Assembly: GCF_041248615.1 (NCBI RefSeq)
Contig: NZ_CP158426.1
Direction: 5' to 3' (one strand)
DNA from: Escherichia coli
GTDB lineage: Bacteria; Pseudomonadota; Gammaproteobacteria; Enterobacterales; Enterobacteriaceae
Length of the DNA: 64,000 nucleotides
Notes under the pieces: generated by a model
Seen by the model: only the letters and a program-made list of their open reading frames with translations
Told to the model about the DNA's origin: nothing
The model's database searches: none
In this document: positions 1 to 64,000 of the stretch, piece after piece
Layout: every line of letters starts with the position of its first letter
Numbering within the stretch: the stretch's first letter is position 1
Made by a program: the position numbers and the translations under genes

Positions 1-77
1 GCATGGCTATGGATTGATAAATGATATCAAAACGTATCAGCTAGTTTCCACGGTTAGAGAAGATGGCTATTATACTT

Positions 78-107
78 CAGAAACGGAACAACAGCGTTCC
101 GTTTCTG
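78..107. repeat. Perfect 12-bp inverted repeat with 6-nt loop (CAGAAACGGAAC-N6-GTTCCGTTTCTG)
   Basis: Read directly from sequence; lies upstream of the first operon; no clear T-run so not a classical terminator. Confidence 0.5.
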
Positions 108-389
108 ACGGACTGATTCTTCCGTAAATTCAGGTGTAAATCGTGGTGTGCCCATACGCTCCTCCTATGCTCAAACTATAGGGCAGGATCGTCTACCGGG
201 GTGGGGTCAGTCCACCAATGACTGAGAGGTGTCTGTTAAACCCGTGGCGATTCAGACATTACTCTTCCTATGTACACTGGAGTAGATTGAATAATCATAT
301 AATAATCAATCGGTTGAAATCATTTAGGGCTTTTGTATTAATAGTATTGAGATGGTTTGGTCATGGTTCCAGTTCATAAGGAAATAGTT

Positions 390-1442
390 ATGGGAATTAG
401 TGTTCGAGTCTTGCAAGCAAATCATGGTGATTGTTTCTTAGTTAGTTATAAGAGCTCAGATAGTGTTTACAACTTGCTAATTGATGGTGGTAATAGCGCC
501 ACATTTATGTTTGGGGCTCAAGGGCGCTACAGTGGTGAGCTTAAATGTGTACTCGATGATTTGAAAAAAGAAGGTCAGAAAATTGACTTGGTTATCTTAA
601 CCCATATAGATGATGATCATATCGGTGGTTTGCTTAGGGCTTTTGAAACACCAGGTTATCTATGCCAAATGGCTTCTTCTATCTGGTTTAATTCTTCAAG
701 ATTTATCACCAAACATTTTAAGGTTGATGAAATTTCAGACAATGATGTCTGTCTTCAAAGTAACTCAACGCAGACAAGTGCTAGGCAAGGGAAGAAACTG
801 GAAAACTTACTTGATGAAATCAATTGCGAACGGCAACCCATAGTTATTGCGGGGCAGAAGTTTACAAGGGGTCCGTTCACATTCACGATCTTATCCCCTG
901 AAGAAGATAATCTACGTAGCCTTCTTCATAAGTGGCCAGATGAGCCAGATCCGGTTACGACATCCGGTGCTTCAAGGGATTATGGAATGAAATTTGAGGA
1001 TATTTTGTCTAATGATAAATTCCAGAGTGATCAATCTGTTTATAATGGTAGCTCAATTGCTTTCATCCTTGAAGCTGATGGTAAGGCTATGCTCTTTTTG
1101 GGCGATTCACATGATGAAAATATTGTCCGTAATTTACGATCTCTTGGTTTTAATGAAGGTAACAAGCTCAAACTCGACCTCGTGAAAATTTCTCATCATG
1201 GTAGCCAGTATAATACTAGCCCTGAATTTTTGTCGCTCATAGATGCGCAAAACTTCATTATATCCACTAATGGGAGTAAGCACGGACTTCCTGATAAGAG
1301 AACTATTGCACGGATTTTATCTTCAGGAGAAGGCAAAATCGGCTTCAATTATTCGCACATTATCCAGGAGATGCTTCACGAAAATGAGGTTCCATTGTAC
1401 TCTTCTCGCCTGGTAGCATTAAATGGAGAAATTAGGCTATAA
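390..1442 (+). CDS. Metallo-beta-lactamase-fold hydrolase (ComEC/Rec2-like MBL family)
   Basis: ORF track 357..1442; ATG at 390 preceded by AGGAAA; motifs LVILTHIDDDHIGG (variant of HxHxDH) and KISHHGSQYNTS typical of MBL-fold enzymes; AT-rich. Confidence 0.7.
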   Translation: MGISVRVLQANHGDCFLVSYKSSDSVYNLLIDGGNSATFMFGAQGRYSGELKCVLDDLKKEGQKIDLVILTHIDDDHIGGLLRAFETPGYLCQMASSIWFNSSRFITKHFKVDEISDNDVCLQSNSTQTSARQGKKLENLLDEINCERQPIVIAGQKFTRGPFTFTILSPEEDNLRSLLHKWPDEPDPVTTSGASRDYGMKFEDILSNDKFQSDQSVYNGSSIAFILEADGKAMLFLGDSHDENIVRNLRSLGFNEGNKLKLDLVKISHHGSQYNTSPEFLSLIDAQNFIISTNGSKHGLPDKRTIARILSSGEGKIGFNYSHIIQEMLHENEVPLYSSRLVALNGEIRL

Positions 1443-1443
1443 A

Positions 1444-2727
1444 ATGACCGCTTCAAATTTGATGGCTTCTAACGCAGTGATCGTGAACGAGGGCAGTGGT
1501 GTTCTTGTTAATGCGATGACTCAAGATTATTCATACGTACTCACAGCAAAACATGTGTTAGCGAAATCAGGTAGTCAAAATATCGTTACTAATCAATATG
1601 GTAACAGTCTTAGAGTGCTTGATGTATTGGTGGGTCAGGAAGAGCATTGCGACTGTGCTGTAATCAAAATTGAATATGTACCAACTGTTGCTCAGCAGTC
1701 CTTCCCTGCAATAGCATTACCCAATTCGGCTTTGCTAAAGTTTGTTGGTTTTCCGGGAACCGAGAGACTAAGCGCTACCCCGCTGAAAATCTATGATGGG
1801 CATGTAACAGATGTAAGGGAGGGGCTGATTAGCTTCACGATAGAAGGCAGTCCCTCAAAAACCGCAATCGATGGAATGTCTGGCGGTGGAATGTATTACA
1901 TAGTTAATGAACATCCCCTCCTTGTTGGTGTAGAATTTGGGATGGACAGTATTCGTCAAGATCTACAATATGGACGTATACAATGTAAAAGTTTAATTGT
2001 TTTTGAAGAGATAATTAATTTAAACAGTGCTGCTCCAATGGTTCCCGCTTATTTGGAGTGTTTTTCACGCTTAAAAGAATATATCTTCGATTTTAATGTT
2101 GTTGATAAAAATAGAGTTCTGAATCTGAAAAACGCATTAAATATTTTTGCAGATGAACTTATAGACAAAGGTATGCCACCACCATTTGAATTAATGTCCA
2201 AATACAAAACTGATTTGTTAGTAGGTCCATATCAAGTTGACGATGTTAAAAATAAAGAATTATGGGTTGCATATTTTGAATTTCTGATAATTTGCGCAAT
2301 TCTTGATAATGTAAGTATTGCCAATAGTTCTTATATAGAAAGTTTAGAGCGGCGTAGGAGAATTCTTTATACTCCGGATGGAAGTAATTGGGTCGGAAAG
2401 CTTGATGTAATCTTAAAAGTTGCTCGAAAGTTATTAGATAAAGATGGCATAGTAATTGTGGCATCTCCAGAAAATGGAGCCGAATTATTACCGGATGATT
2501 TTGAAGTCGATAGGGTTATAAGGAATATTGCGCGAATCGCTAATTCAGGTCCACTTGCTCCTATCGATCAAGTTGAAAAAGAGATGTATAAGAGTTTTGT
2601 ATTAACGCATCTTGAAGGGCTGAGAAAAAAATGTGTTATAAACAAAGAGAGAATGTATGCAGAAGTTGAAGCTGGCTTAGACCAACTTCAGACGTTTAAG
2701 GAAAGCTTTAATGAATTTATTAAATAA
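1444..2727 (+). CDS. Trypsin-like serine peptidase with uncharacterised C-terminal domain
   Basis: ORF track 1423..2727; ATG at 1444 directly after upstream stop (TAA 1440-1442); candidate triad His (LTAKHV), Asp (CDCAVIKI), Ser (GMSGGGMYY); about 240 aa C-terminal extension of unknown fold. Confidence 0.7.
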   Translation: MTASNLMASNAVIVNEGSGVLVNAMTQDYSYVLTAKHVLAKSGSQNIVTNQYGNSLRVLDVLVGQEEHCDCAVIKIEYVPTVAQQSFPAIALPNSALLKFVGFPGTERLSATPLKIYDGHVTDVREGLISFTIEGSPSKTAIDGMSGGGMYYIVNEHPLLVGVEFGMDSIRQDLQYGRIQCKSLIVFEEIINLNSAAPMVPAYLECFSRLKEYIFDFNVVDKNRVLNLKNALNIFADELIDKGMPPPFELMSKYKTDLLVGPYQVDDVKNKELWVAYFEFLIICAILDNVSIANSSYIESLERRRRILYTPDGSNWVGKLDVILKVARKLLDKDGIVIVASPENGAELLPDDFEVDRVIRNIARIANSGPLAPIDQVEKEMYKSFVLTHLEGLRKKCVINKERMYAEVEAGLDQLQTFKESFNEFIK

Positions 2728-3262
2728 AGAATTTGATTTGGAATTTCTTAAATCTAGATTTTCTGATGCAGATTTCTATTTTTTTGTTTCTAATGATGAC
2801 TCATCTTATATTTCATGCGTAGCATGCTATTGTGAGAGCGCTAATTACGTGGTTGCGAATTGGACAGCGATTCAGAATTATTTATCTGCTTACTACCAAC
2901 CGAAGGATGAATTAGCTCTTTGGAATATATATTTAGTTTTCTTTTGTTCCGAAAAATTACCGATTTGGGATAAGTACCTTATAGATAATGATAAGTATTC
3001 TGTCAGAAAATTAATTATTGACGGGTTAACTACTCTGCCAAGTATTTCCGAAACTGTAACTTTTCTGAACAATCATCTGCTAGGCGCAGACCTAGAATTA
3101 ACTGAAATAGAGGAGAAGAAGGAGATAGAGTTATCATTAATTGAGTATATAAGTGGAACTCCTTTAGATTCAAAGGTTGAGTCGAGAGATGAGCGTATGA
3201 GCAGAATTGATAAAATTATTAATCTAGTGAGTTCAAATAAAAATGAAAATAAAAAAAGTTGA
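2711..3262 (+). CDS. Hypothetical protein, 183 aa, middle gene of candidate operon
   Basis: ORF overlaps upstream gene by 17 nt and downstream gene by 20 nt (translational coupling); no recognisable motif. Confidence 0.5.
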   Translation: MNLLNKEFDLEFLKSRFSDADFYFFVSNDDSSYISCVACYCESANYVVANWTAIQNYLSAYYQPKDELALWNIYLVFFCSEKLPIWDKYLIDNDKYSVRKLIIDGLTTLPSISETVTFLNNHLLGADLELTEIEEKKEIELSLIEYISGTPLDSKVESRDERMSRIDKIINLVSSNKNENKKS

Positions 3263-6200
3263 AATAGAAGGCTTTCGAGCATACAGATTCAAGGAAGATG
3301 GTACTTTCGATTTTACAAATAAAGATGATACGCCATCCAATTTTGTAGCGATCTATGCACCCAATGGCTTTGGAAAAAGTTCATTCTATGATGCGGTTGA
3401 ATGGGCTATTACTCATAATTTAGATAGATTTGCGGGTGAATATAATAAAAAAAATTATGAGCAAGCTGCCAGGAGCACGAAAGAGGACGGTGTTGCACAA
3501 AAAATACTACGTAATAAAGATGTACCAGACAATATTCCTACTCGTGTAACAGTTTTCACTACTTTACCAACTCCATTCGAACAAAGTTTAGGAACAGTTC
3601 GTTCTGATTCTAGAGATATAAGAATCGGCGAGAATAAAAATAAAATCAATGGCTATTTTAGAAAAGTGGTTCTTAGTCAAGATGAAATAGACCGTTTTTT
3701 AAAAGAAGCAAAGCCGCAAGATCGTTATAAGATGTTTATGGAGAGTTTTGGAGGTGAATGGGAAAAGGCGAGACAAGAGCTAACTATACTATTGAATGAC
3801 AATAAGGCGGTTTTGTTAAATCTCGAAAAAAACAAAAATGAACTTCAGGAACAACTAGATCAGCCTGTTGATGCGTCAACATTCATACAATTTAATAAAA
3901 TAGCATCTGAACTTGTAGCAGAAGGTGAAAGTTTACCATTAGTAGATGAAACAACTATAGTTAATACACAGCATGAGCTTTTGGAAAAAATAATCACAAG
4001 AAGTCACGAAATAAATTTTTCCTTAAACAAGAAAAAAATATTGAGAGATTCGATTTCTGAGTATATTTTAAAATTTCCTGATATCAGTTTTCGTACAACC
4101 CAGATTATCGAGAAAAAGAATAGACTAGAAAAAATAAATAAAGGGATAGAAGATGTCGGTCGTTATAAGACATTTCAGTCTACTCTTGAAAAACTGACTA
4201 TCGAAAAGAAAAAGATAAGTCAGAGCTTAAATTTTATAGAAGAATTAGATGGTTTATCCCAAGAGTTTTTAAGCTTGGAATTTAACTTGGAATCAGCTCG
4301 AAAGAAACATAGAGAGATTTCATATAATTATGAAAATGAAAAAACTCTCCTTGATAATTTATTCCAAACAAGAAACCAAAATGATGCTGATTTATCTTCA
4401 ATTGACAAGCGATGCTTATCTATACGTTCTACGTTAGAAAACGCTACGGTTACTTATTCTAATATATCTAATATACAAAATAAAATTTTAAATATAGTTT
4501 CTACGCAAACAGAATTAGAGCACAAACTTAATCAAGTTAGATCCGAATACCAAAAAAACAAATCCGAATTAAACAAAGTATCAGATTTAACAATAACCGC
4601 CAAATCATTACTTTCATCAGACTTAAGTCTAATTGATTTATCTTCAGATTTATTAAAAGAACTAAACAACTTATCGCAAGAACTAAATATATTGGTCCTA
4701 CATGATCAATCAATTCATAACACACAAGAATCTCTTTCTGCACAAATGGGAGTTCACGAACGTCTAATTGCATCGGGCCTTGAGTACTTAAGTTTATGGC
4801 CGACTAATATATGTCCTTTATGTCACAAGCCGCATGACTCTGAGTCCTCTCTTAGAGAACAAGTAACAAATACTGACGTAATATCCATGCTTAGTAAAGA
4901 GAATGCAGCTAAGCTCGAGATATCCTCAAAACGGCGGTCAGAGTTAAATGGCAAGATAGAATCCATCGTACAGAAAGCCCTTGAAATTAAAATGAGTAAA
5001 CTTGAGGTATTAAGTAAAAAGGTCAATCAACAAGGAAATGAGATACATCGAGAAGAACAGCACTATACAGCTCTTTTAGCAGAAAAACAGTCTGTCCAAA
5101 ATCAGTTAAACGAGTTGCAGAAGGCTGTAGCTGGACTAACTAAAGATGAATTATTAGCTCGCTTAGATGCTGAACTTAAAGAATTAGAGGCCAAGAAAAA
5201 TGAAGTGATAAAAAACAAGCTGACCTTGACGAAAAATATTAACGTTAAAAGAACGTTGATTACAGAGTTAAGTGGGGCGATCAATTTACTTAATACGCAA
5301 ATTCATGAAATGATGTCATCATCTAACTATTTAAAAACAAAAGCTTACTCTGAAGAAAATGGCTTGTCATCGGAGTTTTTGAAAGAACATTATGATGATA
5401 AACGCCATTTTTACCTTAAAAATATAAATGGACTCAATTTTGAGATTAATAATATTACCAGCCAATTAAATGATCTTCAGAAAGCTATGATAGCCGATGA
5501 AATGTGGCTGGATTATGAAGAAATGATTTCTGAAAAAGAGAATTTCGAGGATTATATTTCTAAATCAGAAGCGGTTTTACAATCTTATTCATCATTATTA
5601 AAGCAGCATTTTGAACTACCAAAATATGAATCTTTAGTTGAATTGAAAGATTTCCTGATAAGCTCACTTGATAAAGAAACTAGGCTTTATAATGGTCTAG
5701 AGGAACGGCTTGGAAAATATAATTTATTATCAGAACTTTTGAAAACAGCAGAGTCGTTTGTAAAAAGTATTAAGTTGCAGAATGATATTAATGAAACCTT
5801 AGGTCTTATAGAAATAAGAAAAGAAGTTGATTTAGCTCTGACTAAGGAACGAAATCAAGTAATAGAGGAACTTAGAAACTTGATAAAATCTTTCTTTTAT
5901 GAGGAACTCATTAATTCTATTTATAAGAGAATAGATCCACATCCATCACTTAAGAAAGTGGTGTTTCGCCCAGATTTTGACTCATCAGATAAACCTGGTC
6001 TTAATATAGTTGTCAGTGATGAAAAAGGTGATATGGTATCTCCAATATTATTCTTTAGTGCAGCGCAATTAAATATTCTAAGCCTTAGTGTCTTTTTAGC
6101 AAGTGCTTTGCATGCAAAAGATGATAATGGAAATGTAATTGATGTGATTATGATTGATGATCCAATTCAATCAATGGATTCAATTAATATCCTATCCACA

Positions 6201-6380
6201 ATTGATCTTCTTAGAAGTATTACCGTTAGATTCAACAAACAAATAATAATATCAACACATGACGACAATTTCTTTGGCTTGCTCCAACGTAAAATCCCTT
6301 CGGAAATATTGGGTGCCAAGTTTCTTAAATTGGAGAAATTTGGGGTTGTAGTGCCTGTTGATGATTTAAATAATACATGA
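3243..6380 (+). CDS. SMC/Rad50/RecF-like ABC ATPase with long coiled coil and central CxxC motif
   Basis: N-terminal Walker A YAPNGFGKSSFYDAVEWAI; long K/E/L/Q-rich coiled-coil middle; CPLCHKP near centre; C-terminal signature-like FSAAQLNILSLS, Walker B VIMIDDP, His-switch ISTHD. Confidence 0.8.
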   Translation: MKIKKVEIEGFRAYRFKEDGTFDFTNKDDTPSNFVAIYAPNGFGKSSFYDAVEWAITHNLDRFAGEYNKKNYEQAARSTKEDGVAQKILRNKDVPDNIPTRVTVFTTLPTPFEQSLGTVRSDSRDIRIGENKNKINGYFRKVVLSQDEIDRFLKEAKPQDRYKMFMESFGGEWEKARQELTILLNDNKAVLLNLEKNKNELQEQLDQPVDASTFIQFNKIASELVAEGESLPLVDETTIVNTQHELLEKIITRSHEINFSLNKKKILRDSISEYILKFPDISFRTTQIIEKKNRLEKINKGIEDVGRYKTFQSTLEKLTIEKKKISQSLNFIEELDGLSQEFLSLEFNLESARKKHREISYNYENEKTLLDNLFQTRNQNDADLSSIDKRCLSIRSTLENATVTYSNISNIQNKILNIVSTQTELEHKLNQVRSEYQKNKSELNKVSDLTITAKSLLSSDLSLIDLSSDLLKELNNLSQELNILVLHDQSIHNTQESLSAQMGVHERLIASGLEYLSLWPTNICPLCHKPHDSESSLREQVTNTDVISMLSKENAAKLEISSKRRSELNGKIESIVQKALEIKMSKLEVLSKKVNQQGNEIHREEQHYTALLAEKQSVQNQLNELQKAVAGLTKDELLARLDAELKELEAKKNEVIKNKLTLTKNINVKRTLITELSGAINLLNTQIHEMMSSSNYLKTKAYSEENGLSSEFLKEHYDDKRHFYLKNINGLNFEINNITSQLNDLQKAMIADEMWLDYEEMISEKENFEDYISKSEAVLQSYSSLLKQHFELPKYESLVELKDFLISSLDKETRLYNGLEERLGKYNLLSELLKTAESFVKSIKLQNDINETLGLIEIRKEVDLALTKERNQVIEELRNLIKSFFYEELINSIYKRIDPHPSLKKVVFRPDFDSSDKPGLNIVVSDEKGDMVSPILFFSAAQLNILSLSVFLASALHAKDDNGNVIDVIMIDDPIQSMDSINILSTIDLLRSITVRFNKQIIISTHDDNFFGLLQRKIPSEILGAKFLKLEKFGVVVPVDDLNNT

Positions 6381-6406
6381 TTTATTTAGTGTGTTAACCA
6401 TAAAAT

Positions 6407-6440
6407 AAGAACTGGGCCAGTGACGACCCAGTTCTTATTT
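6407..6440 (+). terminator. Hairpin terminator after ATPase gene
   Basis: AAGAACTGGG-N10-CCCAGTTCTT followed by ATTT, 27 nt after stop at 6380. Confidence 0.5.
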
Positions 6441-7696
6441 ATAGGGGAACCTATTTTTATCGCAATAAATTAAGAGCGAAGATATGGTGAAAATTGTTAA
6501 AATATGAATTTTTTTAATTTTTTATCTAAAGCCCCTGTTTTCATTATCGTATAAATCAATCTGGACGATTTGTTCTTCAGGTGCAAGGGTATCCGCAAAC
6601 TAGCGCAGGCTATCACCGCCTATAAGCTCCAGAATATGATCAAGTCCATGCCCTCCTGACAACCCAATCGCCTGTAATGACCATTCAGGAATGATTTGCT
6701 CTTTTGATGACTCAACCACAAATGTATCGAGCTCAGTCTTTGCTTAGAGCAGAATTTGAGCCCAAGACTTCCACTCGTATCATCGTAGGTCAGCGTTTCT
6801 CAGAAAATAACCCATGTAACCACGGCATCCGTCTCCGAATGTTATCCTAGAAACAATATTGAGGGGGGAATGTAGAATCATAACCTCTGAATTAACGTAG
6901 ATTAAATCATTCGATCTAAATCAGAGCATTCATAGTGATGGTACACTCAGCACCAGACAAAGATCTCTAGGGGTTTGTTCTAATAAACATGGCCCTCATT
7001 CCTTCTGGTGAAATTCGGAATCTGATTGCGTAGGATAATTACATCCAGGAATCGGGCTAGCATTACAGCCCCCTAAGGGTGTTGTTTGCAACGGTTCATG
7101 TTTGTCTGAGTAACTATATTCCTGAATGTGTTGCTCCGAATTTACGGATTGCCTTGCAGAAAAGGGCTGTTCTGGCGTTGTGCTTTGAAAGGCGTACACC
7201 TGAGGAGCACAGAGCCACAGGAAGGGCAGTAGGGTGCAGCGGGCGAGTACATTCATATATTCTCCAGACAGAATTCATACCAATTATATGATATGCCAGA
7301 TTGACTCAATAAAGCGTTAACGAAGAACGAAAATATAAGACCAGGTATAGAACTCGACATGCCGATAGTCGCCGGGAAATATCGTGGCCAGATTTTTTGT
7401 TAATGCTCATAGTCAGGCAACAAGGGTCGCTGCAGTAATGACTTCTGAACCTTATAACAAATTTCGGCACGACACTTTTATCATCTTTTTCATAATAAAA
7501 CCTCCGTTTTTGTTTTAATCGTCCTCCGGATGTTTCGGACATTGGATGCCCGTAACATCCGGAGGCTGCGGGTGCGGGCGGCAAAGAGCCCGTGAAGATG
7601 CCCGGAATGAATGGCAAACCCCCTCAGGAATGAAGAAAATACGCAATCAATGCTGGGGTGCTTTGTTGATCACTTTTACTGAAGTACTTTTCTATC

Positions 7697-8416
7697 TCAG
7701 AAGTAGGTTGTCCAGAAAGAGGAAACTGGCATCGCCAGTACCAATGCAGGAAGCATACTGGCTACCGGGAAGACCTTGATACCGGAAATACGCAGGCCGG
7801 TCGCCACCATTAGAACGCCACCCACAGCTGAAAAGTCGGCCTGCATGGCAGGCGTGGTCAGGGGCAATATATATATCGCGCTGTAGGCGAGTGCTAACTG
7901 AATGATAAGCTGGGGGAAAGCGACTAATGCCACGGCGTAACCCAGGGTTGTGGCAAAAATGAGGGCGGTCAGCAAATCCAGGAACGCTTTCGCGATAAGG
8001 ATACTCGAGTCCCCGGTCATGCCTTCGTGCATCGCACCAAAAATACCGGTGCCACTGGCACAAAAAAGGACGATGATCGCCACATAGTTTTGTAAAAACT
8101 GCGCCTGTGAGTCTTTGTCTCCGGGATCGCTTTTCACGACGAGCTCCACCAACCCACGGGCTTGTCCGCCCAGGTGGCTTATCCCTTTTTCCAGATAGCA
8201 GAGCTCGCCCACCAGTGTGCCGAGAAGGACCGATAGAACCATGACGGGCATATGGCTGACACTTGTCACAAGGACGATCCCCATACACAGGGAGGCAGCA
8301 CCAAAAATGAGCGGCATTGAGGTACGTAACCTTTCAGGTAGACGTGAGCTAATGATGGCTCCTGCCATCCCGCCGATCACGACGGCAGAGCCGTTGAACC
8401 ATGGGCCTGTAATCAT
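7697..8416 (-). CDS. DUF554 family inner-membrane protein (YqgA-like)
   Basis: Hydrophobic 239-aa ORF; recalled similarity to E. coli YqgA including NYVAIIVLFCASGTGIFG and ILPLTTP; overlaps UbiX-like stop by 4 nt. Confidence 0.7.
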   Translation of the reverse strand: MITGPWFNGSAVVIGGMAGAIISSRLPERLRTSMPLIFGAASLCMGIVLVTSVSHMPVMVLSVLLGTLVGELCYLEKGISHLGGQARGLVELVVKSDPGDKDSQAQFLQNYVAIIVLFCASGTGIFGAMHEGMTGDSSILIAKAFLDLLTALIFATTLGYAVALVAFPQLIIQLALAYSAIYILPLTTPAMQADFSAVGGVLMVATGLRISGIKVFPVASMLPALVLAMPVSSFWTTYF

Positions 8417-9027
8417 AGCGATTTACTCCTGTTATTCAGGTTGGGAGTTTCACCCCAGCGCGGCAATGTGTCGCAATCAAGGTCGAGTAAACTCAGCGCC
8501 CGCGCAACACTATGAGCGAAGATGTTCTCAGTACTTGCAGGGCGTGCATACCAGGCAGGTACGGGTGGAAAAATGATGCCGCCGGTTTCGGTAACCTGAA
8601 GCATGTTACGAAGGTGCCCGGTATGCAGCGGCGTTTCCCGTACCATCAGAACCAGCCTCCGGCGCTCTTTCAGGGTCACATCGGCTGCCCGCACCAGCAA
8701 ACTGTTGGTTAAGCCCGCCGCAACAGCGGCGAGGGTGTTCATAGAGCAGGGGACAATCAACATCCCGGATGCCCTGAACGAACCGCTGGCGATGTCGGCT
8801 GCAATATCATCAAAGGGATAAATTACATCAGCCAGCTTATGAACGTCGTCTTCTGACAAAGTGGTTTCCAGACTGCGGGTCAGATGAGCGGCAGGAGAAA
8901 TCACAACGTGACTTTCCACGTTAAGTTGTCGCAGATAACGCAGGGCCTGCACTCCATATAAAAAACCGGATGCACCACTGATCCCAATGATGACGCGCTT
9001 GCGAGGAGAACATTCAGATGTCGACAT
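8413..9027 (-). CDS. UbiX/Pad1-family flavin prenyltransferase
   Basis: N-terminal VIIGISGASGFLYG motif typical of UbiX; 204 aa; directly downstream of UbiD-like gene. Confidence 0.85.
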   Translation of the reverse strand: MSTSECSPRKRVIIGISGASGFLYGVQALRYLRQLNVESHVVISPAAHLTRSLETTLSEDDVHKLADVIYPFDDIAADIASGSFRASGMLIVPCSMNTLAAVAAGLTNSLLVRAADVTLKERRRLVLMVRETPLHTGHLRNMLQVTETGGIIFPPVPAWYARPASTENIFAHSVARALSLLDLDCDTLPRWGETPNLNNRSKSL

Positions 9028-9037
9028 TATGGCGTCC

Positions 9038-10522
9038 TCAGTACTTGAAGTTATCCGGGAGGAAACGACTGATCTCGACCTCCATGAATTCGCTGCGGCG
9101 AAACTGGCCTTTCATCGTGAACGGAACGGTACAGTCGAAAATAGTTTTACAGGCGATCCCGTGGTCGCGGACGGAGTAACTAAAAGCCGGGTCAGAGGAC
9201 GGATCGAGGGGATGGCACCTTACGCCGGGTATGAACACCGTGCTGATATCCCCCTGATAGCGTGTCGTCATTGCCCATATCACGTCATTGAGATCGAAAA
9301 TATCCACATCGTCATCAACCAGAATCACATGCTTGAGTTCCGAGAATGCGGAGAAGGCCAGAAGAGCCGCCTGGCGCTGACGACCTTCATCGTTTGGCAG
9401 ACGTTTTTTCACCTGCAATACGGCAAGATATTTTCCGGTCCCGGGTGACGGGCAGTGAACATTTTGCACAAAGCCGGGAAGGGCGCGCTCCACCAGTTGC
9501 AGAATACTGGCCTCGGTGGGGATCCCTGCCATATTGGTATGCTCGTCACTTGGACCAATGCAGGTCTGTAGAATTGGGTGACGGCGGTGGGTGATGGCTT
9601 TCACTTTTATCACTGGCACCATTTGCTGTGCCTGTCCGGTATAGCCGGGGAATTCCGGCATGGCTTTACCACTGTTGGTATTTTGATCCTCCCTGACCCG
9701 ATAGTTAGGAATGAGTTCCCCCTCGATAACGACTTCGGCGTTCGCAATGGCCCGGGCATTCACGGTCAGACACTGGCACAGCTCAACAGGCTGTTTACGC
9801 AAGCTCCCTGCCACTGACAGTTCGTCAAAACCAAGTGGAGTTGTGGGCGGTTCGAAGCAGGCACCGATTTCAATGGCTGGGTCAACACCAATGCTGATCG
9901 AGATGGGAAGTGGGGCCCCATCTTCCTCTGCTTTCTGACGGAACAAATCCAGATGCCGACCGGGAACGAAGTACATGGATATTTCATCCCTGTTTTGCAC
10001 GCACAGTCGGTGAATAGTGATGTCATGCTCGCCGGTATGTGGATCGGCGGCGTAGCACATACCGAGAGTGAAGTAAGGACCGGCATCCTCCGGCGTATTC
10101 GTGGGTGCTGGCAGGATATTGAGGATACTGAAATCCGGATCGGATGCCAGATGGACTACTTCCTGACAGACGGCATTTTCCTGCGGAATAACGACAGGAC
10201 TTATCGGGGTGCTTACCGCGTCTTTCAGTAAAAAGGCCAGCTTATCGGGTGTGGTATCCAGTAGCCGGGCCACGCGTTTTCGCGAGGCGAGAAGACCTAT
10301 CAGCACTCGCATATCGGTATAGCCTTTAATCCGGTTAAAGAGCATGGCTGGACCGATACGAGTCGGACGCATGACCGTACCGTGTGCCCCAATGTAGCGG
10401 TACACCCCTGACAGTTCTGCACTTGGATCAACGGGTTCATCGGTTTCGATAAGCTCATCATCAAACTTGCGCAGTACGGCCAGCGCACTGCGTAGGTCAG
10501 TCACTTTTTGTGTTTGAGACAT
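9038..10522 (-). CDS. UbiD-family (prFMN-dependent) decarboxylase
   Basis: 494-aa ORF with UbiD-like size and sequence character; paired with UbiX-like gene as in non-oxidative aromatic acid decarboxylase operons. Confidence 0.8.
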   Translation of the reverse strand: MSQTQKVTDLRSALAVLRKFDDELIETDEPVDPSAELSGVYRYIGAHGTVMRPTRIGPAMLFNRIKGYTDMRVLIGLLASRKRVARLLDTTPDKLAFLLKDAVSTPISPVVIPQENAVCQEVVHLASDPDFSILNILPAPTNTPEDAGPYFTLGMCYAADPHTGEHDITIHRLCVQNRDEISMYFVPGRHLDLFRQKAEEDGAPLPISISIGVDPAIEIGACFEPPTTPLGFDELSVAGSLRKQPVELCQCLTVNARAIANAEVVIEGELIPNYRVREDQNTNSGKAMPEFPGYTGQAQQMVPVIKVKAITHRRHPILQTCIGPSDEHTNMAGIPTEASILQLVERALPGFVQNVHCPSPGTGKYLAVLQVKKRLPNDEGRQRQAALLAFSAFSELKHVILVDDDVDIFDLNDVIWAMTTRYQGDISTVFIPGVRCHPLDPSSDPAFSYSVRDHGIACKTIFDCTVPFTMKGQFRRSEFMEVEISRFLPDNFKY

Positions 10523-10651
10523 TACGTTTTCCTCAGTAAGTCGCCGGGAGACAGCATGCCCGGTGTGCTTTTATCTTCATCCTGCAGGCAATCACAGGAC
10601 GAGCCGTTACATCACTGACAGTATGTGAGGCAACATAAATCCCCGTCTAAT

Positions 10652-10675
10652 CACATTAACGACGTTTTTAATGTG
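10652..10675. promoter_or_regulatory. Interrupted palindrome CACATTAA-N8-TTAATGTG, candidate LysR-type regulator binding site
   Basis: Located in divergent intergenic region between the UbiD-like operon and the LysR gene; dyad of the kind used by LTTRs. Confidence 0.4.
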
Positions 10676-10710
10676 GGATTGTTATCGAAAAATAGTGATT
10701 GGAGGAACGT

Positions 10711-11592
10711 GTGGACTATCGGTATTTGCATGCATTTGTGGTGCTTGCCAGAGAACTGCATTTTGGAAAAGCCGCACTGCGGCTCAACATCACGCAGCCA
10801 GCCTTAAGCCGTCAGATTAGAGTGCTGGAAGATCAGCTTGGCATGGTGCTATTTACGCGTGATCGTCGTCATGTGGCGCTGACTGTGGAAGGAACTCAGC
10901 TTGCAGCGGAGGCGCGGAGCGCCGTCAGTCATTACGAAAAAATGCTGAGCCGTGCGAGTAGCCTTCGAAAAGGCTATAAAGGACAACTCATACTGGGTTA
11001 TGTCGGATCTTCCATTCTTGATCCCGCCCTGACACGGTTAATCACCTGTTTTCGCGAGACTAAACCGGATGTTGAGATTGTTATTGAGGAGCACAACGTT
11101 GACGAACAGCTCACCCTCCTGCTCGACCATCAACTGGATATGGGGCTGCTCCGATCGCCTGTTCCGCATTTTGCCAACCTGGACTACGTGGATATCGCCA
11201 CCAGGTCACTCATCGCCGCAGTACCGCACACGCATCCGCAGGCAGGAGTCGGTAAAATAGAGCTGGAGACGTTGTCCGGGGATACATTTATGATCCAGAA
11301 AGATCCGCCCGGGGTCGGGCTAGGCTGGTCTGCATTACATGCCTGTGAGATGGCCAGTTTTGTCCCACCCAAAATCTATTTTACTCGCGATGTTGCGGTG
11401 GCTATTGGCATGGTGTCGATGGGAATAGGAGTTACGCTGGTGCCAGAAACCCAGCGTTCTGTAACGTTGCCTAATGTCTGCTACTGCCTGCTGCACGATC
11501 CCGAGGTCACAACGACCTTAACGCTTTGCTGGCCGAAATTCAGGAAAAGCAGGGAATTGATAGAGTTTGTACGCTCTTTAACGCTTGGTTGA
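10711..11592 (+). CDS. LysR-family transcriptional regulator
   Basis: N-terminal HTH LHFGKAALRLNITQPALSRQIRVLEDQLG; GTG at 10711 with GGAGG 5 nt upstream (ORF track starts at TTG 10699); divergent from decarboxylase operon. Confidence 0.85.
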   Translation: MDYRYLHAFVVLARELHFGKAALRLNITQPALSRQIRVLEDQLGMVLFTRDRRHVALTVEGTQLAAEARSAVSHYEKMLSRASSLRKGYKGQLILGYVGSSILDPALTRLITCFRETKPDVEIVIEEHNVDEQLTLLLDHQLDMGLLRSPVPHFANLDYVDIATRSLIAAVPHTHPQAGVGKIELETLSGDTFMIQKDPPGVGLGWSALHACEMASFVPPKIYFTRDVAVAIGMVSMGIGVTLVPETQRSVTLPNVCYCLLHDPEVTTTLTLCWPKFRKSRELIEFVRSLTLG

Positions 11593-12133
11593 ATCTTAAG
11601 AAGCTGCAGTTGAGTCATAGCCAGCGATCAAAATTGAGAAGACAAAACCGGGGAGAGGTGCCCGCAGTTTCTGCCCCAGCTCCCATCTTCAGGAAGATGT
11701 GTTTCAGGAATGCATTCGTGATGCTGGGGATAGCGGCAAGACGATTTTCTCATCGGGTAACTCTGCGGTATCGGAACAGTTGACGACGGCAGGGTGGTGA
11801 ATGGGAACCTCAGGATGAAGCGCTCGGGCAAGAGGGATGGACTGTGCTGAAGAGAACACTGACAGAACGAGCATGATGCTTGCAAAAAGGGGACTCTGGA
11901 TATTCATTGTTTATCTCCTGATGATATTCATCGCTCCAGAGAATACGCTTGCCACTCTTTTTATTTGTTTTCCTGAATTAAAAATGCCCGGTTTTATGTG
12001 GTTCTTCCGTAAACGTTATTACATTAATTAACATCTAGTTTCTATCTCCGAAATGAGGTAAAAAAATAATTGTCGTGGTTTTTATCAAACAAATTTACCG
12101 GCAGCTCAGATCCGAACTAATACCTGGAAATTC

Positions 12134-12182
12134 AAACCCCAAACCCCAAACCCCAAACCCCAAACACCAAACCCCAAACACC
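12134..12182. repeat. Tandem heptanucleotide repeat (AAACCCC/AAACACC) x7
   Basis: Read directly: four AAACCCC, then AAACACC, AAACCCC, AAACACC; complementary strand is (GGGGTTT)n. Confidence 0.9.
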
Positions 12183-12412
12183 ATTTCACCGCTGGCGTGT
12201 AAGGGGCTCTATATCTGTTTATTCAGGGATAGTTTTTTCTCCCGTGTGATTTCCGTTCATGTATCTGCTTCCGGTTAATCGTTTCCCAGCACAACCCGTC
12301 CCGCAAGGGTAAATGGCACGCCTGCTGCGCCCTTGCGGGATGGAACGATGCCGGGAAAGCGAACCGTCAGGCGATACGAAGACGAAAATCACACCACTGA
12401 CGGAGAAAAAAA

Positions 12413-13357
12413 ATGACTATGTCCCTGCATACCAAGATAAGTGCCCCTAACACGACAGCGGCGACCAGCGTATCCTCGCTGGATCTGTCAGGCTCCTCAA
12501 AAACGAAATGTTCAACAGCCAGAACCGATATTTATCAGACTGTTACCGACAGCATAATTGCGGCGCTGGAAACCGGAGTAAAACCTTGGGTGTGTCCTTG
12601 GCAGCGAGCTCCCGGTATGTCCGGTTTACCGTCCAATTACGCCACTGGTAAGGCTTACAGCGGAATGAATATCATGTTGCTTTGGTGCAGCGCGTCAAAA
12701 CAGGGATTCTGTGATTCACGCTGGATGACCTACAAACAGGCAAAAGCGGTAGGTGGGCAGGTGCGCAAGGGAGAACACGGCACTACCGCGATTTTCTATA
12801 CCACGCTGGAAAAGGAAAATGATAACGGAGAAACTGACTATATTCCTATGCTGAAAGCATTCACTGTGTTTAATGTTGAACAAATTGACGGTTTACTCCT
12901 GAGTGATGATGCCGTTTTTCCGGCAGAGATCTTTGAGCCATTACCACGTGCAGAAGCACTTTTTCGTAGTAGCGGTGCAACCATTATTGAAAAAGGACAG
13001 AATGCTTTTTTTACACCATCAACCGACGAAATTCGCTTACCTGAACGGTATCTTTTTATTGATGCTGCTAATTTCTACGCAACCGGCCTGCATGAGCTCG
13101 TTCACTGGAGTGGGGCAAAAAGTCGGCTGAACCGTGAAATGAAAGGGAAATTTGGCAGCGAGGGGTATGCGTTTGAAGAGTTGATCGCTGAGCTGGGGAG
13201 CGCATTCCTGATGGCGGATCTGGGGATAGTTGGAGAAGTTCTGCATGACAGTTATATCGCTTCCTGGCTTAAAGCACTGAGGAATGATAAACGCTATATT
13301 TTCAAGGCCGCCAGCGCGGCATCGAAAGCACATCGCTATTTGATGGATAAAAGCTGA
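12413..13357 (+). CDS. ardC: ArdC-like antirestriction protein (ssDNA-binding N-domain plus zincin-like metallopeptidase C-domain)
   Basis: DIYQTVTDSIIAALETGVKPW N-terminal ArdC-type motif; HExxH motif GLHELVHWSG in C-terminal half; hairpin after stop. Confidence 0.75.
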   Translation: MTMSLHTKISAPNTTAATSVSSLDLSGSSKTKCSTARTDIYQTVTDSIIAALETGVKPWVCPWQRAPGMSGLPSNYATGKAYSGMNIMLLWCSASKQGFCDSRWMTYKQAKAVGGQVRKGEHGTTAIFYTTLEKENDNGETDYIPMLKAFTVFNVEQIDGLLLSDDAVFPAEIFEPLPRAEALFRSSGATIIEKGQNAFFTPSTDEIRLPERYLFIDAANFYATGLHELVHWSGAKSRLNREMKGKFGSEGYAFEELIAELGSAFLMADLGIVGEVLHDSYIASWLKALRNDKRYIFKAASAASKAHRYLMDKS

Positions 13358-13651
13358 GTAGCAAAAAGCCGCAAAGGAATGCGGCTTAATGGGCTGGGGG
13401 TACTAAACCAGTAAAGGTTTAGTCAGTAATATTAGTGAAGCAGAGCAAGTATCGAACAGTCATATTCCTGTAGTGGTATTAAGACAACCTTAAGAAGGGA
13501 CTGATGTATAGCTACTCTTGTATACCCATCCATGGAAAATTCGGTTGTATTGCCGGGTTGATATGTGCAGGTTGGTCCCGACCCAAGAAGTTTTTACTGT
13601 GAAAATTGTCAAACTATATCAATGTGGTAACAGCTTCTCTTGTCCCTTTGG

Positions 13652-14002
13652 TTATTTCAAATTGGACCGGGCTATCTGTTGCAACACGGTTGCTCTGCTT
13701 GAAACAGAGTTAACATATGCAACATCAGATACTTTGAGTTTGATCAGATCATAGCCTCGTAGCTTACTGTCCAAGGTCATATTGAACAGAGTTAAATCGC
13801 GCATTTTACCTTCCATTTCAAGCCTGATTCGGATCCCCCCTGATATGAGATATCTGAAGTGGTCTTTTTGGTCAGTGATACTTACAATACGGTCTTTGTC
13901 CCACGGTGACGTGTTCATACTCAAAGCTCCTGTAATGTTGGAGATTTGAGCATGGTTATCCCTCATGAGCGAGGAACGGACAATGTCCCTTGCGCGATCC
14001 AA
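13652..14002 (-). CDS. Hypothetical protein, possible recombinase-like remnant
   Basis: 116-aa ORF; weak resemblance (LRGYDLIKLKVSDV) to tyrosine recombinase core motif; no clear start context. Confidence 0.25.
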   Translation of the reverse strand: MDRARDIVRSSLMRDNHAQISNITGALSMNTSPWDKDRIVSITDQKDHFRYLISGGIRIRLEMEGKMRDLTLFNMTLDSKLRGYDLIKLKVSDVAYVNSVSSRATVLQQIARSNLK

Positions 14003-14200
14003 GATTGATTTTTCTTATTAAATTAAGCTATGGCTGACCTACGAACGATAGGCAAAATGCTCCTAAAGCTACGGCTTATGACAGTAAAAAACATATTGAT
14101 AAAAATCTGAGCTGGTTTAGAATGCTATAATGGAATAATTATTTATTTTCGGCCTTCAGTTTGATCATTTTTAGAAATCACCCTTTTGAAGGAATCTACA

Positions 14201-14995
14201 ATGGAATCAGAAGAAACGAAAGAAGAGAGTTATCAACAGCGTTCGGAGTTTATCAGAAAAATAATTCAACAGCCTGTTGAGGGTGTCATATCTTCATGCA
14301 CTATACCAAAAAAAATAATTCAATTTTGGGATTCATCCAATACTATCCCTAATGATGTCAGACATTGCATGAAATCATGGCGTATCTTAGAACCTTTTGG
14401 GTATGAGTATTTACTATATGATTTCGTTAGCGCCCAAGAATTTATTAAACATAATTTGGGTGAAACATACAGTGAAGCTTTTGCCAAGTGTACTCATCCT
14501 GCTATGCAATCAGATTATTTCCGATTATGTTATATCTCGGTAAACGGGGGATTTTATGTTGACACTGATGATGTTTATCTGGGTAGTGAGATAAGTAGTT
14601 TTTTCACGGATGATAAGTTAAAAATACAACCTTTATGCTACGATATTTCCACCGATTCTATGATTCCACCAGAAATTTTTACAAAGGAAAATACTTATGA
14701 AGAATCTTGGATTTTTTATTTCAACAACAACCCGTTAATTGCTCCGCCTCATCATGTTATCATTGATAAGGCACTAGAGCAATCCACATACTTACTTAAT
14801 AAATCAAGCTATCCTCTCACAGATATTCAGTCAACAACTGGTCCTGGTAATCTATCTAAATCTATTTTCTCGTGTCGCGAGGAAATAGATTTATTATCCC
14901 AGATTACGGTAGTATCAAACTGGCAAGATATTGCAGAAACTAAGTGGGATTTAGAATACAGAGCTGATTCTAGAAATTGGCGCTTGATGAATTAA
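14201..14995 (+). CDS. Glycosyltransferase with DXD motif (Gly_transf_sug-like)
   Basis: IIQFWDSSN...CMKSW and GGFYVDTDDVY motifs; ATG 14201 with GAAGGA upstream (track start is TTG 14186); AT-rich. Confidence 0.65.
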   Translation: MESEETKEESYQQRSEFIRKIIQQPVEGVISSCTIPKKIIQFWDSSNTIPNDVRHCMKSWRILEPFGYEYLLYDFVSAQEFIKHNLGETYSEAFAKCTHPAMQSDYFRLCYISVNGGFYVDTDDVYLGSEISSFFTDDKLKIQPLCYDISTDSMIPPEIFTKENTYEESWIFYFNNNPLIAPPHHVIIDKALEQSTYLLNKSSYPLTDIQSTTGPGNLSKSIFSCREEIDLLSQITVVSNWQDIAETKWDLEYRADSRNWRLMN

Positions 14996-15010
14996 CATGG
15001 ATTTTTAATA

Positions 15011-17212
15011 ATGAACATTAAAAATAATTTGAAAGGTATTAGCCGTTTTTTTTATTCTTTTTACTTACGCTCTCGGTTACTTCTCCCAGCGCAAAAATCA
15101 TCGACCTTTAATACATTAAATCAGAATGAAGGCGTTATTAGCAGGATTTACGCTATAAACTTAGAACGGGAAGCGATTAGATGGGCAGATTTAAATAAAG
15201 AACTGGGTAAAATACTAGATAAATCTAATAAAAAATTAACGAGCCAATTAACCAGATTCTCTGCTATAAACGCCAAAGAAATGTCAGACATTCTCAATGA
15301 GGAAGAGGTTATTCCTTATTATACTTTAGCAGACCAGTTGTACGTTGACCCTCAACCAAAAATCTTACCCGATAAATTTGATCTCGATGTCCCTATAAAA
15401 ATGAGTAAAGCGGAAATTGCTGTAGCATTATCGCATCTAAATGTTATTAGGCTTGTTGCAGAAGGTTCTGATGCATATGCTTTAGTGCTTGAGGATGACG
15501 TGTATTTTGAAAGAGATTTTGCCAAAACCTTAGATGCTGCTTGGTCTGAAATGATTCAAGCTGACAGATCTTCACCTGGTTTTGATATCTTATATTTGTC
15601 ATTTAAAGAGGTTATGAATGGCGCGAAAAAGAAAATTATTTCGAAAAGCATATTTAAACCAGAGCGAGGGTTATGGTATTTTTCAGGATATGTATTATCT
15701 AAGAAAGGAGCAAATAAAATCCTCTCACTCCTCCCAACTTATGGACCAATTGACTTATGGATAAATCATCAATTTGAGAAACTCGATGTGAGGGCAGTAT
15801 ATAAGTCGATCATTTCTCAGAGGTTGGATTTTAACTCTTCAAATTCCTATTCAATATTACCTACCTTAGTGAAGATTGGTATTATTGACAATGAAAAAGC
15901 TTCCAGTTTTAATGAACTTCCAAATTATTGGCCTGTTTTTGCATTTGGTGTAAGTGGTTCGGGTATTTCTTCTTTGGGTATGGCACTATCAATGCTTGGC
16001 TATAAGTGTTGTAGTGATATTGATAGACTTCCCAATGCAGACTTAAAAAATCTATTAAGTAATTCAGAGCAGAATGAATTCAATGCTTATGTAAATGTTG
16101 GCTGTCTCAGTAAGTATATCGGCATATTAAAAAAACAATATCCAAAAGCAAAATTTATAATTACCACGAGTGAATCAAAAGAAATCGAAGATGTTATTTT
16201 TAATATAATTGAGGAGATCGTTGATACTGACTATGTTGTATTGCATTCAGATGAAAAAAACAAATGGAAGGTTATATGTGAATACCTTCAATGCCCACCA
16301 CCTATTTCAGCGTACCCAGAAATGGCTGACATTATTCCTAGGCAGATTATAGATATCACCAGTGCAGCACAAATCAATAATTCAGAAATTAACATGATAC
16401 ATGACATTTCCCCTTGGATATTAGAAAGAAAGAATTTTTCAGGAAATGGTTTTTTTATAAAAGATAATCCGAAGAGAATTGAAAAAGAGCTTGCTGATTT
16501 CTTCATTAATGATTCACTACAAAATATTAATAATAACTATTGGGAAATTCGCGATGATACTTTCCCTGGAAATCTTGGACTGTTTCGACCTCAAAATGTG
16601 ATTCAAAATGATATTAGTGGTTTAGGTCTTGTAGTTAAGGAGGAACAGTTAGGCGTTAGAGAGTTTAGTGCTGCTGCGATTTCAAGTAGAATGAAGTTCC
16701 TATATGGCCGATTTGAAGTGTCCCTACGAGCGGCAAATGTTGCAGGGATAGTAACCGGCTTCTTTTTACATAGAGATTCGCCTCGTCAAGAAATCGATAT
16801 TGAGTTTGTTGGAAATCGATCTGATCATATGTTGATCAATGTTTTTTATAATCCTGGTGATGAAGGTGCAAAGTTTGATTATGGATATCGTGGTACACCA
16901 ACTCTTATTCCTTTAGGTTTTGATGCTTCTGAAGAGTTTCATGATTACATGATTGAATGGAGTCCTGATGAGATAAAATGGTTTGTGGATGGAGTTATGG
17001 TTTATCGTAGAGGAGTTTGGGGGCCTACACCTATACCTCATTTACCCATGACCCTTCATGCTAACACTTGGCCAACCCGTTCCAAGGAACTGGCGGGACG
17101 TCTCCACACGCGTTCCTTACCCTGTATCACTTATATTAGGAAAATATGTATTGATGCAACAATGGATGTTAATAATCCAAAATTAAATGACCAGACAGTA
17201 GTGGCTGGTTAA
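15011..17212 (+). CDS. Multidomain protein: GT25-like glycosyltransferase N-domain, central region, GH16-like C-terminal domain
   Basis: N-terminal RIYAINLEREAIRW and LVLEDDVYFE resemble family 25 glycosyltransferases; C-terminal EIDIEF matches the GH16 ExDxxE catalytic motif; 733 aa; AT-rich. Confidence 0.65.
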   Translation: MNIKNNLKGISRFFYSFYLRSRLLLPAQKSSTFNTLNQNEGVISRIYAINLEREAIRWADLNKELGKILDKSNKKLTSQLTRFSAINAKEMSDILNEEEVIPYYTLADQLYVDPQPKILPDKFDLDVPIKMSKAEIAVALSHLNVIRLVAEGSDAYALVLEDDVYFERDFAKTLDAAWSEMIQADRSSPGFDILYLSFKEVMNGAKKKIISKSIFKPERGLWYFSGYVLSKKGANKILSLLPTYGPIDLWINHQFEKLDVRAVYKSIISQRLDFNSSNSYSILPTLVKIGIIDNEKASSFNELPNYWPVFAFGVSGSGISSLGMALSMLGYKCCSDIDRLPNADLKNLLSNSEQNEFNAYVNVGCLSKYIGILKKQYPKAKFIITTSESKEIEDVIFNIIEEIVDTDYVVLHSDEKNKWKVICEYLQCPPPISAYPEMADIIPRQIIDITSAAQINNSEINMIHDISPWILERKNFSGNGFFIKDNPKRIEKELADFFINDSLQNINNNYWEIRDDTFPGNLGLFRPQNVIQNDISGLGLVVKEEQLGVREFSAAAISSRMKFLYGRFEVSLRAANVAGIVTGFFLHRDSPRQEIDIEFVGNRSDHMLINVFYNPGDEGAKFDYGYRGTPTLIPLGFDASEEFHDYMIEWSPDEIKWFVDGVMVYRRGVWGPTPIPHLPMTLHANTWPTRSKELAGRLHTRSLPCITYIRKICIDATMDVNNPKLNDQTVVAG

Positions 17213-17490
17213 TCATTAGAGTGAAAAGTAAATATTAGTAAGGCACTGGTAAAAATGTAGACACTATCAGTGCCTTAGTAGTTATCCCTCTGGATGGTTT
17301 TTTGACAATAATTTCCGTTTCTGGCACGGAACGGACAGAAAGCAGGGCCACCAAATCTCTCACGAGCCAAAAACCTAAATTATGATCTGACAGATACATG
17401 TATCAATGAAACTGTCGCTGTCAGATCAATTACGCCTTACTATCTGAAAATTATTTGATTTTCTGCATCGTGCATTCAAATTAACAATGT

Positions 17491-18342
17491 TCAGGAGGCA
17501 TAAACTGAAAGGAGTTCTTTAGCTGCCAATTGACCAAGTGCGTTGGCTGCAAAAGGACTGTCACCTGTCAGTACCTTACGATCTTTGTATACGCTTCCTT
17601 TAATATCATCATTAACAATATTCATCCCCATTTGCTTAAGTGCATCGCCAAAATACCATGTGAGATGGCCCGGCATATAACCAATGTCAGGCGTCTGCTT
17701 ATCAGCTGAATCAGGGAAAGCGCAAATAGAATACTCTTTTAGAGGGTTTTCACCATTGCGCAGCGAAAGGAATGCTGCTGGGCCATGGCAAAGGGATATG
17801 ACGAAGCGGTCATTGTCCATGAACCAGCGAAGAGTATCGGCTACTGCGCTGCTTTCTGGCAGCCCAATCAGTGCGCCGTGGCCACCAGGAATAAACACGG
17901 CAGCATATTCACTTTGCTTGTTCAGGCTATTCAATACATCAGACAATTTTTCAGGATTTTGGAACTTGTCTCTATACCGGCTGAAAAATGGCATAACTTT
18001 CTCATCCTTGTGCGGCATGGCCCAGTATTCGAACTTTGTCATGTAACCTGAGATTGTCGCAATGTCAAAATCAAAACCAGCAGCATGCAGGTGATACATT
18101 GGAATAAGCGTTTCAACAGGATGGTTTCCCGTTGAGAACAGAGCCCCGCTATCAGTCATCAGGTAACGCTCATCCGCAGCGATGACCAGCACCTTCTTCC
18201 CTCCCATGCACTGTTTGGGATAGTCGTAGTCACTAAGGTCAGATACGGGGCTGGTAAACTGACTAAGGGAATAGTCAGAGGGGAAAAATGCGTTTTCTTC
18301 AGCATGATCCACTTTCGGATGTTTACTTTTATCATTTGTCAT
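17491..18342 (-). CDS. hchA: Hsp31 / glyoxalase III (DJ-1/PfpI family), divergent HchA homologue
   Basis: 283-aa product from MTNDKSKHPKVDHAEENAFFPSDYSLSQ; strong but not identical similarity to recalled E. coli HchA (KFEYWAMPHKDEKVMPFF, FVISLCHGPAAFL, TGDSPFAANALG); track ORF 17491..18504 extends upstream into the IS2 flank. Confidence 0.85.
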   Translation of the reverse strand: MTNDKSKHPKVDHAEENAFFPSDYSLSQFTSPVSDLSDYDYPKQCMGGKKVLVIAADERYLMTDSGALFSTGNHPVETLIPMYHLHAAGFDFDIATISGYMTKFEYWAMPHKDEKVMPFFSRYRDKFQNPEKLSDVLNSLNKQSEYAAVFIPGGHGALIGLPESSAVADTLRWFMDNDRFVISLCHGPAAFLSLRNGENPLKEYSICAFPDSADKQTPDIGYMPGHLTWYFGDALKQMGMNIVNDDIKGSVYKDRKVLTGDSPFAANALGQLAAKELLSVYAS

Positions 18343-18514
18343 TACGTATTCCTCGTTGATTGGTGTTAACTCTCTTTCTCGGGCCTGAATTCGCCTGTTA
18401 TATGGGCGACCAGGATAGCCTGATAGACTGGCCCCATGAATCTCCAGACAACCAATATCACTTAAATAAGTGATAGTCTTAATACTAGTTTTTAGACTAG
18501 TCATTGGAGAGCAG

Positions 18515-18880
18515 ATGATTGATGTCTTAGGACCGGAGAAACGCAGACGGCGTACTACACAGGAAAAGATCGCTATTGTTCAGCAGAGTTTTGAACCGGG
18601 AATGAAGGTCTCCCTTGTTGCCCGGCAACACGGTGTGGCAGCCAGCCAGTTATTTCTCTGGCGCAAGCAATACCAGGAGGGAAGTCTTACTGCTGTGGCC
18701 GCAGGAGAGCAGGTCGTTCCTGCCTCTGAACTTGCTGCTGCCATGAAGCAGATTAAAGAACTCCAGCGCCTGCTCGGCAAAAAAACGATGGAAAATGAAC
18801 TCCTTAAAGAAGCCGTTGAATACGGGCGTGCAAAAAAGTGGATAGCGCACGCGCCCTTATTGCCCGGGGATGGGGAGTAA
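18515..18880 (+). CDS. insC: IS2 transposase OrfA (InsC)
   Basis: [29 protein letters not shown]... matches recalled IS2 InsC; ATG at 18515 inside track ORF 18470..18880. Confidence 0.9.
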
Positions 18881-19743
18881 GCTTAGTCAGCCGTTGTCTC
18901 CGGGTGTCGCGTGCGCAGTTGCACGTAATTCTCAGACGAACCGATGACTGGAAAGATGGTCGCCGCAGCCGTCACTCAGATGATACGGATGTGCTTCTCC
19001 GTATACACCATGTTATCGGAGAGCTGCCCACGTATGGTTATCGTCGGGTATGGGCGCTGCTTCGCAGACAGGCCGAACTTGATGGTACGCCTGCGATCAA
19101 TGCCAAACGTGTTTACCGGATCATGCGCCAGAATGCGCTGTTGCTTGAGCGAAAAACCGCTGTACCGCCATCGAAACGGGCACATACTGGCAAAGTGGCC
19201 GTGAAAGAAAGCAATCAACGATGGTGCTCTGACGGGTTCGAGTTCCGCTGTGATAACGGAGAAAAACTGCGAGTCACGTTCGCGCTGGACTGCTGTGACC
19301 GTGAGGCACTGCACTGGGCAGTCACTACGGGCGGCTTCGACAGTGAAACAGTACAGGACGTCATGCTGGGAGCGGTGGAACGCCGCTTCGGCAACGAGCT
19401 TCCGGCGTCTCCAGTAGAGTGGCTGACGGATAATGGTTCATGCTACCGGGCTAATGAAACACGGCAGTTTGCCCGGATATTGGGGCTTGAACCGAAGAAC
19501 ACGGCGGTGCGGAGTCCGGAGAGTAACGGCATAGCAGAGAGCTTCGTGAAAACGATAAAGCGTGACTACATCAGTATCATGCCTAAACCAGACGGGTTAA
19601 CGGCAGCAAAGAACCTTGCAGAGGCGTTCGAGCATTATAACGAATGGCATCCGCATAGTGCACTGGGTTATCGCTCGCCACGGGAATATCTGCGGCAGCA
19701 GGCCAGTAATGGGTTAAGTGATAACAGGTGTCTGGAAATATAG
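18838..19743 (+). CDS. insD: IS2 transposase OrfB (InsD), DDE integrase domain
   Basis: Overlaps insC 3' end in a different frame as expected for IS3-family frameshifting; sequence matches recalled IS2 OrfB. Confidence 0.9.
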
Positions 19744-20342
19744 GGGCAAATCCACCTGAGTAGTGGTAGTCTCTTCCATACGGTTGCGTACGTATCTCAG
19801 GTGGTTTGCTACAGCATGCGGAGATAGTCCCAGTAAACCAAGAACCACTTTAGCTTTTGATGACTCATACCCCCAATCTGAACACTCCTTTAATACCCAT
19901 ATTGCCGAATACAGGAATCATAATGTCGTGCAAAATACCACTAACAAAATTATGACAATTTAATAACTTTGAACGTGGCTTTGTGTTCCAGTTTTATGCC
20001 AGGAGAAATCATTCGATATCTTTATAAAATATCGTTCTAACTGTAAGTAATTAATATGATTTTTCTCATAAAAAAACTTAAAATCAGTTAACTTCAGCCC
20101 GGAATATGCGTTCACTGAGCGGCCTCTTCATGAACGAAACCGAGAAAAAATAGGCTACAGTCACAACCACACTGTAGAGCAACTTCTCTCACGTGCTGTT
20201 TCAGAGAATAGATCTTCTTGCATCTGAAGAATGGTATCCAGAGCTATCCTGATCACCCCTGAATGCAATAGTTGCGTATACTAGGCGCATGACAGAATCA
20301 TAAAATGAGAGCTATCCCTTATTATCATGACTTCAGTAAAAT

Positions 20343-21098
20343 TTAAATTTGCATTGAGGTAGCGATATCGAGACGTTGCAGTTCGTCAATCGTGTAGATG
20401 CGGAACACATTCCTGTGGCGGGTTTCCAGTGGGATGTGTTGATGATTCACGATGACGTACTGGATGCTGTCAAACAGCCGTTCAAGACCGAGTTTTTTTT
20501 GCGGGTCTGGCACAATATAAAAAACGTAGATCCAGTCTTTACGCGTTCGGGCCAGTAAATGACTGGCTATGATCGACTGGTAACGGGCTTTGGTTTTCAG
20601 ATGGCGCTCGGTCTCGATGGCGATCACCGTGCCGCTGGGGAGGGCAATTAGCCCGTCCGGGCGGTGACTGACCTGATAACGACTCAGGAAAGTTGTGCGA
20701 TCGCCATGTATCCAGCCGCATGCGCCTTTTTTTTCGAGGATGATCCGCGCCATCTGATTATCAAGGTGATGTTCCAGCGTCCAGCCTGTGAGTTTTGAAG
20801 GCTCAAACCGGGCCGGGAAAATTTCATCATCAGGCTGTATTACGACCGCCAGCCCGTCGTTGGTTATTCCCCACAATGAAATTTTCTTCGTACGTGATAC
20901 CAGGACGTGTTTTTGTATTAACCCCATTCCCTCAACTTTTGAAAGCAGGGAATACAGTGATTTATGATCCCTGAAGCCGAACAGCAGCATCAGTGTTGTA
21001 AAATCACTGTACGTTTCTTCTTTCAGGAAATTCAGCAGTCGTATTATCTTCTCGCGATGTCGGGTCTGGCGCTCGCGGTATGCGGTGATAAGCATCAT
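20343..21098 (-). CDS. Hypothetical mobilization protein, possible MobC-like small relaxase
   Basis: 251-aa ORF 8 nt downstream of coupling-protein gene; function inferred from position only. Confidence 0.35.
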   Translation of the reverse strand: MMLITAYRERQTRHREKIIRLLNFLKEETYSDFTTLMLLFGFRDHKSLYSLLSKVEGMGLIQKHVLVSRTKKISLWGITNDGLAVVIQPDDEIFPARFEPSKLTGWTLEHHLDNQMARIILEKKGACGWIHGDRTTFLSRYQVSHRPDGLIALPSGTVIAIETERHLKTKARYQSIIASHLLARTRKDWIYVFYIVPDPQKKLGLERLFDSIQYVIVNHQHIPLETRHRNVFRIYTIDELQRLDIATSMQI

Positions 21099-21106
21099 TT
21101 CCCCTT

Positions 21107-23032
21107 CTAAAAGTTCAGTAACGAGGGATGATCCTCTTTACCTGCACCTGCACCTGCACCTGCACCTGCACTTGTTGTTGTGTGTTTCTCGTCCGGCTTG
21201 TCAAAAAAGAGATCGGGTTGTGTTGTCGTGATAACTGATGTTGATGACGGTCCGGATGACATTTCTTCCTCGTCAAAATTCAGGGCAATGTTGACTCTTG
21301 CGGCGGTGGCGGCAACAGCGGGCGATACGGCACAGATCGCCAGTTCCCTTTTTTTAACCCTGATGGGAGAAATTAGTGAAGCAGAGGGGAGGGCTTTGGT
21401 GGTGAATATAAAACTGACAAAATCAGGCAGGTTCAGCACCATATTACTGTCGATAAAGAAACGCTCGGCCTGCCTGATGGTGCGTTCACTATCGATAGTC
21501 TCTGTCAGCACCGCATCTGTTTTGGCTTTGCGGACTTCGTCATCGACTAATATGGTGCCTGACATTCTTGCCACCCAGTCAGCGGTATCAGGGTCCATGA
21601 CACGATAAACCAGCTTGAATTTGGCATTCTCCACAACTGCACCCACCACGGCATCGCTTTTCAAATCCGCCGGGCAATCTTTTAAATCGGCAATGGATTG
21701 GTGGTCCATAATAATGTGTACACCTTTATCCCGTGCCGCACCTAAGCCTTCCAGCGCAGGCTTGGATAAATGGTATTTCAGTTCGGAAAGGTAAATAGCA
21801 ATAGGGCGGGGTGTGTGGTTTACCCGATCGCGCCTTTCTGCCAGCTGGTACAGGCGAACCAGCAGCATGCGCTGAGCGGTAATAATTTTGCTGTTGCGCA
21901 TCGAGCCAATCACATAGCAGCAACCACCGTTATCAAATATTGTATTGAGGGAAAATCCTGCCGGTGCATTGATGGCATTGAGTAAGGCCAGCTCCTCAAT
22001 TTTCCCGAAAAAGGCTTTTATCTTATCAGCGATACTTTGGACGTATTCCCCGTTATACACATCCCGAATGGTTGAGGTCGTATTACGGGCGACAAATTGT
22101 GCAGCTATTCGGGCTGCTTTGCGATCGTCAATGCGATAAAAGTCAGACTCTTGTCCTTTCTCTGCCAGACTGAAACCCGCGACAAAAAGTTCTTCCAGTT
22201 CATCAGCGGTGATATCGTTAATCAGGTTTAGCTGGTATGCCTGTTTCCTCAGGTCAATTAGGGCAAAGGATTTCCCTGCATCCTCGCAGGCTTTCCGGTA
22301 AAGGTGTGGGGCCCACTCATCATCTTTGGGGTCCATAACAAATACGCCTTCACCGGCCAAAATACTCTGATAAAGTAATATCCCGGTGGCCACCCCTTTA
22401 CCGGCCCCCGTGGTCCCGATGATATCGGCATGTTGTTTTTGCCAGTCTTTTAACGGCAGGTACATCGGCTGTTTCATTCTGTTCATGCCGATAAAAATAC
22501 CTTTACTCAGGTTAATATAATCCTCCGGGTTATAGTGCAATGTTTCCGGTAGCAGCGATTTCACCGTTCGGACATCAGTACGTAATTCCCTTTCCAGAGT
22601 GGTTTTTCTGACGAACCGACTTTTTACTTTATCGAGTTCAGGTGTTAACACCCTGCGCAGAAGAATATGGAAAACAAAACCGGCTGCGGTAGAGGTAATC
22701 AGTATCAGCCAGGAGAGGACAGTATTGCTGGTGGCTATCTTTATTCGGTATATCCATTGAAATAATTCGTTCACCACGGGCGCTATTGTGCCAAACAAAA
22801 AGCACAGTATGGAAAAAACTATCACCAGCTTTTTCCATAAAGGGGCTTTGAGTCGTTCATCGCTTTTCATCGACGCGAAGAATGGCATGGTCAGCCCTGA
22901 GAATAGCGCCAAAATAGGTTGATGCTGGTGCATAAAAACGAGCAGTCCCAGCATGCCGTCCACTATCGGTGATAGTGAAACGATCAGCTTATTTAACACC
23001 ATAATGCTTCCTTTATCGGCCATTCGCCCCAC
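21107..23032 (-). CDS. Type IV coupling protein (VirD4/TraD/MobB-like)
   Basis: N-terminal TM helices; Walker A GTTGAGKGVATG; 641 aa; C-terminal Gly-Ala repeat. Confidence 0.85.
   Translation of the reverse strand: MGRMADKGSIMVLNKLIVSLSPIVDGMLGLLVFMHQHQPILALFSGLTMPFFASMKSDERLKAPLWKKLVIVFSILCFLFGTIAPVVNELFQWIYRIKIATSNTVLSWLILITSTAAGFVFHILLRRVLTPELDKVKSRFVRKTTLERELRTDVRTVKSLLPETLHYNPEDYINLSKGIFIGMNRMKQPMYLPLKDWQKQHADIIGTTGAGKGVATGILLYQSILAGEGVFVMDPKDDEWAPHLYRKACEDAGKSFALIDLRKQAYQLNLINDITADELEELFVAGFSLAEKGQESDFYRIDDRKAARIAAQFVARNTTSTIRDVYNGEYVQSIADKIKAFFGKIEELALLNAINAPAGFSLNTIFDNGGCCYVIGSMRNSKIITAQRMLLVRLYQLAERRDRVNHTPRPIAIYLSELKYHLSKPALEGLGAARDKGVHIIMDHQSIADLKDCPADLKSDAVVGAVVENAKFKLVYRVMDPDTADWVARMSGTILVDDEVRKAKTDAVLTETIDSERTIRQAERFFIDSNMVLNLPDFVSFIFTTKALPSASLISPIRVKKRELAICAVSPAVAATAARVNIALNFDEEEMSSGPSSTSVITTTQPDLFFDKPDEKHTTTSAGAGAGAGAGKEDHPSLLNF
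21137..21166. repeat. Hexanucleotide tandem repeat (CACCTG)x5 within coupling protein C-terminus
   Basis: Read directly; encodes (Ala-Gly)n on the minus strand; in-frame repeat. Confidence 0.85.
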
Positions 23033-23270
23033 GACATCGCCCCCTCAATTCGCCCCACGGTGTTGGGCGAAAAGCTGGGGTGAAAGCAGGGGCAAACAGA
23101 GGTGGCTGCGGTGCAGCCATGTGCCGGTAGATAGACTTTCCGGCCCGAAACGACGTGCACCAGTTCATGCGGGCTGGACGCCCTTATTGCCTGGCGCATG
23201 GGGGTAATGGCGTGGCTGTACGCCGCGCCAAAACCCCCAGGGTCAACGGCGGCACACCGTCGCCCGCTAC

Positions 23271-23633
23271 GCGCGACCAACCCCTTTAAGACGCGCGTTT
23301 CGCCTGTTTTTTTCTCGCAAGCTCCAAAAAACGGGAACGCTGCTTTAAAGGGGTTGGTCGCGCCTGATTGGTAATATCCCCGCTGGGGCGGGAAATATTA
23401 CCTGGCTTGACGGTGTGCGGGGCAAGCCCCCCACAAAAAACGGCACGTGGGCGTGCCTTTTTGCTCGCTGGGGCGGCAAAATTTTTGCGGCTCCCCCGGC
23501 CTGCTTAATTCGCTGTGGGCGAATGTGCGCAGATGGATGCGGTACCTGAAAATTAACAATTTCTGCGAAATTGAATTTTCTGTCCGCGTTCCACTGGCTT
23601 ATTTCACGGCTTAACAATTTCTCCGAAATTGAA
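23271..23633. other. Candidate oriT / relaxosome assembly region with inverted and direct repeats
   Basis: 20-bp near-perfect inverted repeat (23271-23290 vs 23344-23363); two copies of TTAACAATTTCNCGAAATTGAA (23553-23575, 23611-23633), each containing dyad CAATTTC-N3-GAAATTG; lies between coupling protein gene and T4SS genes. Confidence 0.5.
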
Positions 23634-23709
23634 GCCAGAAATTAGCCAGCCTCAACCCCGCCGTCTGTCAGTCTGTGGCGCTGTGAGGCATAGTGTAATG
23701 TCCGGTGGT

Positions 23710-24015
23710 TCACACCTGTTCGCGATATATTTCAGCCCGGCATTCCTGTTCAGCCTTTAATACCTCCCGGTAGGTTTCATCATCGACTTTCGTTCCCTGA
23801 TTTTCGGCGTATCGTCTGAGTTTGTCAGCATCCTGTTCATTAAGACGCGAAAGATGATGTCGCAATAAACTGATCAGTCTACTTTCATAGATCTCATAGT
23901 AAAGGCCGCATCCCTGATTCGCTTCCTCAGAGAACTTTCTGTACACGGCTCCGACCGATATTCTGTCATGATGCATTGAGTGGATGTTGGAAATAAAAAG
24001 GTTTTCTTTATCCAT
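23710..24015 (-). CDS. Hypothetical protein, 101 aa
   Basis: ORF only; charged and helical in character. Confidence 0.45.
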   Translation of the reverse strand: MDKENLFISNIHSMHHDRISVGAVYRKFSEEANQGCGLYYEIYESRLISLLRHHLSRLNEQDADKLRRYAENQGTKVDDETYREVLKAEQECRAEIYREQV

Positions 24016-24063
24016 ATTTATTTCTCCCCAAAAAAAGGTACTAACATAATGGCCGGGGGGTTA

Positions 24064-24366
24064 TTATCCTCTGAGCCTACCAAATCTGGACAGGATTTTA
24101 TTCACCGCCTCTGGGTCGGCACTGGCACATTCTCCGAGGAAAGCTTTTCTGGCATTCAGTGTATGACCGGGTAAAAATCCGTGTTTATTCTTTTTGACGA
24201 TATTAAAGAAAGTTTTTTCAGCTGAATGGCACTCACTCCCTCCACTGTTTCCGGTCGCTTTCCCGTACATACAAAGCACGACTTCGCATGGGTCAGAGGC
24301 GAAGCAATAAACAGGGAGCACAATGGCAATGCACAGCATTACCGTCGCAATGGAGGCGTATTTCAT
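24064..24366 (-). CDS. Small secreted Cys-containing protein (T4SS-associated)
   Basis: N-terminal signal-peptide-like hydrophobic segment MKYASIATVMLCIAIVLPVYCFA. Confidence 0.5.
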   Translation of the reverse strand: MKYASIATVMLCIAIVLPVYCFASDPCEVVLCMYGKATGNSGGSECHSAEKTFFNIVKKNKHGFLPGHTLNARKAFLGECASADPEAVNKILSRFGRLRG

Positions 24367-24410
24367 GATGAAGTCCTTACCATAATTTCTGTACCAGGAT
24401 ATCGGTATAT

Positions 24411-24806
24411 TTAATGTGAAAAATAAATATAGGTATCGCTACACGTCAGGCACTGAGTTGCAGGTTGATATTCAATAACACCATTTGCGCCATGCTGGCG
24501 AAGCCAGCTTGTTGCAGTAAAGAATGCTGTGCCTGATGGTGCAGCAACAACAATACGCGTCGAATGCGCAACTGCGTAAAATACGTCGGGGGTCCAAAGT
24601 GTCTCGTTAAACTGCGTTGAGTGAACGGACAATAACCACTTCCCATTAACGATTGGGGAAGGATTAATAACGGGGGTGTCATTCCATTGCGATAAATTGA
24701 TATTCACTGACTCGCCCGATTTATCCCATTCAACAGATACCGGTGGGGGTGGTGACGAACAGCCGGTAAGCACCATTAAAAATAACAGTATATTGATGGT
24801 TTTCAT
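24411..24806 (-). CDS. Lipoprotein, 131 aa
   Basis: Signal peptide with lipobox LTGCSS; start overlaps virB11 stop by 1 nt. Confidence 0.6.
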   Translation of the reverse strand: MKTINILLFLMVLTGCSSPPPPVSVEWDKSGESVNINLSQWNDTPVINPSPIVNGKWLLSVHSTQFNETLWTPDVFYAVAHSTRIVVAAPSGTAFFTATSWLRQHGANGVIEYQPATQCLTCSDTYIYFSH

Positions 24807-25849
24807 TATGCTTTCATCTCCTCGAAGAAGGCATTACGGTGCAGTGGCCGGAAATAGATATCATTCATTCGGCGCACGTTGCCGTCTAAATCAATACTGA
24901 CAATAACATCCAGACTGTCCAGCACTTTGCGTAACATAAACGTGTAGGGCAGCCGGGCGCATTGTGGGTTTTCATAACAGCGAGTAATAAAACCGTCTAC
25001 CGCTTCTATTGCTGAACCCGCATGCAGGGAAGTCATACTGCCTTCATGGCCGGAGCCGGTTATTTTGAGAAAATCCCAGGCTTCACCACCGCGCACTTCG
25101 GTTAACAATATACGGTCGGGGTTCATGCGATAATTCCAGCGCAGAAGACTGGCTGGCGTCACAATCGAGCCTTTTTCATCTGCTGATTCGGACGGATAGA
25201 AGAGGTGGACATAGTTTTTATGAACAAAAAAGGTGATTTCCGGATTATCTTCAATGGTCGTAATACGCAAATGGCGAGGAATAAAACCAATCAGCATCTT
25301 CATGTAGGTTGTTTTCCCGGTACCGGTTTCCCCGGCCACCGCGATAGTTTTACCGTACTCCACGCACTTCTCCATAAAGCGCGGGATATCTTTGGCGGTA
25401 TACAGGCTCAACAATTCCTGATCGTGCGTCTGGGTGGTTTCTGAGCCCGTCACCCTGTTATAAAAACCGGCGTCGATATAGCTCTGGTGGGGAATTTGTA
25501 CCTGTGACGGCTTTCGGATAGTAATGGAGACGGTGTTGCGCTCACAGGCCGGAGGGACAATAACCTGACAACGTTCACCGGATTCCAGCGTGGCTGACAG
25601 CCCCGGTTTGATATCTTCAATATTGTCGCAGTGATGCTTTGCCAGGCATCTGGCGAAGTTGTAGCACCCCTCATAATCCAGCGAAACACTGTGCAGCTCC
25701 CAGATACCATTAATTTTGGTAAATAGCTCGCCCGGGCGGTTGACGGCGATTTCTGTTAGTCCAGGATGAGCAATAAAATCGCCAAAAAATCGCTGTGTAT
25801 AGCGATCGAGAGAGATGTTTTTCATGTGATATCCTTGTATCGGATACAT
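24806..25849 (-). CDS. virB11: VirB11-family T4SS ATPase
   Basis: Walker A VAGETGTGKTT; size and position at end of virB operon. Confidence 0.9.
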   Translation of the reverse strand: MYPIQGYHMKNISLDRYTQRFFGDFIAHPGLTEIAVNRPGELFTKINGIWELHSVSLDYEGCYNFARCLAKHHCDNIEDIKPGLSATLESGERCQVIVPPACERNTVSITIRKPSQVQIPHQSYIDAGFYNRVTGSETTQTHDQELLSLYTAKDIPRFMEKCVEYGKTIAVAGETGTGKTTYMKMLIGFIPRHLRITTIEDNPEITFFVHKNYVHLFYPSESADEKGSIVTPASLLRWNYRMNPDRILLTEVRGGEAWDFLKITGSGHEGSMTSLHAGSAIEAVDGFITRCYENPQCARLPYTFMLRKVLDSLDVIVSIDLDGNVRRMNDIYFRPLHRNAFFEEMKA

Positions 25850-25862
25850 TTGTGGAGGGAGT

Positions 25863-26870
25863 ATGTCGAAGACGAAAGTACTGTTCGCTTATTGCCATGA
25901 ACTCGGGCGCTGTTTGTCCATTGATGAAGCGCGAATGGAATTTTTTTCCAGAAAGCCGGAAGAAAGGAAGCGGTTCACTTTTTCATGTAGCGATCGCAAC
26001 TGTGATGTCACCATTAGCGGTGTTAACTATCACGTCAAAGCTGAAGATGGTGAGAAATTCAAGGCTGCGCACTTCCGTTCACCTCATCCTCACAAGTTCG
26101 GATGTGAATGGCTCGAATTCACCGAGGATGCGGATCAGGACCGGCGTCCAGACGAGTCAGAGGCTGATTTCACAGAACGAAAAGCAAAGCAAAAGCTGAC
26201 GGACTATATCAACTGCTTTGACCCTTCAATAGATGATCCTGATGGCGAACCATCCGATCCCGTGAAGCTTGTTACGCCTGTTCACACAAGAAAAACTGTC
26301 GGGGATGATGATAAAACGGGTACAAATGAAGAGCCCCGCTGGAGTCGCTACACGCGAACCAACCAGCTTCAGCGACTTATCGACACATGGCAGGAAGCGA
26401 AAGAAACGCTGCCTCAGGATGAGTTCCGGGCGTTGAGACTCAGGATCATGCACCATGATCAGGTCTATCTACATGAATATATAACGCATATACAGCGTGG
26501 ATTGGCTAATCCGTATTCGGGCGTCATCTATGGTGGTGGGACCCTAATGCATCGGTATGGTCGGGGTTTTCTGATTAATTTCTTTGATAAACATGAGGGG
26601 AAGCCTGTTCGCCTGTATGTCAGTAAAGATCTGATGGCGAAAGGACGGTTTGGTCATTATATCGATGAGATTCTGGACACTAAAAACGTCAGATATTTCC
26701 GTATATTTTTACTCAATCCGGTTGTTTCCGAACGGGAAAACAGCACAGGAAAAAGCGTTATCAACCTTGAAATATCAAAGCTGCGTCAACTGGCTATTTA
26801 CTACGAACTGAACTCCAGCAGAGAAGATGAATCTTCATCGGTGGAGACGGAGGGGGAAAGTCCGGCGTAG
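25863..26870 (+). CDS. Hypothetical protein, 335 aa, Cys/His-rich N-terminus, antisense to T4SS operon
   Basis: Long ORF on opposite strand between virB11 and virB10; N-terminal Cys/His cluster (CHELGRC, CSDRNC, HPHKFGC); acidic C-terminus. Confidence 0.5.
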   Translation: MSKTKVLFAYCHELGRCLSIDEARMEFFSRKPEERKRFTFSCSDRNCDVTISGVNYHVKAEDGEKFKAAHFRSPHPHKFGCEWLEFTEDADQDRRPDESEADFTERKAKQKLTDYINCFDPSIDDPDGEPSDPVKLVTPVHTRKTVGDDDKTGTNEEPRWSRYTRTNQLQRLIDTWQEAKETLPQDEFRALRLRIMHHDQVYLHEYITHIQRGLANPYSGVIYGGGTLMHRYGRGFLINFFDKHEGKPVRLYVSKDLMAKGRFGHYIDEILDTKNVRYFRIFLLNPVVSERENSTGKSVINLEISKLRQLAIYYELNSSREDESSSVETEGESPA

Positions 26871-27187
26871 CGGGCTAATGTTGTCACAAGAATGAGTATA
26901 TCGGTGACGTCAGGCAGCGATATCTGCTTATGTGCCAGCCGGATATCGTCCGGGGAAAAAGGCGGTGCATCCAAAGGGCCTTCACTGATGGTGATACAGA
27001 ACGGTTGCTCTTCTCCTGAGTCAATACTGAGTTCTATCAATGCGCCCCCGGCACGATAGCATGTCATGACTATTCTTCTGATTCCGGTAAGGTGTGACAG
27101 TAAGTCGTTGACGACAGCGTTGCTGAAATCGTCCCTTACGATGACGTCTGTCGCCGTAACACCAAACAAAAACTTTCGATTACTCAC
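26801..27187 (-). CDS. Hypothetical protein, 128 aa, coupled to virB10
   Basis: Start overlaps virB10 stop by 8 nt; 3' end overlaps the convergent 335-aa ORF by 70 nt, so one of the two calls may be wrong. Confidence 0.35.
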   Translation of the reverse strand: MSNRKFLFGVTATDVIVRDDFSNAVVNDLLSHLTGIRRIVMTCYRAGGALIELSIDSGEEQPFCITISEGPLDAPPFSPDDIRLAHKQISLPDVTDILILVTTLARYAGLSPSVSTDEDSSSLLEFSS

Positions 27188-28430
27188 TCTTCATCCTCAG
27201 CGTGTAGATGCCTGAAAAATCAATATCCTGCCCTGTGACCAGGTTGATGATTTCACCCTGATTTTTGTAGAGCGTCGGTGGGATATTAATGCTGTTTTCC
27301 AGCGTGGTACGTGCCATATCCGCCATAGCCTGACGGCTGTTTTCTGTATAGTCGGTATTCCGATCTTTCTGACCGGCGCTGTTGGATGCCCATGCCCCAA
27401 TATCAGGGATCATACCGACCAGTAATGCACCTCCAAATCGCTCCCTGAAATGCGAGTCTATCCAGCCATCAACGCCAGCCTCGCCCAGTTCTCCGGCAGC
27501 ATTCGTATCGACCAGCGGAATATCAAGGAAAGGGGGCTGGCGGGTACGCAGTTTCGTGATGATGATGAATGCGCGTCCCTGTCCATGCGTCATTCCTGTT
27601 TCTGCACCAGTCTGGTACATCCCCGTGGCGGTGGTCCCTTTTTCTATCAGCTTTGTATTACCGCTGGCGCTCCAGATGTCTTCGGCGATCGTGCAGCGGA
27701 TTTTTCCAGCCCGATCTGAGACAAAACGGTAATCCAGTGAGCAGGGAATAGCGGTATTTTCCGGCACGTACAGATCGGGATTATAAGGAATTCGCCGGAC
27801 CGCTGTCGGGGACTGTTCCGGCTGTGGCGACGAGGTGTTTAGCGGCTGACCGGTATCAGAATATTGTGTCTCTGACGGCTGTCTGGCTGAGGATGCCTGC
27901 GTCATTTCCTGATACCGGGTCCGTACCGGATTTCGTACCGCTGAACCTGAACCCTCCCGGCGCACCAGAAAACGGGCTTTATCTAAGTCGGGCAGAGCCT
28001 CCGATCCGTTGGGTGTCGTACTACCAGGGTTGTTGTCCGCCGGTTCTGGTGTTTTCGCGTCGATATAGTGCGTACCCAGATCGGTACGCTGTCGAGAATC
28101 GGTCCGATCTGTCGGGGCCACAGTTTCCTGAGGCTTTTCTTTACCTGGCTGCCAAAGAAGATTGTGGTATATCCAGTTACCCCCCCACGCCAGTGCAATC
28201 AGGGCAACGGCAGCGAATGCCAGAAAAGCGGTGGCTTTCCCCTGCTGGCGCTTTTTCAGTTTATTGACAGCCGGCTGTATTGGATCGTTATTGTCATCAT
28301 CCTGCCAGGTGTGAAGCACAGCTTCACGCTTTGCGCGGGCCTCGCGCTCAAGCGCAGCAATATCATCATCCTTCTGTGTCGGACAGGACCTGGATTCATC
28401 TGGCACAGGATGCAGATGTTCGTCATTCAT
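27180..28430 (-). CDS. virB10: VirB10/TrbI-family T4SS protein
   Basis: N-terminal TM anchor, Pro-rich linker, conserved C-terminal domain; position in operon. Confidence 0.85.
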   Translation of the reverse strand: MNDEHLHPVPDESRSCPTQKDDDIAALEREARAKREAVLHTWQDDDNNDPIQPAVNKLKKRQQGKATAFLAFAAVALIALAWGGNWIYHNLLWQPGKEKPQETVAPTDRTDSRQRTDLGTHYIDAKTPEPADNNPGSTTPNGSEALPDLDKARFLVRREGSGSAVRNPVRTRYQEMTQASSARQPSETQYSDTGQPLNTSSPQPEQSPTAVRRIPYNPDLYVPENTAIPCSLDYRFVSDRAGKIRCTIAEDIWSASGNTKLIEKGTTATGMYQTGAETGMTHGQGRAFIIITKLRTRQPPFLDIPLVDTNAAGELGEAGVDGWIDSHFRERFGGALLVGMIPDIGAWASNSAGQKDRNTDYTENSRQAMADMARTTLENSINIPPTLYKNQGEIINLVTGQDIDFSGIYTLRMKSE

Positions 28431-28449
28431 GTGTACAGTTCCTCAGCTG

Positions 28450-29349
28450 TTAATTGGTTGCGGTTTTTACCACTCGCTCAACTTGCGGGGAGACTGTGGC
28501 ACCATCTGCGACCTGAACCCTGCCGAAACCACGATTTTCCAGGCCGACCACAGCGCCACCGGAACGGAGGACCAGACGGGGGGTAACTTCCTGAATAACC
28601 AGTACGGTGAAGTTGCCTTTCCTGCGGACACTGCTGTTAACCACATGCTCCTGGCCGTTTAGCTCTTTTGTCAAAGAGGGAATGGATTTGGCTGGGGAGA
28701 AGCCCACGAACGTAAAGCGACCATCGTCATAGGCGAAGTCCGGAACGATACGTGTGCTATTGCTCCCCGGATATTTGAGATAGTCCCAGTTTCGTGGCGT
28801 CTGCGCGGCGTTAAGAGCCTGCTGGATATCGGCCTGCTGTTGTTTCTGCTCCCGTTCCCGCGCTTTGGTTGTGACTTCACGGCCCGATTTTTCGTGTGCT
28901 TCATCGGGATAGCGATAACTCACCTGAAAAGCAGGCTGCTGCGATGATTTTTCATCGATGACGTTTAGCTCGACGTTATACAGCCGCCGAGTGGTAACGA
29001 TTAGCATGTTGGTATGCCAGTCGTGACTGTTGGGAGGAATGACCACCTGCGCTGTATTACCGTCCACTCCGGGGGCACCCTGAATCAGGGCTACCGGGCG
29101 GATACTGACCCGGTTTGCGTCTGTTGTGGCTTCCCATGCGTCCTCAAAACCTGGTTTAGCACTGATAACCGCTTCGTCATTGTCAAAGATGAGCGTGGTT
29201 ACGAAACCGGGTCGGGTATTGACGACAGTGACGTTAAACGGGTTATAGACAACCTGCTGGAGACGGGCGTCGTAGCGGCTTGCTTGTGGTATTGCAGCAC
29301 CCCAGGCTATACCGCACATCGCCAGTGCGAAAAGGATGATAATTTTCAT
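28450..29349 (-). CDS. virB9: VirB9/TrbG-family T4SS protein
   Basis: Signal peptide; size and synteny; 1-nt overlap with virB8. Confidence 0.85.
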   Translation of the reverse strand: MKIIILFALAMCGIAWGAAIPQASRYDARLQQVVYNPFNVTVVNTRPGFVTTLIFDNDEAVISAKPGFEDAWEATTDANRVSIRPVALIQGAPGVDGNTAQVVIPPNSHDWHTNMLIVTTRRLYNVELNVIDEKSSQQPAFQVSYRYPDEAHEKSGREVTTKAREREQKQQQADIQQALNAAQTPRNWDYLKYPGSNSTRIVPDFAYDDGRFTFVGFSPAKSIPSLTKELNGQEHVVNSSVRRKGNFTVLVIQEVTPRLVLRSGGAVVGLENRGFGRVQVADGATVSPQVERVVKTATN

Positions 29350-30032
29350 TATTCAACTCCTCTGATTTCACGATCTGCCTGCCAACTTGTCACCGTAAAA
29401 CCGAACGGGTTAACTTCCCGCTCTGTATCGCTCATTTCCTTACTTGGGTCGGAGTGGAATGTCAGGTGGGCATCCCAGTATTCTGTACGCGTACTGCTAT
29501 CAGCGAGGCGGCGGATAGTTTTTTTGTAACGGAGGGTGGCGACTTTATCGGGGGCAGTGCCTTCGGTGATCTGATTAGACAGGATGTCGATATGTACGGT
29601 GTGGGCCTCATTCTGGTACACCTTATCCGGGGCGTCTTTTCCTGAATAAAGTGCCAGATAATCATCATTAACCTGAGGGCTGTTATAGACCTGTACCGTT
29701 GAATAATCGTCCTGTAGGGCAGGGTAAATGTAACGTTCACGCACTCTGACGTAACTTGAGGTCATCGCCTTCTGATAAGCTTCTTCCGCTGTCAGACTCG
29801 TTTGTGACGCTCGGGTGACGTGTTCCAACCGTCCGGTATGATTATCAACAGCATACAGCTCAATAACTGTCTGTTTCAGCGGTAATATCAGCACCACAGT
29901 GGTGAGTGCCAGTATGGCAATGAGTAAGCCCGCGCCACCAACCATAAATCCCGCCTTCGTGGCGCGTTTGTCCCGCTCAATCATTTTCTGCTCAAAGGTG
30001 CGGGAATCAGCAATGATTGACTGTTCACTCAT
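29349..30032 (-). CDS. virB8: VirB8-family T4SS protein
   Basis: Single N-terminal TM segment; size and synteny. Confidence 0.8.
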   Translation of the reverse strand: MSEQSIIADSRTFEQKMIERDKRATKAGFMVGGAGLLIAILALTTVVLILPLKQTVIELYAVDNHTGRLEHVTRASQTSLTAEEAYQKAMTSSYVRVRERYIYPALQDDYSTVQVYNSPQVNDDYLALYSGKDAPDKVYQNEAHTVHIDILSNQITEGTAPDKVATLRYKKTIRRLADSSTRTEYWDAHLTFHSDPSKEMSDTEREVNPFGFTVTSWQADREIRGVE

Positions 30033-30162
30033 GATTGTTTAACTCCGCCATCATCTGAGGCGTGTTTACCGGGATGCCATTCCCACTAAAGGCCAGGGGA
30101 TGGGGTGACTGTGCACAGCCGTAAAGCGCGCACAGTAAAATCAGCGCAATCAAGCGTTTCAT
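30025..30162 (-). CDS. virB7: VirB7-like small lipoprotein, 45 aa (not in ORF track)
   Basis: Hand-translated MKRLIALILLCALYGCAQSPHPLAFSGNGIPVNTPQMMAELNNHE; lipobox LYGC; stop overlaps virB8 start. Confidence 0.5.
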   Translation of the reverse strand: MKRLIALILLCALYGCAQSPHPLAFSGNGIPVNTPQMMAELNNHE

Positions 30163-30245
30163 GGGATGTTTCCTCAGTGGGTTGGATAGAGGGTAGTGTT
30201 AGCGCCGGGGGGATTGACGGAAATAGTATGCAAGGGATGACAAGT

Positions 30246-31310
30246 TTAACGATGAAATTTCTGAACGGTTGTTTCTCTTGATTTTGCCAGCCGTCGGGCC
30301 TCGTTCCTGGCGATCATTTGCTCAATGGCATACTTACGTGCCTGAGCAGCTCTGTATCCCGGGCCGCTGCCGGGTTTATCTGTACTGGCATCTCTCCATC
30401 CCTGAAGATTGTCCTGAATTGCGCGGTTTGTCTGCTTCCCGGCTCCTGCGGCTAATTTCCCTGCACCAAACGCCGCTGCGCCTATACCCACGGCGGACAG
30501 TCCCTGCATGGAGACAGTCGCTCCCGCCCCGGCTAGTGCTCCGGCCAGTTTTGCGGAAAGGTATACCATTATTGCCGCGCAGACCCCGGCGAGACAGACC
30601 TGAGCGCCTAGCTCCACAATATTAGATTGTGCAGATATTTGTGTGGCAATATCTAAGCGGGAGTTTAAATAATTAACGACCACTCGTAGCGACAATGCAG
30701 AAAACAGAACCGTTAATATGGCTGCGAAAATATTTTGCAGCCAGTTGTTAAACATGGGACGTAAAAAGCCATACATGAGACAAAAGATGAAAACGGGGGC
30801 TGTGATGCTGAGCAGCAAAACCATGACCTCTGCGATCATTGCAACAAAGGCTGTAATAGTCATTAAAACGAATATCCCAAGCCACACATAAAATTGAGCT
30901 GTGATGCCCTCGTCTTTTATGTACGTTGAATTATCCATGTCGTGTAACGTTTTGCCTAATACCTTCGCTTTATCCCATAAGCTATCCAGTAGTTGCCATA
31001 TATTATCGTTGCCGGAAAAGCCGTCTTTTAAGCCATTGATAGCGTCAATGACCCCGTCGAGATAACCGCTGACATTGGCCACAAAGGACAGGATGATGGC
31101 CATTCTTATGATGTCCCACATGACGTCCTCCATGGGTGCGGACAACTTACCTGCCAGGCTCTGGTATCCACGCCACATGATATAAAGTGTCGCTGACGTT
31201 GCCGCCAGTCCCAGCATCATGGCGGAGTATGACATCATCAGTCCCTTTGTTGCGTCGGTGACTCCCCCTATCAGGTGTTTTTCAACACCGATAAATACAC
31301 CACCAGGCAT
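30246..31310 (-). CDS. virB6: VirB6/TrbL-family polytopic membrane protein
   Basis: Multiple hydrophobic helices; Gly/Ala-rich C-terminal region; synteny. Confidence 0.8.
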   Translation of the reverse strand: MPGGVFIGVEKHLIGGVTDATKGLMMSYSAMMLGLAATSATLYIMWRGYQSLAGKLSAPMEDVMWDIIRMAIILSFVANVSGYLDGVIDAINGLKDGFSGNDNIWQLLDSLWDKAKVLGKTLHDMDNSTYIKDEGITAQFYVWLGIFVLMTITAFVAMIAEVMVLLLSITAPVFIFCLMYGFLRPMFNNWLQNIFAAILTVLFSALSLRVVVNYLNSRLDIATQISAQSNIVELGAQVCLAGVCAAIMVYLSAKLAGALAGAGATVSMQGLSAVGIGAAAFGAGKLAAGAGKQTNRAIQDNLQGWRDASTDKPGSGPGYRAAQARKYAIEQMIARNEARRLAKSRETTVQKFHR

Positions 31311-31320
31311 ATTAACCTCA

Positions 31321-31548
31321 CTATGAATTCAGGTTGGGAGTGGGGGCATTTAACTGTTGAATCTGAAAATGAGCTTCATTGGCATTTTTACAGTTTTCAG
31401 AGGCATCGCCGGTTTTCAGGCATTTTTCATATACTGTTTTCAGCTCATCGGGATGATCTTTGTACCACTGGGTAGTTTTGGTTTCGTCTCTGCAGCCGCA
31501 AATGATGAGGAATAAAATGGACAGGAACGAAAGGGTTAATAAACGCAT
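31321..31548 (-). CDS. Small lipoprotein, possible entry-exclusion protein
   Basis: MRLLTLSFLSILFLIICGC signal/lipobox; located between virB5 and virB6; internal start of track ORF 31321..31608. Confidence 0.5.
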   Translation of the reverse strand: MRLLTLSFLSILFLIICGCRDETKTTQWYKDHPDELKTVYEKCLKTGDASENCKNANEAHFQIQQLNAPTPNLNS

Positions 31549-31559
31549 GTGAAACTCCT

Positions 31560-32267
31560 TTAACGGTTTAAATCGGAGGTTGGTGCAGTTAACTGCTGCT
31601 GGTTCCACTGTTTGAGACGCTCATCCTCCAGCACTTTCCCGCGTTTTTCTGCCGCCTTCACACTCATTTCCCATTGATCAGTGAGCGTGTTCAGCATCAC
31701 TGATTTCAACTGAATACTGTTGGCAAGGTCCAGCGACTCCTTTGAGTCTTTAGAGAGTGCAATCCGGTTTGAAAGATTATTGATCTCACCCAATGTTTGG
31801 CTGACCTGATCCTGGATCTCGTCAGTCTGCTCAAACTGAATTGCCTTATTGATAACCTGTTGTTTGCAGATATCGGCATAGCTTCCGGACTGCGCCGCGT
31901 TGCACGTATCGAAAACCCGGTACTTTGCGTATAGCGCATCGAACTGCCCGGCGATGCCACCAGAAAGTAGCAGGTCGTTGAGTGTCTGGCCCGGCTTACG
32001 CAGTTTTTCCAGATCTGATTTAAGACTCTTCGCCTGATCAACGAAATCAACAATATTCCGTACACCGGTGGCCGTTGCTAACTGGTCTTTATATGCCTGA
32101 ATTTGGCTCTCATAATGCTGCGCTGTTTGTATCCAGCGTTGTGCCTCTTTCAGCCATTCGAGCTCACGTAGTGGGTCAGCATCCACCAGAACAGGGATAC
32201 CTGCGTGTGCCATCGGGCTGATGATCACACACGCAATAATTAATGCATGAAAACGCCGTTTCATCAT
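31560..32267 (-). CDS. virB5: VirB5/TrbJ-family minor pilus protein
   Basis: Signal peptide MKRRFHALIIACVIISPMAHA; coiled-coil content; synteny; start chosen downstream of virB4 stop. Confidence 0.7.
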   Translation of the reverse strand: MMKRRFHALIIACVIISPMAHAGIPVLVDADPLRELEWLKEAQRWIQTAQHYESQIQAYKDQLATATGVRNIVDFVDQAKSLKSDLEKLRKPGQTLNDLLLSGGIAGQFDALYAKYRVFDTCNAAQSGSYADICKQQVINKAIQFEQTDEIQDQVSQTLGEINNLSNRIALSKDSKESLDLANSIQLKSVMLNTLTDQWEMSVKAAEKRGKVLEDERLKQWNQQQLTAPTSDLNR

Positions 32268-32284
32268 GAATCTCCTGTGGATTT

Positions 32285-35029
32285 TCAGAGTGCCTGAGCC
32301 AGGTAAGTATCCAGCCATTCATGGGGCTGCATTCCTTCCCGGTAGAGAGAGTCGAAGATTTCCAGGTTGTCGGCGCTGCCGCTCATGACTTTTGTGTACC
32401 TGCCGATCCCGGAAAGATCGAGCGTCACACGTGCAGCAAAACGCTTTATGTCGCCACGTCTAAATTGATTTTTTACCACTACGTACTGACGGGCCTGAGG
32501 ATCCAGGGCTTTCACGACGTCGAACACTTCCGGCTCAAACTTCATTCCGTCGACATAGTGTTCCCTGTCAGCACTGGGGTTGGCTGCCAGGATCTGCGTG
32601 CCGCACTGCTCAATCACGGCAGGCGCAATTTCATCCCTGATGATCTCCGCCGGGGACTGTGTTCCAACAACCAGCATCCCGTTTAGCTTGCGGATAGTTT
32701 TCAGTCGGTTATAGGCGAAATCCTTAAAAACCGGATCCCGTAGCCATTTCCAGAACTCATCCATGAAGATAACCAGTCGACGTCCGTCGAGTAGGCTGGT
32801 AATGCGGTACAGCAGATAAAAGGAGATCGGTGCGCAGATATTCGTATCGTCAAGAAACTCTGTGCCGTCAATGCCAAAGTTATCGCAGCGACTGATATCG
32901 AAGGTGTCTGATGCGTTATCAAACACCCAGCCAAACTCGCCACCCTGCGCCCACTGTGACAGGCGAATACTCAGGCCATTCTCCTGGGCTTCTCGGGTCG
33001 CAGGCTCCGGAAGATTCTCCAGTAAACGGGTGATCCCATGAATACGGTACTGTGGTTCATTACCGATCACCGCCAGTATGGCATCATTTAGACGTCGTTC
33101 ATTGCGGGGCGTGATGGTCGCACCGTTACGCGTACACAGCAGTTTCATCAGCTGACTGATAAAACTGATATTGCGTTTCGTGGGCGATAGCGAAAATGGG
33201 TTCCACCCGGTGGGCTCTCCATGTGTAATACGGTAATAACGGCCTTGCAATGCCCGGATATTCATTTCAGCGCCACGATCCTTATCCAGATAAACGGTTG
33301 TCAGTCGTTTGGTTTTTGCGTCGGGAGAAAAACTCTCCGTACGGCTATATTTCTGCTGCATGTTTTCCAGAAACGTCATGAGCATGGTTTTACCCGAACC
33401 GTTGGTACCGAGAATGCAGGTACTGGCTGGATTCTTCTCGTTGAATTCATCCTTATCCGCCAGCGTATTGTGAAGGTTCAGATAGTATCCATCCCCTGAT
33501 GGGGCACGCAGTAAGGCCATCGCATCCCCCCAGGGCGCATTATCGCGCTTGCCGGGATAGAAATTGTGTAGCGAAGCCAGCTCGACAAAATTCTGACTGC
33601 TCAGCTCACCCTTGCGGGGCCGCAAATGATAATTGCCAGGCAGTTGCGCCATATACCCGGCTGAAAGAGAAAGCGCGGCGGGAACCGATATAATGCCGAG
33701 GTTGTTCAGGGCATTGCTGATTTCGCTGGTATCGGCTACCAGACTATCCAGCGTCTGGGAAAACACCATGATGGAAAAATGGTGTTTTCCATACGCAATT
33801 TTTCCCGATGTCAGCAGGTCAAGCGCCACATCCAGATCCAGCCGCTGAGACACCGCATCATCATCTGAACTCATTAACAGACGTCGGGTGCGTTTGATGG
33901 CCTTCCGGGCTTCTTCCCGTGACATGCAGGTGTAGGACTGTGTGATGACATAATCACAGGGGGCATAAAGCAGAGAATCCATCATTCCAGTTGCTGTTTC
34001 TTCAGGGAACTCTTTAACTTCCAGACCCCGGAAATACTGGGTGCCGCCGGTATGGTTTATCTGTCCAGACTCCCCGGAGAAAAACAGCGCCGCCGATCCC
34101 ATGACGGAATATGCAGGAGCACGGGTGACGCGGATCCTGCGCCATTGGTGCGTCAAGAGATACTCGTAAAAGGATAACTGGGAGGAGAATACCGCCTGTT
34201 CTTCGCTGAAAGTACCAAGAGAGTGTGCGGCGTAGCGTGACAGAGCGGTATCGAGGGTACCTTTAATTTCCAGCATCCCCTGCAACACACCGTCAAGCTC
34301 TTTCAGTTTCTGGCCGTCTTTCATACGCCGGTGTCCGGCTTTTTCCAGACTGGCAAAAGGGCGGTAGCAGGCAGTCAGGAACAAGCGGTTACGGCGAAAC
34401 GGGTTAGCCTCCAGCGAGGCATAATACAGACGGCTGACTTCATCAGCGTAAGGGTTGCCGGATACCTTATGTAGCGAATCGGTAAATGGCTCCCTTACGT
34501 TATGGATATAGAAGGTGACCGGCATCCCCTCGAAAGAGCGGATAATTCCGTGCAACTGGTTACGGTCAATATTGAGCGTTTCTTCTGATTCACAATCGAA
34601 CGGAGTGCCCGTCAGTTCCCAGGTACAGTAGAGGTCACTATTGGGTGAGCGGACGACATGTTGATGAATATGCGATGAATACGGAATGTATTTCCTGAGC
34701 GTGGCACTCTGATTCAATTTCATGACGTTGAGAAACTCCGTGATATCAACAGCATCATGCTCAATGGGCATAAATGCTGTTGCGCCAAATAGACGGTTTG
34801 CCGCAGGTTTTCCTCTTGCCCTGAGCCAGACGGCTATCAGGCTGAACCGCATGGGTTCATTCTTGGTAAGCGATTTCATCAGCAGAAATTCAATCGGGAG
34901 TAGGGCGAGGAAAGCGACGGAGGTCCAGACAGCAATGATGATGGTGATACCCGTGACAGCCAGTAGAGGCACCATCGGCACTCCCCATAGTGCCGCCGGA
35001 CGTCTCATTGCCTTAAGCAGCTTTGCCAT
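32285..35029 (-). CDS. virB4: VirB3-VirB4 fusion T4SS ATPase
   Basis: 914 aa; N-terminal TM VirB3-like segment; large ATPase body; synteny. Confidence 0.9.
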   Translation of the reverse strand: MAKLLKAMRRPAALWGVPMVPLLAVTGITIIIAVWTSVAFLALLPIEFLLMKSLTKNEPMRFSLIAVWLRARGKPAANRLFGATAFMPIEHDAVDITEFLNVMKLNQSATLRKYIPYSSHIHQHVVRSPNSDLYCTWELTGTPFDCESEETLNIDRNQLHGIIRSFEGMPVTFYIHNVREPFTDSLHKVSGNPYADEVSRLYYASLEANPFRRNRLFLTACYRPFASLEKAGHRRMKDGQKLKELDGVLQGMLEIKGTLDTALSRYAAHSLGTFSEEQAVFSSQLSFYEYLLTHQWRRIRVTRAPAYSVMGSAALFFSGESGQINHTGGTQYFRGLEVKEFPEETATGMMDSLLYAPCDYVITQSYTCMSREEARKAIKRTRRLLMSSDDDAVSQRLDLDVALDLLTSGKIAYGKHHFSIMVFSQTLDSLVADTSEISNALNNLGIISVPAALSLSAGYMAQLPGNYHLRPRKGELSSQNFVELASLHNFYPGKRDNAPWGDAMALLRAPSGDGYYLNLHNTLADKDEFNEKNPASTCILGTNGSGKTMLMTFLENMQQKYSRTESFSPDAKTKRLTTVYLDKDRGAEMNIRALQGRYYRITHGEPTGWNPFSLSPTKRNISFISQLMKLLCTRNGATITPRNERRLNDAILAVIGNEPQYRIHGITRLLENLPEPATREAQENGLSIRLSQWAQGGEFGWVFDNASDTFDISRCDNFGIDGTEFLDDTNICAPISFYLLYRITSLLDGRRLVIFMDEFWKWLRDPVFKDFAYNRLKTIRKLNGMLVVGTQSPAEIIRDEIAPAVIEQCGTQILAANPSADREHYVDGMKFEPEVFDVVKALDPQARQYVVVKNQFRRGDIKRFAARVTLDLSGIGRYTKVMSGSADNLEIFDSLYREGMQPHEWLDTYLAQAL

Positions 35030-35039
35030 AGATAACCTC

Positions 35040-35333
35040 TCAGCTCATCAGCAGTGCGCCGATTTCACTGCCTCCACCAATCAGGATGCCGCCAATGATG
35101 ATGTAGGCGCACTGGGACAGGCTTTCGCCTTTCCAGAGTGTCTTGTAACCTACCCAGATCACGGCCACGGTAATGGTGATGGCCGCCAGGCCATTAAGGC
35201 CGGTGGCGACTTTTTCCATCACGGTATTTGCGCGTTGAAAGCCATCGGCAAAAACCGGAGGTACAGAACAAACGATGAGTGCAAATGCGGAAACATGACT
35301 GAAAGCGGCCTTAAGTTTGCAGCAAAGTGTCAT
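35040..35333 (-). CDS. virB2: VirB2-family pilin
   Basis: 97 aa with two hydrophobic segments; position after virB1. Confidence 0.7.
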   Translation of the reverse strand: MTLCCKLKAAFSHVSAFALIVCSVPPVFADGFQRANTVMEKVATGLNGLAAITITVAVIWVGYKTLWKGESLSQCAYIIIGGILIGGGSEIGALLMS

Positions 35334-36088
35334 TATTCTTTCTCCTCACGGGGTGACAGGGAGAGGCTCCGGCGCAATGACGGCGTAGAGATCTTTTCTA
35401 TGGCAATTTTCTTCTGGCGGAATTTTGAGGGGACGCCACGAACCACGCCCTTCGGCCAGATCACGCAGGGACGTAACTGGTCACCTGCAGGCGTAGGCTT
35501 CAGGAACGGCGGGGGTGTCAATTTATCCTCGTGGGTTCCGGGTACGGCATAGTGGGGAGCAGCAGCGTAACCGATTCGTTGCACATAGCTGGTTCCGGAA
35601 AAAGCCGCTTCCGGCTGTTCTCCGGTACGGAAATTGCCGGAGTAGTAGCAACTCAGTGCTCTTTTCAGCGAGCCGCCGCGTCGGTAACAGTCGTTGAGGA
35701 TGTGTTCGAAAACAGACAAATTGGTACAGGGATCAAGCAGCTCAGAGGCTGTCACACCGTAATGATGGAAATTGGTGCTGGTAATTTGCATCAGCCCCAC
35801 AGAATAACGGCGGCTCTGCGCCATAAGGCGACCTATGATTCGCTCGGCTCTTTCCCGGCTGGTGGGCTGATGAGAAATGATTTTATTGTGACCGAAGGTG
35901 CCTGAGCCCTTTGGGATAATTTCGGCGATCGCATAAGGGTTAAAATTGGACTCCACCCTTACGACGTCGAGTGCTGTGGACGGATGAATGCTGGTGGCAC
36001 ACTGCATGGCCACCGCCAGAAAGGCAGATGTGGAAAGCATAGTAGCCTCGGGAATGCGGGCAGCGTACATAGCCAAAGAACCATGCAT
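35333..36088 (-). CDS. virB1: VirB1-family lytic transglycosylase (SLT domain)
   Basis: SLT motifs VESNFNPYA and GLMQIT; first gene of operon; exact start uncertain. Confidence 0.8.
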   Translation of the reverse strand: MHGSLAMYAARIPEATMLSTSAFLAVAMQCATSIHPSTALDVVRVESNFNPYAIAEIIPKGSGTFGHNKIISHQPTSRERAERIIGRLMAQSRRYSVGLMQITSTNFHHYGVTASELLDPCTNLSVFEHILNDCYRRGGSLKRALSCYYSGNFRTGEQPEAAFSGTSYVQRIGYAAAPHYAVPGTHEDKLTPPPFLKPTPAGDQLRPCVIWPKGVVRGVPSKFRQKKIAIEKISTPSLRRSLSLSPREEKE

Positions 36089-36677
36089 GCTGAGGGAAAC
36101 TTGAAGGGGTAATGTGTGGTTTCGAGATTGTGAGCACTTTGCGCCGGATTTCCGAAGCCATAATAAAGGGTTTCATGAGATATTCTTTACAGGGCTTTTG
36201 ATTCGGGTAAATGCGGCACTAATGTTTTTGAAGTAGATGTTTTATTTCAGCGTGTCTGTTGAAAATTCAAGACCGACAAAATGATGTCACTTGGTTTTAT
36301 CTGGATAGTCTCTAATCAAAATAATAATTAATGGGTCACATCCCAATTCTGCATTCCGATTTCAACGGGTCAGCGAGAACATTCAGCGGCACACTGAATT
36401 AAGGTTGTGTGATAGCCTGATATAAATTATTAAAGAACGGTGCTCGACCAGGCTGAATAAATGCCTAACTGTCAGGTCGATGAGCAGAAACACTATCAGG
36501 ATGGATTTAATTAATATAAATTGGAATGATAAAGTGAAAATGAAATGATAAGAGTTTTTCGGGGATGAATTTTAGTAGTGTAAGGGGAGGGGGATATAAT
36601 CGATGATTGTGTTTGTACTAATAGTGAAATATAAAGACGTGCGGGGTTTTAATTCCCTGCACGCCTTACTGTTAACA

Positions 36678-36887
36678 TTAGCGTTTACGTCGTTCAAGCA
36701 TTTCCTGGCATTCTCTACACGTTGTTACTCCTGGCAGAGTGTGCCTCCGCTTTTCAGGAATTGGTCTACCGCAGAACTGACAGTGATACAGGGAAGGTGT
36801 TGCTGCTGGTTTGAAACGGCTTTGTTCAATCATTTCCTCCAGACGTTGCTCATTGAATTCCTGGTCGCGATCAACTTCGTCAGGCAT
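36678..36887 (-). CDS. TraR/DksA-family C4 zinc-finger protein
   Basis: CQFCGRPIPEKRR...CRECQ four-Cys motif; start at internal ATG of track ORF 36678..36944. Confidence 0.6.
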   Translation of the reverse strand: MPDEVDRDQEFNEQRLEEMIEQSRFKPAATPSLYHCQFCGRPIPEKRRHTLPGVTTCRECQEMLERRKR

Positions 36888-36888
36888 A

Positions 36889-37461
36889 TCATGTCCTCCT
36901 GTCTGTCCTTCCCTGCTCGCAAAATGTGATTCGGTTACACACAACAGTGAGTGAGGGGGGATTGGGCTCTGAGGCTAACTCTTCGGTGATCTGCATCATG
37001 ATGTTAATTGCTTCATTAGCATCAGGACTTTTCCCTTTTAACGCCTTCCATCGGCACCATATTGTGGCATCCATGGTTTCATCAGGAAGAGGTGAGCGTC
37101 CATACGGTACAGAGATGCCCTGTAATCTGCGGTTGAAACAGACATCGTTGGAAGTAAGACCAAAATAATGCTTTAGTAAGGCTATAGATCCACCTAACCG
37201 GATCGCCCGATTAATTTGCTGATGATGCTGGGTTTCAGTACGTGCTCTTTCCAGCTGTTTGCGTAAAATGTCATGGTGAATTTTGACTGTAATAAATGAT
37301 GCGGGAGAGTGGCAGATGTTCAATAATACATCAAGTGGTAACTGACTGATTTCGTTTATTTCTTCAAGAGTAAATCCAAGTGTTTCACCATAAGATAAGT
37401 CACCATCCTTCAATGCATAAATTACATCCGTGAGTACGTAATAATTCAGCAAGGGAAACAT
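36889..37461 (-). CDS. Hypothetical protein, 190 aa
   Basis: ORF only; between alpA-like gene and traR-like gene. Confidence 0.45.
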   Translation of the reverse strand: MFPLLNYYVLTDVIYALKDGDLSYGETLGFTLEEINEISQLPLDVLLNICHSPASFITVKIHHDILRKQLERARTETQHHQQINRAIRLGGSIALLKHYFGLTSNDVCFNRRLQGISVPYGRSPLPDETMDATIWCRWKALKGKSPDANEAINIMMQITEELASEPNPPSLTVVCNRITFCEQGRTDRRT

Positions 37462-37478
37462 AAGTTATCTCTCTTATC

Positions 37479-37664
37479 TTAGCGGTTAGCTAATTTACAA
37501 TTAATCCATTCGTCAATCTCCGACTCGAGCCAGGCTACGCTGGCTGGGCCGATTTTTATTGAGAGTGGGAAACGCTTGTCTTTCATATACAGATAGATTT
37601 GTGAGCGTTTAAGACCTGTTTTTTGCTCGACCTGTCTGAGGCGTAATAATTGATGAGATGGCAT
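37479..37664 (-). CDS. alpA: AlpA-family phage/ICE regulatory protein (excisionase-like HTH)
   Basis: 61-aa product with LRLRQVEQKTGLKRSQIYLYMKDKRFP typical of AlpA family. Confidence 0.8.
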   Translation of the reverse strand: MPSHQLLRLRQVEQKTGLKRSQIYLYMKDKRFPLSIKIGPASVAWLESEIDEWINCKLANR

Positions 37665-37798
37665 TTGTTCCTCCAGGGGCTTATGGCATTGCTATCATAA
37701 AGGAACACAGAATGATGTTTAGATAAAGACAGTGAACCCGTATTACGACATTATTCACCCGTAATACGGATCTCAGAGCTATATACACGAAGGATGTA

Positions 37799-38752
37799 CT
37801 ACTTCACCGTAGTTTTAAACGATAAAGGGGAGCCACGCTCCAGCGCCGTTTTTAGCGTATCACCGCTGAGATGATCGGTGATACCATCAGAGATTGCCCA
37901 TTCCTCAAATATAGACAAGAGTTTGTAGGGTTGTTTCACCAGAGGGCGTATATCATCATTATGATAACAGGCTAGCCAGAACAGCCGGGATAAGGGCGTA
38001 GATATTCTCGTCGGAGATAACTTGGGGTTTTTGTCACTGGTTAGCTTTTCTATCAATCTCTCAATTTCAACACATTTGATAACGAAAAAAGCATCTTGTG
38101 GCAAGTCATGCATTGGGAAGTAGCATGGATCCGCATAGTCCCGCTTTTCATTCCGCAAGGAAGACTCTTTTATTATAGAGGTGGTTTCATTCGATAAGTA
38201 TTTTATCTTGCTCTGAATTTGTTCTTTCCATGATATTTTATTGAAAAGTAAGAAAAGTTCATTTCCACTCGTAACAGTGATGCCAAAATTAATGGTGTCA
38301 GGATTATCAATAGGTAGTGGCATGCTGAGCGAGTCTGCTAGATATCTTTGTATGATAATGTATTCAAATCCAAATAGGTTTGTGTCCAAAATATTCCTGC
38401 GAGATGAAAAGTAATCTCCTTCAGTAGATATGATAAGGTTCCTATTATTTTTGAAACAATGTTTATCAAGAAAGCAGAGTCTCTTTAGCTCTGAATTGTC
38501 CAAGGTAGATATTTTTACTTTTTCTCCATTTTTAGTTATTTTTCGTAATGTCACCGGAGACTGGAAGTAAATGGATAGATTGATTTGCCCATACAGTGCA
38601 CAGCGATATATTGTACTTTCTGTAATTGAAGTATCGAATGTCTCATTAATCACTTGCACAGCTTCGTGTATTGTTAACCAGTTTTTTGCCATAAGCTTGA
38701 GATTGCTATTCCAGGACATAAGTGATTTTCCTTCATTTATTTTCTTTGGCAA
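37799..38752 (-). CDS. Hypothetical protein, 317 aa, AT-rich cargo
   Basis: ORF only; very AT-rich codon usage distinct from flanking T4SS genes. Confidence 0.5.
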   Translation of the reverse strand: MPKKINEGKSLMSWNSNLKLMAKNWLTIHEAVQVINETFDTSITESTIYRCALYGQINLSIYFQSPVTLRKITKNGEKVKISTLDNSELKRLCFLDKHCFKNNRNLIISTEGDYFSSRRNILDTNLFGFEYIIIQRYLADSLSMPLPIDNPDTINFGITVTSGNELFLLFNKISWKEQIQSKIKYLSNETTSIIKESSLRNEKRDYADPCYFPMHDLPQDAFFVIKCVEIERLIEKLTSDKNPKLSPTRISTPLSRLFWLACYHNDDIRPLVKQPYKLLSIFEEWAISDGITDHLSGDTLKTALERGSPLSFKTTVK

Positions 38753-38987
38753 TTATCTGATGCCATAAGTTAATTGATTGCTATCAATGTGAGAAATACC
38801 TCAGCGTTTATAGACATGCGAGGTTCAGAAAAATAAATTATCTTATTGATATTTCTTCTTTATAGCTTGTAAGTGGTAGTCGCCAATGATGCAAGGGAAA
38901 GGGTCTTTATGGGCATATATCCTATCCGTTAATTTCAACCATGTTCTGTTGTCCAGAGTCAGAATACATCTAACTCTGGATACGTTT

Positions 38988-40037
38988 TCACCAGTGATAA
39001 CTTATCCCTGTATCAAGTTTATCTGCACAGTCAATCCCTGCAGGGCTATTTCTGACGTTATTAAATTTATAATCTAAAAATATCTGCATATTTTTGTTGA
39101 AGTAGTAGCTAAAGCCTATTTCTTCATAATCCAGCACTCGGGTTCGTTGGCCAGCGATTGTTTGCGTCAGGTGAGTGTAACCAATGTTGGGCTGAAATCT
39201 GTCGGTCAGCATATACTTAGCCAGGGCTTCATAGCTGAAGGAGTTGGTATTATTGTTGCGAGGTTGGGGGTTGATAGCATTATTACTCTGCGTGAAAACA
39301 GTGGCCAGATAAAGTTTTTTGCTCTGGTACTTGACCCCCTCTGCGAAAGTTCGAATATTTTTTTTGTAACCGGCATTTTGTTGCTGTGAAAATGTGGTCT
39401 CGGAAGATGACGCAGCAAAAATTGCACTGAGCTTTGGCGTAAAGAACCAGGACAGCGAAGTACCAATACCATTGCCGTTCTGTTGTCTTAAGGTACGATT
39501 CTCGTTGTTACTTTTGAACTGGTATTGCATCGCTAATTTCACTGTCTGTTGAAAGACCGAAAATTTTTTTCGCCACGTAATAAGATCAAGGGCTCGGCCA
39601 CGCATGAAGTTGTCAATGTAGTTATAGGACATTTCCCTGAATAAGGGAGAGCGGTCTGTTATTGAGGTAACGTCGTACAGTACCCCCCAGTTCCGACCGA
39701 TATCAAGGCTTCCCCAGTACGGGTTGTCTACACCCAGAAACGCTAGCCGGGTTGCATTTCTGCTGGCATCTGATGCACTAACCGTATATTCCCAATGAGC
39801 GTAGGTTTGCCAGTTGTGGGTAAGTTCATGCTTCCCAATCAACCCAAAATAGAGATAGCTACGATCGCCATCATCTTTTATGTTATTACTGGTAAAACGT
39901 CTCGCAATAATAGTGCCATAAAAATCGAGACTTTTACCGTCCTGGTTCAGAACGTTGACCGCAAAAGAGTAGGGTGAGAAGAGTAGTGTGATTGATATAA
40001 AATAATAGCGTAAGTAATGCAATGTCATGATAAACAT
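38988..40037 (-). CDS. Outer-membrane beta-barrel porin-like protein
   Basis: N-terminal signal peptide; alternating beta-strand pattern; aromatic C-terminus. Confidence 0.55.
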   Translation of the reverse strand: MFIMTLHYLRYYFISITLLFSPYSFAVNVLNQDGKSLDFYGTIIARRFTSNNIKDDGDRSYLYFGLIGKHELTHNWQTYAHWEYTVSASDASRNATRLAFLGVDNPYWGSLDIGRNWGVLYDVTSITDRSPLFREMSYNYIDNFMRGRALDLITWRKKFSVFQQTVKLAMQYQFKSNNENRTLRQQNGNGIGTSLSWFFTPKLSAIFAASSSETTFSQQQNAGYKKNIRTFAEGVKYQSKKLYLATVFTQSNNAINPQPRNNNTNSFSYEALAKYMLTDRFQPNIGYTHLTQTIAGQRTRVLDYEEIGFSYYFNKNMQIFLDYKFNNVRNSPAGIDCADKLDTGISYHW

Positions 40038-40133
40038 CCCTAAAGATGGCTCAGCATCTGAATGGTGGCAGGGTGGACAATTTACCGCGACATATGCTCA
40101 TTGCTTAAATCCAATGGAATGAGATTATTATCG

Positions 40134-40970
40134 TTATGCTGAAGCGTTTTGTTTATGGCTAAAATAACTGATGATGCCATTAGAAATGGCGGATGCAATT
40201 TTGTTGCGGAATGCTGTTGTGCCTAATAATTTCTCCTCCTGTGGGTTGGTGATAAAAGAGGTTTCAATCAGGACAGATGGGATATAGGGTGATTTAAGTA
40301 CGGCAAAAGCTGCCTGTTCTGTATGGTTTGAATGCATATGGTGGACAGGAGAAATATGGTGAACTATATGTGATCCCAGTAAAAGACTTTCCCTGATGGT
40401 TTCAGTCTGTTCAAGATCGAAGATGATTTTGTCGAGATACTTGTCTCTGTGAATGATTCGTTTTCCTGCAATATTATCAGCAGCATTCTCACTTTTAGAT
40501 AGATACCTTGCCATAGCGCTGCTGGCTCCCCGTGTTGAAAGTGCAAAAACGGAAGCGCCATGGGCTGCAGGACTTGCGAAACCATCGGCGTGAATGGACA
40601 TAAATAGATCGGCTTTGTGTGCGTGAGCAATCTGTACGCGATCGTATAGTGGAATAAATGTGTCATCCGATCGCGTCTGGAGTGCATTAATACCGTGGCT
40701 ATTGAGAATGGCTTTTATCTTAGAGGTAATATCCAGTACTACATGTTTTTCCAGCGATCCTTCACAACCCACTGCGCCGGAATCAATACCCCCGTGTCCA
40801 GGATCTAGCATTATCGTAAATTTGCTACGCCCATTTGTTGGGAGGGAGGAATGCTTATGACTTAGCTGAGGTCGCATATGTGCATATGTCAGCGGTATAG
40901 CCAGTGTATTGGCTGCGAGGGCCGCTAAACCAGTAAGAATAAGTTTTCGCCGGGTAATGTTGGTGTTCAA
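40134..40970 (-). CDS. N-acetylmuramoyl-L-alanine amidase (Amidase_3 family) with Tat-like signal
   Basis: RRKLILTGLAALAA twin-arginine signal; FTIMLDPGHGGIDSGAVG and SIHADG motifs. Confidence 0.85.
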   Translation of the reverse strand: MNTNITRRKLILTGLAALAANTLAIPLTYAHMRPQLSHKHSSLPTNGRSKFTIMLDPGHGGIDSGAVGCEGSLEKHVVLDITSKIKAILNSHGINALQTRSDDTFIPLYDRVQIAHAHKADLFMSIHADGFASPAAHGASVFALSTRGASSAMARYLSKSENAADNIAGKRIIHRDKYLDKIIFDLEQTETIRESLLLGSHIVHHISPVHHMHSNHTEQAAFAVLKSPYIPSVLIETSFITNPQEEKLLGTTAFRNKIASAISNGIISYFSHKQNASA

Positions 40971-41412
40971 TGTTGACGCCTCATGCTGAATGATTTGTTA
41001 TGTTATAACGTTATGAATTATTTAAGGTCGAGGACTTGAATGTTATTTTTTGTTGCTTCGGGTTACTTAATATTAATCATTGGAAAATCACGAGGCTCCC
41101 AATGTATTGATAAATTGGATTTTTAATACCCATCACTACCTCTCATCGCTTGAATCATGATGACATCAGGCGTCCAGGTATGATCGTAATCTGCAAGAGC
41201 ACTGCTGATTAGCCTTTGTCCCATCTGTTTACTTTAAATCCTGAATTATCAAACAGGACAATGGAGTCCTGCTGGAAACATATTGATATAGATCCTTTCA
41301 AAAGATAATTATTCTCATTATTATTGGTTATGTTATAACGTAACAATTGAGGGTGTGCCGAGATTTAGAATGAGTCTATCCATTATTCGATGACTTATTC
41401 TGGGGAGGAATT

Positions 41413-42795
41413 ATGTCAACTGAACATATCAAAGAAGAAAAACTCAACATTGGTGCTGTGCTGGCTGTATCACTTAGTACAGTGATTGCGATGCTGGACA
41501 GCACTATCGCAAATGTTGCCTTACCTGTTATTGGCAAAGATTTTGCCGTCTCAGAAGCTGCATCCATCATGATAATCAATGCTTACCAGTTTGCTGTGGT
41601 CGCTTCATTGCTGGTATTCGCTGCATTGGGAGGCAAAATAGGTAACAAACGTATTTTTATTCTTGGAGTGATTTTTTTTGCGCTTTCCTCGTTAGGATGT
41701 GCACTTTCTGAAACACTGATGATGCTGACGGCTTTTCGCGTCATTCAGGGCTTTGGGGCTGCGGCCATTCTAAGTGTGAATGCGGTGTTGATTAAAGAGA
41801 TCTATCCTGCCCGGTTGTTAGGTCGTGGATTGGGGATTAATGTAATGGTGGTCTCTGTTTCCGCAGCGGCGGGCCCGTCAATTGCTTCAGCTATTATGTC
41901 AGTTGCGAACTGGAACTGGTTGTTTTCTATTAATGTACCGATCGCTTGTATTTCATTGCTGCTCTGTATTGTATCGTTCAAATCGACGCAACGTACCGAA
42001 AACCGGTTTGATAAAGCGGGTGCGTTGCTGGTTTTCCTGACGTTCGCTTCGTTTTCAACGATGATGCTGGGTCTGGCGAGGAACAACGTGTTAGACGTTA
42101 TCCCAAGCTCGATTATTCTTGTCGTGCTGGCAATCACTTTGTATCTGAATCAAAAAAGAAAGATTACTGATGCTTTGATCCCGGTTGCGATATTTCGCAA
42201 CAGGACATTTTCTCTGTCGTTATTAATGTCTTTGTTATCATATAGTACGCAGTTACTGGCATATGTCTCCTTACCATTTTATTTTCATAATGTATTAAAC
42301 CGCAATGTCGTTGAAATTGGCATGCTGTTAACGGCATGGCCGCTGGCGACAATGTTGACGTCATTGGTCGCGGGTGAACTAATCAAAAAGTTCGAGCCCA
42401 ACCTGGTAGCATTTACCGGACTATTACTACTTTTGATAGGCACTCTTTTAATGACATGGCTGCCCGTACAACCCTCGAATCTGCAGATCCTCTGGCGGAT
42501 CGCTATTTGTGGTTTTGGTTTTGGACTATTCCAGTCCCCTAATAATTTTCTCATTATGACTTCGGTCCCACATGAAAATAGCGGTATTGCCAGCGGATTA
42601 TTAGGCAGTTCACGTCTGATTGGGCAGATTATTGGTTCTGTGCTGGTGGCGTTTTTCTTTAATAACTTTGGGCGTAATGTAACAAATATTAGTCTTTTTG
42701 CCGGAGCATTGTTCTCATTTATGTCTCTGGCGGTGAGTTATCTCCGCTATAAATCTGCTTCTCATGACGTTGGTTTTGTTAAGAAAGTAATATAA
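41413..42795 (+). CDS. MFS transporter (DHA2-like, 14-TMS type)
   Basis: 460 aa; multiple TM helices; MFS motifs around LDSTIANVALPVIGKDF. Confidence 0.85.
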   Translation: MSTEHIKEEKLNIGAVLAVSLSTVIAMLDSTIANVALPVIGKDFAVSEAASIMIINAYQFAVVASLLVFAALGGKIGNKRIFILGVIFFALSSLGCALSETLMMLTAFRVIQGFGAAAILSVNAVLIKEIYPARLLGRGLGINVMVVSVSAAAGPSIASAIMSVANWNWLFSINVPIACISLLLCIVSFKSTQRTENRFDKAGALLVFLTFASFSTMMLGLARNNVLDVIPSSIILVVLAITLYLNQKRKITDALIPVAIFRNRTFSLSLLMSLLSYSTQLLAYVSLPFYFHNVLNRNVVEIGMLLTAWPLATMLTSLVAGELIKKFEPNLVAFTGLLLLLIGTLLMTWLPVQPSNLQILWRIAICGFGFGLFQSPNNFLIMTSVPHENSGIASGLLGSSRLIGQIIGSVLVAFFFNNFGRNVTNISLFAGALFSFMSLAVSYLRYKSASHDVGFVKKVI

Positions 42796-42854
42796 GTCTT
42801 TCAATAAAATAATCATGTGATGCTATTAAATTACAATTCATTTAACTCATTGAG

Positions 42855-43943
42855 GTGCTAAGTATGCTTAATGGAAAAATATTATTCTCATTATTCATAT
42901 CATCGATAATATTATTATCAACGGCAAGCTATGCCAATAGTAGTGAGGTGAGTAAGACGATAAATGACCAAAATATGAAAAATACTGAAGAAATACCCAT
43001 AAAATTCAACCGTATTATTATCACCGGCAATTGCCCCTTTGGTGTAATTATGGCAAATGATTTGGCATATAAACATGTTGTGGGCGTAGGACCTTGGGCT
43101 TTTCTGCATTCAAACATGAAACTTCTCAAGGATATGAAGCCAGATATCGACCGTATCACTACTGACTTTATTAATAAAGACTATGTTGTAAATATGGAAT
43201 CCTTACTAAATTTACAACCAGATATTATTTACTATTATGGTAAAAGTCAGAATGATAATCTGCAGCGGGCAGGGATCCCAACTATTAATCTTGATGCTGG
43301 TGGTGACACGAAATTTGAGCCAGTAGTAACGCAAACGTATTGGGAAAACGAATTTAACCAGACGCTTGGTTTACCTCACAGTCACAAATTTTCGGATGCA
43401 TGGAAGAGAAGCCTCAATGAGGCAAAACCATATGCCGAGAAGATCAAATCACAACATATTCGGGCATTATATCTTGAGCAGAGTGATGGGAAAGAGCTCA
43501 AGGTGAGTGGGCCGAAAACATATGGTGATACCTATCTTAAGATGGCGGGGATGGAAAATGTAGCAAGTGATCTGGTGGTAAAAGGGGATGCTGGCAGGTA
43601 CATTAATGTTTCAATGGAGCAAATAATTCAGTGGGATCCCGATGTTGTATTTGTGGTCTTTGGTAGCGCGAAGGATATTCTTAATAATAAAAATCCCGGG
43701 CAAGATTGGCATAATGTTAAAGCATTCAAAGATGGGAAAATATTTTCTACACCCGTAGGACTACATAATTGGGGAGGATTGTCTGCTGAGACTTCGCTAT
43801 TACCATTGTTTATGATTAATAAATTTAACCCTGACTATATAACAGATGCAGAATTGAAAGTTGCAACGCGGTTACACTATAAAAAAGTGTTTGATTATGA
43901 AATTCCGGACGCGCTATTAACCGATGAGTTAAGACAGCGGTAA
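42855..43943 (+). CDS. ABC transporter periplasmic substrate-binding protein (iron-siderophore / B12 / heme type)
   Basis: Signal peptide; followed by FecCD-type permease and ATPase genes. Confidence 0.75.
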   Translation: MLSMLNGKILFSLFISSIILLSTASYANSSEVSKTINDQNMKNTEEIPIKFNRIIITGNCPFGVIMANDLAYKHVVGVGPWAFLHSNMKLLKDMKPDIDRITTDFINKDYVVNMESLLNLQPDIIYYYGKSQNDNLQRAGIPTINLDAGGDTKFEPVVTQTYWENEFNQTLGLPHSHKFSDAWKRSLNEAKPYAEKIKSQHIRALYLEQSDGKELKVSGPKTYGDTYLKMAGMENVASDLVVKGDAGRYINVSMEQIIQWDPDVVFVVFGSAKDILNNKNPGQDWHNVKAFKDGKIFSTPVGLHNWGGLSAETSLLPLFMINKFNPDYITDAELKVATRLHYKKVFDYEIPDALLTDELRQR

Positions 43944-43986
43944 TAAAGTAATTCGGCGAATAGGTTTTTATTTTTAAAGGTTAGTT

Positions 43987-45000
43987 ATGCAGGAAAGACA
44001 AAAATACCGCATGCTGATGTGGATTTCAATCGTATTGTTACTGATTGTGGCTATGATTTCTTTGTTCATAGGTCGCTATACATTATCTATCCCCGAAATA
44101 ATGACGGAGGTATTACATGATAATGGTCACCGTTGTTTGAGCGCAGGATTCTCGGTTATATGCAATCTACGGTTGCCAAGGATTATTGCCGTCATGATGG
44201 TAGGGGCAGGGCTATCAGTAGCAGGCGTGACGTATCAAGCGGTGTTGCGAAATGCACTGGCTAGCCCGGATGTGCTCGGTACATCTTCCGCCGCAGCGTT
44301 CGGCGCAGCACTTGGGATACTGCTAGGTTTTCCACTACAACTCAGCGCTTTTTCCTCTTTCTTCTTTGGCATTGTCAGCCTTTTATGCGTGATGGGACTT
44401 TGCCATTTCAAGAAAAACAATGGGGAGCTCACGACTATCCTGTCGGGCATCATAGTGGCTTCGGTGTTTATGTCTTTTGTATCAATCATTAAATATGTTG
44501 CCGATCCACAGGACGAACTCCCGGCTATCGTCTTCTGGCTTATGGGGAGTTTCGCTTCTCTGGTCAAAGAGCAGGTTTATGGACTCATCCCGCTATACAT
44601 CATTTGTTATCTGGCTATTTACAAACTTCGATGGAAAATCAATGTGTTGTCTTTGGGAAATGATGAGGCCAAAATTGCTGGAATGAACCCACAATTGTTG
44701 AATACAGTTTTGCTAATCACAGCCTCAATTTTGGTGGCAGCATCAGTCACCATCGCTGGCGTGGTGGGCTGGGTTGGTCTGGTTATCCCGCATCTGGTTA
44801 GAACGCTGGTCGGGTACAACCATAGCAAGCTGATCCCGGCTTCGGCTGTATGTGGTGCGTTGTTTTTATTGGTCATCGACAACATTGCCAGGACCCTGAC
44901 TTACGCAGAGATCCCCATTGGAATACTTACTGCTCTGGTTGGTGCGCCTTTATTTGCTGTACTGTTCATCATGAGTAACCGATATGATCGAAGTGAATAA
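43987..45000 (+). CDS. ABC transporter permease, FecCD family
   Basis: 337 aa polytopic; FecCD-like conserved region; overlaps ATPase gene start. Confidence 0.85.
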   Translation: MQERQKYRMLMWISIVLLLIVAMISLFIGRYTLSIPEIMTEVLHDNGHRCLSAGFSVICNLRLPRIIAVMMVGAGLSVAGVTYQAVLRNALASPDVLGTSSAAAFGAALGILLGFPLQLSAFSSFFFGIVSLLCVMGLCHFKKNNGELTTILSGIIVASVFMSFVSIIKYVADPQDELPAIVFWLMGSFASLVKEQVYGLIPLYIICYLAIYKLRWKINVLSLGNDEAKIAGMNPQLLNTVLLITASILVAASVTIAGVVGWVGLVIPHLVRTLVGYNHSKLIPASAVCGALFLLVIDNIARTLTYAEIPIGILTALVGAPLFAVLFIMSNRYDRSE

Positions 45001-45739
45001 TCTGACGTTCGCATTCAAAAAGAGTAAAACTGCCTTTAACAATATCAGCTTCTCCATTGATGAAGGTGAGGTACTGTGCGTATTAGGACCGAATGGTGTT
45101 GGCAAAACAACATTGCTTAAAACGGTTACCGGTCTGTATCAACCGGTTAGTGGCTCATGTCATATTGGCCGAGTGGGAAACCGGAAAGCTCGTATGGCGT
45201 ATGTCCCGCAGGCCAAACGTGTTCACTTTTCTTACAATGTACTCGATTTCATCTCCTTTGGGTGCCCATTACGGGGCGGAATGCTGGCATCTCCTGGGGC
45301 GAGGGACATCGAAAAAGCGGCGCGAATATTGTCGGGACTTGGCGCTTCATATCTTGCAACCAAAGACGTTAACCAGATAAGTGGAGGTGAACTACAGATG
45401 TGCTACATCGCGAAGGCGCTGGTCTCAGAGCCGGACATCCTTGTGCTTGATGAACCTGAATCAAATCTTGATTTTAATAATCAGTCTCTCATTATCAATT
45501 GGTTGCACACGTTGTCGCGAGAGAAAAAAGTTACTATTATCCTGAATACGCACTTCATCAATCATGCAAATAACATTGCAGATAAATGTTTGCTAATGGG
45601 AAAAGATAGTTACTGTTTTGGAACAACACAGAGTGTCTTACAAGAGTCTCTCCTCGCCGATTATTTCCATGTTCCCGTTAAACGCTGTCATTTTGAACAC
45701 AAAGGAATACAGAAAGAATCATTTATTGTTGCAGTGTGA
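44984..45739 (+). CDS. ABC transporter ATP-binding protein
   Basis: Walker A GPNGVGKTT; signature ISGGELQM; Walker B ILVLDEP. Confidence 0.9.
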   Translation: MIEVNNLTFAFKKSKTAFNNISFSIDEGEVLCVLGPNGVGKTTLLKTVTGLYQPVSGSCHIGRVGNRKARMAYVPQAKRVHFSYNVLDFISFGCPLRGGMLASPGARDIEKAARILSGLGASYLATKDVNQISGGELQMCYIAKALVSEPDILVLDEPESNLDFNNQSLIINWLHTLSREKKVTIILNTHFINHANNIADKCLLMGKDSYCFGTTQSVLQESLLADYFHVPVKRCHFEHKGIQKESFIVAV

Positions 45740-45934
45740 TAGGTAGCCAATATCGCAGAGAAAATAAGAATTGAGGAATTGTTTATTGCGAAACCGTGCG
45801 AGTAGATGGTAATTCTGGTAGGAATATCATTTACGATTGATCAATTTTCCCACGGACTATATGCGATAAAATAACTTTGTCGATGCATGAAATAGCAGCT
45901 TCATTTTGTTAAAAGTAATAATAAAGGTGTAATT

Positions 45935-46552
45935 ATGATTAAAAAATTCGTTGAAGAATATCTTAATCAGATCTACATAAAAAAATACTCAATTATTACT
46001 ATTAATTCTCTTGATGAAGCTTCAATTATATCTAATATGCCTCATTGTTGGGAGCGTGATTTTCTGAAAAGAGAGCTGCATCTTCGAAGTGATATTGTAT
46101 TGAAAGCTAGAAGTAAAATAACCCCCTTCAAATGGTCTTCTGTAAATGGTAATAATGAAGATCTTAAGGCTTTATCCAATAGGTATAATATTAGCAATGG
46201 GGTGACTTTTGTTATAAAAATAAAACATGATGTCGTGATCTTCACGATGTACTACAATGAGGATGATGAGGATTTCATAAGATACTACTCTAGAAAGAAA
46301 CATAAAATATTGTATGATGTTATGAGTCTTTTTGAATCCCATTATGAACAAACACCCAAACATGTATTCACTGTACGAGAAAAGGAAGTTATGAATTTGC
46401 TGAAGTTTGGAAAAACTTATATTGAAATAGCATTTATTCTTGGTGTAAGTGAAAGGACCGTCAGATTTCATATCAATAATATTCTTGATAAATTGAATGT
46501 GACATCAGTTCGTTATGCGATCTTTAAAGCAGCTTCCGAAGGTTTGATCTGA
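45935..46552 (+). CDS. LuxR/FixJ-family HTH transcriptional regulator
   Basis: C-terminal LuxR-type HTH REKEVMNLLKFGKTYIEIAFILGVSERTVRFHINNILDKL; AT-rich. Confidence 0.75.
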   Translation: MIKKFVEEYLNQIYIKKYSIITINSLDEASIISNMPHCWERDFLKRELHLRSDIVLKARSKITPFKWSSVNGNNEDLKALSNRYNISNGVTFVIKIKHDVVIFTMYYNEDDEDFIRYYSRKKHKILYDVMSLFESHYEQTPKHVFTVREKEVMNLLKFGKTYIEIAFILGVSERTVRFHINNILDKLNVTSVRYAIFKAASEGLI

Positions 46553-46572
46553 CAAGGTTTTCCTTGTCAGAT
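46545..46572. terminator. Perfect hairpin GATCTGACAAGG-TTTT-CCTTGTCAGATC at luxR-type gene 3' end
   Basis: 12-bp stem, 4-nt loop overlapping the stop codon. Confidence 0.6.
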
Positions 46573-46578
46573 CATCTA

Positions 46579-46836
46579 TCAATGACGATAGAATTCTGAA
46601 AGGCGTAATCTCAAGCCATCGGTATCAAATCCATGCGCCCGAATGTGTTCTTCTGGGGTCCAAAATTGTCTGAGCTCCTTTGGTTTTGCACCAATGGACA
46701 AGATTCTGTGAGGTATATCGGACAATGCCTCACCTATAGCATGAATTGTCGTTCCTTCTAGGTATGGTTAACCTAGCCGGTTTATTACTACATGTCGTGG
46801 CAACTCCAGCGGAGTACATAATAGTCCATTCAGCAT
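46579..46836 (-). pseudogene. Short interrupted ORF (about 85 codons with one in-frame TAA), possible gene remnant
   Basis: Hand translation MLNGLLCTPLELPRHVVINRLG*PYLEGTTIHAIGEALSDIPHRILSIGAKPKELRQFWTPEEHIRAHGFDTDGLRLRLSEFYRH; protein-like but interrupted. Confidence 0.3.
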
Positions 46837-46883
46837 TGTTACTTTTTGTGAACTAGACTGGAAAAGAACTGGGTCAAATCACA

Positions 46884-48158
46884 TTAAATGAAGATACGTA
46901 GGCCGACCGCCGCCAGATGATCTGATACATTATATGACGCATCAGTGTTACCGCTTGCTTTCTCATAACCGTATTCAATATAGGTCACTGCGTTTTTCCC
47001 CAGCCAGTAATCGGTACCCAGCGTGGTGGACTGGAAGTGTTGACCGTCCATCGCATCACCGCCTTCGGTCCAGTCAAAGTTGGCATAGACGCTCCACTCA
47101 GGGGTAATTTTGAACTGTGAGGCATATTCCAGACCCAGAATCGTTTCTTGGTCGTTAGTCTGTTTGCTGGCGCCGCTGGTTGCTGCCTGAACGTCATCAA
47201 CTTTGTTGATATAGTAAGTCGCTTGCGCGCCGTTATACCAGGTGAAACTATCAAAGCTGGTTGTGTACTTAGCGTTCATCCCCATCGAATAGGTATTACC
47301 GTCATATGAAGGGCCGGTCACCGTTGTAACTGGAACAGTACCACCGTGCGGACCTATGGGCACATCCGTGGTTATGGTACCCTGATTGACAGAATAGTTG
47401 TTATAAGCTGCCGTACCGGAAAGTGAGAAACCATTATCGAAGCGATATTGTGCTGCTAACGCAGCGCCGCCGTGAACAGTCGCGGAACCATCGTGGTACG
47501 CATCATGCATATCCGGTCCGTTGCCGTAACCGCTGCCAAAACCAATTTTATCGACATCGTCATTCCCTTGGCCCATTACACCCACCGTGAAGGCCTTGGT
47601 GTTGTAATAATAAATAACAGCCGAGTTAATAATATCGGTCGACATACCAGTGGTATCATGTTTGGCTTTGCCACCGTATGCATAGGTGGTATCAATTCCC
47701 AGCCCCCAGTCGGTTGGGGAATATTGCTTACCGAAAGTCACCACCCCATATTCATCATTACCTATCCCCGCATACGCCTGACGGGTATAAACATCGTTAC
47801 CCTGATTATCAGTTGCGGAATCCAGACCGTGTATGCCAGTTTCATAATAACCTGCTGCGTAATAGCCTTTGTCATTAATATTGTGTCGTAGTGCGACACC
47901 CAGACGTGAGTCGTTGTTTTGTATATTATGTTCTACACTGTGCGCTGAATCGTTCTTTGCCATGAGACGTAAGGATCCCATAACTGAAATGGCTGTATCA
48001 TCATTTTGATAAATCATCTCCCCCTTGGTCTGTGTAGCAGTATATGCTGGAGCCGTATGTTCCCCGCTACTCACCTGTGCACAGGCAGGTGCGACTATTG
48101 CTGCAGTAATAAGCGGAGCAACAATAAATGGTTTAAGTCTTATATATTTTACGTGCAT
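46884..48158 (-). CDS. Outer-membrane porin-like beta-barrel protein
   Basis: Signal peptide MHVKYIRLKPFIVAPLITAAIVAPACAQ; Gly/Tyr/Asn/Thr-rich barrel-like composition; start at internal ATG of track ORF. Confidence 0.7.
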   Translation of the reverse strand: MHVKYIRLKPFIVAPLITAAIVAPACAQVSSGEHTAPAYTATQTKGEMIYQNDDTAISVMGSLRLMAKNDSAHSVEHNIQNNDSRLGVALRHNINDKGYYAAGYYETGIHGLDSATDNQGNDVYTRQAYAGIGNDEYGVVTFGKQYSPTDWGLGIDTTYAYGGKAKHDTTGMSTDIINSAVIYYYNTKAFTVGVMGQGNDDVDKIGFGSGYGNGPDMHDAYHDGSATVHGGAALAAQYRFDNGFSLSGTAAYNNYSVNQGTITTDVPIGPHGGTVPVTTVTGPSYDGNTYSMGMNAKYTTSFDSFTWYNGAQATYYINKVDDVQAATSGASKQTNDQETILGLEYASQFKITPEWSVYANFDWTEGGDAMDGQHFQSTTLGTDYWLGKNAVTYIEYGYEKASGNTDASYNVSDHLAAVGLRIFI

Positions 48159-48422
48159 AGAAACCCCATGATCATTGTTTAAGTTCATTTTTAGAGTGTT
48201 TTTTAAATATGGAGAGTCTATTAAAAGCTTTTGAATATAAAATAAAACTGTCAGTTCTGACAGGAGTGTTTTTTATTTTCAATTAAATTATTAAGCATTT
48301 TTTCGGAGATGTGGGTTTTTTACACGGTATTAGCGAAACGGTTTGCCATGTAGTTTGGACAAAGTAAAAAGCCGCATCAGTCTGCACTGATGCGGCTTTG
48401 ATTTGTCAGGGTGACTAAATCA

Positions 48423-49694
48423 CTAGCCAGCTTGAAGCGTCGTTTTTCCTCTCCCCAGTATGTAGGGCGGTACATAGGATTTGCGGCAAGTATCCAGATA
48501 ATCCGACCACCACTGCATCATTGCCTTTCTTGCTTCCAGATGCTCTGCTCTGTGAATATATGCCTGGCGTACGGAGTTACGTTCCTGGTGGCTCATTTGC
48601 CGTTCAACAGCATCCTGTGACCATATACTGGATTCCATAAGGGCACTGCATGCCATTGTCCTGAAACCGTGACCACAGATTTCCATTTTCGTATCCCAGC
48701 CCATCAGGCGTAGCGCCTTGTTCACCGTATTTTCACACATGGGTTTATACGGATTATGGTCCCCGGGGAACACGAGTGCATTATCTCCTGAGATATCCTT
48801 AATCTTTTTCAAGATCGCGATCGACTGTTGTGAGAGGGGTACGATATGAGGCCTGCGCATTTTGGCACCACGACCAGAGTAACGCACGCCTTCAATAGCT
48901 TCGCGCGTGGCGGGTATTGTCCAGACCTGGTTTCCGAAATCAATTTCATGCCAGCGGGCAAAACGCAATTCACTCGAGCGAATGAACAGATGCAGTGTTA
49001 GCAGGATGGCAAGGCGAGTGAGTTCACGGCACTGCTGAAAACTCTCAATGCTCTCAAGCAGTTCTGGAAGACGCTCCAGTGGTAGAGCGGGGTAGTGTCG
49101 TTTTACTGGTGGAGCCGTCACTCCGTCAAGGTTTGCTGCCGGATTAAAATCGATTAATCCATGATGCACGGCGTAGCGCATGATATTCCGGAGGTGCTGG
49201 CGTGTACGGGATGCAACTTCCAGGAGACCCTTTTCCTCAATTCCTTTTAATAAAGTGATGAAATGGCGGGGTTTCAGTTCTGAAACTGACATGGTGCCAA
49301 TGACTGGGAAGATATGATTATTCATGCTGGCGAGCAAACGGTCGGCGGTGTTCTCTGACCATTTTTTATTGCTCTTGTGCCATGCAAGTGCAACGTTTCT
49401 AAACACTTTCTTTGGCATGCGAGAACTGCGTTCGGCTGCTCGCTGCTCTGCTGGATTGATGTTCAGTACCAGCATTTTGCGAATACCTTCACGTTGACTA
49501 CGGGCGTCTGAGAGGGAGATGACTGGGTAGGCACCGAGTGCAATACGTGATTCTTTACCCTTAATACGGTACTTGAGATACCAGTGACGTGAACCGCCAG
49601 GTTTGACCAAGAGATACAGACCGTGGGAATCGGAAACTTTAAAGGGTTTATCAGATGGTTTGAGACTGCGGATTTTGGTGTCGGTAAGAGACAT
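48423..49694 (-). CDS. int: P4-type tyrosine integrase (tRNA-adjacent)
   Basis: 423 aa; N-terminal arm-binding-like region, C-terminal catalytic domain; 161 nt from tRNA-Asn 3' end. Confidence 0.9.
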   Translation of the reverse strand: MSLTDTKIRSLKPSDKPFKVSDSHGLYLLVKPGGSRHWYLKYRIKGKESRIALGAYPVISLSDARSQREGIRKMLVLNINPAEQRAAERSSRMPKKVFRNVALAWHKSNKKWSENTADRLLASMNNHIFPVIGTMSVSELKPRHFITLLKGIEEKGLLEVASRTRQHLRNIMRYAVHHGLIDFNPAANLDGVTAPPVKRHYPALPLERLPELLESIESFQQCRELTRLAILLTLHLFIRSSELRFARWHEIDFGNQVWTIPATREAIEGVRYSGRGAKMRRPHIVPLSQQSIAILKKIKDISGDNALVFPGDHNPYKPMCENTVNKALRLMGWDTKMEICGHGFRTMACSALMESSIWSQDAVERQMSHQERNSVRQAYIHRAEHLEARKAMMQWWSDYLDTCRKSYVPPYILGRGKTTLQAG

Positions 49695-49855
49695 ATGGGG
49701 TCACTCCATAATAGAACGAACCGGACCCCAGATTTGACCACCAATTTTTCCCGATGCGGAGGATAAAATCAAAATGCATCAGGAGAAGTTTTCACGCTAA
49801 GCTGTTGTATTAAAACCATAGAGGCATTAATGAATGCTGCACGAAAACAAGAATT

Positions 49856-49931
49856 TGGCTCCTCTGACTGGACTCGAACCAGTGACATACGGATTAACAG
49901 TCCGCCGTTCTACCGACTGAACTACAGAGGA
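49856..49931 (-). tRNA. asnT: tRNA-Asn (anticodon GUU)
   Basis: Reverse complement reads TCCTCTGTAGTTCAGTCGGTAGAACGGCGGACTGTTAATCCGTATGTCACTGGTTCGAGTCCAGTCAGAGGAGCCA; matches recalled E. coli tRNA-Asn; next to mtfA as at the E. coli asnT locus. Confidence 0.95.
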
Positions 49932-50031
49932 ATCGTGTGAACGGGGCGCATATTACTTAGCGGTACCTTGTCTGTCAACACTAAATTTCATAAGCCATTT
50001 CAATTGGTTAATTAATCTGCAAAGTTGTTAA

Positions 50032-50829
50032 TTAATGAACATTCGTCGCCGAAAACGAGTCTGTATCATTAGCGTGATGCAGTCTCTGCAAAGGATCTTG
50101 TTGATAAAATTGGCAGAAACGTTGCCACAATGAAGGGAAACGAGGAGCAAAAAGTTCTGGGGCGCTAAAGAAATATTCAGAAAGTACGGCAAAACACTCA
50201 GCAGGATCACTGGCAGCATAAGCATCGATGCTCGCCGCATTCTCGCCAACTAATTCGATTTCTTCCTGAATGTTGTTCATTGCAGCATGAAGATCGTGTT
50301 CCCAGCTAGCAACCTCACGCAACGGAATAAAGGGAACTCCGCTGGCGCGATCGCCGTTACGGGTGTCCAGCTTATGAGCGACTTCATGAATAATCAGGTT
50401 AAAACCAGAAGCATCAAAAGAATCTTGTATATCCAACCAGTTCAAAACGATAGGCCCTTGCTGCCAGCTCTGACCTGACTGAACAATACGTTGGTTATGC
50501 ACCAGACCGATATCGTCTTCCCATTCGTCATCGACCACAAATGGCGCAGGATAAATTAAGACTTCATGAAAACCATCCAGCCATTCCAGTCCTAACTCCA
50601 GAACGGGCAGGCAAAATAGAAGTGCTATCCGGCAGCTTCTTAATGAATCCAGTTCAAAGCCCTGTAAAGGAACAAGCCGCTTTTGCTGTAAAAAACGTTC
50701 GGCAAGAGTGACTAATTTGCTTTGTTCCTGTTCCGTCAGACACGTTAAAAGGGGGATCGATAGTGCTTCCTGCCAGGGAAGGGCAGTTTGATGTGCTGAT
50801 TCTTGTACTTTCCAGGGCCACTTAATCAT
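50032..50829 (-). CDS. mtfA: Mlc titration factor A (zinc-dependent peptidase MtfA)
   Basis: 265 aa from [13 protein letters not shown]; HEVAH zinc-binding motif; conserved position between serU and asnT. Confidence 0.9.
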
Positions 50830-50922
50830 CGTTTTGCTCGCAAACTCGTCACTTGAACAAAATTGCACGGACAGGGACTGTTAAAATGCCAAATTTCCTG
50901 GCATCATGGCAACCATCTGAAC

Positions 50923-51012
50923 GGAGAGATGCCGGAGCGGCTGAACGGACCGGTCTCGAAAACCGGAGTGGGGGCAACTCCACCGGGGGTTCAAATCCCC
51001 CTCTCTCCGCCA
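50923..51012 (+). tRNA. serU: tRNA-Ser (anticodon CGA)
   Basis: 90-nt GGAGAGATGCCGGAGCGGCTGAACGGACCGGTCTCGAAAACCGG...CCCCCTCTCTCCGCCA with long variable arm. Confidence 0.9.
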
Positions 51013-51064
51013 AAATTCAATCACTTACACATCATTAAGTCAGTGACAAAAATCACACTTGGAA

Positions 51065-52090
51065 TTACTTGGAATATTTTCTTGGAATATTTTCAGGTAA
51101 CGGGACATCAAGTGTTGGTGAAACTTTAACCTTCCTGTCATAGATTAGCACTTGCCCTTCGGTTTTGTGACCAGAGAAAAGTTGCTTATCCCGGCTGCTT
51201 CCTTCATAGTCTGAAATTCCTTTCGCCTTCAGATCATGAAAGGTGAAGTCGGTTAAAATACCTGAAATTTTTCCAGCACGATTTCTTGCATCTACCCACA
51301 TTTCGTTAAAGCCTTTGTACATATATCGGTTGCCGTATTGATTGCTGATCACATAGGCAGATTTTGGTAACTGTTTTGCTTTTTCGATCGCTGCCTGTAA
51401 TCGTGGACTCCATGCTTTTATCTGTTTTTTTCCGGTTTTCCCTTGCTGGATGAATATCCCGTCGTTTCCAATCTGTTCCCATTTCAGCGATAACACATCG
51501 GAAACCCTCGCTGCACACAGATAGGCAATTTCCATTGCGATAAAAACAGGAAGAGGTGCAACGCTTAATACTGCCTGGTATTCTTTGTCGGTTACATATC
51601 GTTCGCGGTTTTTGGCCTTGAATTTACTTACACCTGCACATGGGTTAGCCTTCACGTACCCTCGCTCATACCCCCAACTGTAAACACGGGACATACTGCT
51701 TTTTTCATGGTTGGCTTGCGTTTTACTCTGCTCCCCTCTTTTGTCCATGTATCGACGGATGTGTTCTGGTTTTATGGAATCCGCTGGTACCTTACCGAAT
51801 ACGGCAAGCAACTTTTTTTGATGTTGCAGATAATCTTTTTGTGTTCTTGGACTAAGGTCACTGTAATAGGCGCTGGCGAGGAATTTTTCCCACAAGCGAC
51901 CGAATGTCATTGCACGATCGCGATTATTTACAGTTTCCTCATACTTTTTCCATAAAGCAGCTAAACCATCCTTGATGGCGGTTAGTGTGACAGATTCTCT
52001 GGATGTTGGTTTCCATACATAACTATATTTATTTGGGTATACATTTGGAGGTAATTTTTCGTGTTCAGGATTTTTCCTTCGTCTTCCCAT
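51065..52090 (-). CDS. int: Phage tyrosine integrase (lambdoid prophage, serU-adjacent)
   Basis: 341 aa; 52 nt downstream of serU 3' end; followed by excisionase. Confidence 0.9.
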   Translation of the reverse strand: MGRRRKNPEHEKLPPNVYPNKYSYVWKPTSRESVTLTAIKDGLAALWKKYEETVNNRDRAMTFGRLWEKFLASAYYSDLSPRTQKDYLQHQKKLLAVFGKVPADSIKPEHIRRYMDKRGEQSKTQANHEKSSMSRVYSWGYERGYVKANPCAGVSKFKAKNRERYVTDKEYQAVLSVAPLPVFIAMEIAYLCAARVSDVLSLKWEQIGNDGIFIQQGKTGKKQIKAWSPRLQAAIEKAKQLPKSAYVISNQYGNRYMYKGFNEMWVDARNRAGKISGILTDFTFHDLKAKGISDYEGSSRDKQLFSGHKTEGQVLIYDRKVKVSPTLDVPLPENIPRKYSK

Positions 52091-52293
52091 CAGATCGCAC
52101 CAAAATTCGGCTCTACCTCGCGTGGTGGTAAAGTTTTATTGCAGGTAAATAGATCCCGGCTGACAATCGGTTTGCCACTACGATTGGTATAGAACGGAAG
52201 CCCGTTTTCCATTAACCATTTTCGCTGGTGGCTTGCATATTTGCAGCCCGTTAATATTAGCAATTCATCTTCGGTTAAAAATAAGCTGCTCAT
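52090..52293 (-). CDS. xis: Excisionase-like protein
   Basis: 67 aa; immediately upstream of integrase with 1-nt overlap. Confidence 0.65.
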   Translation of the reverse strand: MSSLFLTEDELLILTGCKYASHQRKWLMENGLPFYTNRSGKPIVSRDLFTCNKTLPPREVEPNFGAI

Positions 52294-52351
52294 AGCTATA
52301 TCTCATAACCGCCGCTAACTATATACGGTTAGCGGCAATTAGGGTTGAACA

Positions 52352-54793
52352 TTAAAAATCAGCCTGACTCGGGATCAGTTTTTGCCAGATAGCTGAAACG
52401 TATTTTGCCTGGTAACGAGCGTCATCAAGTGCATTATGGCGCTCACCTTCGAATGGAATAGCCGTTCTGGCATCGAAGTCTATGGCTTTCCCCAGCTCAA
52501 CGATTGTGCGTACATCGCGATCGTTGTAGTAACGCCACGGGCAGGGGATCCCCTGCCGTTCGTATGAACGGCGCAAAATCGTGTTGTCGAAGTTGGCTCC
52601 ATTTCCCCAAACCTGAACAAAAAATTCACCGGAGTTTTCGTCGATAAATTCCCGCAATTGTAACAGTGCATCATCTAACGGGATTTCATCGGTCATAATG
52701 GCAGATTGCGCTTCGCGTGATTGCTTAAGCCACCATTTAATGGTGTCCCGATCAATGACTCCGCCAGCAGTTTCCAGATCGATAGTCTTACTAAATTCCG
52801 GTCCCATATCTCCGGTTTGCGGATCGAAAAATATTGCACCTATTGAGATGATCGGGGCATCAGGATTTTTTCCCATGGTTTCAAGGTCGATCATTAGATG
52901 GTCACACGTCCTGCTGGTGGATGTGATTTCGTGATGACCGTTCACCTTAATTGGGTGATCTGCCGTCTCGCCAGTTTTATTATCGCTGGCGTGATGCTGA
53001 TTGCCGCCAGGGTTCTCCTTGTGTGGATGTTCAGCGCCTTCCATTTCCTCCGGATCATTTTCCTGAACTTCAACCTGATTCTCTTCATCGAATGTTTCCT
53101 GGTATGTTGCGTCGCCCATCACCGCGCCACAATCAGGGCAGTTGCCGCCACCGCTCTGACCGCAGGCGGTGCAGACTTTTTCCGGTTCCTGTTGCGCTAC
53201 TGGTTCGGATTGTTTCGTTTCTGGCTCGTTTTGTAACGCATTTGGGCTGTTTTGTTCCGCTTTTTGGTCGTTCCGTTCCGATTCATGCTGGTTCTGGTTC
53301 ACAGAATCGCGAGTCTGGATCCCCTTGACCCATTTCGGATCATTAGGGTCGCTAATCCCCTCAACAAATTCACCACGCGATACAGCAAGTAACTTATCGG
53401 CGTCAGGCTGGCTGATATTGGCTGCCTGCATAATTTTGTTTACTTCGTCAGCGGTGACTTTTACTTGGTTAGCGGAACTCACCTGCGACTGAGCATCCAG
53501 CGACTGCGCGTTCTGGCCATGTTCAGTTGTATCCGGTTCCATTGTTTCAGTTGTTGCCTGTTCACCTGCCATTGCGTCAGATGGTTGTGGTTTTTCTTCT
53601 TCTGTTTCACGCTCAGTAACCACCTCGCGGTTAATTTCTTCCAGGATATCTTTTTCCGGCGTATGCCGGGCAGCTGTGAGAGTTTCCTTGCTGGGGTTCT
53701 CGTGATCAGTTTCCGTCAAATAGGCGTTGATATACCCCTGAAGGCGTCCCGGGTAGTGATAAAATTCAGGGTGTGCGCTTCGGATAAGTGCAAAAATAGC
53801 GGCGCGGGAATAGTCCAGAATACCCGGGGTTGCACGAAGTGCTGCGGACCATTCTTTGAACGGACTTTCTTTGTTCAGGACTACTTCTTTTGCGCGACGA
53901 TAAACGCTGCCCGGAATTTCATAAATATTAAAATCCATCGGAAGTGTGGCTGCTGCAATCTCCACATCCAGTGTGTCGAGGGTGTGTACTAAATTCGGAT
54001 TGCGATCGGTTTTGTTCCCACCGCCAGCATTAGCACCGGAAGCCGTGCGGGTGATGCGTGAAACACGATTTCCTTTCATCCACTCTTTTGTCAGCAGACC
54101 CCGATCAGTGTAGTCAGCGTCCAGGTATGCTTCGAAAAAAGCAGTTATTAGTCCCAGGTCTGAATTACCAGGATTAGGGAAAACTTTGTCAGTGTCACGA
54201 ACCAGTTTGTGGAGGTCGCGAATCTCCAGCGAGTCGAGCAGACTGGTTTTATGCGAAATAGCCAGGGCAGTAACAGCCGGTAGTTCTTCAGCCCGTGCAA
54301 TGTGTAATGCCTGGAGTTCGTCGCGTGAAACGTGCGTTACTGGTTTTTCGCTGCCGTGTTGAGCAAGCCAACGAATGGGCAGTTCCTGACCGGAGACAGG
54401 CAGAAGCATGCTCTCCTCAATCTCAGTCATGTCTTCGCCGTTGATGTTGGTATTGTCAGTGCTGGCTGGTTTGTCCTGAACAGAGGGGGAAGGGCCGATA
54501 AATGTCATTGTGATGCCATCTTTCCCGCCTTTTTCATAGCGGTTGCAGAATTCAGTATCAAACACGCCTTCTGGCGGAAGGTCGTCAACAACGGGCAAAT
54601 TGACGCGGACGGGTTTTTTAAAGTCGTCTTCATCATAATCGTTGTCATCCATTGCGGTAATGCAGCGGGAGATTGCAACAGATAATTTTTTTGCTGTAGT
54701 CCAGTAAAAACCACCTTTAATTCCCAGGCGTTTTCTTACTTTGTCATTTTTTGCTTCGCAATATAGTGCAAATTCTTCTTTATCAGTGCTCAT
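52352..54793 (-). CDS. Prophage exonuclease with C-terminal DEDD-type 3'-5' exonuclease domain
   Basis: C-terminal motifs [32 protein letters not shown] (DnaQ-like Exo I-III); central zinc-ribbon CTACGQ...CPDCG; 813 aa. Confidence 0.65.
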
Positions 54794-54886
54794 TATTGGT
54801 AAACCTCATCACAGATTTAAGGGTGAACAAATCTCTGCCATTGCTGACATATAAGAATGAAACTGGATATTTATTACGGTGCTGTT

Positions 54887-55078
54887 TTAAAATCCTGCCG
54901 GGATTTCGTTATTATCCTGGTGAATAACTTTATCGACCGGATAACAGTTGCCTGGAATTTTCTGTTCGGTTGCTGCTGCCATACATTCCTGCTTTGTTCT
55001 GTGAACACTGACTGCAATATCAACTGGCCCTCCGGAAACAAGAAAAACCGTCAGAATAAGTGCAAATACTGGATTCAT
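54887..55078 (-). CDS. ydfD: YdfD-like small prophage protein
   Basis: 63-aa product from MNPVFALILTVFLVSGG; ATGA overlap with dicB stop. Confidence 0.6.
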   Translation of the reverse strand: MNPVFALILTVFLVSGGPVDIAVSVHRTKQECMAAATEQKIPGNCYPVDKVIHQDNNEIPAGF

Positions 55079-55263
55079 TGTGCACATCCTTTTGGCATCA
55101 GACGTAAACGGGCCAGCATTGAAACAATGCATACTTTATTTAATAACTCCCGTTCGTGTTTTCTTTTGTTAATGGCATCTTCAGTAAATACAGGATTACT
55201 GATAGTGACACCAATTTCAAAACAACCTTCAGACGTATTAACGTTTGGTAATAACGTTTTCAT
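55075..55263 (-). CDS. dicB: Cell division inhibitor DicB
   Basis: 62-aa product MKTLLPNVNTSEGCFEIGVTISNPVFTEDAINKRK...MLARLRLMPKGCAQ matching recalled DicB. Confidence 0.8.
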   Translation of the reverse strand: MKTLLPNVNTSEGCFEIGVTISNPVFTEDAINKRKHERELLNKVCIVSMLARLRLMPKGCAQ

Positions 55264-55437
55264 TATCGCGCCCTCAACAATGAGTTTTGTGATGCGGTGC
55301 CTGGTGCCTCCAGGTGACGTTAACCAGTTAACAATTAACGCCGGATACAGAGAATCCACCCATAACACTGTTTTTGGTTTTAACTGTTCCGCGTGCGCTT
55401 AGCCGCATTCACCGCATCACAAAATTCACTTTAAAAA

Positions 55438-55490
55438 GGGCGGCAGAGCAGTCACGGAGTAAAACTGATACCGCCAAACGTCACCAGAAA
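55438..55490 (-). ncRNA. dicF: DicF small regulatory RNA
   Basis: Minus-strand sequence TTTCTGGTGACGTTTGGCGGTATCAGTTTTACTCCGTGACTGCTCTGCCGCCC followed by a T-run; matches recalled DicF; lies between ydfC and dicB. Confidence 0.8.
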
Positions 55491-55830
55491 ATTGATAACA
55501 GAGGGCGTTGCAGCGGGGTTGTCACTTAAGCGTATGGTCAACCTGACAACCCGGTGTCCTCAACGGGGAAGGAATAACCCCGCCATACTTACCGCCGCGC
55601 CATTTCGCGGAGTGCCACAACCGGAAGCGCACGGTCGACGAAAATTTAACGACAGGCTATCTATGAACCAGCTACCTCGCCGTGCGCTTTCGCGTTATGG
55701 TCTGACTTTTCAGGGAAATATCCTTTCAGTAAACTGTCAGTGCCGGATGCTCACCCGTGTCCGGCGCACGCACTCCACCTCACCCGTGGAGAACTCCTTA
55801 ATTACCAACCTTAGCTTCGTTGGTTAGCTA

Positions 55831-56049
55831 TTAACGCGGGTATGTAATCATTCTGGCAATGCTTAATGCCGCTGCTTTTTCCAGATTGGTGATATCCTGC
55901 TCCAGAGCGGACAGATTTTCAGCCTGCTTAGCCCTGGCTTCATTAGCCCATTTCAGATCCTGCGCTGCATTAATTTTCTGGCGCATCCACTCATAAAGTT
56001 CATCATCGGTATAGTCTGGCGCGATTATGACGGGTTCTCGTTTCTGCAT
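55831..56049 (-). CDS. ydfC: YdfC-like prophage protein
   Basis: 72-aa ORF upstream of dicF in the dicB operon. Confidence 0.6.
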   Translation of the reverse strand: MQKREPVIIAPDYTDDELYEWMRQKINAAQDLKWANEARAKQAENLSALEQDITNLEKAAALSIARMITYPR

Positions 56050-56078
56050 ACTGATTCCTCGCGGTGCTACTTCGCTTA

Positions 56079-56207
56079 TCAGCCGTTAGATTTTGCCGAG
56101 CTGGAAAGCGCCTGTTTAAACTCACTGAAGCTGAGAGCTTCTTCGCCTTCGGCAAGGTCTTCGAAGTATTCTTCGTAAGCCTTTTCCATGATTGTGTCGA
56201 AATCCAT
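56079..56207 (-). CDS. ydfB: YdfB-like small protein, 42 aa (not in ORF track)
   Basis: Hand-translated MDFDTIMEKAYEEYFEDLAEGEEALSFSEFKQALSSSAKSNG. Confidence 0.5.
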   Translation of the reverse strand: MDFDTIMEKAYEEYFEDLAEGEEALSFSEFKQALSSSAKSNG

Positions 56208-56208
56208 A

Positions 56209-56364
56209 TCACTCACCTGAGTTTCTTTCCAGCCAGCGACGGGCACCATTTTCGGTTTTAAACGTTTTGCTTTTGGTATACGTCATCGCGGTGAACGTGC
56301 CGTCCTGGTTGGGAAACACGCCGTACACCAGAGATTCGTTGTTGCCAAGATCGATAGTATCCAT
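56209..56364 (-). CDS. ydfA: YdfA-like small protein, 51 aa
   Basis: Internal start MDTIDLGNNESLVYGVFPNQDG within track ORF 56209..56445; start choice uncertain. Confidence 0.45.
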   Translation of the reverse strand: MDTIDLGNNESLVYGVFPNQDGTFTAMTYTKSKTFKTENGARRWLERNSGE

Positions 56365-56629
56365 GCTGACCTCATTTCCCCTTAACGCCGGGGTAGCGGA
56401 ACAAAAACCTGCTGCATAGTTATTAAAGTTGAACCCTGCCGTCATGTTCTTACGCCTCGGGCTGGCTACTTAACCCCTGACCACTGCCTGGTAACTCGAA
56501 GTATTGCCCTGCATTCTGTGGGGCGGGGTGGGTTGGTATGAAAAGAAGGATACCCATAGGTATTTAAAAAGTAAATACCCATGGGTAACTTTTTGCGGTG
56601 TCTTAACTGGTGACTAGTTGTTTGGTGAG

Positions 56630-57049
56630 CTATGATGCGTTTTGTGCTTTCTTTTTACGGATTTCTTCGTAGATCATATTGTAATACTGTTTTTTCTCTT
56701 CAAGAGTTTTTAATAAGTTATCCGCTTCACTTTCTGGCAGTTCGTCTAAGAGATCTAAAAAAATACGTTGTCGTGGCGTTAGAACCCTTGTTTCATAACT
56801 GGAGGCTGTGTTCGTTGATGATGAAACGATACCATCCATCCATCCCCGGGGTAACCCAAAGGACTCTTCGATAATCTCCACCATATCATCAGCGATCCGT
56901 TTTTTTCCCTTTTTCCCCTCTGGGTACAACATTCTTGATACATAAGAAGGCTCGCGCCCGATCTTTCTGGCCACGTTAACCGCTTTACCATCGCATTTCT
57001 CATCACGAATTTTGATGAGTTGCTGTCGTCTAAATTCATATTTGTCCAT
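56630..57049 (-). CDS. Prophage repressor-like HTH protein (XRE/CI-like)
   Basis: 139 aa; HTH-like NVARKIGREPSYVSRML; divergent from Cro-like gene. Confidence 0.6.
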   Translation of the reverse strand: MDKYEFRRQQLIKIRDEKCDGKAVNVARKIGREPSYVSRMLYPEGKKGKKRIADDMVEIIEESFGLPRGWMDGIVSSSTNTASSYETRVLTPRQRIFLDLLDELPESEADNLLKTLEEKKQYYNMIYEEIRKKKAQNAS

Positions 57050-57149
57050 AGGTAAATAATAGATGCGATTACCGCAAGGTAAACAACCTGTGGGTATTGA
57101 CTTTTGTTTACCTGCGGGTATTCTTTACTGTGTTTACTAAGGAGTAGCT

Positions 57150-57431
57150 ATGGAAGAATTAAGAATATTTCTCAATTCTCTTTCGTCAGATGAACAGCGT
57201 ATGTTTGCATGCGAGTGTGGTACCAGCATCGGTTATCTAAGAAAGGCATTGAGTAAAGGTCAAGTGTTAGGGGCATCGTTATGTGTCCTTATTGAGCGAG
57301 CCAGTAATGGTGAAGTTACACGTCAGCAACTAAGGCCTTTTGATTGGATGAATATTTGGCCCGAGCTGGAAGATACCAAAACGTTAACACAACCACTTTC
57401 TAGGAGCTTGATTCATGAAAATCAAGCATGA
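57150..57431 (+). CDS. Cro-like / YdaS-family small regulator
   Basis: 93 aa; divergent from repressor; followed by YdaT-like gene, as in Rac-type immunity regions. Confidence 0.55.
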   Translation: MEELRIFLNSLSSDEQRMFACECGTSIGYLRKALSKGQVLGASLCVLIERASNGEVTRQQLRPFDWMNIWPELEDTKTLTQPLSRSLIHENQA

Positions 57432-57840
57432 ACACATCCGCATGGCGATGAATGCCTGGGCGCATCCGGACGGTGAAAAAGTTCCGGCAGCTGAAATAAC
57501 CAGGGCTTATTTTGAACTGGGTATGACGTTCCCAGAACTGTATGACGACAGCCATCCGGAAGCCCTGGCTCGCAATACCCAGAAAATTTTCCGCTGGGTA
57601 GAGAAAGACACCCCTGATGCAGTTGAAAAAATTCAGGCGTTGTTACCAGCGATCGAAAAGGCAATGCCACCTTTGCTGGTGGCCAGAATGCGCAGCCACA
57701 GTTCAGCTTATTTTCGGGAACTGGTGGAGACGCGGGAGCGACTGGTGAGAGACGCTGATGATTTTGTCGCAGTGGCAATCGCCGGTTTCAATCAGATGAA
57801 CCGTGGTGGCCCGGCAGGAAATGCTGTGGCAGTACATTGA
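57415..57840 (+). CDS. YdaT-family prophage protein
   Basis: N-terminus MKIKHEHI resembles recalled YdaT; 141 aa. Confidence 0.6.
   Translation: MKIKHEHIRMAMNAWAHPDGEKVPAAEITRAYFELGMTFPELYDDSHPEALARNTQKIFRWVEKDTPDAVEKIQALLPAIEKAMPPLLVARMRSHSSAYFRELVETRERLVRDADDFVAVAIAGFNQMNRGGPAGNAVAVH

Positions 57841-64000: not shown

Follow-up and report, generated by a model that had tools for sequence, protein, structure and literature searches.

The window analysed here is a 64,000-nt stretch of Escherichia coli NRZ14408 (contig NZ_CP158426.1), given as one strand. Positions 390–6380 hold four coupled open reading frames on the + strand, which ORF calls and motif checks find to be real and intact. They are an MBL-fold 'hydrolase' gene (390–1442, 350 aa), a protease-LmuA gene (1423–2727, 434 aa, or 427 aa from the ATG at 1444), an lmuC gene (2711–3262, 183 aa) and an lmuB ATPase gene (3243–6380, 1045 aa). 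As called, the three gene junctions are overlaps of 20, 17 and 20 nt. The second ATG of gene 2, at 1444, lies 1 nt past the stop of gene 1 and would replace the first overlap with an abutment. This start is favoured by the PADLOC alignment, which begins at residue 8, and by the L002 and L004 orthologues. The first-pass annotation had described overlaps of 17 and 20 nt and a direct abutment. The overlaps are as it gave them; the abutment holds only if gene 2 starts at 1444, and otherwise there is a third overlap, of 20 nt.

The start of the MBL gene, identical in RefSeq, is preceded by a well-matching Shine-Dalgarno sequence (AAGGA) 8 nt upstream. The leader (273–389, + strand) forms the left edge of a cassette common to other E. 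coli strains: in five further genomes of the species, a ~90% identical copy begins at window position 273. An IS3-family remnant (72–254) lies directly upstream of it. We infer a promoter within 273–389; a consensus scan called none there. The operon is closed by a strong intrinsic-terminator hairpin (6403–6440, + strand) that begins 23 nt past the lmuB stop codon and has a 14-bp stem (dG -23.6 kcal/mol, z -3.83; 1 of 200 shuffled sequences folded as well). A simple scanner overlooked this terminator because its loop is long. GC content is 0.28–0.41 across positions 1–6500, compared with 0.52–0.54 from 7500 onward. The same-strand coupling of the four genes, the closing hairpin and the AT-richness relative to neighbouring genes had all been reported in the first-pass annotation, and each was recovered.

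The MBL-fold protein is probably a ComEC-like, gated pro-nuclease. It matches the PADLOC LmuA model PDLC03854 (E = 6.8e-125, residues 2–349 to positions 2–344 of 345) and Pfam Lactamase_B. Across 35 homologues, the only changes in the ComEC-type metal motif HIDDDH (residues 72–77) are a single I73V and a single D75A, neither of which touches a metal ligand (H72, D74, D76 and H77); the same set also keeps the SHHGS and GDxHD motifs. In the PDB it is closest to Pce and to the MBL domains of ComEC, and a Foldseek comparison with the ComEC MBL domain 9ic4 gives E = 8.9e-11 and a TM-score of 0.71 normalised to the target. In the AF2 model (mean pLDDT 84.4), two segments are disordered with pLDDT below 50 (117–129 and 183–193). 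Both fall within the stretch from HxDxDH to HHGS, which is ~70 residues longer than in an ungated ComEC domain. The insertions are flanked by isoleucines: among the 35 homologues, I115 never varies and I205 is conserved in at least 90%. The model places I205 in a short helix directly after the disordered segment, not inside it. The protein also matches the PADLOC Avs1a model (E = 1e-49) and a DRT-associated MBL model (E = 6.6e-57).

The product of gene 2 matches a second PADLOC LmuA model, PDLC03855 (E = 1.2e-122, residues 8–434 to positions 1–425 of 425). Pfam places Trypsin_2 at 24–157, followed by CTD4 (PF20280) at 190–406 (E = 8e-52). By its domain matches, this protein is an LmuA in which a predicted N-terminal trypsin-like serine protease is fused to the ABC-3C C-terminal domain 4. 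The protease triad (H44, D77 and S153, the last in GMSGG) is kept in the Shewanella orthologue at 53% identity. The small protein matches the PADLOC LmuC model PDLC03873 (E = 1.8e-44, residues 1–178 to positions 1–180 of 180) and, in Pfam, MComp1 (PF20289, E = 1.3e-9); RefSeq names it 'ABC-three component system middle component 1'. Its gene lies directly upstream of lmuB, with the 20-nt overlap given above, and its sequence has no match in the PDB.

The ATPase matches the PADLOC LmuB model PDLC03865, which has 1007 positions, almost from end to end (E = 1.6e-269, residues 1–1039 to positions 1–1006), and Pfam finds AAA_23, SMC_N and AAA_13 at its two ends. Long Lamassu systems are marked by a Walker A of the form Gx4GK[S/T], a Walker B of the form hhhhDD and a single CxxC in the coiled coil (PMC12663957). 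The P-loop here, APNGFGKS at 39–46 (K45), is identical in the Shewanella orthologue and fits the classical [AG]x4GK[ST], with Ala rather than Gly as its first residue. Walker B is VIMIDD at 968–973, an hhhhDD motif that reads VILIDD in Shewanella, and a Pro/Gly-poor stretch of ~750 aa separates it from the P-loop. The protein has three cysteines in total and a sole CxxC, CPLC at 524–527 (window 4812–4823), at the midpoint of its 1045 aa. The Shewanella orthologue, at 43% identity, keeps the P-loop, Walker B, the CPLC and the H-loop (STHD). Rad50 is the only sequence relative of LmuB in the PDB. From these motifs, LmuB is a long Rad50/SbcC-like ABC ATPase with a predicted long coiled coil and zinc hook.

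The locus is an already described anti-phage system, an ordinary copy of long Lamassu. All four proteins match PADLOC Lamassu models over their full length (two LmuA, one LmuC and one LmuB). This evidence consists of matches to the HMM library protein by protein, and the required components are adjacent and on one strand. The locus also carries the ABC-3C trio of ATPase, MComp1 and a CTD4 effector, as do L003 and L004, and RefSeq names genes at the locus as 'ABC-three component system' proteins. The first-pass annotation was right to see an SMC-like ATPase defence system of the Lamassu/ABC-3C type. Its further proposal of an undescribed system does not stand, since each protein matches a PADLOC Lamassu model and the Hydrolase-Protease form of long Lamassu is published (PMC12663957). 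Among the outcomes it had named as refuting novelty was that the locus in its entirety confidently matches a known system, and PADLOC, Pfam and the literature all give that match. It had also judged the ATPase much longer than a typical LmuB, and could not confidently place the gene order and effector pair. All three fit the named subtype: LmuB orthologues are 1043–1065 aa long, the matching model is of similar size, and the MBL-protease pair is published (PMC12799240).

A tRNA-Asn integrative conjugative element (ICE) of ~51.7 kb carries the cassette, close to the inner side of its far end, which bears out the earlier placement of the genes in an ICE's variable part. Of 5426 complete E. coli genomes, 9 have the cassette. 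Another lineage of the species carries the locus at 90% identity with different downstream neighbours, and in one lineage it is inactivated by ISApl1. The operon is conserved across genera, with gene order and sizes kept in Shewanella halifaxensis, in Azotobacter beijerinckii and on an Acinetobacter plasmid. Seven plasmids have any LmuB match, mostly partial; the match is full-length in only two.

The arrangement of the first two genes corresponds to a module of a gated pro-nuclease and its activating protease, which was described for Hachiman, AVAST, Lamassu and DRT in 2025 (Tuck et al., PMC12799240; bioRxiv 10.1101/2025.09.03.673762). In the published layout, the gene directly after that of the MBL protein encodes a defence protein with a trypsin-like domain fused to its N-terminus (PMC12799240). 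The same layout is found here, with the MBL gene directly upstream of the trypsin-CTD4 LmuA fusion. The published cleavage sites are I118 and I218 of HamM, I134 of Avs1a and the 'IS(G)N' type (PMC12799240). I115 and I205 match these sites in position and chemistry. In Hachiman and AVAST, the MBL nuclease has been shown to be activated by proteolysis; for Lamassu this is an extrapolation (PMC12799240). The first-pass annotation's picture of two effectors plus an adaptor needs refining: the protease is most likely an activator of the MBL pro-nuclease, not a parallel effector.

We consider it very probable that the locus is an intact long Hydrolase-Protease Lamassu carried as ICE cargo, with an anti-phage and anti-plasmid role and a protease-to-nuclease cascade modelled on its relatives. 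In the proposed mechanism, two LmuB protomers would dimerise via the CxxC zinc hook and form a resting complex with LmuC, which would sequester the CTD4 of protease-LmuA. The complex would sense structures in foreign DNA, for example its ends or intermediates of replication, and hydrolyse ATP. LmuA would then be set free and oligomerise through its C-terminal domain, switching on the trypsin-like domain. The protease would act on the MBL pro-nuclease, the product of a separate gene, cutting the two gating insertions after conserved isoleucines that are probably I115 and I205. Cleavage would expose the ComEC-like metal site, and indiscriminate DNA degradation by the nuclease would abort the infection. 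The release-and-oligomerise part of this model (sequestration, then tetramerisation) is drawn from short Lamassu with Cap4 effectors. The long system here may work otherwise than these Cap4 systems, by SbcCD-like sensing of replication intermediates in hairpin or cruciform form, with additional protease substrates, or chiefly for the ICE in its competition with other mobile elements. We regard this as unlikely.

The same Lamassu could be read as having two independent effectors acting in parallel, with the MBL hydrolase left unprocessed and working on some other substrate, and the protease degrading host or phage proteins. Intact catalytic motifs in both enzymes fit this reading, as does PADLOC's label of 'LmuA' for both, and the cascade has so far been demonstrated in no Lamassu. 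However, Pfam finds in the MBL protein neither a CTD nor anything else capable of linking it to LmuB/LmuC, and its insertions carry conserved isoleucines where homologous pro-nucleases are cleaved. In the published module, moreover, nuclease and protease trees co-vary, and swapping nucleases between cleavage-site types abolishes function (PMC12799240). Parallel action is improbable on this evidence. Less probable still is that the Lamassu serves mainly mobile-element competition or ICE maintenance, by plasmid exclusion or elimination or by addiction, with phage defence secondary. It is cargo of a conjugative element, beside an ArdC anti-restriction gene and T4SS genes; four of the seven plasmids with an LmuB match, most of them partial and two full-length, are predicted to be conjugative; and DdmABC, a type II Lamassu, is active against both plasmids and phages. 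Against this, validated relatives were scored on phages, and sequence cannot separate such a role from phage defence, with which it is compatible.

A housekeeping module for DNA uptake and competence or for DNA repair, in place of defence, is the least credible reading and highly improbable. It takes its appeal from the RefSeq product name of gene 1, 'ComEC/Rec2 family competence protein', from the ComEC MBL domains and Rad50 being the nearest solved relatives of the MBL protein and the sole PDB match of LmuB, respectively, and from the proposed derivation of long Lamassu from SbcCD. Yet the ComEC/Rec2 assignment itself was rejected: the 350-aa protein scores 35.3 bits against TIGR00361 where the cut-off is 190, and the match spans the MBL part only (model positions 556–633 of 663), leaving the rest of ComEC unmatched. 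Pfam finds no metallophosphoesterase domain of the Mre11/SbcD phosphoesterase type in the four proteins, and NCBIfam gives no match to SbcC or SbcD. The cassette is AT-rich ICE cargo, its rarity in E. coli and its ISApl1 inactivation argue against a housekeeping role, and defence-specific models are matched at E-values down to 1e-269.

SbcCD, or Rad50-Mre11, is the proposed ancestor of long Lamassu, and both have an ABC ATPase of similar size in which a CxxC zinc hook lies at the centre of a coiled coil. Haudiquet et al. (2025, PMC12663957) describe long LmuC as structurally similar to the C-terminal domain by which SbcD binds SbcC. The Walker B of LmuB ends in DD, not in DE as in SbcCD and Rad50-Mre11. 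Unlike SbcCD, the locus is mobile, rare, AT-rich and coupled to abortive-infection effectors.

In short Lamassu systems (V. cholerae DdmABC and S. enterica LmuACB, with a Cap4 nuclease), a dimer of LmuB together with LmuC sequesters the C-terminal domain of LmuA until DNA is sensed, and the freed LmuA oligomerises and acts; this is the logic proposed here. Their LmuB is ~600 aa with a different Walker B, compared with 1045 aa and hhhhDD here; their LmuC is HTH-like, where this one is MComp1; and the LmuA C-terminal domain belongs to a different family, CTD4 in our case. Short Lamassu has a single nuclease effector, in contrast to the proposed protease-to-nuclease cascade. A sequence search of the PDB detects no match between the solved short Lamassu structures and the proteins here, and finds no structure of a long Lamassu.

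With PflHamMAB (Hachiman) and EpiAvs (AVAST type 1), the locus shares a ComEC-like MBL fold with two disordered insertions and conserved Ile. The sensor differs, being the SMC-like LmuB/LmuC here, the helicase HamB in Hachiman and a STAND NTPase in Avs. Assignment to AVAST type 1 was rejected: the four proteins are without a STAND or NACHT domain, and the NCBIfam Avs1a score is 207.5 bits against a cut-off of 420.

ABC-3C systems (Krishnan et al., 2020, as cited by later papers) have in common with this locus an ABC ATPase, Middle Component 1 and an effector ending in CTD4, and we found no difference between them. The Aravind nomenclature uses ABC-3C for the kind of system otherwise called Lamassu. 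The closest counterpart by description is the Hydrolase-Protease long Lamassu of Bacillus cereus B4077, validated by Millman (2022) as reported in Haudiquet et al. (2025, PMC12663957). Its four components correspond to those found here: MBL-like hydrolase, protease-LmuA, LmuC and long LmuB. At 1045 aa, the LmuB of this locus exceeds the ~800 aa typical of long LmuB (PMC12663957). Unlike the B. cereus system, the E. coli copy is gammaproteobacterial and is carried on an ICE.

Judged from its sequence, the locus at 390-6380 is a real, intact, textbook copy of a known Lamassu subtype. All four encoded proteins match PADLOC Lamassu models end to end, in a protein-by-protein search of individual PADLOC-DB HMMs. 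Gene 1 matches LmuA model PDLC03854 (E = 6.8e-125; residues 2-349 against model positions 2-344 of 345) and gene 2 matches LmuA model PDLC03855 (E = 1.2e-122; residues 8-434 against 1-425 of 425). For gene 3 the match is LmuC PDLC03873 (E = 1.8e-44; residues 1-178 against 1-180 of 180), and for gene 4 it is LmuB PDLC03865 (E = 1.6e-269; residues 1-1039 against 1-1006 of 1007). Because all four components match these models, standard defence-finding tools should call the locus.

Pfam assigns Lactamase_B to gene 1, Trypsin_2 plus ‘C-terminal domain 4 of ABC-3C systems’ (CTD4; PF20280, E = 8e-52) to gene 2, ‘ABC-3C Middle Component 1’ to gene 3, and AAA_23/SMC_N at the N-terminus with AAA_13 at the C-terminus to gene 4. 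The window matches the chromosome of E. coli NRZ14408 at 100% identity, and RefSeq there names gene 2 ‘ABC-three component system protein’ and gene 3 ‘ABC-three component system middle component 1’. An NCBIfam search with the four proteins returned sub-threshold matches only (Avs1a, ComEC, DegS/DegP and SMC) and no usable name. The first-pass annotation had proposed an undescribed system, with an ATPase too long for LmuB and an effector pair outside any named system. This does not hold: the LmuB model matched here is itself 1007 positions long, PADLOC Lamassu models match both effectors, and Hydrolase-Protease long Lamassu is an already named, described and validated defence subtype.

The operon is laid out exactly where that annotation placed it, and the observation is confirmed. 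Four ORFs lie on the + strand: the MBL-fold protein (gene 1, 390-1442, 350 aa), protease-LmuA (gene 2, 1423-2727, 434 aa), LmuC (gene 3, 2711-3262, 183 aa) and LmuB (gene 4, 3243-6380, 1045 aa). As called, the genes overlap by 20, 17 and 20 nt at junctions 1/2, 2/3 and 3/4. Direct abutment of two genes, also proposed, applies if gene 2 begins at its second ATG (1444), 1 nt past the gene 1 stop. This start is favoured because the first residue in the PADLOC alignment is residue 8 and because the orthologues at two further loci, L002 and L004, share the arrangement. The reported hairpin terminator is present 3' of the last stop codon, with a 14-bp stem at 6403-6440 (dG -23.6 kcal/mol, z -3.8; an equally stable fold arose in 1 of 200 shuffles). 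It was recovered by RNA folding after a consensus scan, whose counts of promoters and terminators did not exceed chance, had missed it. An Rfam search of 1-8000 gave no match. AT-richness was also borne out, with GC of 0.28-0.41 across 1-6500 against 0.52-0.54 from 7500 on.

Lamassu comprises short and long families (Haudiquet et al., PMC12663957). Long LmuB proteins have a Walker B of the form hhhhDD and always one CxxC zinc hook, and descent from SbcCD has been proposed for them (PMC12663957). The LmuB here has a P-loop APNGFGKS at 39-46, a Walker B VIMIDD at 968-973, an H-loop STHD and a single CxxC (CPLC, 524-527) at the exact midpoint of a Pro/Gly-poor stretch. The Shewanella orthologue, 43% identical, keeps all four motifs. 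In PDB sequence searches LmuB gave a weak match to Rad50 and to nothing else solved, and protease-LmuA and LmuC gave none; the divergence from the solved short Lamassu structures is therefore too great for sequence detection. Rad50 as the only solved sequence relative is in keeping with the SbcCD descent of long Lamassu.

The MBL protein resembles nucleases described by Tuck et al. as ‘gated’ proenzymes, in which two disordered insertions lie over the active site. Each insertion has a conserved isoleucine (I118 and I218 in HamM of Hachiman, I134 in Avs1a of AVAST) after which a partner protease cuts, unleashing indiscriminate DNase activity; gating was demonstrated in Hachiman and AVAST and extended to Lamassu by inference (Tuck et al.). 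The same module was reported independently, ABC-3C systems included, with two cleavage types, serine ‘KSS’ and isoleucine ‘IS(G)N’ (10.1101/2025.09.03.673762). Gene 1 carries the ComEC-type motif HIDDDH; among solved structures, ComEC MBL domains and Pce come closest to it in both sequence and fold. Its HxDxDH-to-HHGS stretch is about 70 residues longer than in an ungated ComEC domain. A confident AF2 model (mean pLDDT 84.4, pTM 0.87) has exactly two disordered segments, 117-129 and 183-193. A set of 35 homologues (56-71% identity) keeps I115 (EISDND) without exception and I205 (DILSND) in at least 90% of the sequences, within otherwise variable loops. The protease triad of gene 2 (H44/D77/S153) is conserved.

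Taken together with the published systems, these features suggest a cascade. LmuB2-LmuC would hold the CTD4 domain of protease-LmuA sequestered until aberrant DNA ends or replication intermediates had been detected, with hydrolysis of ATP. Protease-LmuA would then be set free and oligomerise, as in the short Lamassu model, and the oligomer would cut the pro-nuclease (the MBL protein) at I115 and I205 or close by. The freed nuclease would degrade DNA and abort infection. The features observed at the locus itself are family membership, intact motifs, two isoleucine-bearing insertions, operon conservation and location in an ICE. We infer every dynamic step, with release and oligomerisation borrowed from short Lamassu.

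Alternatively, the MBL hydrolase and the protease could be independent effectors acting in parallel. We consider this unlikely: in Pfam searches gene 1 has no CTD with which to dock on LmuB/LmuC, and its domain content fits a protease substrate better than a second, parallel effector. A housekeeping role in competence or repair is extremely improbable, given that the locus is rare and mobile and that its proteins match defence-specific models. RefSeq names gene 1 a ComEC/Rec2 competence protein, but its ComEC score is 35 bits against a cut-off of 190, and we rejected this function along with a competence module. SbcCD repair was rejected for want of an SbcD, and AVAST type 1 for want of a STAND NTPase. 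The operon might instead serve mainly in competition between mobile elements, which we regard as very unlikely to be its chief role, although such a role would be compatible with phage defence.

Beyond E. coli, the four-gene operon recurs with unchanged gene order and sizes (LmuB 1043-1065 aa) in Shewanella halifaxensis, Azotobacter beijerinckii and an Acinetobacter ursingii plasmid. Other mobile or defence-like genes flank the S. halifaxensis and A. beijerinckii operons. Directly 3' of the S. halifaxensis operon (L003, 14123-16076) are ResIII/DEAD helicase-like and VspR-like genes, which may be another defence-island neighbour. No LmuB homologue was found in the phage collection. The locus is rare in E. 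coli, with at least 80% of it present in 9 of 5426 complete genomes. Four of the nine copies are about 100% identical; the other five are 90% identical over 273-6587 with different downstream neighbours. The cassette thus behaves as one unit. In E. coli 2018-06-4CC (L007, 3156-4130; about window position 2200), the protease-LmuA gene is interrupted by the IS30-like ISApl1, which separates the trypsin-domain part from the CTD4 part, and Lamassu is probably inactivated in this lineage.

A k-mer scan located a 22-bp exact direct repeat, AGAATTTGGCTCCTCTGACTGG, spanning the 3' end of tRNA-Asn (49856-49931, - strand). One copy is at 49850-49871 and the other at 18109-18130 of the wider locus L001, 1.9 kb before the window begins; a search with a 25-mer taken from within the tRNA had given no second copy. 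The pair of repeats probably represents the att sites bounding an integrative conjugative element (ICE) of about 51.7 kb. It encodes a tyrosine integrase (48423-49694), a VirB-type T4SS (about 24.8-39.7 kb), MobC and a coupling protein (20.3-23.0 kb) and ArdC (12413-13357). The Lamassu cassette sits within the ICE, about 2.2 kb from its distal end and just past an IS3-family remnant (72-254); many E. coli genomes have IS3 copies about 91% identical to this remnant. FDAARGOS_1337 has an IS3-family transposase directly upstream of its 90%-identical cassette.

Between the terminator and the DUF554 gene, about 1.25 kb (6441-7696) has no annotated gene, and the cassette common to other strains stops at 6587. 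An 86-aa ORF absent from the annotation (6996-7256, - strand) lies in this interval; its N-terminus resembles a signal peptide, and PADLOC gave no match for it. ICE cargo beside the Lamassu (7697-11592) includes a DUF554 protein, a UbiX/UbiD-family decarboxylase pair and a divergent LysR regulator. The GC of this metabolic module (about 0.53), compared with the AT-rich defence cassette, suggests a mosaic of different origins. A lambdoid prophage integrated beside tRNA-Ser (50923-51012) carries a 444-aa FRG-domain protein (59702-61036, - strand) matching PADLOC candidate defence family PDC-S15 (E = 7e-99). This match makes it a possible second defence gene of the window.

The discovery value is small, since published accounts already name and survey the subtype and validate it once. 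The practical worth lies in an intact, E. coli-native copy of the least-studied Lamassu branch, which is long, zinc-hooked and close to SbcC. The locus adds a case to the tRNA-Asn ICEs that carry defence genes at their distal end. It is also a convenient substrate for solving a long Lamassu structure and for asking whether LmuA oligomerisation leads through the protease to nuclease ungating. Here long Lamassu is coupled to a putative protease-to-pro-nuclease cascade, of a kind so far demonstrated only in Hachiman and AVAST. The sole validated long Lamassu is that of Bacillus cereus B4077, with Hydrolase-Protease effectors (Millman et al., 2022, as cited in PMC12663957). The Millman et al. bioRxiv text does not name strain B4077, so the validation is taken from the citation of the published paper in Haudiquet et al. 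(PMC12663957). By the published subtype description, the B4077 system is of the same Hydrolase-Protease subtype as the locus described here.

What the first reader, a model, noticed from the sequence alone, without database searches (positions are those of the whole stretch)
390..1442. MBL-fold protein with non-canonical metal-binding motif (HIDDDH instead of HxHxDH)
Seen in sequence: LVILTHIDDDHIGG where the second His of the canonical motif is Asp, plus SHHGS further on. Established knowledge: ComEC/Rec2-type and other MBL-fold nucleases use HxHxDH for a binuclear metal site. Inference: could be a nuclease effector with altered metal coordination, or a non-catalytic binding module.
Basis: partly seen in the sequence, partly recalled or inferred. 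Interest (0 to 1): 0.5.

Follow-up and report, generated by a model that had tools for sequence, protein, structure and literature searches.

The report
Protease-activated DNase of Lamassu defence
The gene encodes a latent DNA-cutting enzyme of a Lamassu anti-phage operon, and its "odd" HxDxDH metal motif is the normal signature of the ComEC-like branch of this enzyme family, so the finding is real but ordinary.

Summary
ORF 390-1442 (+) encodes a 350-aa MBL-fold protein with HIDDDH (aa 72-77) and SHHGS (aa 268-272).

ComEC-type MBL nucleases themselves use HxDxDH (solved ComEC domain 9IC4: H598-x-D600-x-D602-H603). In 142 cluster representatives of this family the motif is fixed: H72 141/142, D74 138/142, D76 and H77 142/142. 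N101, D239, H269 and H270 are invariant. The metal site therefore looks intact and is typical of the clade.

The gene is the first of a four-gene Lamassu / ABC-3C "hydrolase-protease" operon:
- MBL, 390-1442
- trypsin-like protease fused to CTD4 (LmuA), 1423-2727
- LmuC, 2711-3262
- long SMC-like LmuB, 3243-6380

Three 2025 studies showed that homologous MBLs in Hachiman and AVAST systems are gated pro-nucleases. The partner protease cuts two loops and this releases DNase activity.

Here the AF2 model (pLDDT 94.3) has two low-confidence loops, aa 121-140 and 181-200. They carry twin sites T129|S130 and T191|S192. Their P3-P1 residues co-vary across the family, and they align with the mapped K-S|S sites of Hachiman MBLs.

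Verdict: a new member of a known kind, low interest. Activation in a Lamassu context and Thr at P1 remain untested.

The parts
390..1442 (+). MBL-fold pro-nuclease gene (350 aa). It is the 'hydrolase' of a Lamassu hydrolase-protease system. RefSeq calls it 'ComEC/Rec2 family competence protein'.
   Evidence: PADLOC LmuA PDLC03854 6.8e-125 over the full length. Pfam Lactamase_B 3.4e-9. AF2 pLDDT 94.3. Best PDB fold match is ComEC MBL domain 9ic4, E 3.2e-13.
603..620 (+). Motif II, H72-I-D74-D-D76-H77 (HxDxDH). Inferred metal ligands and general base.
   Evidence: H72 141/142, D74 138/142, D76 142/142, H77 142/142. Aligns to HPDADH of ComEC 9ic4. ComEC D611A/D613A abolishes Mn binding and nuclease activity (PMC8579336).
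690..692 (+). N101 (W-F-N), candidate motif III Asn replacing the superfamily His.
   Evidence: Invariant 142/142. It sits at the end of strand 97-99, after the motif II helix. ComEC has Asn at motif III (PMC8579336). The assignment is inferred; it was not checked on coordinates.
1104..1106 (+). D239 (L-G-D), motif IV bridging Asp.
   Evidence: Invariant 142/142. Aligned with the ComEC 'saD' / 'tgD' Asp. The equivalent catalytic mutant VcMBL D276A is dead (PMC12642450).
1191..1205 (+). Motif V, S268-H269-H270-G271-S272.
   Evidence: H269 and H270 142/142, S272 139/142, K266 139/142. Aligns to K-V-P-HHGS of ComEC. H725 and S728 of 9IC4 are implicated in catalysis and substrate binding (PMC12455585).
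750..809 (+). Gating loop 1 (aa 121-140) with predicted scissile bond T129|S130 (nt 774-779).
   Evidence: Mean pLDDT 65-74, and aa 128-132 below 50. Column 129 is T67/I23/M12/V10/L8 and column 130 is S116/G19. Aligns with the first K-S|S of the Hachiman MBL P0232.
930..989 (+). Gating loop 2 (aa 181-200) with predicted scissile bond T191|S192 (nt 960-965). The register is uncertain by +/-1 residue.
   Evidence: Mean pLDDT 73-80. Column 191 is T57/I23/M15 and column 192 is S73/A28/G11. The P1 residue is identical to site 1 in 92/142 sequences, against 33+/-4 by permutation. BLASTP places this site one residue off relative to MAFFT.
1423..2727 (+). LmuA: trypsin-like serine protease (H44, D77, S153) fused to ABC-3C CTD4. 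Presumed activator of the MBL. The true start may be ATG1444.
   Evidence: Pfam Trypsin_2 8.1e-8 and CTD4 6.1e-52. PADLOC LmuA PDLC03855 1.2e-122, aligned from aa 8. Triad motifs located.
2711..3262 (+). LmuC / ABC-3C middle component 1.
   Evidence: Pfam MComp1 9.3e-10. PADLOC LmuC 1.8e-44.
3243..6380 (+). LmuB: long SMC/Rad50-like ABC ATPase (1045 aa), the presumed sensor. Contains Walker A GFGKSS, signature-like SAAQ at aa 939 and Walker B VIMIDD at aa 968.
   Evidence: PADLOC LmuB PDLC03865 1.6e-269. Pfam SMC_N, AAA_23 and AAA_13 hits (only AAA_23 comes close to its Pfam gathering score, 24.7 bits vs 27). Motifs.
6403..6440 (+). Perfect 14-nt inverted repeat with a 10-nt loop and a T-rich tail, 23 nt after the lmuB stop. 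Probable operon terminator.
   Evidence: repeat I18.

Best explanation
The gene encodes the latent DNase effector of a four-gene 'long' Lamassu (ABC-3C) hydrolase-protease anti-phage system.

Shown here:
- A ComEC-like MBL fold.
- A complete ComEC-type dinuclear metal site: H72, D74, D76, H77, N101, D239, H269, with H270, S272 and K266 as conserved neighbours.
- Two flexible loops that the ComEC domain lacks.
- A conserved operon: MBL, trypsin-CTD4, MC1/LmuC, SMC-like LmuB.

Inferred from experiments on homologues in Hachiman and AVAST systems:
1. The protein is made as an inactive zymogen whose two loops occlude the active site.
2. The LmuB/LmuC sensor detects infection, most likely through phage DNA ends or replication structures as in other Lamassu systems.
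3. The LmuA protease domains are brought together and become active.
4. They cut both loops, here predicted at T129|S130 and T191|S192.
5. The nicked three-fragment enzyme then degrades DNA indiscriminately with Mn2+ or Zn2+, which stops phage replication by abortive infection.

The Asp at the third position of motif II is a metal ligand typical of this clade, not a defect.
For: Operon identity:
- PADLOC LmuA/LmuA/LmuC/LmuB hits at 6.8e-125, 1.2e-122, 1.8e-44 and 1.6e-269.
- Pfam CTD4, MComp1 and Trypsin_2.
- The same gene order is seen around homologues at 56% and 39% identity.

Active site:
- Invariance across 142 representatives at 31-56% identity.
- Motif-by-motif alignment to ComEC MBL domains.
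- Fold match to 9ic4 at E 3.2e-13 and TMt 0.70, followed by Pce.
- HxDxDH and the motif III Asn are described for the active Mn-dependent ComEC nuclease (PMC8579336, PMC12455585).

Gating:
- Low-pLDDT loops at aa 121-140 and 181-200 in an otherwise >95 model.
- The profile alignment leaves about 66 extra residues between motif II and the C-terminal half, relative to ComEC.
- The twin sites have [T/I/M/V/L]-[S/G/A].
- P1, P2 and P3, but not the P2'/P3' residues, match between the two sites far more often than by permutation: P1 92 vs 33.5, P2 38 vs 14, P3 40 vs 13, 0 of 5,000-10,000 shuffles. Control column pairs show no such match.
- In 56 nearest-neighbour pairs that differ at site-1 P1, site 2 stayed unchanged in only 11.
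- P0232, which lies in a trypsin-HamA/HamB operon, carries K-S-S at both aligned sites. This matches the mapped S|S cleavages 63 residues apart in bioRxiv 10.1101/2025.09.03.673762.

Published mechanism in homologues: PMC12799240 and PMC12642450.

Lamassu hydrolase-protease system validated for defence: cited in 10.1101/2025.04.02.646746 and in Millman et al..
Against: - No experiment exists on this protein or, in the papers I read, on any Lamassu-linked MBL. Tuck et al. extend the model to Lamassu by analogy only.
- I had no model coordinates, so I did not verify that the two loops actually cover the active site.
- Mapped P1 residues in homologues are Ile or Ser, not Thr.
- BLASTP and MAFFT disagree by one residue at site 2.
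- In this particular protein P2 and P3 differ between the two sites (T-Q-T|S vs V-T-T|S).
- Metal preference is unresolved: ComEC CTD uses Mn2+, VcMBL prefers Zn2+.
Confidence: 0.85

Rival explanations
1. Non-catalytic MBL-fold binding module. The His-to-Asp change has disabled metal binding and the protein only binds DNA or another ligand.
For: The motif departs from the superfamily consensus HxHxDH. Some ComEC orthologues, such as S. pneumoniae, are thought to be inactive.
Against: All inferred ligands are invariant or nearly so in 142 diverged relatives. The same HxDxDH is found in biochemically active ComEC nucleases. Catalytic-site mutants of homologues abolish defence.
Confidence: 0.03
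2. Ungated partner. The MBL is a constitutively regulated or accessory hydrolase, and the adjacent protease acts on a different (phage or host) substrate, so the two loops are merely surface decorations.
For: No cleavage data exist for any Lamassu-type MBL. Thr at P1 has not been mapped experimentally.
Against: Concerted P3-P1 switching at both loops across the family is hard to explain without a shared protease. MBL-protease adjacency is strictly conserved. Gating is demonstrated in two unrelated sensor contexts.
Confidence: 0.07
3. Small-molecule phosphodiesterase, for example Pce-like phosphorylcholine esterase or a cyclic-nucleotide hydrolase like Apyc1, rather than a nuclease.
For: Pce (1wra/2bib) is the second-best fold match. 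There is a weak sequence hit to Apyc1 7u2r.
Against: ComEC is the closer relative by both sequence and fold. The homologous Hachiman MBL showed no beta-lactamase, Pce or RNase activity and only DNase activity after cleavage.
Confidence: 0.04
4. Genuine ComEC/Rec2 competence protein, as RefSeq names it, or a fragment of one.
For: RefSeq product name. Best PDB sequence hits are ComEC.
Against: It is only 350 aa with an MBL domain alone. TIGR00361 ComEC_Rec2 scores 35.3 bits against a cut-off of 190. There is no competence/channel domain hit. It is embedded in a defence operon of foreign GC content.
Confidence: 0.01

Closest known systems
Short-form Hachiman MBL (trypsin-HamAB-MBL; bioRxiv 10.1101/2025.09.03.673762) and PflHamM (Tuck et al., Science 2025, PMC12799240)
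   Same: It is homologous: 35% identity to the Hachiman-context member P0232. It has the same HxDxDH site, lies directly upstream of a trypsin-like protease fusion, and has two loops with twin cut sites about 62-63 residues apart.
   Different: The sensor is an SMC-like LmuB/LmuC rather than the HamB helicase. The protease is fused to ABC-3C CTD4 rather than to a dead HamA. Predicted P1 is Thr (x-T|S) rather than Ser (K-S|S) or Ile.
Avs1a / VcMBL / AtMBL of AVAST systems (Gao 2020; Evans et al., PMC12642450)
   Same: Same family: PADLOC Avs1a 1e-49 and NCBIfam Avs1a 2.6e-61. Those proteins are two-site zymogens that become metal-dependent dsDNases.
   Different: It scores below the NCBIfam Avs1a cut-off (207.5 vs 420 bits). 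The partner is not a STAND NTPase. The AVAST forms are longer, with Ile|Ser sites about 100 residues apart.
ComEC C-terminal MBL nuclease domain (PDB 9IC4; M. thermoacetica CTD)
   Same: It is the closest solved structure. It shares motif II HxDxDH, an Asn at motif III, the bridging Asp and K-x-x-HHGS. It is a DNA endo/exonuclease.
   Different: ComEC's domain is extracytoplasmic, fused to a membrane channel and an OB fold, constitutively active, and lacks the two loops (about 66 fewer residues between motif II and the C-terminal half).
Lamassu 'Hydrolase-Protease' system of Bacillus cereus B4077 (Millman et al. 2022, as cited in 10.1101/2025.04.02.646746)
   Same: Same system type: long LmuB, LmuC, protease-LmuA and a separate hydrolase-like protein. 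It is experimentally defensive.
   Different: It comes from a different phylum, and I did not compare the sequences directly. Its MBL activation mechanism is not reported in the papers I read.
Pce/CbpE phosphorylcholine esterase (1WRA, 2BIB)
   Same: It is the second-closest fold, with a binuclear MBL site.
   Different: Pce has the canonical HxHxDH and a motif III His, binds Zn and acts on a small-molecule substrate. It has no gating loops.

Membership tests
Metallo-beta-lactamase (MBL) fold superfamily | alpha-beta/beta-alpha sandwich fold | tested here: met
   AF2 pLDDT 94.3, pTM 0.93. 231 PDB matches at E<=1e-3; all 50 listed are MBL-fold proteins.
Metallo-beta-lactamase (MBL) fold superfamily | Five metal-binding motifs (D; HxHxDH; H; D; H) | tested here: met
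   Present as D32, H72-x-D74-x-D76-H77, N101, D239 and H269. All are invariant or nearly so. Two positions carry the ComEC-type substitutions (His to Asp, His to Asn).
ComEC-like MBL nuclease clade | Motif II HxDxDH and K-x-x-HHGS, with ComEC MBL domains as nearest relatives | tested here: met
   The motif is described in PMC12455585 and PMC8579336.
ComEC/Rec2 competence protein (RefSeq product name) | Membrane competence/channel domain; whole-protein score above the TIGR00361 cut-off | tested here: not met
   35.3 bits against a cut-off of 190. Only the MBL domain is found in 350 aa.
Protease-gated MBL pro-nuclease (HamM / Avs1a / VcMBL type) | [quoted passage not shown] | tested here: met
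   The same arrangement holds in relatives.
Protease-gated MBL pro-nuclease (HamM / Avs1a / VcMBL type) | Two disordered insertions, absent from ComEC, that occlude the active site | tested here: inconclusive
   There are two low-pLDDT loops (aa 121-140, 181-200) and about 66 extra residues relative to ComEC. Occlusion could not be checked because no coordinates were available.
Protease-gated MBL pro-nuclease (HamM / Avs1a / VcMBL type) | One conserved cleavage residue in each loop | tested here: met
   T129|S130 and T191|S192. Column composition is, twin-site covariation, and alignment to the K-S|S sites of the Hachiman member.
Protease-gated MBL pro-nuclease (HamM / Avs1a / VcMBL type) | Proteolysis converts the inactive protein into a DNase | not testable with these tools
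   This needs biochemistry. It is shown only for homologues.
Lamassu / ABC-3C system (long type, hydrolase-protease) | LmuB SMC-like ABC ATPase, LmuC middle component, and LmuA effector with a family CTD, all in one operon | tested here: met
   PADLOC 1.6e-269, 1.8e-44 and 1.2e-122. Pfam CTD4 and MComp1. Adjacent ORFs overlap by 17-20 nt.
Lamassu / ABC-3C system (long type, hydrolase-protease) | Confers phage defence | not testable with these tools
   A B. cereus system of the same type was validated.
Avs1a (NCBIfam NF041809) | Score above the curated cut-off; STAND NTPase partner | tested here: not met
   207.5 bits against a cut-off of 420. The partner is LmuA/B/C.

The most novel reading that the evidence does not exclude
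This would be a Lamassu-coupled version of the pro-nuclease module that no paper I read has tested. An SMC/Rad50-like DNA sensor licenses a protease with Thr-P1 specificity. The P3-P1 'code' at the twin cut sites co-evolves with the protease, repeatedly and in concert across the family (T/T, I/I, M/M, K/K, L/L, S/S, C/C). If so, the family is a natural library of orthogonal protease-zymogen pairs. Lamassu activation, through CTD4-driven oligomerisation, would then be directly readable as MBL cleavage.
Probability: 0.5. Interest if true: 0.35.

Novelty: new member of a known kind. Interest (0 to 1): 0.2.

Why it matters
- It corrects a misleading annotation. RefSeq calls the protein "ComEC/Rec2 family competence protein".
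- It corrects a misleading premise. HxDxDH is normal for ComEC-like nucleases.
- It places a rare E. coli gene (9 of 5,426 complete genomes) in a defined anti-phage mechanism.
- The residual value is modest. The protein gives concrete, testable cut sites for a Lamassu-linked pro-nuclease, a context where proteolytic activation has only been assumed by analogy. The twin-site covariation offers a simple sequence rule for predicting the protease specificity of such modules.

Tried and rejected
- **I115 and I205 as cut sites.** I first considered them by analogy with I118/I218 of HamM. They are conserved among close homologues (119/120 and 116/120), and a weak DNA direct repeat (727-750 / 987-1010) encodes both regions. 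I rejected them. They lie in ordered segments (pLDDT >=95; I205 is in helix 202-207). They are followed by Pro or Trp in most close homologues. They are not conserved as a pair in the wider family.
- **tRNA/tmRNA integration site upstream.** None was found in 1-12000. The left flank is an IS3 fragment.
- **Residue-level alignment of motif III with ComEC.** I could not obtain it. HMMER aligned only the N- and C-terminal thirds, so the N101 assignment stays inferred.
- **Rfam scan.** It found no RNA element in or near the operon.

Full report
**Observation**

The ORF at 390-1442 (+) is real. It encodes 350 aa from ATG390, which is preceded by AAGGAA. HIDDDH is aa 72-77 (nt 603-620) and SHHGS is aa 268-272 (nt 1191-1205). 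The window is 100% identical to E. coli NRZ14408 (NZ_LT599825.1). There the CDS is annotated WP_172408780.1, "ComEC/Rec2 family competence protein". The family is large: 2,896 homologues at E<=1e-5 and 2,519 50%-identity cluster representatives at E<=1e-10.

**Context**

The gene is the first of four tightly packed ORFs whose ends overlap:
- MBL, 390-1442
- ABC-3C middle component 1, 2711-3262
- a 1045-aa SMC-like ABC ATPase, 3243-6380

The evidence is as follows.
- PADLOC models call the four proteins LmuA (6.8e-125), LmuA (1.2e-122), LmuC (1.8e-44) and LmuB (1.6e-269). Pfam agrees.
- The protease keeps H44, D77 and S153. LmuB keeps its Walker A, signature-like and Walker B motifs.
- A perfect hairpin follows lmuB at 6403-6440.
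- The operon has 31-41% GC against 50-54% for its neighbours.
- Only 9 of 5,426 complete E. coli genomes carry it.
- The same gene order surrounds homologues at 56% and 39% identity in unrelated metagenomic contigs.

This is the "long" Lamassu hydrolase-protease type. One example, from B. cereus B4077, has been validated as a defence system (10.1101/2025.04.02.646746; Millman et al.).

**The motif**

I aligned the query with 141 cluster representatives of at least 300 aa that are 31-56% identical to it.

| Position | Conservation (of 142) |
|---|---|
| H72 | 141 |
| D74 | 138 (His in 3) |
| D76 | 142 |
| H77 | 142 |
| D32, N101, D239, H269, H270 | 142 each |
| D14 | 140 |
| K266 | 139 |
| S272 | 139 |

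HxDxDH is therefore the family's own consensus.

It is also ComEC's consensus. phmmer and profile searches of the PDB give ComEC MBL domains as the best hits. They align THIDDDHIGG to THPDADHIGG and K-I-SHHGS to K-V-PHHGS. The 9IC4 paper gives the motif as H598-x-D600-x-D602-H603, with D602 as general base (PMC12455585). Silale et al. state that in ComEC an Asp replaces a motif II His and an Asn replaces the motif III His. They also show that D611A/D613A abolishes Mn2+ binding and nuclease activity (PMC8579336).

The site looks catalytically complete. N101, invariant and at the end of the strand after the motif II helix, is the likely motif III Asn. This is inferred.

**Structure**

AF2 with a 146-sequence alignment gives pLDDT 94.3 and pTM 0.93. 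Foldseek against the PDB ranks the ComEC MBL domain 9ic4 first (E 3.2e-13, TMt 0.70). Next come Pce/CbpE, and then beta-CASP nucleases and RNase J.

Only two segments are of low confidence: aa 121-140 (128-132 below 50) and aa 181-200. In the profile alignment, ComEC spans with 46 residues what takes 112 profile positions here. The extra material therefore lies between motif II and the C-terminal half.

**Published mechanism for homologues**

- Tuck et al. (Science 2025, PMC12799240) showed that HamM and Avs1a are gated pro-nucleases. The partner trypsin-like protease cuts after a conserved Ile in each of two loops, which unmasks a non-specific DNase. They list Lamassu among the systems that carry the pair but extend the model to it only by analogy.
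- Evans et al. (PMC12642450) mapped VcMBL cuts at I133|S134 and I232|S233. They found a Zn2+-preferring dsDNase, and D276A is dead. They list four ABC-3C types among the sensors.
- A third preprint (10.1101/2025.09.03.673762) mapped S128|S129 and S191|S192 in K-S-S motifs of a short-form Hachiman MBL. It found no beta-lactamase, Pce or RNase activity.

**Cut sites here**

The two flexible loops each contain a conserved dipeptide, T129-S130 and T191-S192.
- Across the family these columns read T/I/M/V/L/K followed by S/G/A. This matches the published Ile|Ser and Ser|Ser sites.
- P0232 has S-V-K-S-S at both aligned positions, 63 residues apart. It sits upstream of a Trypsin-HamA fusion and a HamB helicase.
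- The two sites resemble each other within each protein on the non-prime side only. The table gives the number of sequences with the same residue at both sites, against the permutation mean.

| Subsite | Observed | Permutation mean |
|---|---|---|
| P1 | 92/142 | 33.5 |
| P2 | 38 | 14 |
| P3 | 40 | 13 |

- None of 5,000-10,000 shuffles reached these values. P2' and P3' show no excess, and neither do five control column pairs.
- Among 56 nearest-neighbour pairs that differ at site-1 P1, site 2 stayed the same in only 11. The switches are repeated and concerted, not one inherited event.
- This is the pattern expected of two substrates of one co-evolving protease.
- There is a caveat: BLASTP shifts site 2 by one residue relative to MAFFT.

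**Mechanism proposed**

1. LmuB/LmuC sense infection.
2. The CTD4-anchored protease domains of LmuA are activated, probably by oligomerisation.
3. They cut the MBL at T129|S130 and T191|S192.
4. The nicked enzyme degrades DNA using a dinuclear Mn2+ or Zn2+ site, which aborts the infection.

Shown here: the fold, the active-site conservation, the loops, the twin sites and the operon. Inferred from homologues: the gating, the DNase activity and the trigger.

A natural observation fits the model. In strain 2018-06-4CC an ISApl1 element splits lmuA between its protease and CTD4 parts, while the MBL protein remains identical. This is compatible with an inert zymogen when the protease is uncoupled from its sensor.

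**Verdict**

Its central point of interest, a non-canonical motif, dissolves: this is the standard motif of the ComEC-like clade, already described in the literature. The protein belongs to a module characterised in 2025. It is a new, untested member in the Lamassu context, and interest is low.

Noticed in passing
window 774-779 and 960-965; family alignment in /scratch: Across the MBL family the two predicted protease sites share P3-P1 residues within each protein, for example NRQIS/NRQIS, SVKSS/SVKSS and DKYTS/EKYTS. They switch in concert between near relatives (T/T, I/I, M/M, K/K, L/L, S/S, C/C). This looks like a readable specificity code for the partner protease.
   Followed up: yes
L012 (E. 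coli 2018-06-4CC, NZ_AP021893.1) 2356-3330, corresponding to about window 2150-2200: An ISApl1 (IS30-like) insertion splits the protease-CTD4 gene into an 'S1 family peptidase' and a CTD4 remnant, while the MBL protein stays identical. This is a natural knock-out that uncouples the protease from the sensor.
   Followed up: partly
window 1423 vs 1444: The start of the protease gene is ambiguous. RefSeq uses ATG1423, which overlaps the MBL gene by 20 nt. The PADLOC LmuA model aligns only from aa 8, which fits ATG1444, 2 nt after the MBL stop codon.
   Followed up: no
P0154, P0169, P0188 (relatives; L006 for P0169): Three of 142 family representatives carry the canonical His at the third motif II position (HSHEDH, HIHDDH). 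P0169 is still followed by a Trypsin_2 protein, so both ligand types occur in the gated family.
   Followed up: partly
window 273-6587; L011 (NCTC9087): The Lamassu cassette occurs at 90% identity in five other E. coli genomes. The left flank is the same (shiA, GT9, Ig-like pseudogene, IS3) but the right flank differs (DUF4150/DUF2169 T6SS-type genes). This suggests a variable hotspot next to an IS3 element. An IS3 fragment lies at window 72-254.
   Followed up: partly
window about 20343-49694, tRNA-Asn at 49859-49931 (-): There is an ICE-like block: MobC, a type IV coupling protein, a full VirB-type T4SS, TraR/AlpA regulators, porins, an iron ABC transporter and a tyrosine integrase abutting tRNA-Asn.
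   Followed up: no
window 50923-64000: A lambdoid prophage remnant sits at tRNA-Ser (50923-51009). It carries a frameshifted integrase, an exonuclease, dicB, DicF RNA (55438-55489), ydfABC, an FRG-domain protein (about 59702-61036) and hokD/sok (sok at 61662-61836).
   Followed up: no
window 8413-17212: Cargo genes lie between the Lamassu operon and hchA: UbiX/UbiD-family decarboxylase pair with a LysR regulator (8413-11592), an ArdC-family protein (12413-13357) beside a degraded integrase (13517-13918), and a GT32 plus GH16 pair (14201-17212).
   Followed up: no
window 6381-7696: About 1.3 kb has no annotated gene between lmuB and the DUF554 gene. It contains the hairpin 6403-6440 and a second strong hairpin 7523-7565 (20-nt arms, 3-nt loop), probably the terminator of the minus-strand DUF554 operon.
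   Followed up: no
L004 6001-13104 (relative P0248): One MBL relative with identical NRQIS twin sites is followed by a 307-aa protein with no Pfam hit and then a 1776-aa WD40/beta-propeller-HATPase protein, not by a recognisable trypsin fusion. This may be an undescribed sensor context for the module.
   Followed up: no

Follow-up and report, generated by a model that had tools for sequence, protein, structure and literature searches.

The Lamassu family of defence systems was defined by Millman et al. (2022), who listed 'hydrolase' and 'protease' among its effector domains and found an abortive-infection phenotype and a dependence of defence on LmuC as well as on the effector and the SMC ATPase. 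The 'long' Lamassu systems are recognised by a Walker B motif of the form hhhhDD, by the length of LmuB and by a longer LmuC and C-terminal domain (CTD) (Haudiquet et al., 10.1101/2025.04.02.646746). A validated system of the long type, that of B. cereus B4077, is a hydrolase-protease system (Haudiquet et al., 10.1101/2025.04.02.646746), and it is described there, with reference to Millman et al. (2022), as defending against phage. For short Lamassu systems the structural basis of activation has been solved: cryo-EM placed a monomeric LmuA on an LmuB2-LmuC complex through contacts that involve the CTD, and sensing of DNA ends is followed by release of LmuA and by CTD-driven formation of tetramers, so that the C-terminal domain of LmuA serves first in binding to LmuB/LmuC and later in oligomerisation (10.1101/2025.04.02.646746).

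A second group of systems, Hachiman and AVAST, encodes an MBL-fold protein upstream of a protease fusion, and this MBL is a gated pro-nuclease (Tuck et al., PMC12799240; 10.1101/2025.09.03.673762). The protease cuts two inhibitory loops of the MBL and thereby frees a non-specific DNase; cleavage occurs after Ile in long-form MBLs (motif I[S/G]N; I118 and I218 of HamM, I134 of EpiAvs1a) and within KSS in short-form MBLs, and forced dimerisation of the protease suffices for activation (PMC12799240; 10.1101/2025.09.03.673762). The Hachiman protease cleaved its MBL partner exclusively, and defence depended on the active site of that MBL (PMC12799240). Lamassu/ABC-three component (ABC-3C) systems were named as hosts of the trypsin-MBL module (PMC12799240; 10.1101/2025.09.03.673762), in the former work by extrapolation, and proteolytic MBL activation in Lamassu has been stated as an open question (10.1101/2025.06.23.660979).

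We compared these systems with a four-gene operon located at positions 390-6380 (plus strand) of a window of 64,000 nucleotides of Escherichia coli DNA (RefSeq assembly GCF_041248615.1, contig NZ_CP158426.1), the window being the whole stretch that was analysed. The operon encodes an MBL hydrolase, a protease fused to C-terminal domain 4 (CTD4) of the ABC-three component systems (LmuA), middle component 1 (MComp1, LmuC) and an SMC/Rad50-like ATPase (LmuB). The four genes are consecutive, overlap or abut, and each of them matches a PADLOC Lamassu model over its full length. The first gene (390-1442, plus strand) encodes an MBL-fold protein of 350 aa corresponding to the Lamassu 'hydrolase', a putative gated pro-nuclease (PADLOC LmuA model PDLC03854, 7.6e-125). 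The second (1444-2727, plus strand) encodes LmuA, a trypsin-like serine protease of 427 aa fused to CTD4 (PADLOC LmuA model PDLC03855, 1.1e-122 over residues 1-427). The gene for LmuC, or ABC-3C middle component 1 (2711-3262, plus strand, 183 aa), overlaps both of its neighbours, sharing 17 nt with the protease gene, and was assigned by PADLOC LmuC model PDLC03873 (1.8e-44), by Pfam MComp1 (PF20289, 1.3e-9) and by its RefSeq name. Finally, LmuB is an SMC/Rad50-like ABC ATPase of 1045 aa (3243-6380, plus strand) that matches PADLOC LmuB model PDLC03865 (1.6e-269 over residues 1-1039) as well as Pfam AAA_23, SMC_N and AAA_13, and carries a Walker A motif (APNGFGKS, residues 39-46), a centrally placed CxxC hook (CPLC, 524-527), the motif FSAAQ (938-942), a Walker B motif of the hhhhDD form (VIMIDD, 968-973) and STH (1004-1006).

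The locus thus displays an LmuB, an LmuC encoded between lmuA and lmuB, an LmuA composed of an effector and a CTD, and an accompanying MBL gene, which are the attributes expected of long Lamassu. We conclude that the operon almost certainly belongs to the hydrolase-protease subtype of long Lamassu (ABC-3C) systems and that its LmuA is a typical representative of an established family. This subtype is already catalogued in Pfam, PADLOC and RefSeq, the latter using the names 'ABC-three component system protein', 'ABC-three component system middle component 1' and 'AAA family ATPase', and it is not a new system. The closest described counterpart is the Lamassu of B. cereus B4077, which likewise combines an MBL hydrolase, a protease-LmuA, an LmuC and a long LmuB, and the PADLOC models of this subtype match all four proteins of our locus end to end; the present copy differs in having E. 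coli as its host and an integrative and conjugative element (ICE) as its carrier, the two being compared at the level of the subtype.

The same gene order (MBL, protease-CTD4, MComp1, ATPase) was observed in loci of Pseudomonas chlororaphis, Vibrio and Pseudomonas, and also in two distant metagenomic members sharing 20-25% identity. In all seven loci examined, CTD4 is followed by MComp1 and then by an SMC-like ATPase of 1040-1070 aa, and in six of the seven, including the members at 20-25% identity, the MBL gene lies directly upstream of the protease gene. The remaining locus, L009, is carried by a short contig in which protease, MComp1 and ATPase are present and no MBL was found in the 545 nt of sequence ahead of the protease gene. 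Scanning positions 1-7700 for promoters and terminators returned counts that did not exceed the shuffled expectation, and an Rfam scan gave no match in or near the operon.

The lmuA reading frame (plus strand, stop codon at 2725-2727) offers two candidate starts in the list of open reading frames, ATG 1423 and ATG 1444, of which RefSeq uses the former and thus a longer version. Of 40 homologues found in other genera, 21 begin with the methionine encoded at 1444, the extensions of the remainder being unconserved, and counting from this methionine the PADLOC LmuA profile is covered from 1 to 425 of its 425 positions. For these two reasons 1444-2727, encoding 427 aa, is the best gene model, and the start at 1444 given in a preliminary description of the window is preferred to that of RefSeq. 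The protease domain occupies residues 1-183 (1444-1992, plus strand) and contains the triad H37/D70/S146: H37 (codon 1552-1554) lies in the context LTAKHV, D70 (codon 1651-1653) in HCDCAVIKI and S146 (codon 1879-1881; residue 146, not 145) in DGMSGGG. All three residues, including the GMSGGG motif around S146, are invariant among 40 LmuA homologues of 47-68% identity, and when more distant members of the family, with identities as low as about 20%, are aligned, the histidine is found in 46 of 46, the aspartate in 47 of 48 and the serine in 51 of 51. Pfam Trypsin_2 matches residues 17-150 (E 1.1e-7). An AlphaFold2 model of LmuA, computed from a 40-sequence alignment, reached a mean pLDDT of 81 and a pTM of 0.76, and its N-terminal domain was matched by Foldseek to SplA, DegS, chymotrypsin and tryptase (E about 1e-10). 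A double beta-barrel trypsin fold, the order His-Asp-Ser and a serine within GxSGG place the domain in the PA clan (S1). Structure prediction had been put forward in the preliminary description as a check on its proposal of a trypsin-like peptidase with an intact triad; the trypsin fold is present in the model, and triad conservation, Pfam, AlphaFold2 and Foldseek all agree. The observation of a trypsin-like protease is therefore confirmed, far beyond what could be expected by chance, and its sequence indicates that LmuA is a catalytically competent protease. In sequence and profile searches of the PDB the single match was a weak one, between the protease part and the trypsin-HamA protein of Hachiman (9wh1, chain A), which shares with LmuA the motif DYSYVLTAKH.

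The second half of LmuA, residues 184-427 (1993-2724, plus strand), had been described as about 240 aa devoid of any recognisable motif. The segment is real, but it belongs to a recognised family: Pfam PF20280, entitled 'C-terminal domain 4 of the ABC-three component systems', aligns to residues 183-399 (E 7.7e-52), and the annotation of an 'uncharacterised' domain is hence corrected to CTD4, defined as a coupling domain of Lamassu/ABC-3C systems and here a putative docking or oligomerisation module. In the full-length AlphaFold2 model CTD4 adopts an alpha/beta arrangement of about twelve helices and three short strands (residues 305-309, 336-340 and 386-389), with a confidence mostly between 80 and 90 that drops below a pLDDT of 50 for residues 352-382. 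Haudiquet et al. (10.1101/2025.04.02.646746) did not find similarity to known domains for long or short LmuA CTDs, and our sequence and profile searches of the PDB detected no chain similar to CTD4. Fold searches with the full LmuA model were dominated by matches to the protease, and a model of CTD4 alone (residues 184-427, 25-sequence alignment) reached a pLDDT of 49, which is too poor for a fold search.

When a profile restricted to CTD4 was run against 1.84 billion cluster representatives, only 204 proteins were retrieved, nearly all of them 415-470 aa long with a match beginning near residue 180-220. The short CTD4 matches, such as P0272, which lies on a 956-bp contig, look like fragments. 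In a sample of 58 CTD4 proteins, Pfam CTD4 was found in all, trypsin families were found wherever the N-terminal part was present, and the triad was found in every full-length member. As far as sequence searches can detect, CTD4 is thus the protease-specific member of the ABC-3C series of C-terminal domains. The possibility that CTD4 serves as a universal adaptor across effector types was rejected at sequence level, all full-length matches carrying a protease N-terminal domain.

Across the distant family, E279 is the sole invariant polar residue of CTD4, and conservation elsewhere falls on hydrophobic residues or proline (P201, F207, F215, P247, W274, L278, W316 and I362). Conservation limited to such positions argues against a second enzymatic activity in CTD4 and argues for a role in structure, binding or oligomerisation, which would fit an adaptor. 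We also considered whether the segment 352-382 could be the conserved acidic LmuB-binding loop described for long LmuA CTDs, and this was unsupported, as its net charge is inconsistent across the family: the low-confidence segment (residues 344-384) is net acidic in just 30 of 58 members. I362 and the pair I374-D375 are conserved inside the low-confidence segment. By analogy with the short systems, and from the strict co-occurrence with MComp1 and the long ATPase, CTD4 probably tethers LmuA to LmuB/LmuC. The analogy is taken from systems such as Vibrio cholerae DdmABC, a short type II Lamassu, which resembles our locus in combining an effector-CTD protein, a small middle component and an SMC-like ATPase, and whose activation by release and CTD-driven oligomerisation may reflect a shared logic. 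DdmABC, for which cryo-EM structures have been solved, differs in its short LmuB, in CTD7 with MC3 and in a Cap4 nuclease that acts directly as the effector, whereas the operon described here encodes a long LmuB (1045 aa, hhhhDD), CTD4, MComp1 and a protease with a separate MBL.

The MBL gene starts at 390 according to RefSeq and its stop codon ends at 1442, one base ahead of ATG 1444. Its metal-binding motifs HIDDDH (residues 72-77) and SHHGS (268-272) are intact and conserved among homologues. RefSeq names the product a ComEC/Rec2 family competence protein; this assignment was rejected, since the protein scores 35 bits against TIGR00361, for which the cut-off is 190, and its 350 aa align only with the MBL part of ComEC. 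PDB chains similar to it are MBL domains of ComEC; compared with these it is about 70 residues longer in the interval from 82 to 213, which lies between its conserved motifs. Two isoleucines within this interval are candidate cleavage sites, I115 (nt 732-734, context EISDN) and I205 (nt 1002-1004, context DILSND), and each of them is at least 90% conserved among 120 MBL homologues. Neither context is an exact match to I[S/G]N, the cleavage motif published for long-form MBLs, and in distant homologues the loop-1 isoleucine is absent (L010) or the loop-2 isoleucine is shifted by one position (L008 and L010). The MBL protein also matches the PADLOC RTasMBL and Avs1a models, and NCBIfam Avs1a aligns to it with 3e-61, a score below the cut-off of that family.

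These features bring the MBL-protease pair close to the Hachiman (PflHamMAB) and AVAST (EpiAvs1) modules: the MBL matches Avs1a models and, relative to ComEC, carries extra residues with conserved isoleucines. The protease differs from theirs by its fusion to the CTD4 of an SMC-type sensor system in place of HamA or a STAND ATPase, and the candidate motifs EISDN and DILSND stand against exact I[S/G]N or KSS sites in the modules where cleavage was demonstrated. Judging from these sequence similarities, the pair appears to be the same transferable module as that described in PMC12799240.

On this basis a sequence of events can be proposed. LmuB and LmuC (MComp1) would act as the sensor, and CTD4 would hold one LmuA inactive, as suggested by the short Lamassu structures and by strict co-occurrence. 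Upon meeting DNA ends or replication intermediates of phage or plasmid DNA, the sensor would hydrolyse ATP, and LmuA would be released and oligomerise via its C-terminal domain, as described for the short systems. Active LmuA would then cut the two gating loops of the upstream MBL pro-nuclease, probably after isoleucine (candidates I115 and I205), by analogy with Hachiman and AVAST, and the unmasked MBL nuclease would degrade DNA indiscriminately and abort the infection. We consider it likely that the operon encodes such a cascade from sensor to protease to pro-nuclease, with CTD4 as a tether and oligomerisation module. In addition to the Avs1a and RT-associated MBL models matched by the MBL, a PADLOC match of the protease to the UG9 RT protease region lends support to this scheme. 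Counting against it, the LmuA proteins of known structure have CTD7 or CTD12, together with MC3, and not CTD4 with MComp1, so that the analogy for docking and oligomerisation crosses family boundaries; other points against it are the unconfirmed acidic LmuB-binding loop, the inexact I[S/G]N match, the missing loop-1 isoleucine of L010 and the short L009 contig with no MBL upstream. We regard it as unlikely that CTD4 gates the protease in a manner unlike the release and tetramerisation of Cap4, or that the protease has extra substrates (LmuC, LmuB or phage proteins); under such alternative gating, the LmuB/MComp1 complex could for example take up the MBL pro-nuclease and be the site of its cleavage.

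A further explanation is that the protease is itself the terminal effector, which once freed from LmuBC would degrade essential host or phage proteins, the MBL acting independently or in parallel. Millman et al. named both 'protease' and 'hydrolase' as Lamassu effector domains, the distant CTD4 locus L009 shows no MBL upstream, and the strong purifying selection on the triad is compatible with either role. This explanation nevertheless fits poorly with an MBL gene found directly upstream in nearly all of the loci, even at 20-25% identity, with the exclusive cleavage of the MBL partner by the Hachiman protease and the need for the MBL active site in defence (PMC12799240), and with the additional, putative loop material and conserved isoleucines of the MBL, which are expected of a gated substrate; we hold it to be rather improbable. 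The LmuA protease is probably an activator of the MBL pro-nuclease and not a terminal effector. The preliminary description had pictured a regulated protease effector whose C-terminal domain might dock onto the ATPase or the 183-aa protein. A protease that both of these partners almost certainly regulate was right in outline, as judged by their co-occurrence in 7/7 loci, but the description omitted the MBL gene one base upstream, and in Hachiman and AVAST the protease activates an MBL pro-nuclease instead of being the terminal effector.

The neighbouring gene product, a 'competence protein' by its RefSeq name, is most likely the pro-nuclease substrate of the LmuA protease, and the cascade, if true, would be the first demonstrated proteolytic cascade under an SMC/Rad50-type DNA sensor. 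What the ICE carries here is a complete copy of a long Lamassu system of the hydrolase-protease subtype, rare among E. coli genomes. The operon could be a convenient E. coli-native model for asking whether non-nuclease Lamassu effectors use activation by release and oligomerisation, and whether the trypsin-MBL cascade of Hachiman and AVAST runs under an SMC-type sensor.

The Lamassu cassette is low in GC (32-40%, against about 50% in its surroundings) and is located at the far end of an ICE that encodes ArdC, MobC, a coupling protein and a VirB-type T4SS, with its integrase gene at 48423-49694 and its insertion at tRNA-Asn (49859-49931). IS3 remnants flank the cassette. It was detected in just 9 of 5426 complete E. 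coli genomes, five of which carry a 90%-identical copy (corresponding to 273-6587) in a different, smaller tRNA-Asn island, with all four reading frames retained. Related cassettes are cargo of Tn7-like elements and other islands. Low GC, location on an ICE, rarity and mobile relatives are typical of mobile defence systems. Rarity would also be in line with a cassette that has decayed or lost its activity and is carried along by the ICE without serving any function now, as would the flanking IS3 remnants and the state of the protease gene in strain 2018-06-4CC, where it is interrupted by ISApl1. Here, however, four intact open reading frames cover their profiles end to end, every catalytic and ATPase motif is present, and the 90%-identical copies elsewhere have kept their four frames, which makes decay a very improbable explanation. 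A housekeeping role, in which an HtrA/DegS-like quality-control protease would stand beside a ComEC/Rec2-type competence nuclease, has in its favour that the protease domain has its closest neighbours, by structure and in NCBIfam, in DegS and DegQ and that RefSeq names the MBL after ComEC/Rec2, but it is effectively refuted by failed membership tests and barely conceivable, as the protease scores about 23 bits against TIGR02037/TIGR02038 (cut-offs 416-423) over residues 12-98 only, LmuA has no PDZ domain in Pfam, shows no indication of a signal peptide and is a cytoplasmic protein of a defence operon and no member of HtrA/DegS (S1C), the MBL falls far short of the ComEC cut-off and is devoid of the membrane channel part, and the cassette combines low GC and an ICE location with co-occurring Lamassu components and relatives on Tn7-like elements and islands. 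The stretch is 100% identical to E. coli NRZ14408.

An integrative conjugative element (ICE) of approximately 50 kb carries the Lamassu cassette as cargo at its distal end; the element is inserted at a tRNA-Asn gene (window 49859-49931), and its integrase gene lies at window 48423-49694. Besides this integrase, the element encodes, across window 7697-49931, ArdC, MobC, a T4 coupling protein and a VirB-type T4SS, and its further cargo comprises UbiD/UbiX decarboxylase genes, a GT32 glycosyltransferase, a family 16 glycosylhydrolase, hchA and porins. A second copy of the cassette, 90% identical, was observed at positions 9001-15318 of comparison locus L007, its limits corresponding to window 273-6587. 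In strain NCTC9087 and four other strains, this copy belongs to another tRNA-Asn island, which is much smaller, and lies next to DUF4150/PAAR-like and DUF2169 genes. The cassette appears to move as one unit between islands of the same hotspot.

Just 5' of the cassette, window 72-254 holds a fragment approximately 91% identical to regions of other E. coli genomes annotated as IS3-family transposase. Farther upstream, beyond the window (locus L001), a frameshifted IS3 transposase gene is accompanied by a frameshifted gene for an Ig-like-domain protein. On the other side, approximately 1.3 kb devoid of annotated genes (window 6381-7696) separates the end of lmuB from a DUF554 gene; only short ORFs and no Rfam match could be detected in this interval. 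Its segment at window 6877-7500 shares 87.5% identity with unannotated sequence of another E. coli strain.

Two of the RefSeq annotations within the cassette deserve comment. The stand-alone 350-aa protein of the upstream MBL hydrolase gene (window 390-1442) is labeled 'ComEC/Rec2 family competence protein', a misleading name since the protein aligns to the MBL part of ComEC only and scores far under the TIGR00361 cut-off. The protease gene is annotated from the ATG at 1423, which yields 434 aa and a 20-nt overlap with the MBL gene; protease homologues from other genera begin at the methionine of 1444, and the 7-residue extension from 1423 is unconserved.

An ISApl1 element interrupts the protease gene of E. 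coli strain 2018-06-4CC (locus L002, 3074-4190; equivalent to window ~2073). The insertion point lies directly 3' of the YLECFSRL codons, at residue ~210, and parts the protease domain from most of the C-terminal domain CTD4, the two halves being named 'S1 family peptidase' and 'ABC-three component system protein' in RefSeq. This split gene is a natural knock-out.

Related cassettes are also carried as cargo by Tn7-like transposons (locus L004, 1-4422; distant family member L008, 1-3666). The cassette of a Vibrio genome adjoins genes for TniQ and Csy2/Csy3/Csy4 of a type I-F CRISPR-associated transposon, and that of a metagenomic contig adjoins TnsA-like and TniB genes. At the distant metagenomic locus L010 (7175-9527), a four-gene cassette is directly followed by a bona fide sbcD-sbcC pair, recognized by Metallophos/SbcD_C and the SbcC Walker B; this adjacency is curious because Lamassu has been proposed to have evolved from SbcCD. 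At another distant locus, L009 (1-6349), a protease-CTD4 gene is accompanied by genes for a 144-aa MComp1 and for the ATPase, and a DUF6602 gene lies 3' of the ATPase gene. No MBL gene was found in the 545 nt available upstream of the protease-CTD4 gene on this short contig, tblastn with the MBL being likewise negative; this stretch instead holds a 144-aa ORF without Pfam matches.

In window 50923-64000, a lambdoid (Qin/Rac-like) prophage adjoins tRNA-Ser (window 50923-51009). It carries the DicF RNA (window 55438-55489, minus strand) and hokD with the sok RNA (window 61662-61836), together with a frameshifted integrase gene, an exonuclease gene, dicB, ydfABC, a YdaT-family toxin gene and a gene for an FRG-domain protein.

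What the first reader, a model, noticed from the sequence alone, without database searches (positions are those of the whole stretch)
3243..6380. ATPase carries a CxxC motif at the centre of its coiled coil (zinc-hook-like)
Seen in sequence: between RecF/SMC-type Walker A (APNGFGKSS) and the C-terminal Walker B/His-switch lies a very long heptad-rich segment with CPLCHKP roughly midway. Established knowledge: Rad50/SbcC and RloC use a central CxxC to form a zinc hook that dimerises coiled-coil arms. Inference: this protein may bridge DNA through hook-mediated dimers.
Basis: partly seen in the sequence, partly recalled or inferred. Interest (0 to 1): 0.6.

Follow-up and report, generated by a model that had tools for sequence, protein, structure and literature searches.

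The report
Lamassu defence ATPase with zinc hook

Summary
ORF 3243-6380 (+) encodes a 1045-aa split ABC ATPase. It has Walker A (APNGFGKS, aa 39-46), Walker B (VIMIDD, 968-973) and an H-switch (H1006). Two ~350-residue helical arms meet at CPLC (aa 524-527; protein midpoint 522.5). Only 3 cysteines exist in the protein. The CP-x-C is invariant and centred in all 257 full-length homologues examined, down to 26% identity. AlphaFold2 places it in a 15-residue turn between the ascending and descending helices, not in a globular insert.

The protein is not novel. It matches the PADLOC LmuB model end to end (E = 1.6e-269). It is the last gene of a four-gene "long Lamassu / ABC-3C" Hydrolase-Protease operon: MBL pro-nuclease, trypsin-CTD4 protease, LmuC/MC1, LmuB. 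The operon sits in a low-GC cassette on an E. coli chromosome. Published work already states that long LmuB proteins always carry one CxxC zinc hook and an hhhhDD Walker B. It also shows that hook mutation abolishes defence in a short Lamassu.

"DNA bridging" is not. The likelier role is holding together an LmuB dimer that senses DNA ends and triggers the protease-nuclease effectors. Zinc binding itself remains untested.

The parts
390..1442 (+). MBL-fold (ComEC/Rec2-like) hydrolase, the Lamassu 'hydrolase' effector. It is a probable gated pro-DNase. The metal motif HIDDDH and the HHG motif are intact.
   Evidence: PADLOC LmuA PDLC03854 E=7.6e-125, and similarity to Avs1a. RefSeq start at 390, annotated ComEC/Rec2 family. 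Motifs. Mechanism by analogy.
1423..2727 (+). LmuA protease: an N-terminal trypsin-like serine protease (H44, D77, S153 in the motifs TAKHV, CDCAV, GMSGG) plus the ABC-3C C-terminal docking domain CTD4. It overlaps the upstream gene by 20 nt.
   Evidence: PADLOC LmuA PDLC03855 E=1.2e-122. Pfam Trypsin_2 24-157 and CTD4 190-406, E=8e-52. Motifs.
2711..3262 (+). LmuC, also called ABC-3C Middle Component 1 (183 aa). It overlaps both neighbouring genes (17 and 20 nt).
   Evidence: PADLOC LmuC PDLC03873 E=1.8e-44. Pfam MComp1 E=1.3e-9. RefSeq name.
3243..6380 (+). LmuB: a 1045-aa SMC/Rad50-like split ABC ATPase, the presumed sensor of the system.
   Evidence: PADLOC LmuB PDLC03865 E=1.6e-269 over residues 1-1039 of 1045. 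Pfam AAA_23, SMC_N and AAA_13. Foldseek hits to Smc5/6, Rad50, SbcC, MukB and Salmonella LmuB.
3357..3380 (+). Walker A / P-loop, APNGFGKS (aa 39-46).
   Evidence: A39, P40, N41, F43, G44, K45 and S46 are invariant; G42 is >=90% conserved.
3753..4796 (+). Ascending coiled-coil arm (aa 171-518). It is helical, with breaks at about 206-212, 227-237, 277, 338 and 449-467.
   Evidence: AF2 DSSP; heptad score and proline depletion.
4797..4841 (+). Apex turn (aa 519-533), WPTNICPLCHKPHDS. It contains the CPLC hook motif (aa 524-527, nt 4812-4823) and the clade-specific H531.
   Evidence: Loop with a beta-bridge between helices in both AF2 models; the fragment model has pLDDT 89. C524, P525 and C527 are 100% conserved.
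4842..5933 (+). Descending coiled-coil arm (aa 534-897).
   Evidence: AF2 DSSP. The Cys-to-Walker B span is 438 +- 6 residues across 256 homologues.
6057..6068 (+). ABC signature-motif equivalent, SAAQ (aa 939-942).
   Evidence: S939, A941 and Q942 are invariant and A940 is >=90% conserved. The motif aligns to SGGE of SbcC and SGGE of T. maritima Rad50.
6144..6161 (+). Walker B, VIMIDD (aa 968-973). Asp replaces the usual catalytic Glu. The D-loop (SMD) follows.
   Evidence: DD was found in at least 121/139 divergent representatives. It matches the published hhhhDD signature of long Lamassu.
6258..6260 (+). H-switch histidine, H1006 (STHD).
   Evidence: Invariant. It aligns to the H-loop His of Rad50 and SbcC.
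6403..6440 (+). Perfect 14-bp inverted repeat with a 10-nt loop and a T-rich 3' side, 23 nt after the LmuB stop codon. It is a probable operon terminator.
   Evidence: the repeat finder I7; sequence. The consensus terminator scanner did not call it because the loop exceeds 8 nt, so this is an inference.

Best explanation
The ORF is LmuB, the SMC/Rad50-like sensor ATPase of a 'long' Lamassu (ABC-3C) anti-phage system of the Hydrolase-Protease subtype. The system is carried on a low-GC mobile cassette in an E. coli chromosome.

Each LmuB chain folds back on itself. The N- and C-terminal halves of the ABC head meet, and two ~350-residue helices form an antiparallel rod. The tip of the rod is the invariant CPLC turn. 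By analogy with Rad50/SbcC and with solved short LmuB complexes, two protomers are joined at this tip, most likely by one Zn2+ bound by four cysteines (two from each chain). This would give a dimer whose heads can engage around ATP and DNA ends.

Recognition of aberrant or phage DNA ends would then change the complex so that the CTD4-tethered trypsin-like protease is released or oligomerised. The protease would cleave the gating loops of the co-encoded MBL pro-nuclease, which would degrade DNA and abort the infection.

Shown here: family membership, operon composition, the motif set, the apex position of CxxC in confident models, and its absolute conservation. Inferred: zinc binding, hook-mediated dimerisation, DNA-end sensing, and the protease-to-nuclease cascade in this particular system.
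For: Family and operon: all four genes give full-length PADLOC Lamassu hits. Pfam finds CTD4 and MComp1 of ABC-3C. RefSeq labels the neighbours ABC-three component system proteins. The same four-gene order surrounds two distant homologues, and a third, on a truncated contig, keeps MC1-ATPase.

Hook geometry: CPLC lies at 524-527 of 1045 aa, with only 3 Cys in the protein. AF2 full-length and fragment models (pLDDT 75 and 89) place it in the turn between helices 468-518 and 534-628. The fragment's top Foldseek hit is the Rad50 Zn hook 1L8D.

Conservation: 257/257 full-length homologues keep a single centred CP-x-C. It is the only fully conserved motif in a rod that otherwise averages 25% conservation. 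Both arm spans are fixed to within +-5-6 residues.

Literature: long LmuB always has one CxxC and an hhhhDD Walker B, and a Hydrolase-Protease long Lamassu from B. cereus is a validated defence system (PMC12663957). A zinc-hook mutant of Salmonella LmuB loses phage defence (bioRxiv 2025.03.14.643221). The hooks are juxtaposed in the B. cellulasensis LmuB dimer. Trypsin-like proteases activate gated MBL DNases.
Confidence: 0.85

Rival explanations
1. The protein is a genuine SbcC/Rad50-type DNA-repair ATPase that tethers or bridges DNA ends through inter-complex hook dimers.
For: It has the same length as E. coli SbcC (1045 against 1048 aa), and the hook strings are similar: CPLCHKPHD against CPLCGSTSHP. 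hhalign aligns the hook regions (E = 2e-4, probability 47%) and the C-terminal head (probability 93%). Some sources name homologues 'exonuclease SbcC'. Long LmuB is proposed to descend from SbcC.
Against: No SbcD/Mre11 nuclease gene is adjacent. The partners are an MBL hydrolase, a protease-CTD4 and MC1, and that set recurs around distant homologues. Walker B is DD, not DE. E. coli K-12 carries a separate canonical sbcCD locus. The cassette has low GC, is IS-flanked, and is present in only 9 of 5426 complete E. coli genomes. That distribution is typical of a defence island and not of a housekeeping repair gene.
Confidence: 0.04
2. The CPxC is not an intermolecular zinc hook. It is either a redox-active thioredoxin/redoxin-like dithiol, or an intramolecular Cys2-His zinc knuckle using H531 (and possibly H505).
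For: Weak Pfam Redoxin matches to the WPxxCPLC string occur in 17/36 family members at E <= 0.1. H531 is invariant and H505 nearly invariant within the close clade. The best PDB sequence hit of the hook profile is a C2H2 zinc-finger protein, at a chance-level E of 0.09.
Against: There is no thioredoxin fold: the motif sits in a 15-residue turn between long helices. H531 is not conserved in the wider family (a His at +4 in 37/139 representatives, and none within 6 residues in 72/139), whereas the two Cys are 100% conserved. Two Cys per chain is what the intermolecular Cys4 site of Rad50 requires.
Confidence: 0.05
3. The cysteines are conserved only to shape a tight turn. Dimerisation is carried by coiled-coil contacts without metal, as in the hook-less V. 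cholerae LmuB.
For: V. cholerae LmuB lacks a hook and still forms functional LmuB2 complexes. Zn density was not resolved in either short-LmuB cryo-EM study. About 60 residues around the apex are moderately conserved, which suggests additional protein contacts.
Against: 100% conservation of both Cys at 26% overall identity, in proteins with very few cysteines, is hard to explain by turn geometry alone. The hook mutant of Salmonella LmuB abolishes defence.
Confidence: 0.06

Closest known systems
Long Lamassu LmuB, Hydrolase-Protease subtype (DefenseFinder/PADLOC; Haudiquet et al. PNAS 2025, PMC12663957; Millman et al. 2022), also known as the ABC-3C system ATPase with MC1 and CTD4 (Krishnan et al. 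2020)
   Same: It matches the LmuB HMM over its full length. The operon has the same order: MBL hydrolase, protease-CTD4, LmuC/MC1, LmuB. Walker A is canonical and Walker B is hhhhDD. There is a single central CxxC. It lies in a defence-island-like cassette.
   Different: The paper gives ~800 aa as typical for long LmuB, whereas this clade is 1044 +- 9 aa, the same length as SbcC. The close enterobacterial/pseudomonad clade adds an invariant His four residues after the second Cys.
Short Lamassu LmuB with solved structures (Salmonella enterica LmuACB 9HQX/9HQU; Bacillus cellulasensis LmuAB 9UX7)
   Same: Both are SMC-like ABC heads with a folded coiled coil and a CxxC hook at the distal tip. 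In the solved complexes the hooks of two protomers are juxtaposed, and a hook mutation abolishes defence. Weak structural matches were found here.
   Different: The short proteins are ~560-650 aa with much shorter arms, a Walker B of D[Q/S/T/E], and different LmuA CTD and LmuC families. No sequence-level match is detectable in the PDB. In short systems LmuA and LmuC dock near the hook, whereas long systems are predicted to dock them at the heads.
E. coli SbcC / Rad50 zinc hook (PDB 1L8D, 5GOX)
   Same: The ABC head is split by a long antiparallel coiled coil with CP-x-C at the apex near relative position 0.5. The total length is nearly identical (1048 aa) and SbcC also reads CPLC...HP. The top Foldseek hit of the hook fragment is 1L8D.
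   Different: There is no Mre11/SbcD partner, and Walker B is DD instead of DE. The Pfam Rad50_zn_hook model is not matched significantly. Sequence similarity is confined to the head motifs. The function is defence, not repair.
   Same: Both are defence-associated ABC ATPases with a coiled-coil insert bearing CxxC, and there is a weak AAA_13-type C-terminal head match. The description of RloC rests on my own knowledge of the literature.
   Different: No C-terminal anticodon-nuclease domain is present; the protein ends with the ABC head. The effectors are separate genes.

Membership tests
Lamassu LmuB (long type) | Full-length similarity to LmuB profile models | tested here: met
   PADLOC PDLC03865: E=1.6e-269, residues 1-1039 against profile positions 1-1006 of 1007.
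Lamassu LmuB (long type) | Encoded with an LmuA effector that carries an ABC-3C C-terminal domain, and with LmuC (the middle component) | tested here: met
   LmuA and LmuC PADLOC hits; Pfam CTD4 and MComp1. The same gene order is found in two distant homologue loci, and a third, truncated contig keeps MC1-ATPase.
Lamassu LmuB (long type) | Walker A Gx4GK[S/T]-type and Walker B hhhhDD | tested here: met
   APNGFGKS and VIMIDD are essentially invariant. DD was found in at least 121/139 representatives.
Lamassu LmuB (long type) | A single CxxC zinc-hook motif in the coiled coil | tested here: met
   One CxxC at aa 524-527. It is single and central in 118/118 and 138/139 homologues.
Lamassu LmuB (long type) | Total length of about 800 aa, as reported for long LmuB | tested here: not met
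   1045 aa here, and 1044 +- 9 aa for the family, against ~800 aa in PMC12663957. This is a descriptive average rather than a strict criterion. PADLOC's own LmuB model is 1007 positions long.
Lamassu LmuB (long type) | Confers anti-phage or anti-plasmid defence that depends on the ATPase and effectors | not testable with these tools
   Validated only for homologous systems.
Rad50/SbcC zinc hook | CxxC located at the apex of an antiparallel intramolecular coiled coil | tested here: met
   AF2 models place it in the turn 519-533 between helices, with fragment pLDDT 89. A proline cluster sits only at the apex. The arms are symmetric and of fixed length. This is based on models, not experiment.
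Rad50/SbcC zinc hook | Significant match to the Pfam Rad50_zn_hook model (PF04423), or specific fold similarity to solved hooks | tested here: inconclusive
Rad50/SbcC zinc hook | One Zn2+ coordinated by four Cys from two protomers, giving Zn-dependent dimerisation | not testable with these tools
   This needs metal analysis, a multimer structure or mutants. It is also unresolved in the published LmuB maps.
SbcCD / Mre11-Rad50 repair complex | A partner Mre11/SbcD phosphoesterase nuclease encoded alongside, and a Walker B of DE | tested here: not met
   The neighbours are MBL, protease-CTD4 and MC1. Walker B is DD. A canonical sbcDC locus lies elsewhere in E. coli K-12.
RloC | C-terminal anticodon-nuclease domain fused to the hook-bearing ATPase | tested here: not met
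   The protein ends at the ABC head, and no extra domain appears in Pfam or in the model.
Thioredoxin/redoxin CxxC | CxxC at the N-terminus of a helix within a thioredoxin beta-alpha-beta fold | tested here: not met
   Only weak Redoxin hits, driven by the motif string. The modelled context is helix-turn-helix.

The most novel reading that the evidence does not exclude
In this SbcC-length LmuB clade the apex may be more than a passive zinc clasp. The ~60-residue block around the hook (aa ~494-554) is the only conserved island in an otherwise free-drifting 700-residue rod. In the enterobacterial/pseudomonad clade it includes an invariant His (CPLCxxxH) and a near-invariant H505. This block could form a second interface, for example a docking or signalling site for the protease-CTD4/LmuC (as seen near the hook in short Lamassu), or a His-assisted metal site. 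That would make the tip a regulatory hub. The retention of full SbcC-length arms would then mark this Hydrolase-Protease clade as the least-derived Lamassu.
Probability: 0.12. Interest if true: 0.4.

Novelty: already known. Interest (0 to 1): 0.15.

Why it matters
It matters little as a discovery. The family, its operon, its DD Walker B and its CxxC hook are all described, and hook mutants have already been tested in a relative. Three things are useful.

(i) The locus gets a correct annotation. RefSeq calls the protein only 'AAA family ATPase' and the MBL 'ComEC/Rec2 competence protein', although this is a complete four-gene long Lamassu Hydrolase-Protease system, rare in E. coli (9 of 5426 complete genomes).

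(ii) The ~1040-aa LmuB family keeps SbcC-length arms with very tight length control, whereas the published description gives ~800 aa.

(iii) No long Lamassu has a solved structure, and the zinc atom has not been seen in any LmuB map. This compact E. coli system would therefore be a convenient model for those experiments.

Tried and rejected
- PDB sequence searches with the protein, the full-length profile and the hook profile gave only weak Rad50 head hits or chance hits. No solved close relative exists.
- Pfam Rad50_zn_hook was not significant.
- Covariation of arm lengths as a test of antiparallel pairing was uninformative, because both arms barely vary (r = 0.11).
- The idea that H531 is a third zinc ligand was weakened. 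It is invariant only in the close clade and absent from most divergent representatives.
- The redoxin-like reading was rejected on fold grounds.
- Promoter and terminator consensus scans were at chance level. The post-stop hairpin came from the repeat search instead.
- Krishnan et al. 2020 (the ABC-3C founding paper) is not held in the library, so I rely on later papers that cite it.
- A PADLOC scan of ten other ORFs in the window found no second defence system.
- A homodimer model could not be made or inspected, because the tools give no multimer prediction and no coordinates.
Full report
**1. What is in the sequence**

ORF 3243..6380 on the + strand encodes 1045 aa.
- Walker A is APNGFGKS, at aa 39-46.
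- Walker B is VIMIDD, at aa 968-973. It is followed by P974 and the D-loop SMD.
- The H-switch histidine is H1006.
- An ABC signature equivalent, SAAQ, lies at aa 939-942.

All of these are invariant or nearly invariant in a 72-sequence alignment of homologues (A1). The protein has only three cysteines. Two of them form CPLC at aa 524-527 (nt 4812-4823), and the midpoint of the protein is residue 522.5. With three randomly placed cysteines, a CxxC within +-1% of the centre is expected about 1.3 times in 10,000.

**2. Is the CxxC at a coiled-coil apex or in a globular insertion?**

- The full-length AlphaFold2 model (mean pLDDT 75) is almost continuously helical from 171 to 518 and from 534 to 897. 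Residues 519-533 form a short turn with one beta-bridge, and this turn carries CPLC.
- A separate model of residues 462-592, built on 36 diverse homologues, is confident (pLDDT 89, pTM 0.75). It shows a long helix, a kink, a short helix, the 15-residue CPLC turn, a short helix, a kink and a long helix.
- Between residues 280 and 792 the only prolines are P520, P525 and P530.
- A crude heptad score is higher in the arms (0.44) than in the heads or in shuffled sequence.

**3. Conservation**

- All 118 full-length homologues from the word-indexed search (41-98% identity) have exactly one CxxC, at relative position 0.49-0.50.
- An exhaustive profile search found 627 clusters (at 50% identity) with E <= 1e-30.
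- All 139 full-length representatives among the best 150 (26-62% identity to the query, median 31%) have a central CP[LVIT]C at 0.507 +- 0.005. In 138 of them it is the only CxxC.
- In an alignment of those divergent sequences the rod averages 25% column conservation. C524, P525 and C527 are 100% conserved and L526 is 90% conserved. The 20-residue window around them is the conservation maximum of the rod.
- Family length is 1044 +- 9 aa. The Walker A-to-Cys span is 479 +- 5 residues and the Cys-to-Walker B span is 438 +- 6 residues. The rod therefore has a fixed length with the CxxC at its turning point.
- The His four residues after the second Cys (H531) is invariant in the close clade but not in the wider family (37/139). 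It is not an essential ligand.

**4. What the gene is**

All four same-strand, overlapping genes from 390 to 6380 match Lamassu models in PADLOC.
- MBL hydrolase: LmuA, E = 7.6e-125.
- Trypsin-like protease: LmuA, E = 1.2e-122.
- LmuC: E = 1.8e-44.
- LmuB: E = 1.6e-269, end to end.

Pfam adds the ABC-3C docking domain CTD4 on the protease, and Middle Component 1 for LmuC. The window is 100% identical to the chromosome of E. coli NRZ14408. RefSeq annotates the genes there as ComEC/Rec2 family, ABC-three component system protein, ABC-three component system middle component 1 and AAA family ATPase.

The cluster is ~32% GC against ~50% in the flanks. It abuts an IS3 remnant and occurs in 9 of 5426 complete E. 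coli genomes. In NCTC9087 a 90%-identical copy has the same left flank but a different right flank. The same four-gene order surrounds two distant homologues, and a third, on a truncated contig, keeps MC1-ATPase. The catalytic motifs of the MBL (HIDDDH, HHG) and of the protease (His, Asp and the GMSGG Ser) are intact.

**5. Comparison with what is known**

- Haudiquet et al. divide Lamassu into short and long types. They report that long LmuB has Walker B hhhhDD and consistently a single CxxC. They list Protease-with-hydrolase among the long-type effectors, and note that a Hydrolase-Protease long system from B. cereus B4077 is a validated defence system. They propose descent from SbcCD (PMC12663957).
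- Li et al. show that the LmuB zinc hook is required for phage protection by the Salmonella system, and that the hooks of two protomers are juxtaposed. The Zn atom was not resolved.
- The B. cellulasensis LmuB dimer shows the same arrangement, with 285-CQYC-288.
- Two 2025 studies show that trypsin-like proteases activate gated MBL pro-DNases by loop cleavage in Hachiman and AVAST, and extend the model to Lamassu.

Every element of the finding is therefore already described for this family.

**6. What differs**

- This clade is SbcC-sized: 1045 aa against 1048 aa for E. coli SbcC. SbcC's hook reads CPLCGSTSHP at relative position 0.48.
- The published typical length for long LmuB is ~800 aa, with an inferred ~200-residue shortening relative to SbcC.
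- Sequence similarity to SbcC is otherwise confined to the head, plus a weak alignment of the hook.
- No solved structure is detectable by sequence.
- These are nuances within a known kind.

**7. Mechanism**

I commit to the following, with the shown and inferred steps marked.
- Shown: the protein is a Lamassu LmuB whose invariant CP-x-C sits at the modelled tip of a fixed-length antiparallel rod. It is co-inherited with MC1, protease-CTD4 and the MBL.
- Inferred from Rad50/SbcC and short Lamassu: two chains share one Zn2+ through four cysteines at the tips, forming the LmuB dimer.
- Inferred: ATP-dependent head engagement on DNA ends or phage replication intermediates changes the complex.
- Inferred: the protease is released or oligomerised, cleaves the MBL pro-nuclease, and the resulting DNase aborts the infection.

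The Asp-for-Glu Walker B suggests slow hydrolysis, consistent with a switch rather than a motor.

**8. Verdict**

- The feature is already known.
- Interest is low, apart from value for annotation and as a convenient E. coli model for the still-unsolved long Lamassu architecture and for the still-unseen zinc.

Noticed in passing
window 72-254 (and just upstream of the window): An IS3-family transposase remnant lies immediately upstream of the Lamassu cassette. It matches IS3 copies in about 1000 E. coli genomes at 80-92% identity. The cassette shared at 90% identity with other strains spans window 273-6587.
   Followed up: partly
window 6381-7696: A ~1.3-kb stretch between the LmuB stop codon and the DUF554 gene has no annotated gene in RefSeq. 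It contains the post-stop hairpin (6403-6440) and a 20-nt-arm palindrome at 7523-7565 (90% complementary, 3-nt loop). The right boundary of the cassette (~6587) falls inside it.
   Followed up: no
LmuB aa 505 and 531 (window nt 4755-4757, 4833-4835); E. coli SbcC aa 506-515 (L002): His531 is invariant and His505 near-invariant in the close (>=41% identity) clade, giving CP[LF]CxxxH. E. coli SbcC has a similar CPLCGSTSHP. The His is lost in most divergent family members, so its role (helix cap, second-shell ligand or partner contact) is unexplained.
   Followed up: partly
window 390-1442 (MBL protein, aa 21-23 in RefSeq numbering): The MBL protein contains one KSS tripeptide (LVSYKSSDSVY). KSS is the cleavage motif reported for the Hachiman-linked trypsin-MBL pair. 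Here it lies near the N-terminus rather than in an obvious inserted loop. Gating loops and cleavage sites for this Lamassu MBL were not mapped.
   Followed up: no
window 3243-6380, family-wide: The LmuB family associated with MBL + protease-CTD4 + MC1 is 1044 +- 9 aa, the same as SbcC. The literature describes long LmuB as ~800 aa and shortened relative to SbcC. This clade may be the least-derived Lamassu.
   Followed up: partly
window 8413-13357: A UbiX-family prenyltransferase, a UbiD-family decarboxylase and a divergent LysR regulator (8413-11592) are followed by an ArdC-family (anti-restriction-like) gene at 12413-13357. This hints that the wider region is part of an integrated mobile element.
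   Followed up: no
window 15011-17212: A 733-aa ORF in a second low-GC patch (34-38% GC) has a C-terminal GH16 beta-glucanase-like domain (NCBIfam E = 1.7e-30, well below the curated cutoff) and an unassigned ~490-aa N-terminal part. It has no PADLOC match.
   Followed up: no
window 49856-51012, 55438-55489 (-), 61662-61836 (+): tRNA-Asn (GTT) and tRNA-Ser (CGA) genes, a DicF sRNA and a sok antitoxin RNA (hok/sok type) are present. These are hallmarks of a tRNA-linked cryptic prophage region downstream in the window.
   Followed up: no

Follow-up and report, generated by a model that had tools for sequence, protein, structure and literature searches.

A spacer between an ABC-3C defence operon and a UbiD cluster in Escherichia coli: a probable recombination scar that retains a small gene

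We analyzed the spacer that separates an ABC-three-component (ABC-3C) defence operon from a LysR-UbiD-UbiX-DUF554 cluster in a 64,000-nt stretch of Escherichia coli DNA, which is referred to here as the window. The spacer is probably a layered recombination scar at the boundary between this metabolic cargo cluster and an ICE-associated defence hotspot, and it probably contains one live gene, which occupies about 20% of its length and is predicted to encode a small exported protein of 86 residues. A preliminary description had presented the spacer as decayed. This stands for two gene relics that carry in-frame stops, but a uniformly decayed spacer is contradicted by the 86-codon ORF, which is intact and conserved.

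We reconstruct the following history. The ancestral gene order, UbiD-UbiX-DUF554-sulfatase-maturase-small gene, survives in metagenomic relatives. A single deletion of about 3.1 kb removed the body of the sulfatase gene and the maturase gene; what stayed behind is the leader of the sulfatase gene, including hairpins and a ribosome-binding site, and 37 codons that have been decaying. Past the 3' block of the small gene, different lineages carry different defence cassettes, and the ORF stayed open, under purifying selection, throughout.

Setting and composition of the spacer

The window is identical (100%) to the chromosome of E. coli NRZ14408, and the stretch is present in five of 5,426 complete E. 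coli genomes. RefSeq/PGAP has no gene annotated in the spacer in any of these five. The left neighbour is the AAA ATPase gene of the ABC-3C operon (plus strand, stop at 6380), and the right neighbour is the DUF554 gene (minus strand, stop at 7697), which ends the LysR/UbiD/UbiX/DUF554 cluster. The wider island adjoins amn/shiA. An integrase fragment and IS3 are found in it, as are MobC, ArdC, VirB11 and a type IV coupling protein, so that the previously proposed assignment to an ICE variable region is reasonable. The GC content is 0.31-0.33 left of 6450, then 0.38-0.47, and reaches at least 0.50 right of 7500; this stepwise increase fits a junction of segments with different origin. The features are listed in Table 1.

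Table 1. Features of the spacer, in window coordinates.
Feature	Position	Strand	Remarks
3' flank travelling with the ABC-3C cassette	6381-6587	+	shared with E. coli O15:H12
Relic of an MDR-type NAD(P)-dependent alcohol dehydrogenase (ADH)	6558-6698	-	47 codons; in-frame stop at 6602-6600
Filler	6699-6796		stop-broken frame continues through
Block travelling with the small gene	6797-6995	-	about 200 bp; shared with loci carrying other cargo
Intact gene for a small protein of 86 aa, predicted to be exported	6996-7256	-	homologues, selection tests, distant relatives
5' region of the small gene	7257-7320	-	Shine-Dalgarno and -10 hexamer read from the sequence
Deletion junction	7373-7383		join placed by three-way alignment (about 7378)
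Relic of the 5' end of a Tat-signal sulfatase gene	7383-7493	-	37 codons; three in-frame stops
Former DUF554-sulfatase intergenic leader	7494-7696	-	one small and one long hairpin

The absence of a long intact ORF from these 1.2 kb, as described before, was verified: the longest ORFs between 6380 and 7697 have 103, 86, 77 and 70 codons. The 103-aa ORF (7306-7617, minus strand, TTG start) was rejected as a gene; it overlaps both the sulfatase relic and the hairpin, and in the related locus A38 it is split into pieces of 60 and 34 aa. Scans of the spacer gave no excess of promoters (five calls versus 4.0 expected from shuffles) or terminators (two calls versus 1.6). Searches against Rfam at permissive E-values resulted only in sub-threshold miRNA and Bacillus sRNA noise, with best scores of 29.8, 21.7 and 19.8 bits against gathering thresholds of 60, 90 and 49 bits, respectively, for families that are implausible here.

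The left end of the spacer belongs to the defence cassette. Positions 6200-6587 are 83% identical to E. coli O15:H12, and the homology ends at 6587. In that strain, this ABC-3C cassette has unrelated DUF4150/DUF2169 genes behind it. The presence of the same flank in another right-hand context indicates that the cassette brings its own 3' flank of about 200 bp. A hairpin at about 6403-6441, just past the stop codon of the AAA ATPase gene (-20.2 kcal/mol, z = -6.7), is likely a terminator.

The end of the cassette (about 6587) directly abuts the fragment of the ADH gene. In line with the earlier remark that the minus strand is protein-like here but broken by stops, six-frame translation showed one unbroken frame from 6899 to about 6527 that contains three in-frame stops and no frameshift. 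Within it, codons 6698-6558 match residues 218-264 (approximately) of the 342 residues of an annotated NAD(P)-dependent ADH encoded by the Klebsiella IncFIB plasmid NZ_CP099749, with 61.7% identity over 47 aa (E 3e-10, tblastn against all plasmids; pairwise E 1.2e-14) and 77% DNA identity over positions 6580-6689. The segment has no Pfam domain and its best NCBIfam match has an E-value of 0.18; this lack of a domain match indicates that only a fragment is left. With no intact, model-detectable reading frame, the segment reads as a relic. No ADH homology was detectable outside 6558-6698, though the frame runs on to 6899, and the filler has no detectable homologue and is common to none of the fetched loci. 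On the Klebsiella plasmid, the ADH gene adjoins a LysR gene and a gene for a zincin-like metallopeptidase domain, which we read as ArdC-like. This ArdC-like/LysR/cargo layout parallels the ArdC-LysR-UbiD layout of the window, which differs from the plasmid in that it retains only about 140 bp of the ADH gene, with an in-frame stop and no match to a domain model.

The small gene and its selective maintenance

The protein deduced from the 86-codon ORF starts with MNVLARCTLLPFLWLCAPQVYA, followed by FQ. As the preliminary description had noted, its N-terminus resembles a signal peptide: a positive n-region (MNVLAR) and a hydrophobic core (CTLLPFLWLCA) precede PQVYA/FQ, in which the slash marks the predicted cleavage site. 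The V-Y-A motif aligns with the textbook ALA/FQ of distant relatives, and the A-x-A/F-Q position is invariant or nearly so across relatives with 27-93% identity. By inspection and alignment, the protein thus has the features of a substrate of Sec and SPase I. One member of a 90% cluster is labelled 'Lipoprotein', and we rejected this assignment: the only candidate lipobox is L-W-L-C, which has Leu at position -1, and several distant relatives lack any Cys at that site.

A Shine-Dalgarno sequence (GGAG, 7265-7262) precedes the ATG by 5 nt. Further upstream lies TATAAT (7288-7283), a perfect -10 hexamer, which is preceded by TTGAGT, 15 nt upstream. We infer that TATAAT belongs to the promoter of the small gene; the promoter scan made no call here because the 15-nt spacing is not optimal. 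The 5' region is 75-97% identical in the E. coli-type loci and can still be aligned with the metagenomic locus L003, in which the -10 hexamer is absent. On the other side of the gene, the block at 6797-6995 accompanies it in four other lineages; identity is 76-81% to L007, L011 and L012, in which the cargo beyond the block differs. The block contains a weak terminator-like site (6825-6812, terminator scan) and shows neither excess folding (z = -0.14 and -0.97) nor an Rfam match; it is probably the 3' untranslated region of the small gene. The gene would be transcribed from its own promoter and translated from GGAG, and its product would be exported by Sec. Cleavage after VYA would release an acidic protein of about 64 aa that contains the CNASPIPGC loop, presumably closed by a Cys64-Cys72 disulphide, and that may act in the periplasm or outside the cell.

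Comparison of related loci points to a real protein-coding gene under purifying selection. The ORF has homologues in eight protein clusters (75-97% identity) and is intact in six divergent nucleotide lineages, with 85-86 codons and without internal indels, in a set of loci that was found through protein searches and is hence biased to intact copies. Pairwise dN/dS values are 0.25-0.59. The pooled pN/pS is 0.40 in frame versus 1.11, 0.90, 1.00 and 0.95 in four of the five control frames; the fifth, which is the antisense phase-mirror, gave 0.47, as expected, and contains six stops. Fisher tests resulted in p = 0.0004-0.002 for three pairs of sequences and p = 0.096 for a fourth. In a neutral simulation that assumes a star phylogeny and uniform mutation, all five lineages were open in 3 of 2000 runs, and the observed pN/pS was reached in none of the 2000. 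Variable sites number 21 to 24 at codon positions 1 and 2 versus 36 at position 3 (chi-square p = 0.10). Purifying selection on the ORF is only moderate.

If the whole spacer were non-functional, the ORF would be an open frame that has by chance not yet been hit. The blank PGAP annotation and the lack of a match in any family library agree with such a view, as do two observations on the DNA: among the E. coli-type loci the identity of the ORF is not above that of the non-coding flanks, and frameshifted variants occur, since the clusters P0006 and P0008, both from contigs of about 1 kb, have a -1 frameshift in a G5 run. We nevertheless regard a chance ORF as very unlikely. The reduction of pN/pS is specific to the frame, with values of about 1 in four of the five control frames, and neutral simulations seldom kept all lineages open. 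Moreover, the 37-codon sulfatase relic next door, which serves as an internal negative control, has been hit by three to four stops or a frameshift in each of the five E. coli-type loci where it is still present, and relatives of the small protein at 27-29% identity keep its length, signal peptide and Cys loop.

These relatives come from an exhaustive profile search with the 86-aa family over 1.84 billion representatives, which found only seven proteins. Four of the seven are distant relatives (27-29% identity, 82-104 aa) that keep the signal peptide, A-x-A/FQ, the E..I..YS motif and the LGxCxAxP[IV]PGC loop. The 90% clusters comprise more than 80 sequences; the cluster members are almost all 85-87 aa long, derive from E. 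coli, Kosakonia, Serratia, Klebsiella and Enterobacter, and, apart from the case mentioned above, bear the label 'hypothetical protein'. Such clusters of 81-86 aa in Klebsiella, Enterobacter, Serratia and Kosakonia share the Sec-type AxA/FQ, the E..I..YS motif and the loop with the protein of the window, whose subfamily has two cysteines versus four (C-x7-C-x-C-x2-C) in the Klebsiella/Enterobacter branch; their genomic contexts also differ, and no family model matches any of these relatives. Profile searches of the small protein and its relatives against Pfam, NCBIfam, PADLOC, PHROGs and PDB gave nothing credible. In about 100,000 species representatives, the close subfamily was found only in Citrobacter gillenii and Yersinia artesiana, and these two loci give limited comparative power. 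An AlphaFold2 model built with a 10-sequence alignment is uninformative (pLDDT 53, pTM 0.18). The protein belongs to an unnamed Enterobacterales family characterized by the AxA/FQ signal peptide and the LGxCxAxP[IV]PGC loop.

The genomic neighbourhood gives some indication of a role. In L003, the small gene follows a sulfatase/maturase pair. In three loci whose protein is 60% identical (L023-L025), it is the last gene of an operon that is divergent from LysR and encodes Amidohydro_2, a 120-aa lipoprotein and the small protein; its start is 18 nt beyond the end of the lipoprotein gene, and here too a sulfatase/maturase pair is adjacent to the operon. Recurrent neighbours are therefore LysR-controlled decarboxylase genes (UbiD/UbiX or Amidohydro_2), a lipoprotein gene and a sulfatase/maturase pair, and they suggest an accessory role in the envelope-side handling of sulfated or phenolic substrates. 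Such a role is a guess from guilt by association, and the link to sulfate or phenolic metabolism is weak because the distant relatives lie in unrelated genomic contexts. Conjugation and defence genes are not part of the recurrent company of the gene.

A bolder claim is that small exported proteins with a disulphide loop form a so far unrecognised family in Enterobacterales that has a real function in the envelope, and that the protein of the window is the first of them to be described. We consider this unlikely. One possibility under that claim is a periplasmic accessory or metal-binding partner of sulfatase/phenolic-acid decarboxylase clusters; the four-Cys Klebsiella branch adjoins a ZnuA-type transporter, which would fit a metal-binding role.

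The radical-SAM genes raise another possibility, namely that the small protein is a ribosomal peptide modified by the neighbouring radical-SAM/SPASM enzyme and that the deletion orphaned it here. Such a gene immediately precedes the small gene in L003 and is no more than 2.5 kb away from it in L023, and there is a weak match (E 0.058) to TIGR04118, a model for Cys-rich RiPPs modified by radical-SAM enzymes. That match scores 13.4 bits against a cut-off of 35, the enzyme passes the equivalog cut-off for anaerobic sulfatase maturases and adjoins its sulfatase, and the protein has a Sec signal peptide. Moreover, only loci of the L003 and L023 types have a radical-SAM gene, there for an anaerobic sulfatase maturase; the window and most loci lack one, and in many of these the small gene is maintained under selection all the same. 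We rejected a RiPP precursor on these grounds and regard it as extremely improbable.

The sulfatase/maturase deletion and the adjoining leader

Pairs of genes for a sulfatase and an anaerobic sulfatase maturase are known, for example aslA-aslB or ydeN-ydeM of E. coli. To our knowledge, a gene for a small exported protein after such a pair has not been described as a feature of these operons. This arrangement is present in four metagenomic loci (L003-L006) that were reached through protein homologues of the 86-aa ORF. Their gene order is UbiD-UbiX-DUF554-sulfatase (633 aa)-radical SAM/SPASM (414 aa)-small ORF, after which come GFO_IDH_MocA, ldtA and amn. The sulfatase of L003 has a Tat signal, and its radical-SAM protein is an anaerobic sulfatase maturase according to TIGR03942, an NCBIfam equivalog model (497 bits versus a cut-off of 349).

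Alignment of the window with L003 revealed what is missing. Positions 8000-7615 are 96% identical to L003. Positions 7592-7384 are 75% identical to L003 positions 2583-2782, which comprise the DUF554-sulfatase intergenic region and the first 110 bp (approximately) of the sulfatase gene, and positions 7320-7002, upstream of and including the small ORF, are 81.5% identical to L003 positions 5937-6255. About 3.1 kb of L003, from approximately codon 38 of the sulfatase gene to just past the maturase gene, is therefore missing from the window. The junction is common to all E. coli-type loci and L009, which indicates one ancestral deletion. The 37-codon relic itself argues against L003 being derived by insertion.

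The translated search for truncated homologues thus found a second relic besides that of the ADH gene. Positions 7493-7383 read MKKMIKVSCRNLL-stop-GSEVITAATLVA-stop-L-stop-ALTKNLAT, and their counterpart in the L003 sulfatase is MKKTIKVSRRNFLLGSGAITAASLISSPKILAKNLTT. With tblastn, the L003 sulfatase (MKKTIKVSRRNFLLGSGAITAASL...) matches the window (MKKMIKVSCRNLL-stop-GSEVITAATL...) at 59% identity (E 0.001). The relic still has its ribosome-binding site, GGAGG at 7505-7501. Its twin-arginine motif is lost, SRRNFL having become SCRNLL followed by a stop, and an intact frame with the catalytic domain (PF00884) is not present in the window. Whereas L003 has the complete pair, all that the window has of it is the leader and a pseudogene remnant of 37 codons from the start of the sulfatase gene. 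Two stops are common to the five E. coli-type loci in which the relic is still present, and lineage-specific additional ones bring the number to three to four; in L012, a 1-nt deletion shifts the frame instead. The decay of the sulfatase gene is real.

Two hairpins lie in the leader between the relic and the DUF554 gene: a small one (7592-7575) and a long, near-perfect one whose arms are 7523-7542 and 7546-7565. The long hairpin has one copy per genome and, of 5426 genomes, is found only in the five that contain this locus, so that it is not a dispersed repeat of the REP/BIME type. One may ask whether it is the leader (7494-7600 on the minus strand) that gives the spacer a function, either as a cis-regulatory RNA or as the terminator of the UbiD-UbiX-DUF554 operon. 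The leader folds very stably (-45.1 kcal/mol, z = -5.2). Among the E. coli-type loci, identity is 94-100% for the hairpin versus 77-93% for the neighbouring blocks, and one of the hairpin variants replaces a G-C pair by G-U in the minus-strand RNA. Against this, two other variants break pairs, and the variants are too few to test covariation. A Rho-independent terminator at 7523-7565 has its stem, but no U-tract follows it on either strand (the sequence continues with ACGAUUAAAACAAAAA on the minus strand and CUGCGGGUGCGG on the plus strand), and the terminator scan made no call there. No Rfam family matches the leader at threshold, and L003, which has kept its sulfatase gene, has a shorter and partly different hairpin at the same place. 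We therefore consider a functional leader possible but rather doubtful, and an undescribed cis-regulatory RNA is a weaker alternative to a new protein family. Most likely, although we say so with low confidence, the leader is an orphaned cis element of the lost sulfatase gene; with equally low confidence, its present role may be to stabilise the DUF554 transcript at the 3' side.

Cargo exchange beside the small gene

The preliminary description regarded the spacer as a scar of module exchange. This is borne out by the two gene relics, by the ArdC, MobC, coupling-protein and VirB11 genes of the wider locus, and by related loci, in which five other cargo sets occupy the position next to the same small ORF. 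The ABC-3C operon of the window is replaced by a restriction endonuclease and an AAA ATPase in A38; by Gabija-like GajA/GajB and a Cap4-type nuclease in L007, L008, L011 and L018; by an MC3/LmuB_C set and KwaA/KwaB (Kiwa) in L012; by an nSTAND NTPase in L009; and by IS3, DUF6119 and IS1 in the Citrobacter gillenii locus (L017). The partners on the other side vary too: besides the UbiD cluster, there are an AAA_13 ATPase gene followed by ArdC (L009) and T4SS genes fused to a DUF554 tail (L011 and L018). On the cargo side, the breakpoints are nested, at 0-7, about 20, about 104, about 199 and at least 250 nt past the stop codon of the ORF. With six alternative neighbourhoods and the conjugation genes of the island, the spacer has what is expected of a boundary of a defence-cargo hotspot in a mobile island. 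A search for direct or inverted repeats that bound the ABC-3C cassette found only short chance pairs. The exchange looks like the outcome of repeated illegitimate or homologous recombination together with IS activity rather than of site-specific insertion.

The ORF is the one constant beside at least five cargo sets and three other-side partners, which might be taken to mean that the hotspot is functionally anchored by the ORF and its flanks, either as a site of recombination or attachment or as an element-encoded factor guiding the insertion of defence cassettes. The nested breakpoints do not define one site, however, the cassette is not flanked by repeats, and one of the junctions is a plain IS3 insertion. 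In addition, the gene also occurs in non-mobile metabolic contexts without defence genes, and a protein with a signal peptide is an unlikely recombination factor. We thus hold an anchor function to be highly improbable, and retain the reading of the spacer as a recombination scar with one live gene.

ICEs with diverse defence cargo at dedicated positions have already been described in E. coli (Hochhauser et al. 2023, PMC10121019). The locus analyzed here resembles the internal hotspots of ICEs and other mobile islands of E. coli in having conserved flanks beside interchangeable defence systems, in an island with a T4SS, MobC and ArdC near amn/shiA. It differs from them in that our analysis concerns the boundary of the hotspot, not its cargo, and in that the junctions are nested and irregular instead of lying at one fixed site.

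The spacer is an ordinary kind of feature that reveals no new mechanism, and the gain for annotation is modest. The main value of the analysis is a correction: a junk-like stretch that is blank in RefSeq appears to hold a selectively maintained gene for a small secreted protein, export being predicted. The unnamed family of small proteins to which it belongs is hereby flagged for annotation. The order of events can be read as the loss of the sulfatase/maturase pair followed by repeated swaps of defence cassettes, which makes the locus a worked example of the erosion of cargo boundaries in ICE-associated islands. Moreover, the ORF is a stable landmark with which this defence hotspot can be found in other genomes. 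Should the protein indeed represent a new family with a function in the envelope, the gene would have been kept on the ICE because it is useful by itself.

Annotation, reading frames and frameshifted copies of the small gene

The intact 86-aa gene of the spacer (window 6996-7256, minus strand), referred to here as the small gene, is left without annotation by RefSeq/PGAP in each of the five complete E. coli genomes with this locus, i.e., the one containing the window and four others in which the equivalent position was inspected (NZ_AP021893, NZ_AP027889, NZ_CP161809 and NZ_CP028738). Homologues are annotated as hypothetical proteins by other sources. The longest ORF of the spacer was rejected as spurious: its frame crosses the hairpin as well as the sulfatase relic, and its counterpart in E. 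coli strain A38 is broken into ORFs of 60 and 34 aa.

Two clusters of homologous proteins, P0006 and P0008, both derived from Logan contigs of about 1 kb, end in an alternative C-terminus, because the reading frame shifts by -1 in a GGGGG run (codons 62-63 of the small gene). Slippage, genuine inactivation or a mistake in assembly could each account for the shift.

Features of the spacer and of related loci
Feature	Location	Strand	Remarks
Longest spacer ORF	window 7306-7617	minus	103 aa, TTG start
120-aa protein gene	L023 6621-6983		directly upstream of the small gene, 18-nt gap
Small-gene relative	L027-L029 (Klebsiella) 6001-6255		four-Cys tail C-x7-C-x-C-x2-C
ComEC/Rec2 and ABC-3C cassette	L015 (E. 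coli O15:H12) 1938-8138		counterpart of window ~1-6587
'VirB3'/DUF554-tail fusion	L011/L018 (Yersinia artesiana) ~5489-5563		counterpart of window 7766-7697
Gene order	L014 (Klebsiella plasmid NZ_CP099749) 1-3962		zincin-like metallopeptidase-domain gene, LysR, alcohol dehydrogenase, PLP enzyme

Gene neighbourhoods of the relatives

In the 60%-identical relatives, an Amidohydro_2 gene precedes the gene for the 120-aa protein, which in L023 contains a classic lipobox (LLAGC) and received no family assignment. This protein may be a functional partner of the small gene.

The distant four-Cys relatives of Klebsiella are stand-alone genes. Their neighbours encode a metal transporter (ZnuA/ABC-3/ABC_tran) and PhoX, and they also adjoin paralogue-type genes (ThrRS-like, Amidohydro_1, ALAD and DAO). 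The neighbourhood looks like a metal-starvation island, which hints at metal binding by the four-Cys proteins.

Modules flanking the spacer in other elements

The ComEC/Rec2 and ABC-3C cassette was also found in five other E. coli genomes. Its 3' flank is 83% identical to L015 over window 6200-6587, and 74% identity was obtained for window 6454-6587 in a database search. To the right of the cassette, L015 carries DUF4150/DUF2169 genes (T6SS-associated) in place of the small gene and the UbiD cluster.

In L011 and L018, the ORF called 'VirB3' terminates within the homologue of the DUF554 3' end, and therefore a deletion joined T4SS genes (SLT, TrbC and VirB3) directly to the DUF554 tail, at a site upstream of the small gene.

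We read the zincin-like metallopeptidase-domain gene of the Klebsiella plasmid as ArdC-like, and the plasmid layout parallels the ArdC / LysR / UbiD-UbiX-DUF554 arrangement of the window. The position adjoining ArdC and LysR may be a recurrent slot for metabolic cargo in related conjugative elements.
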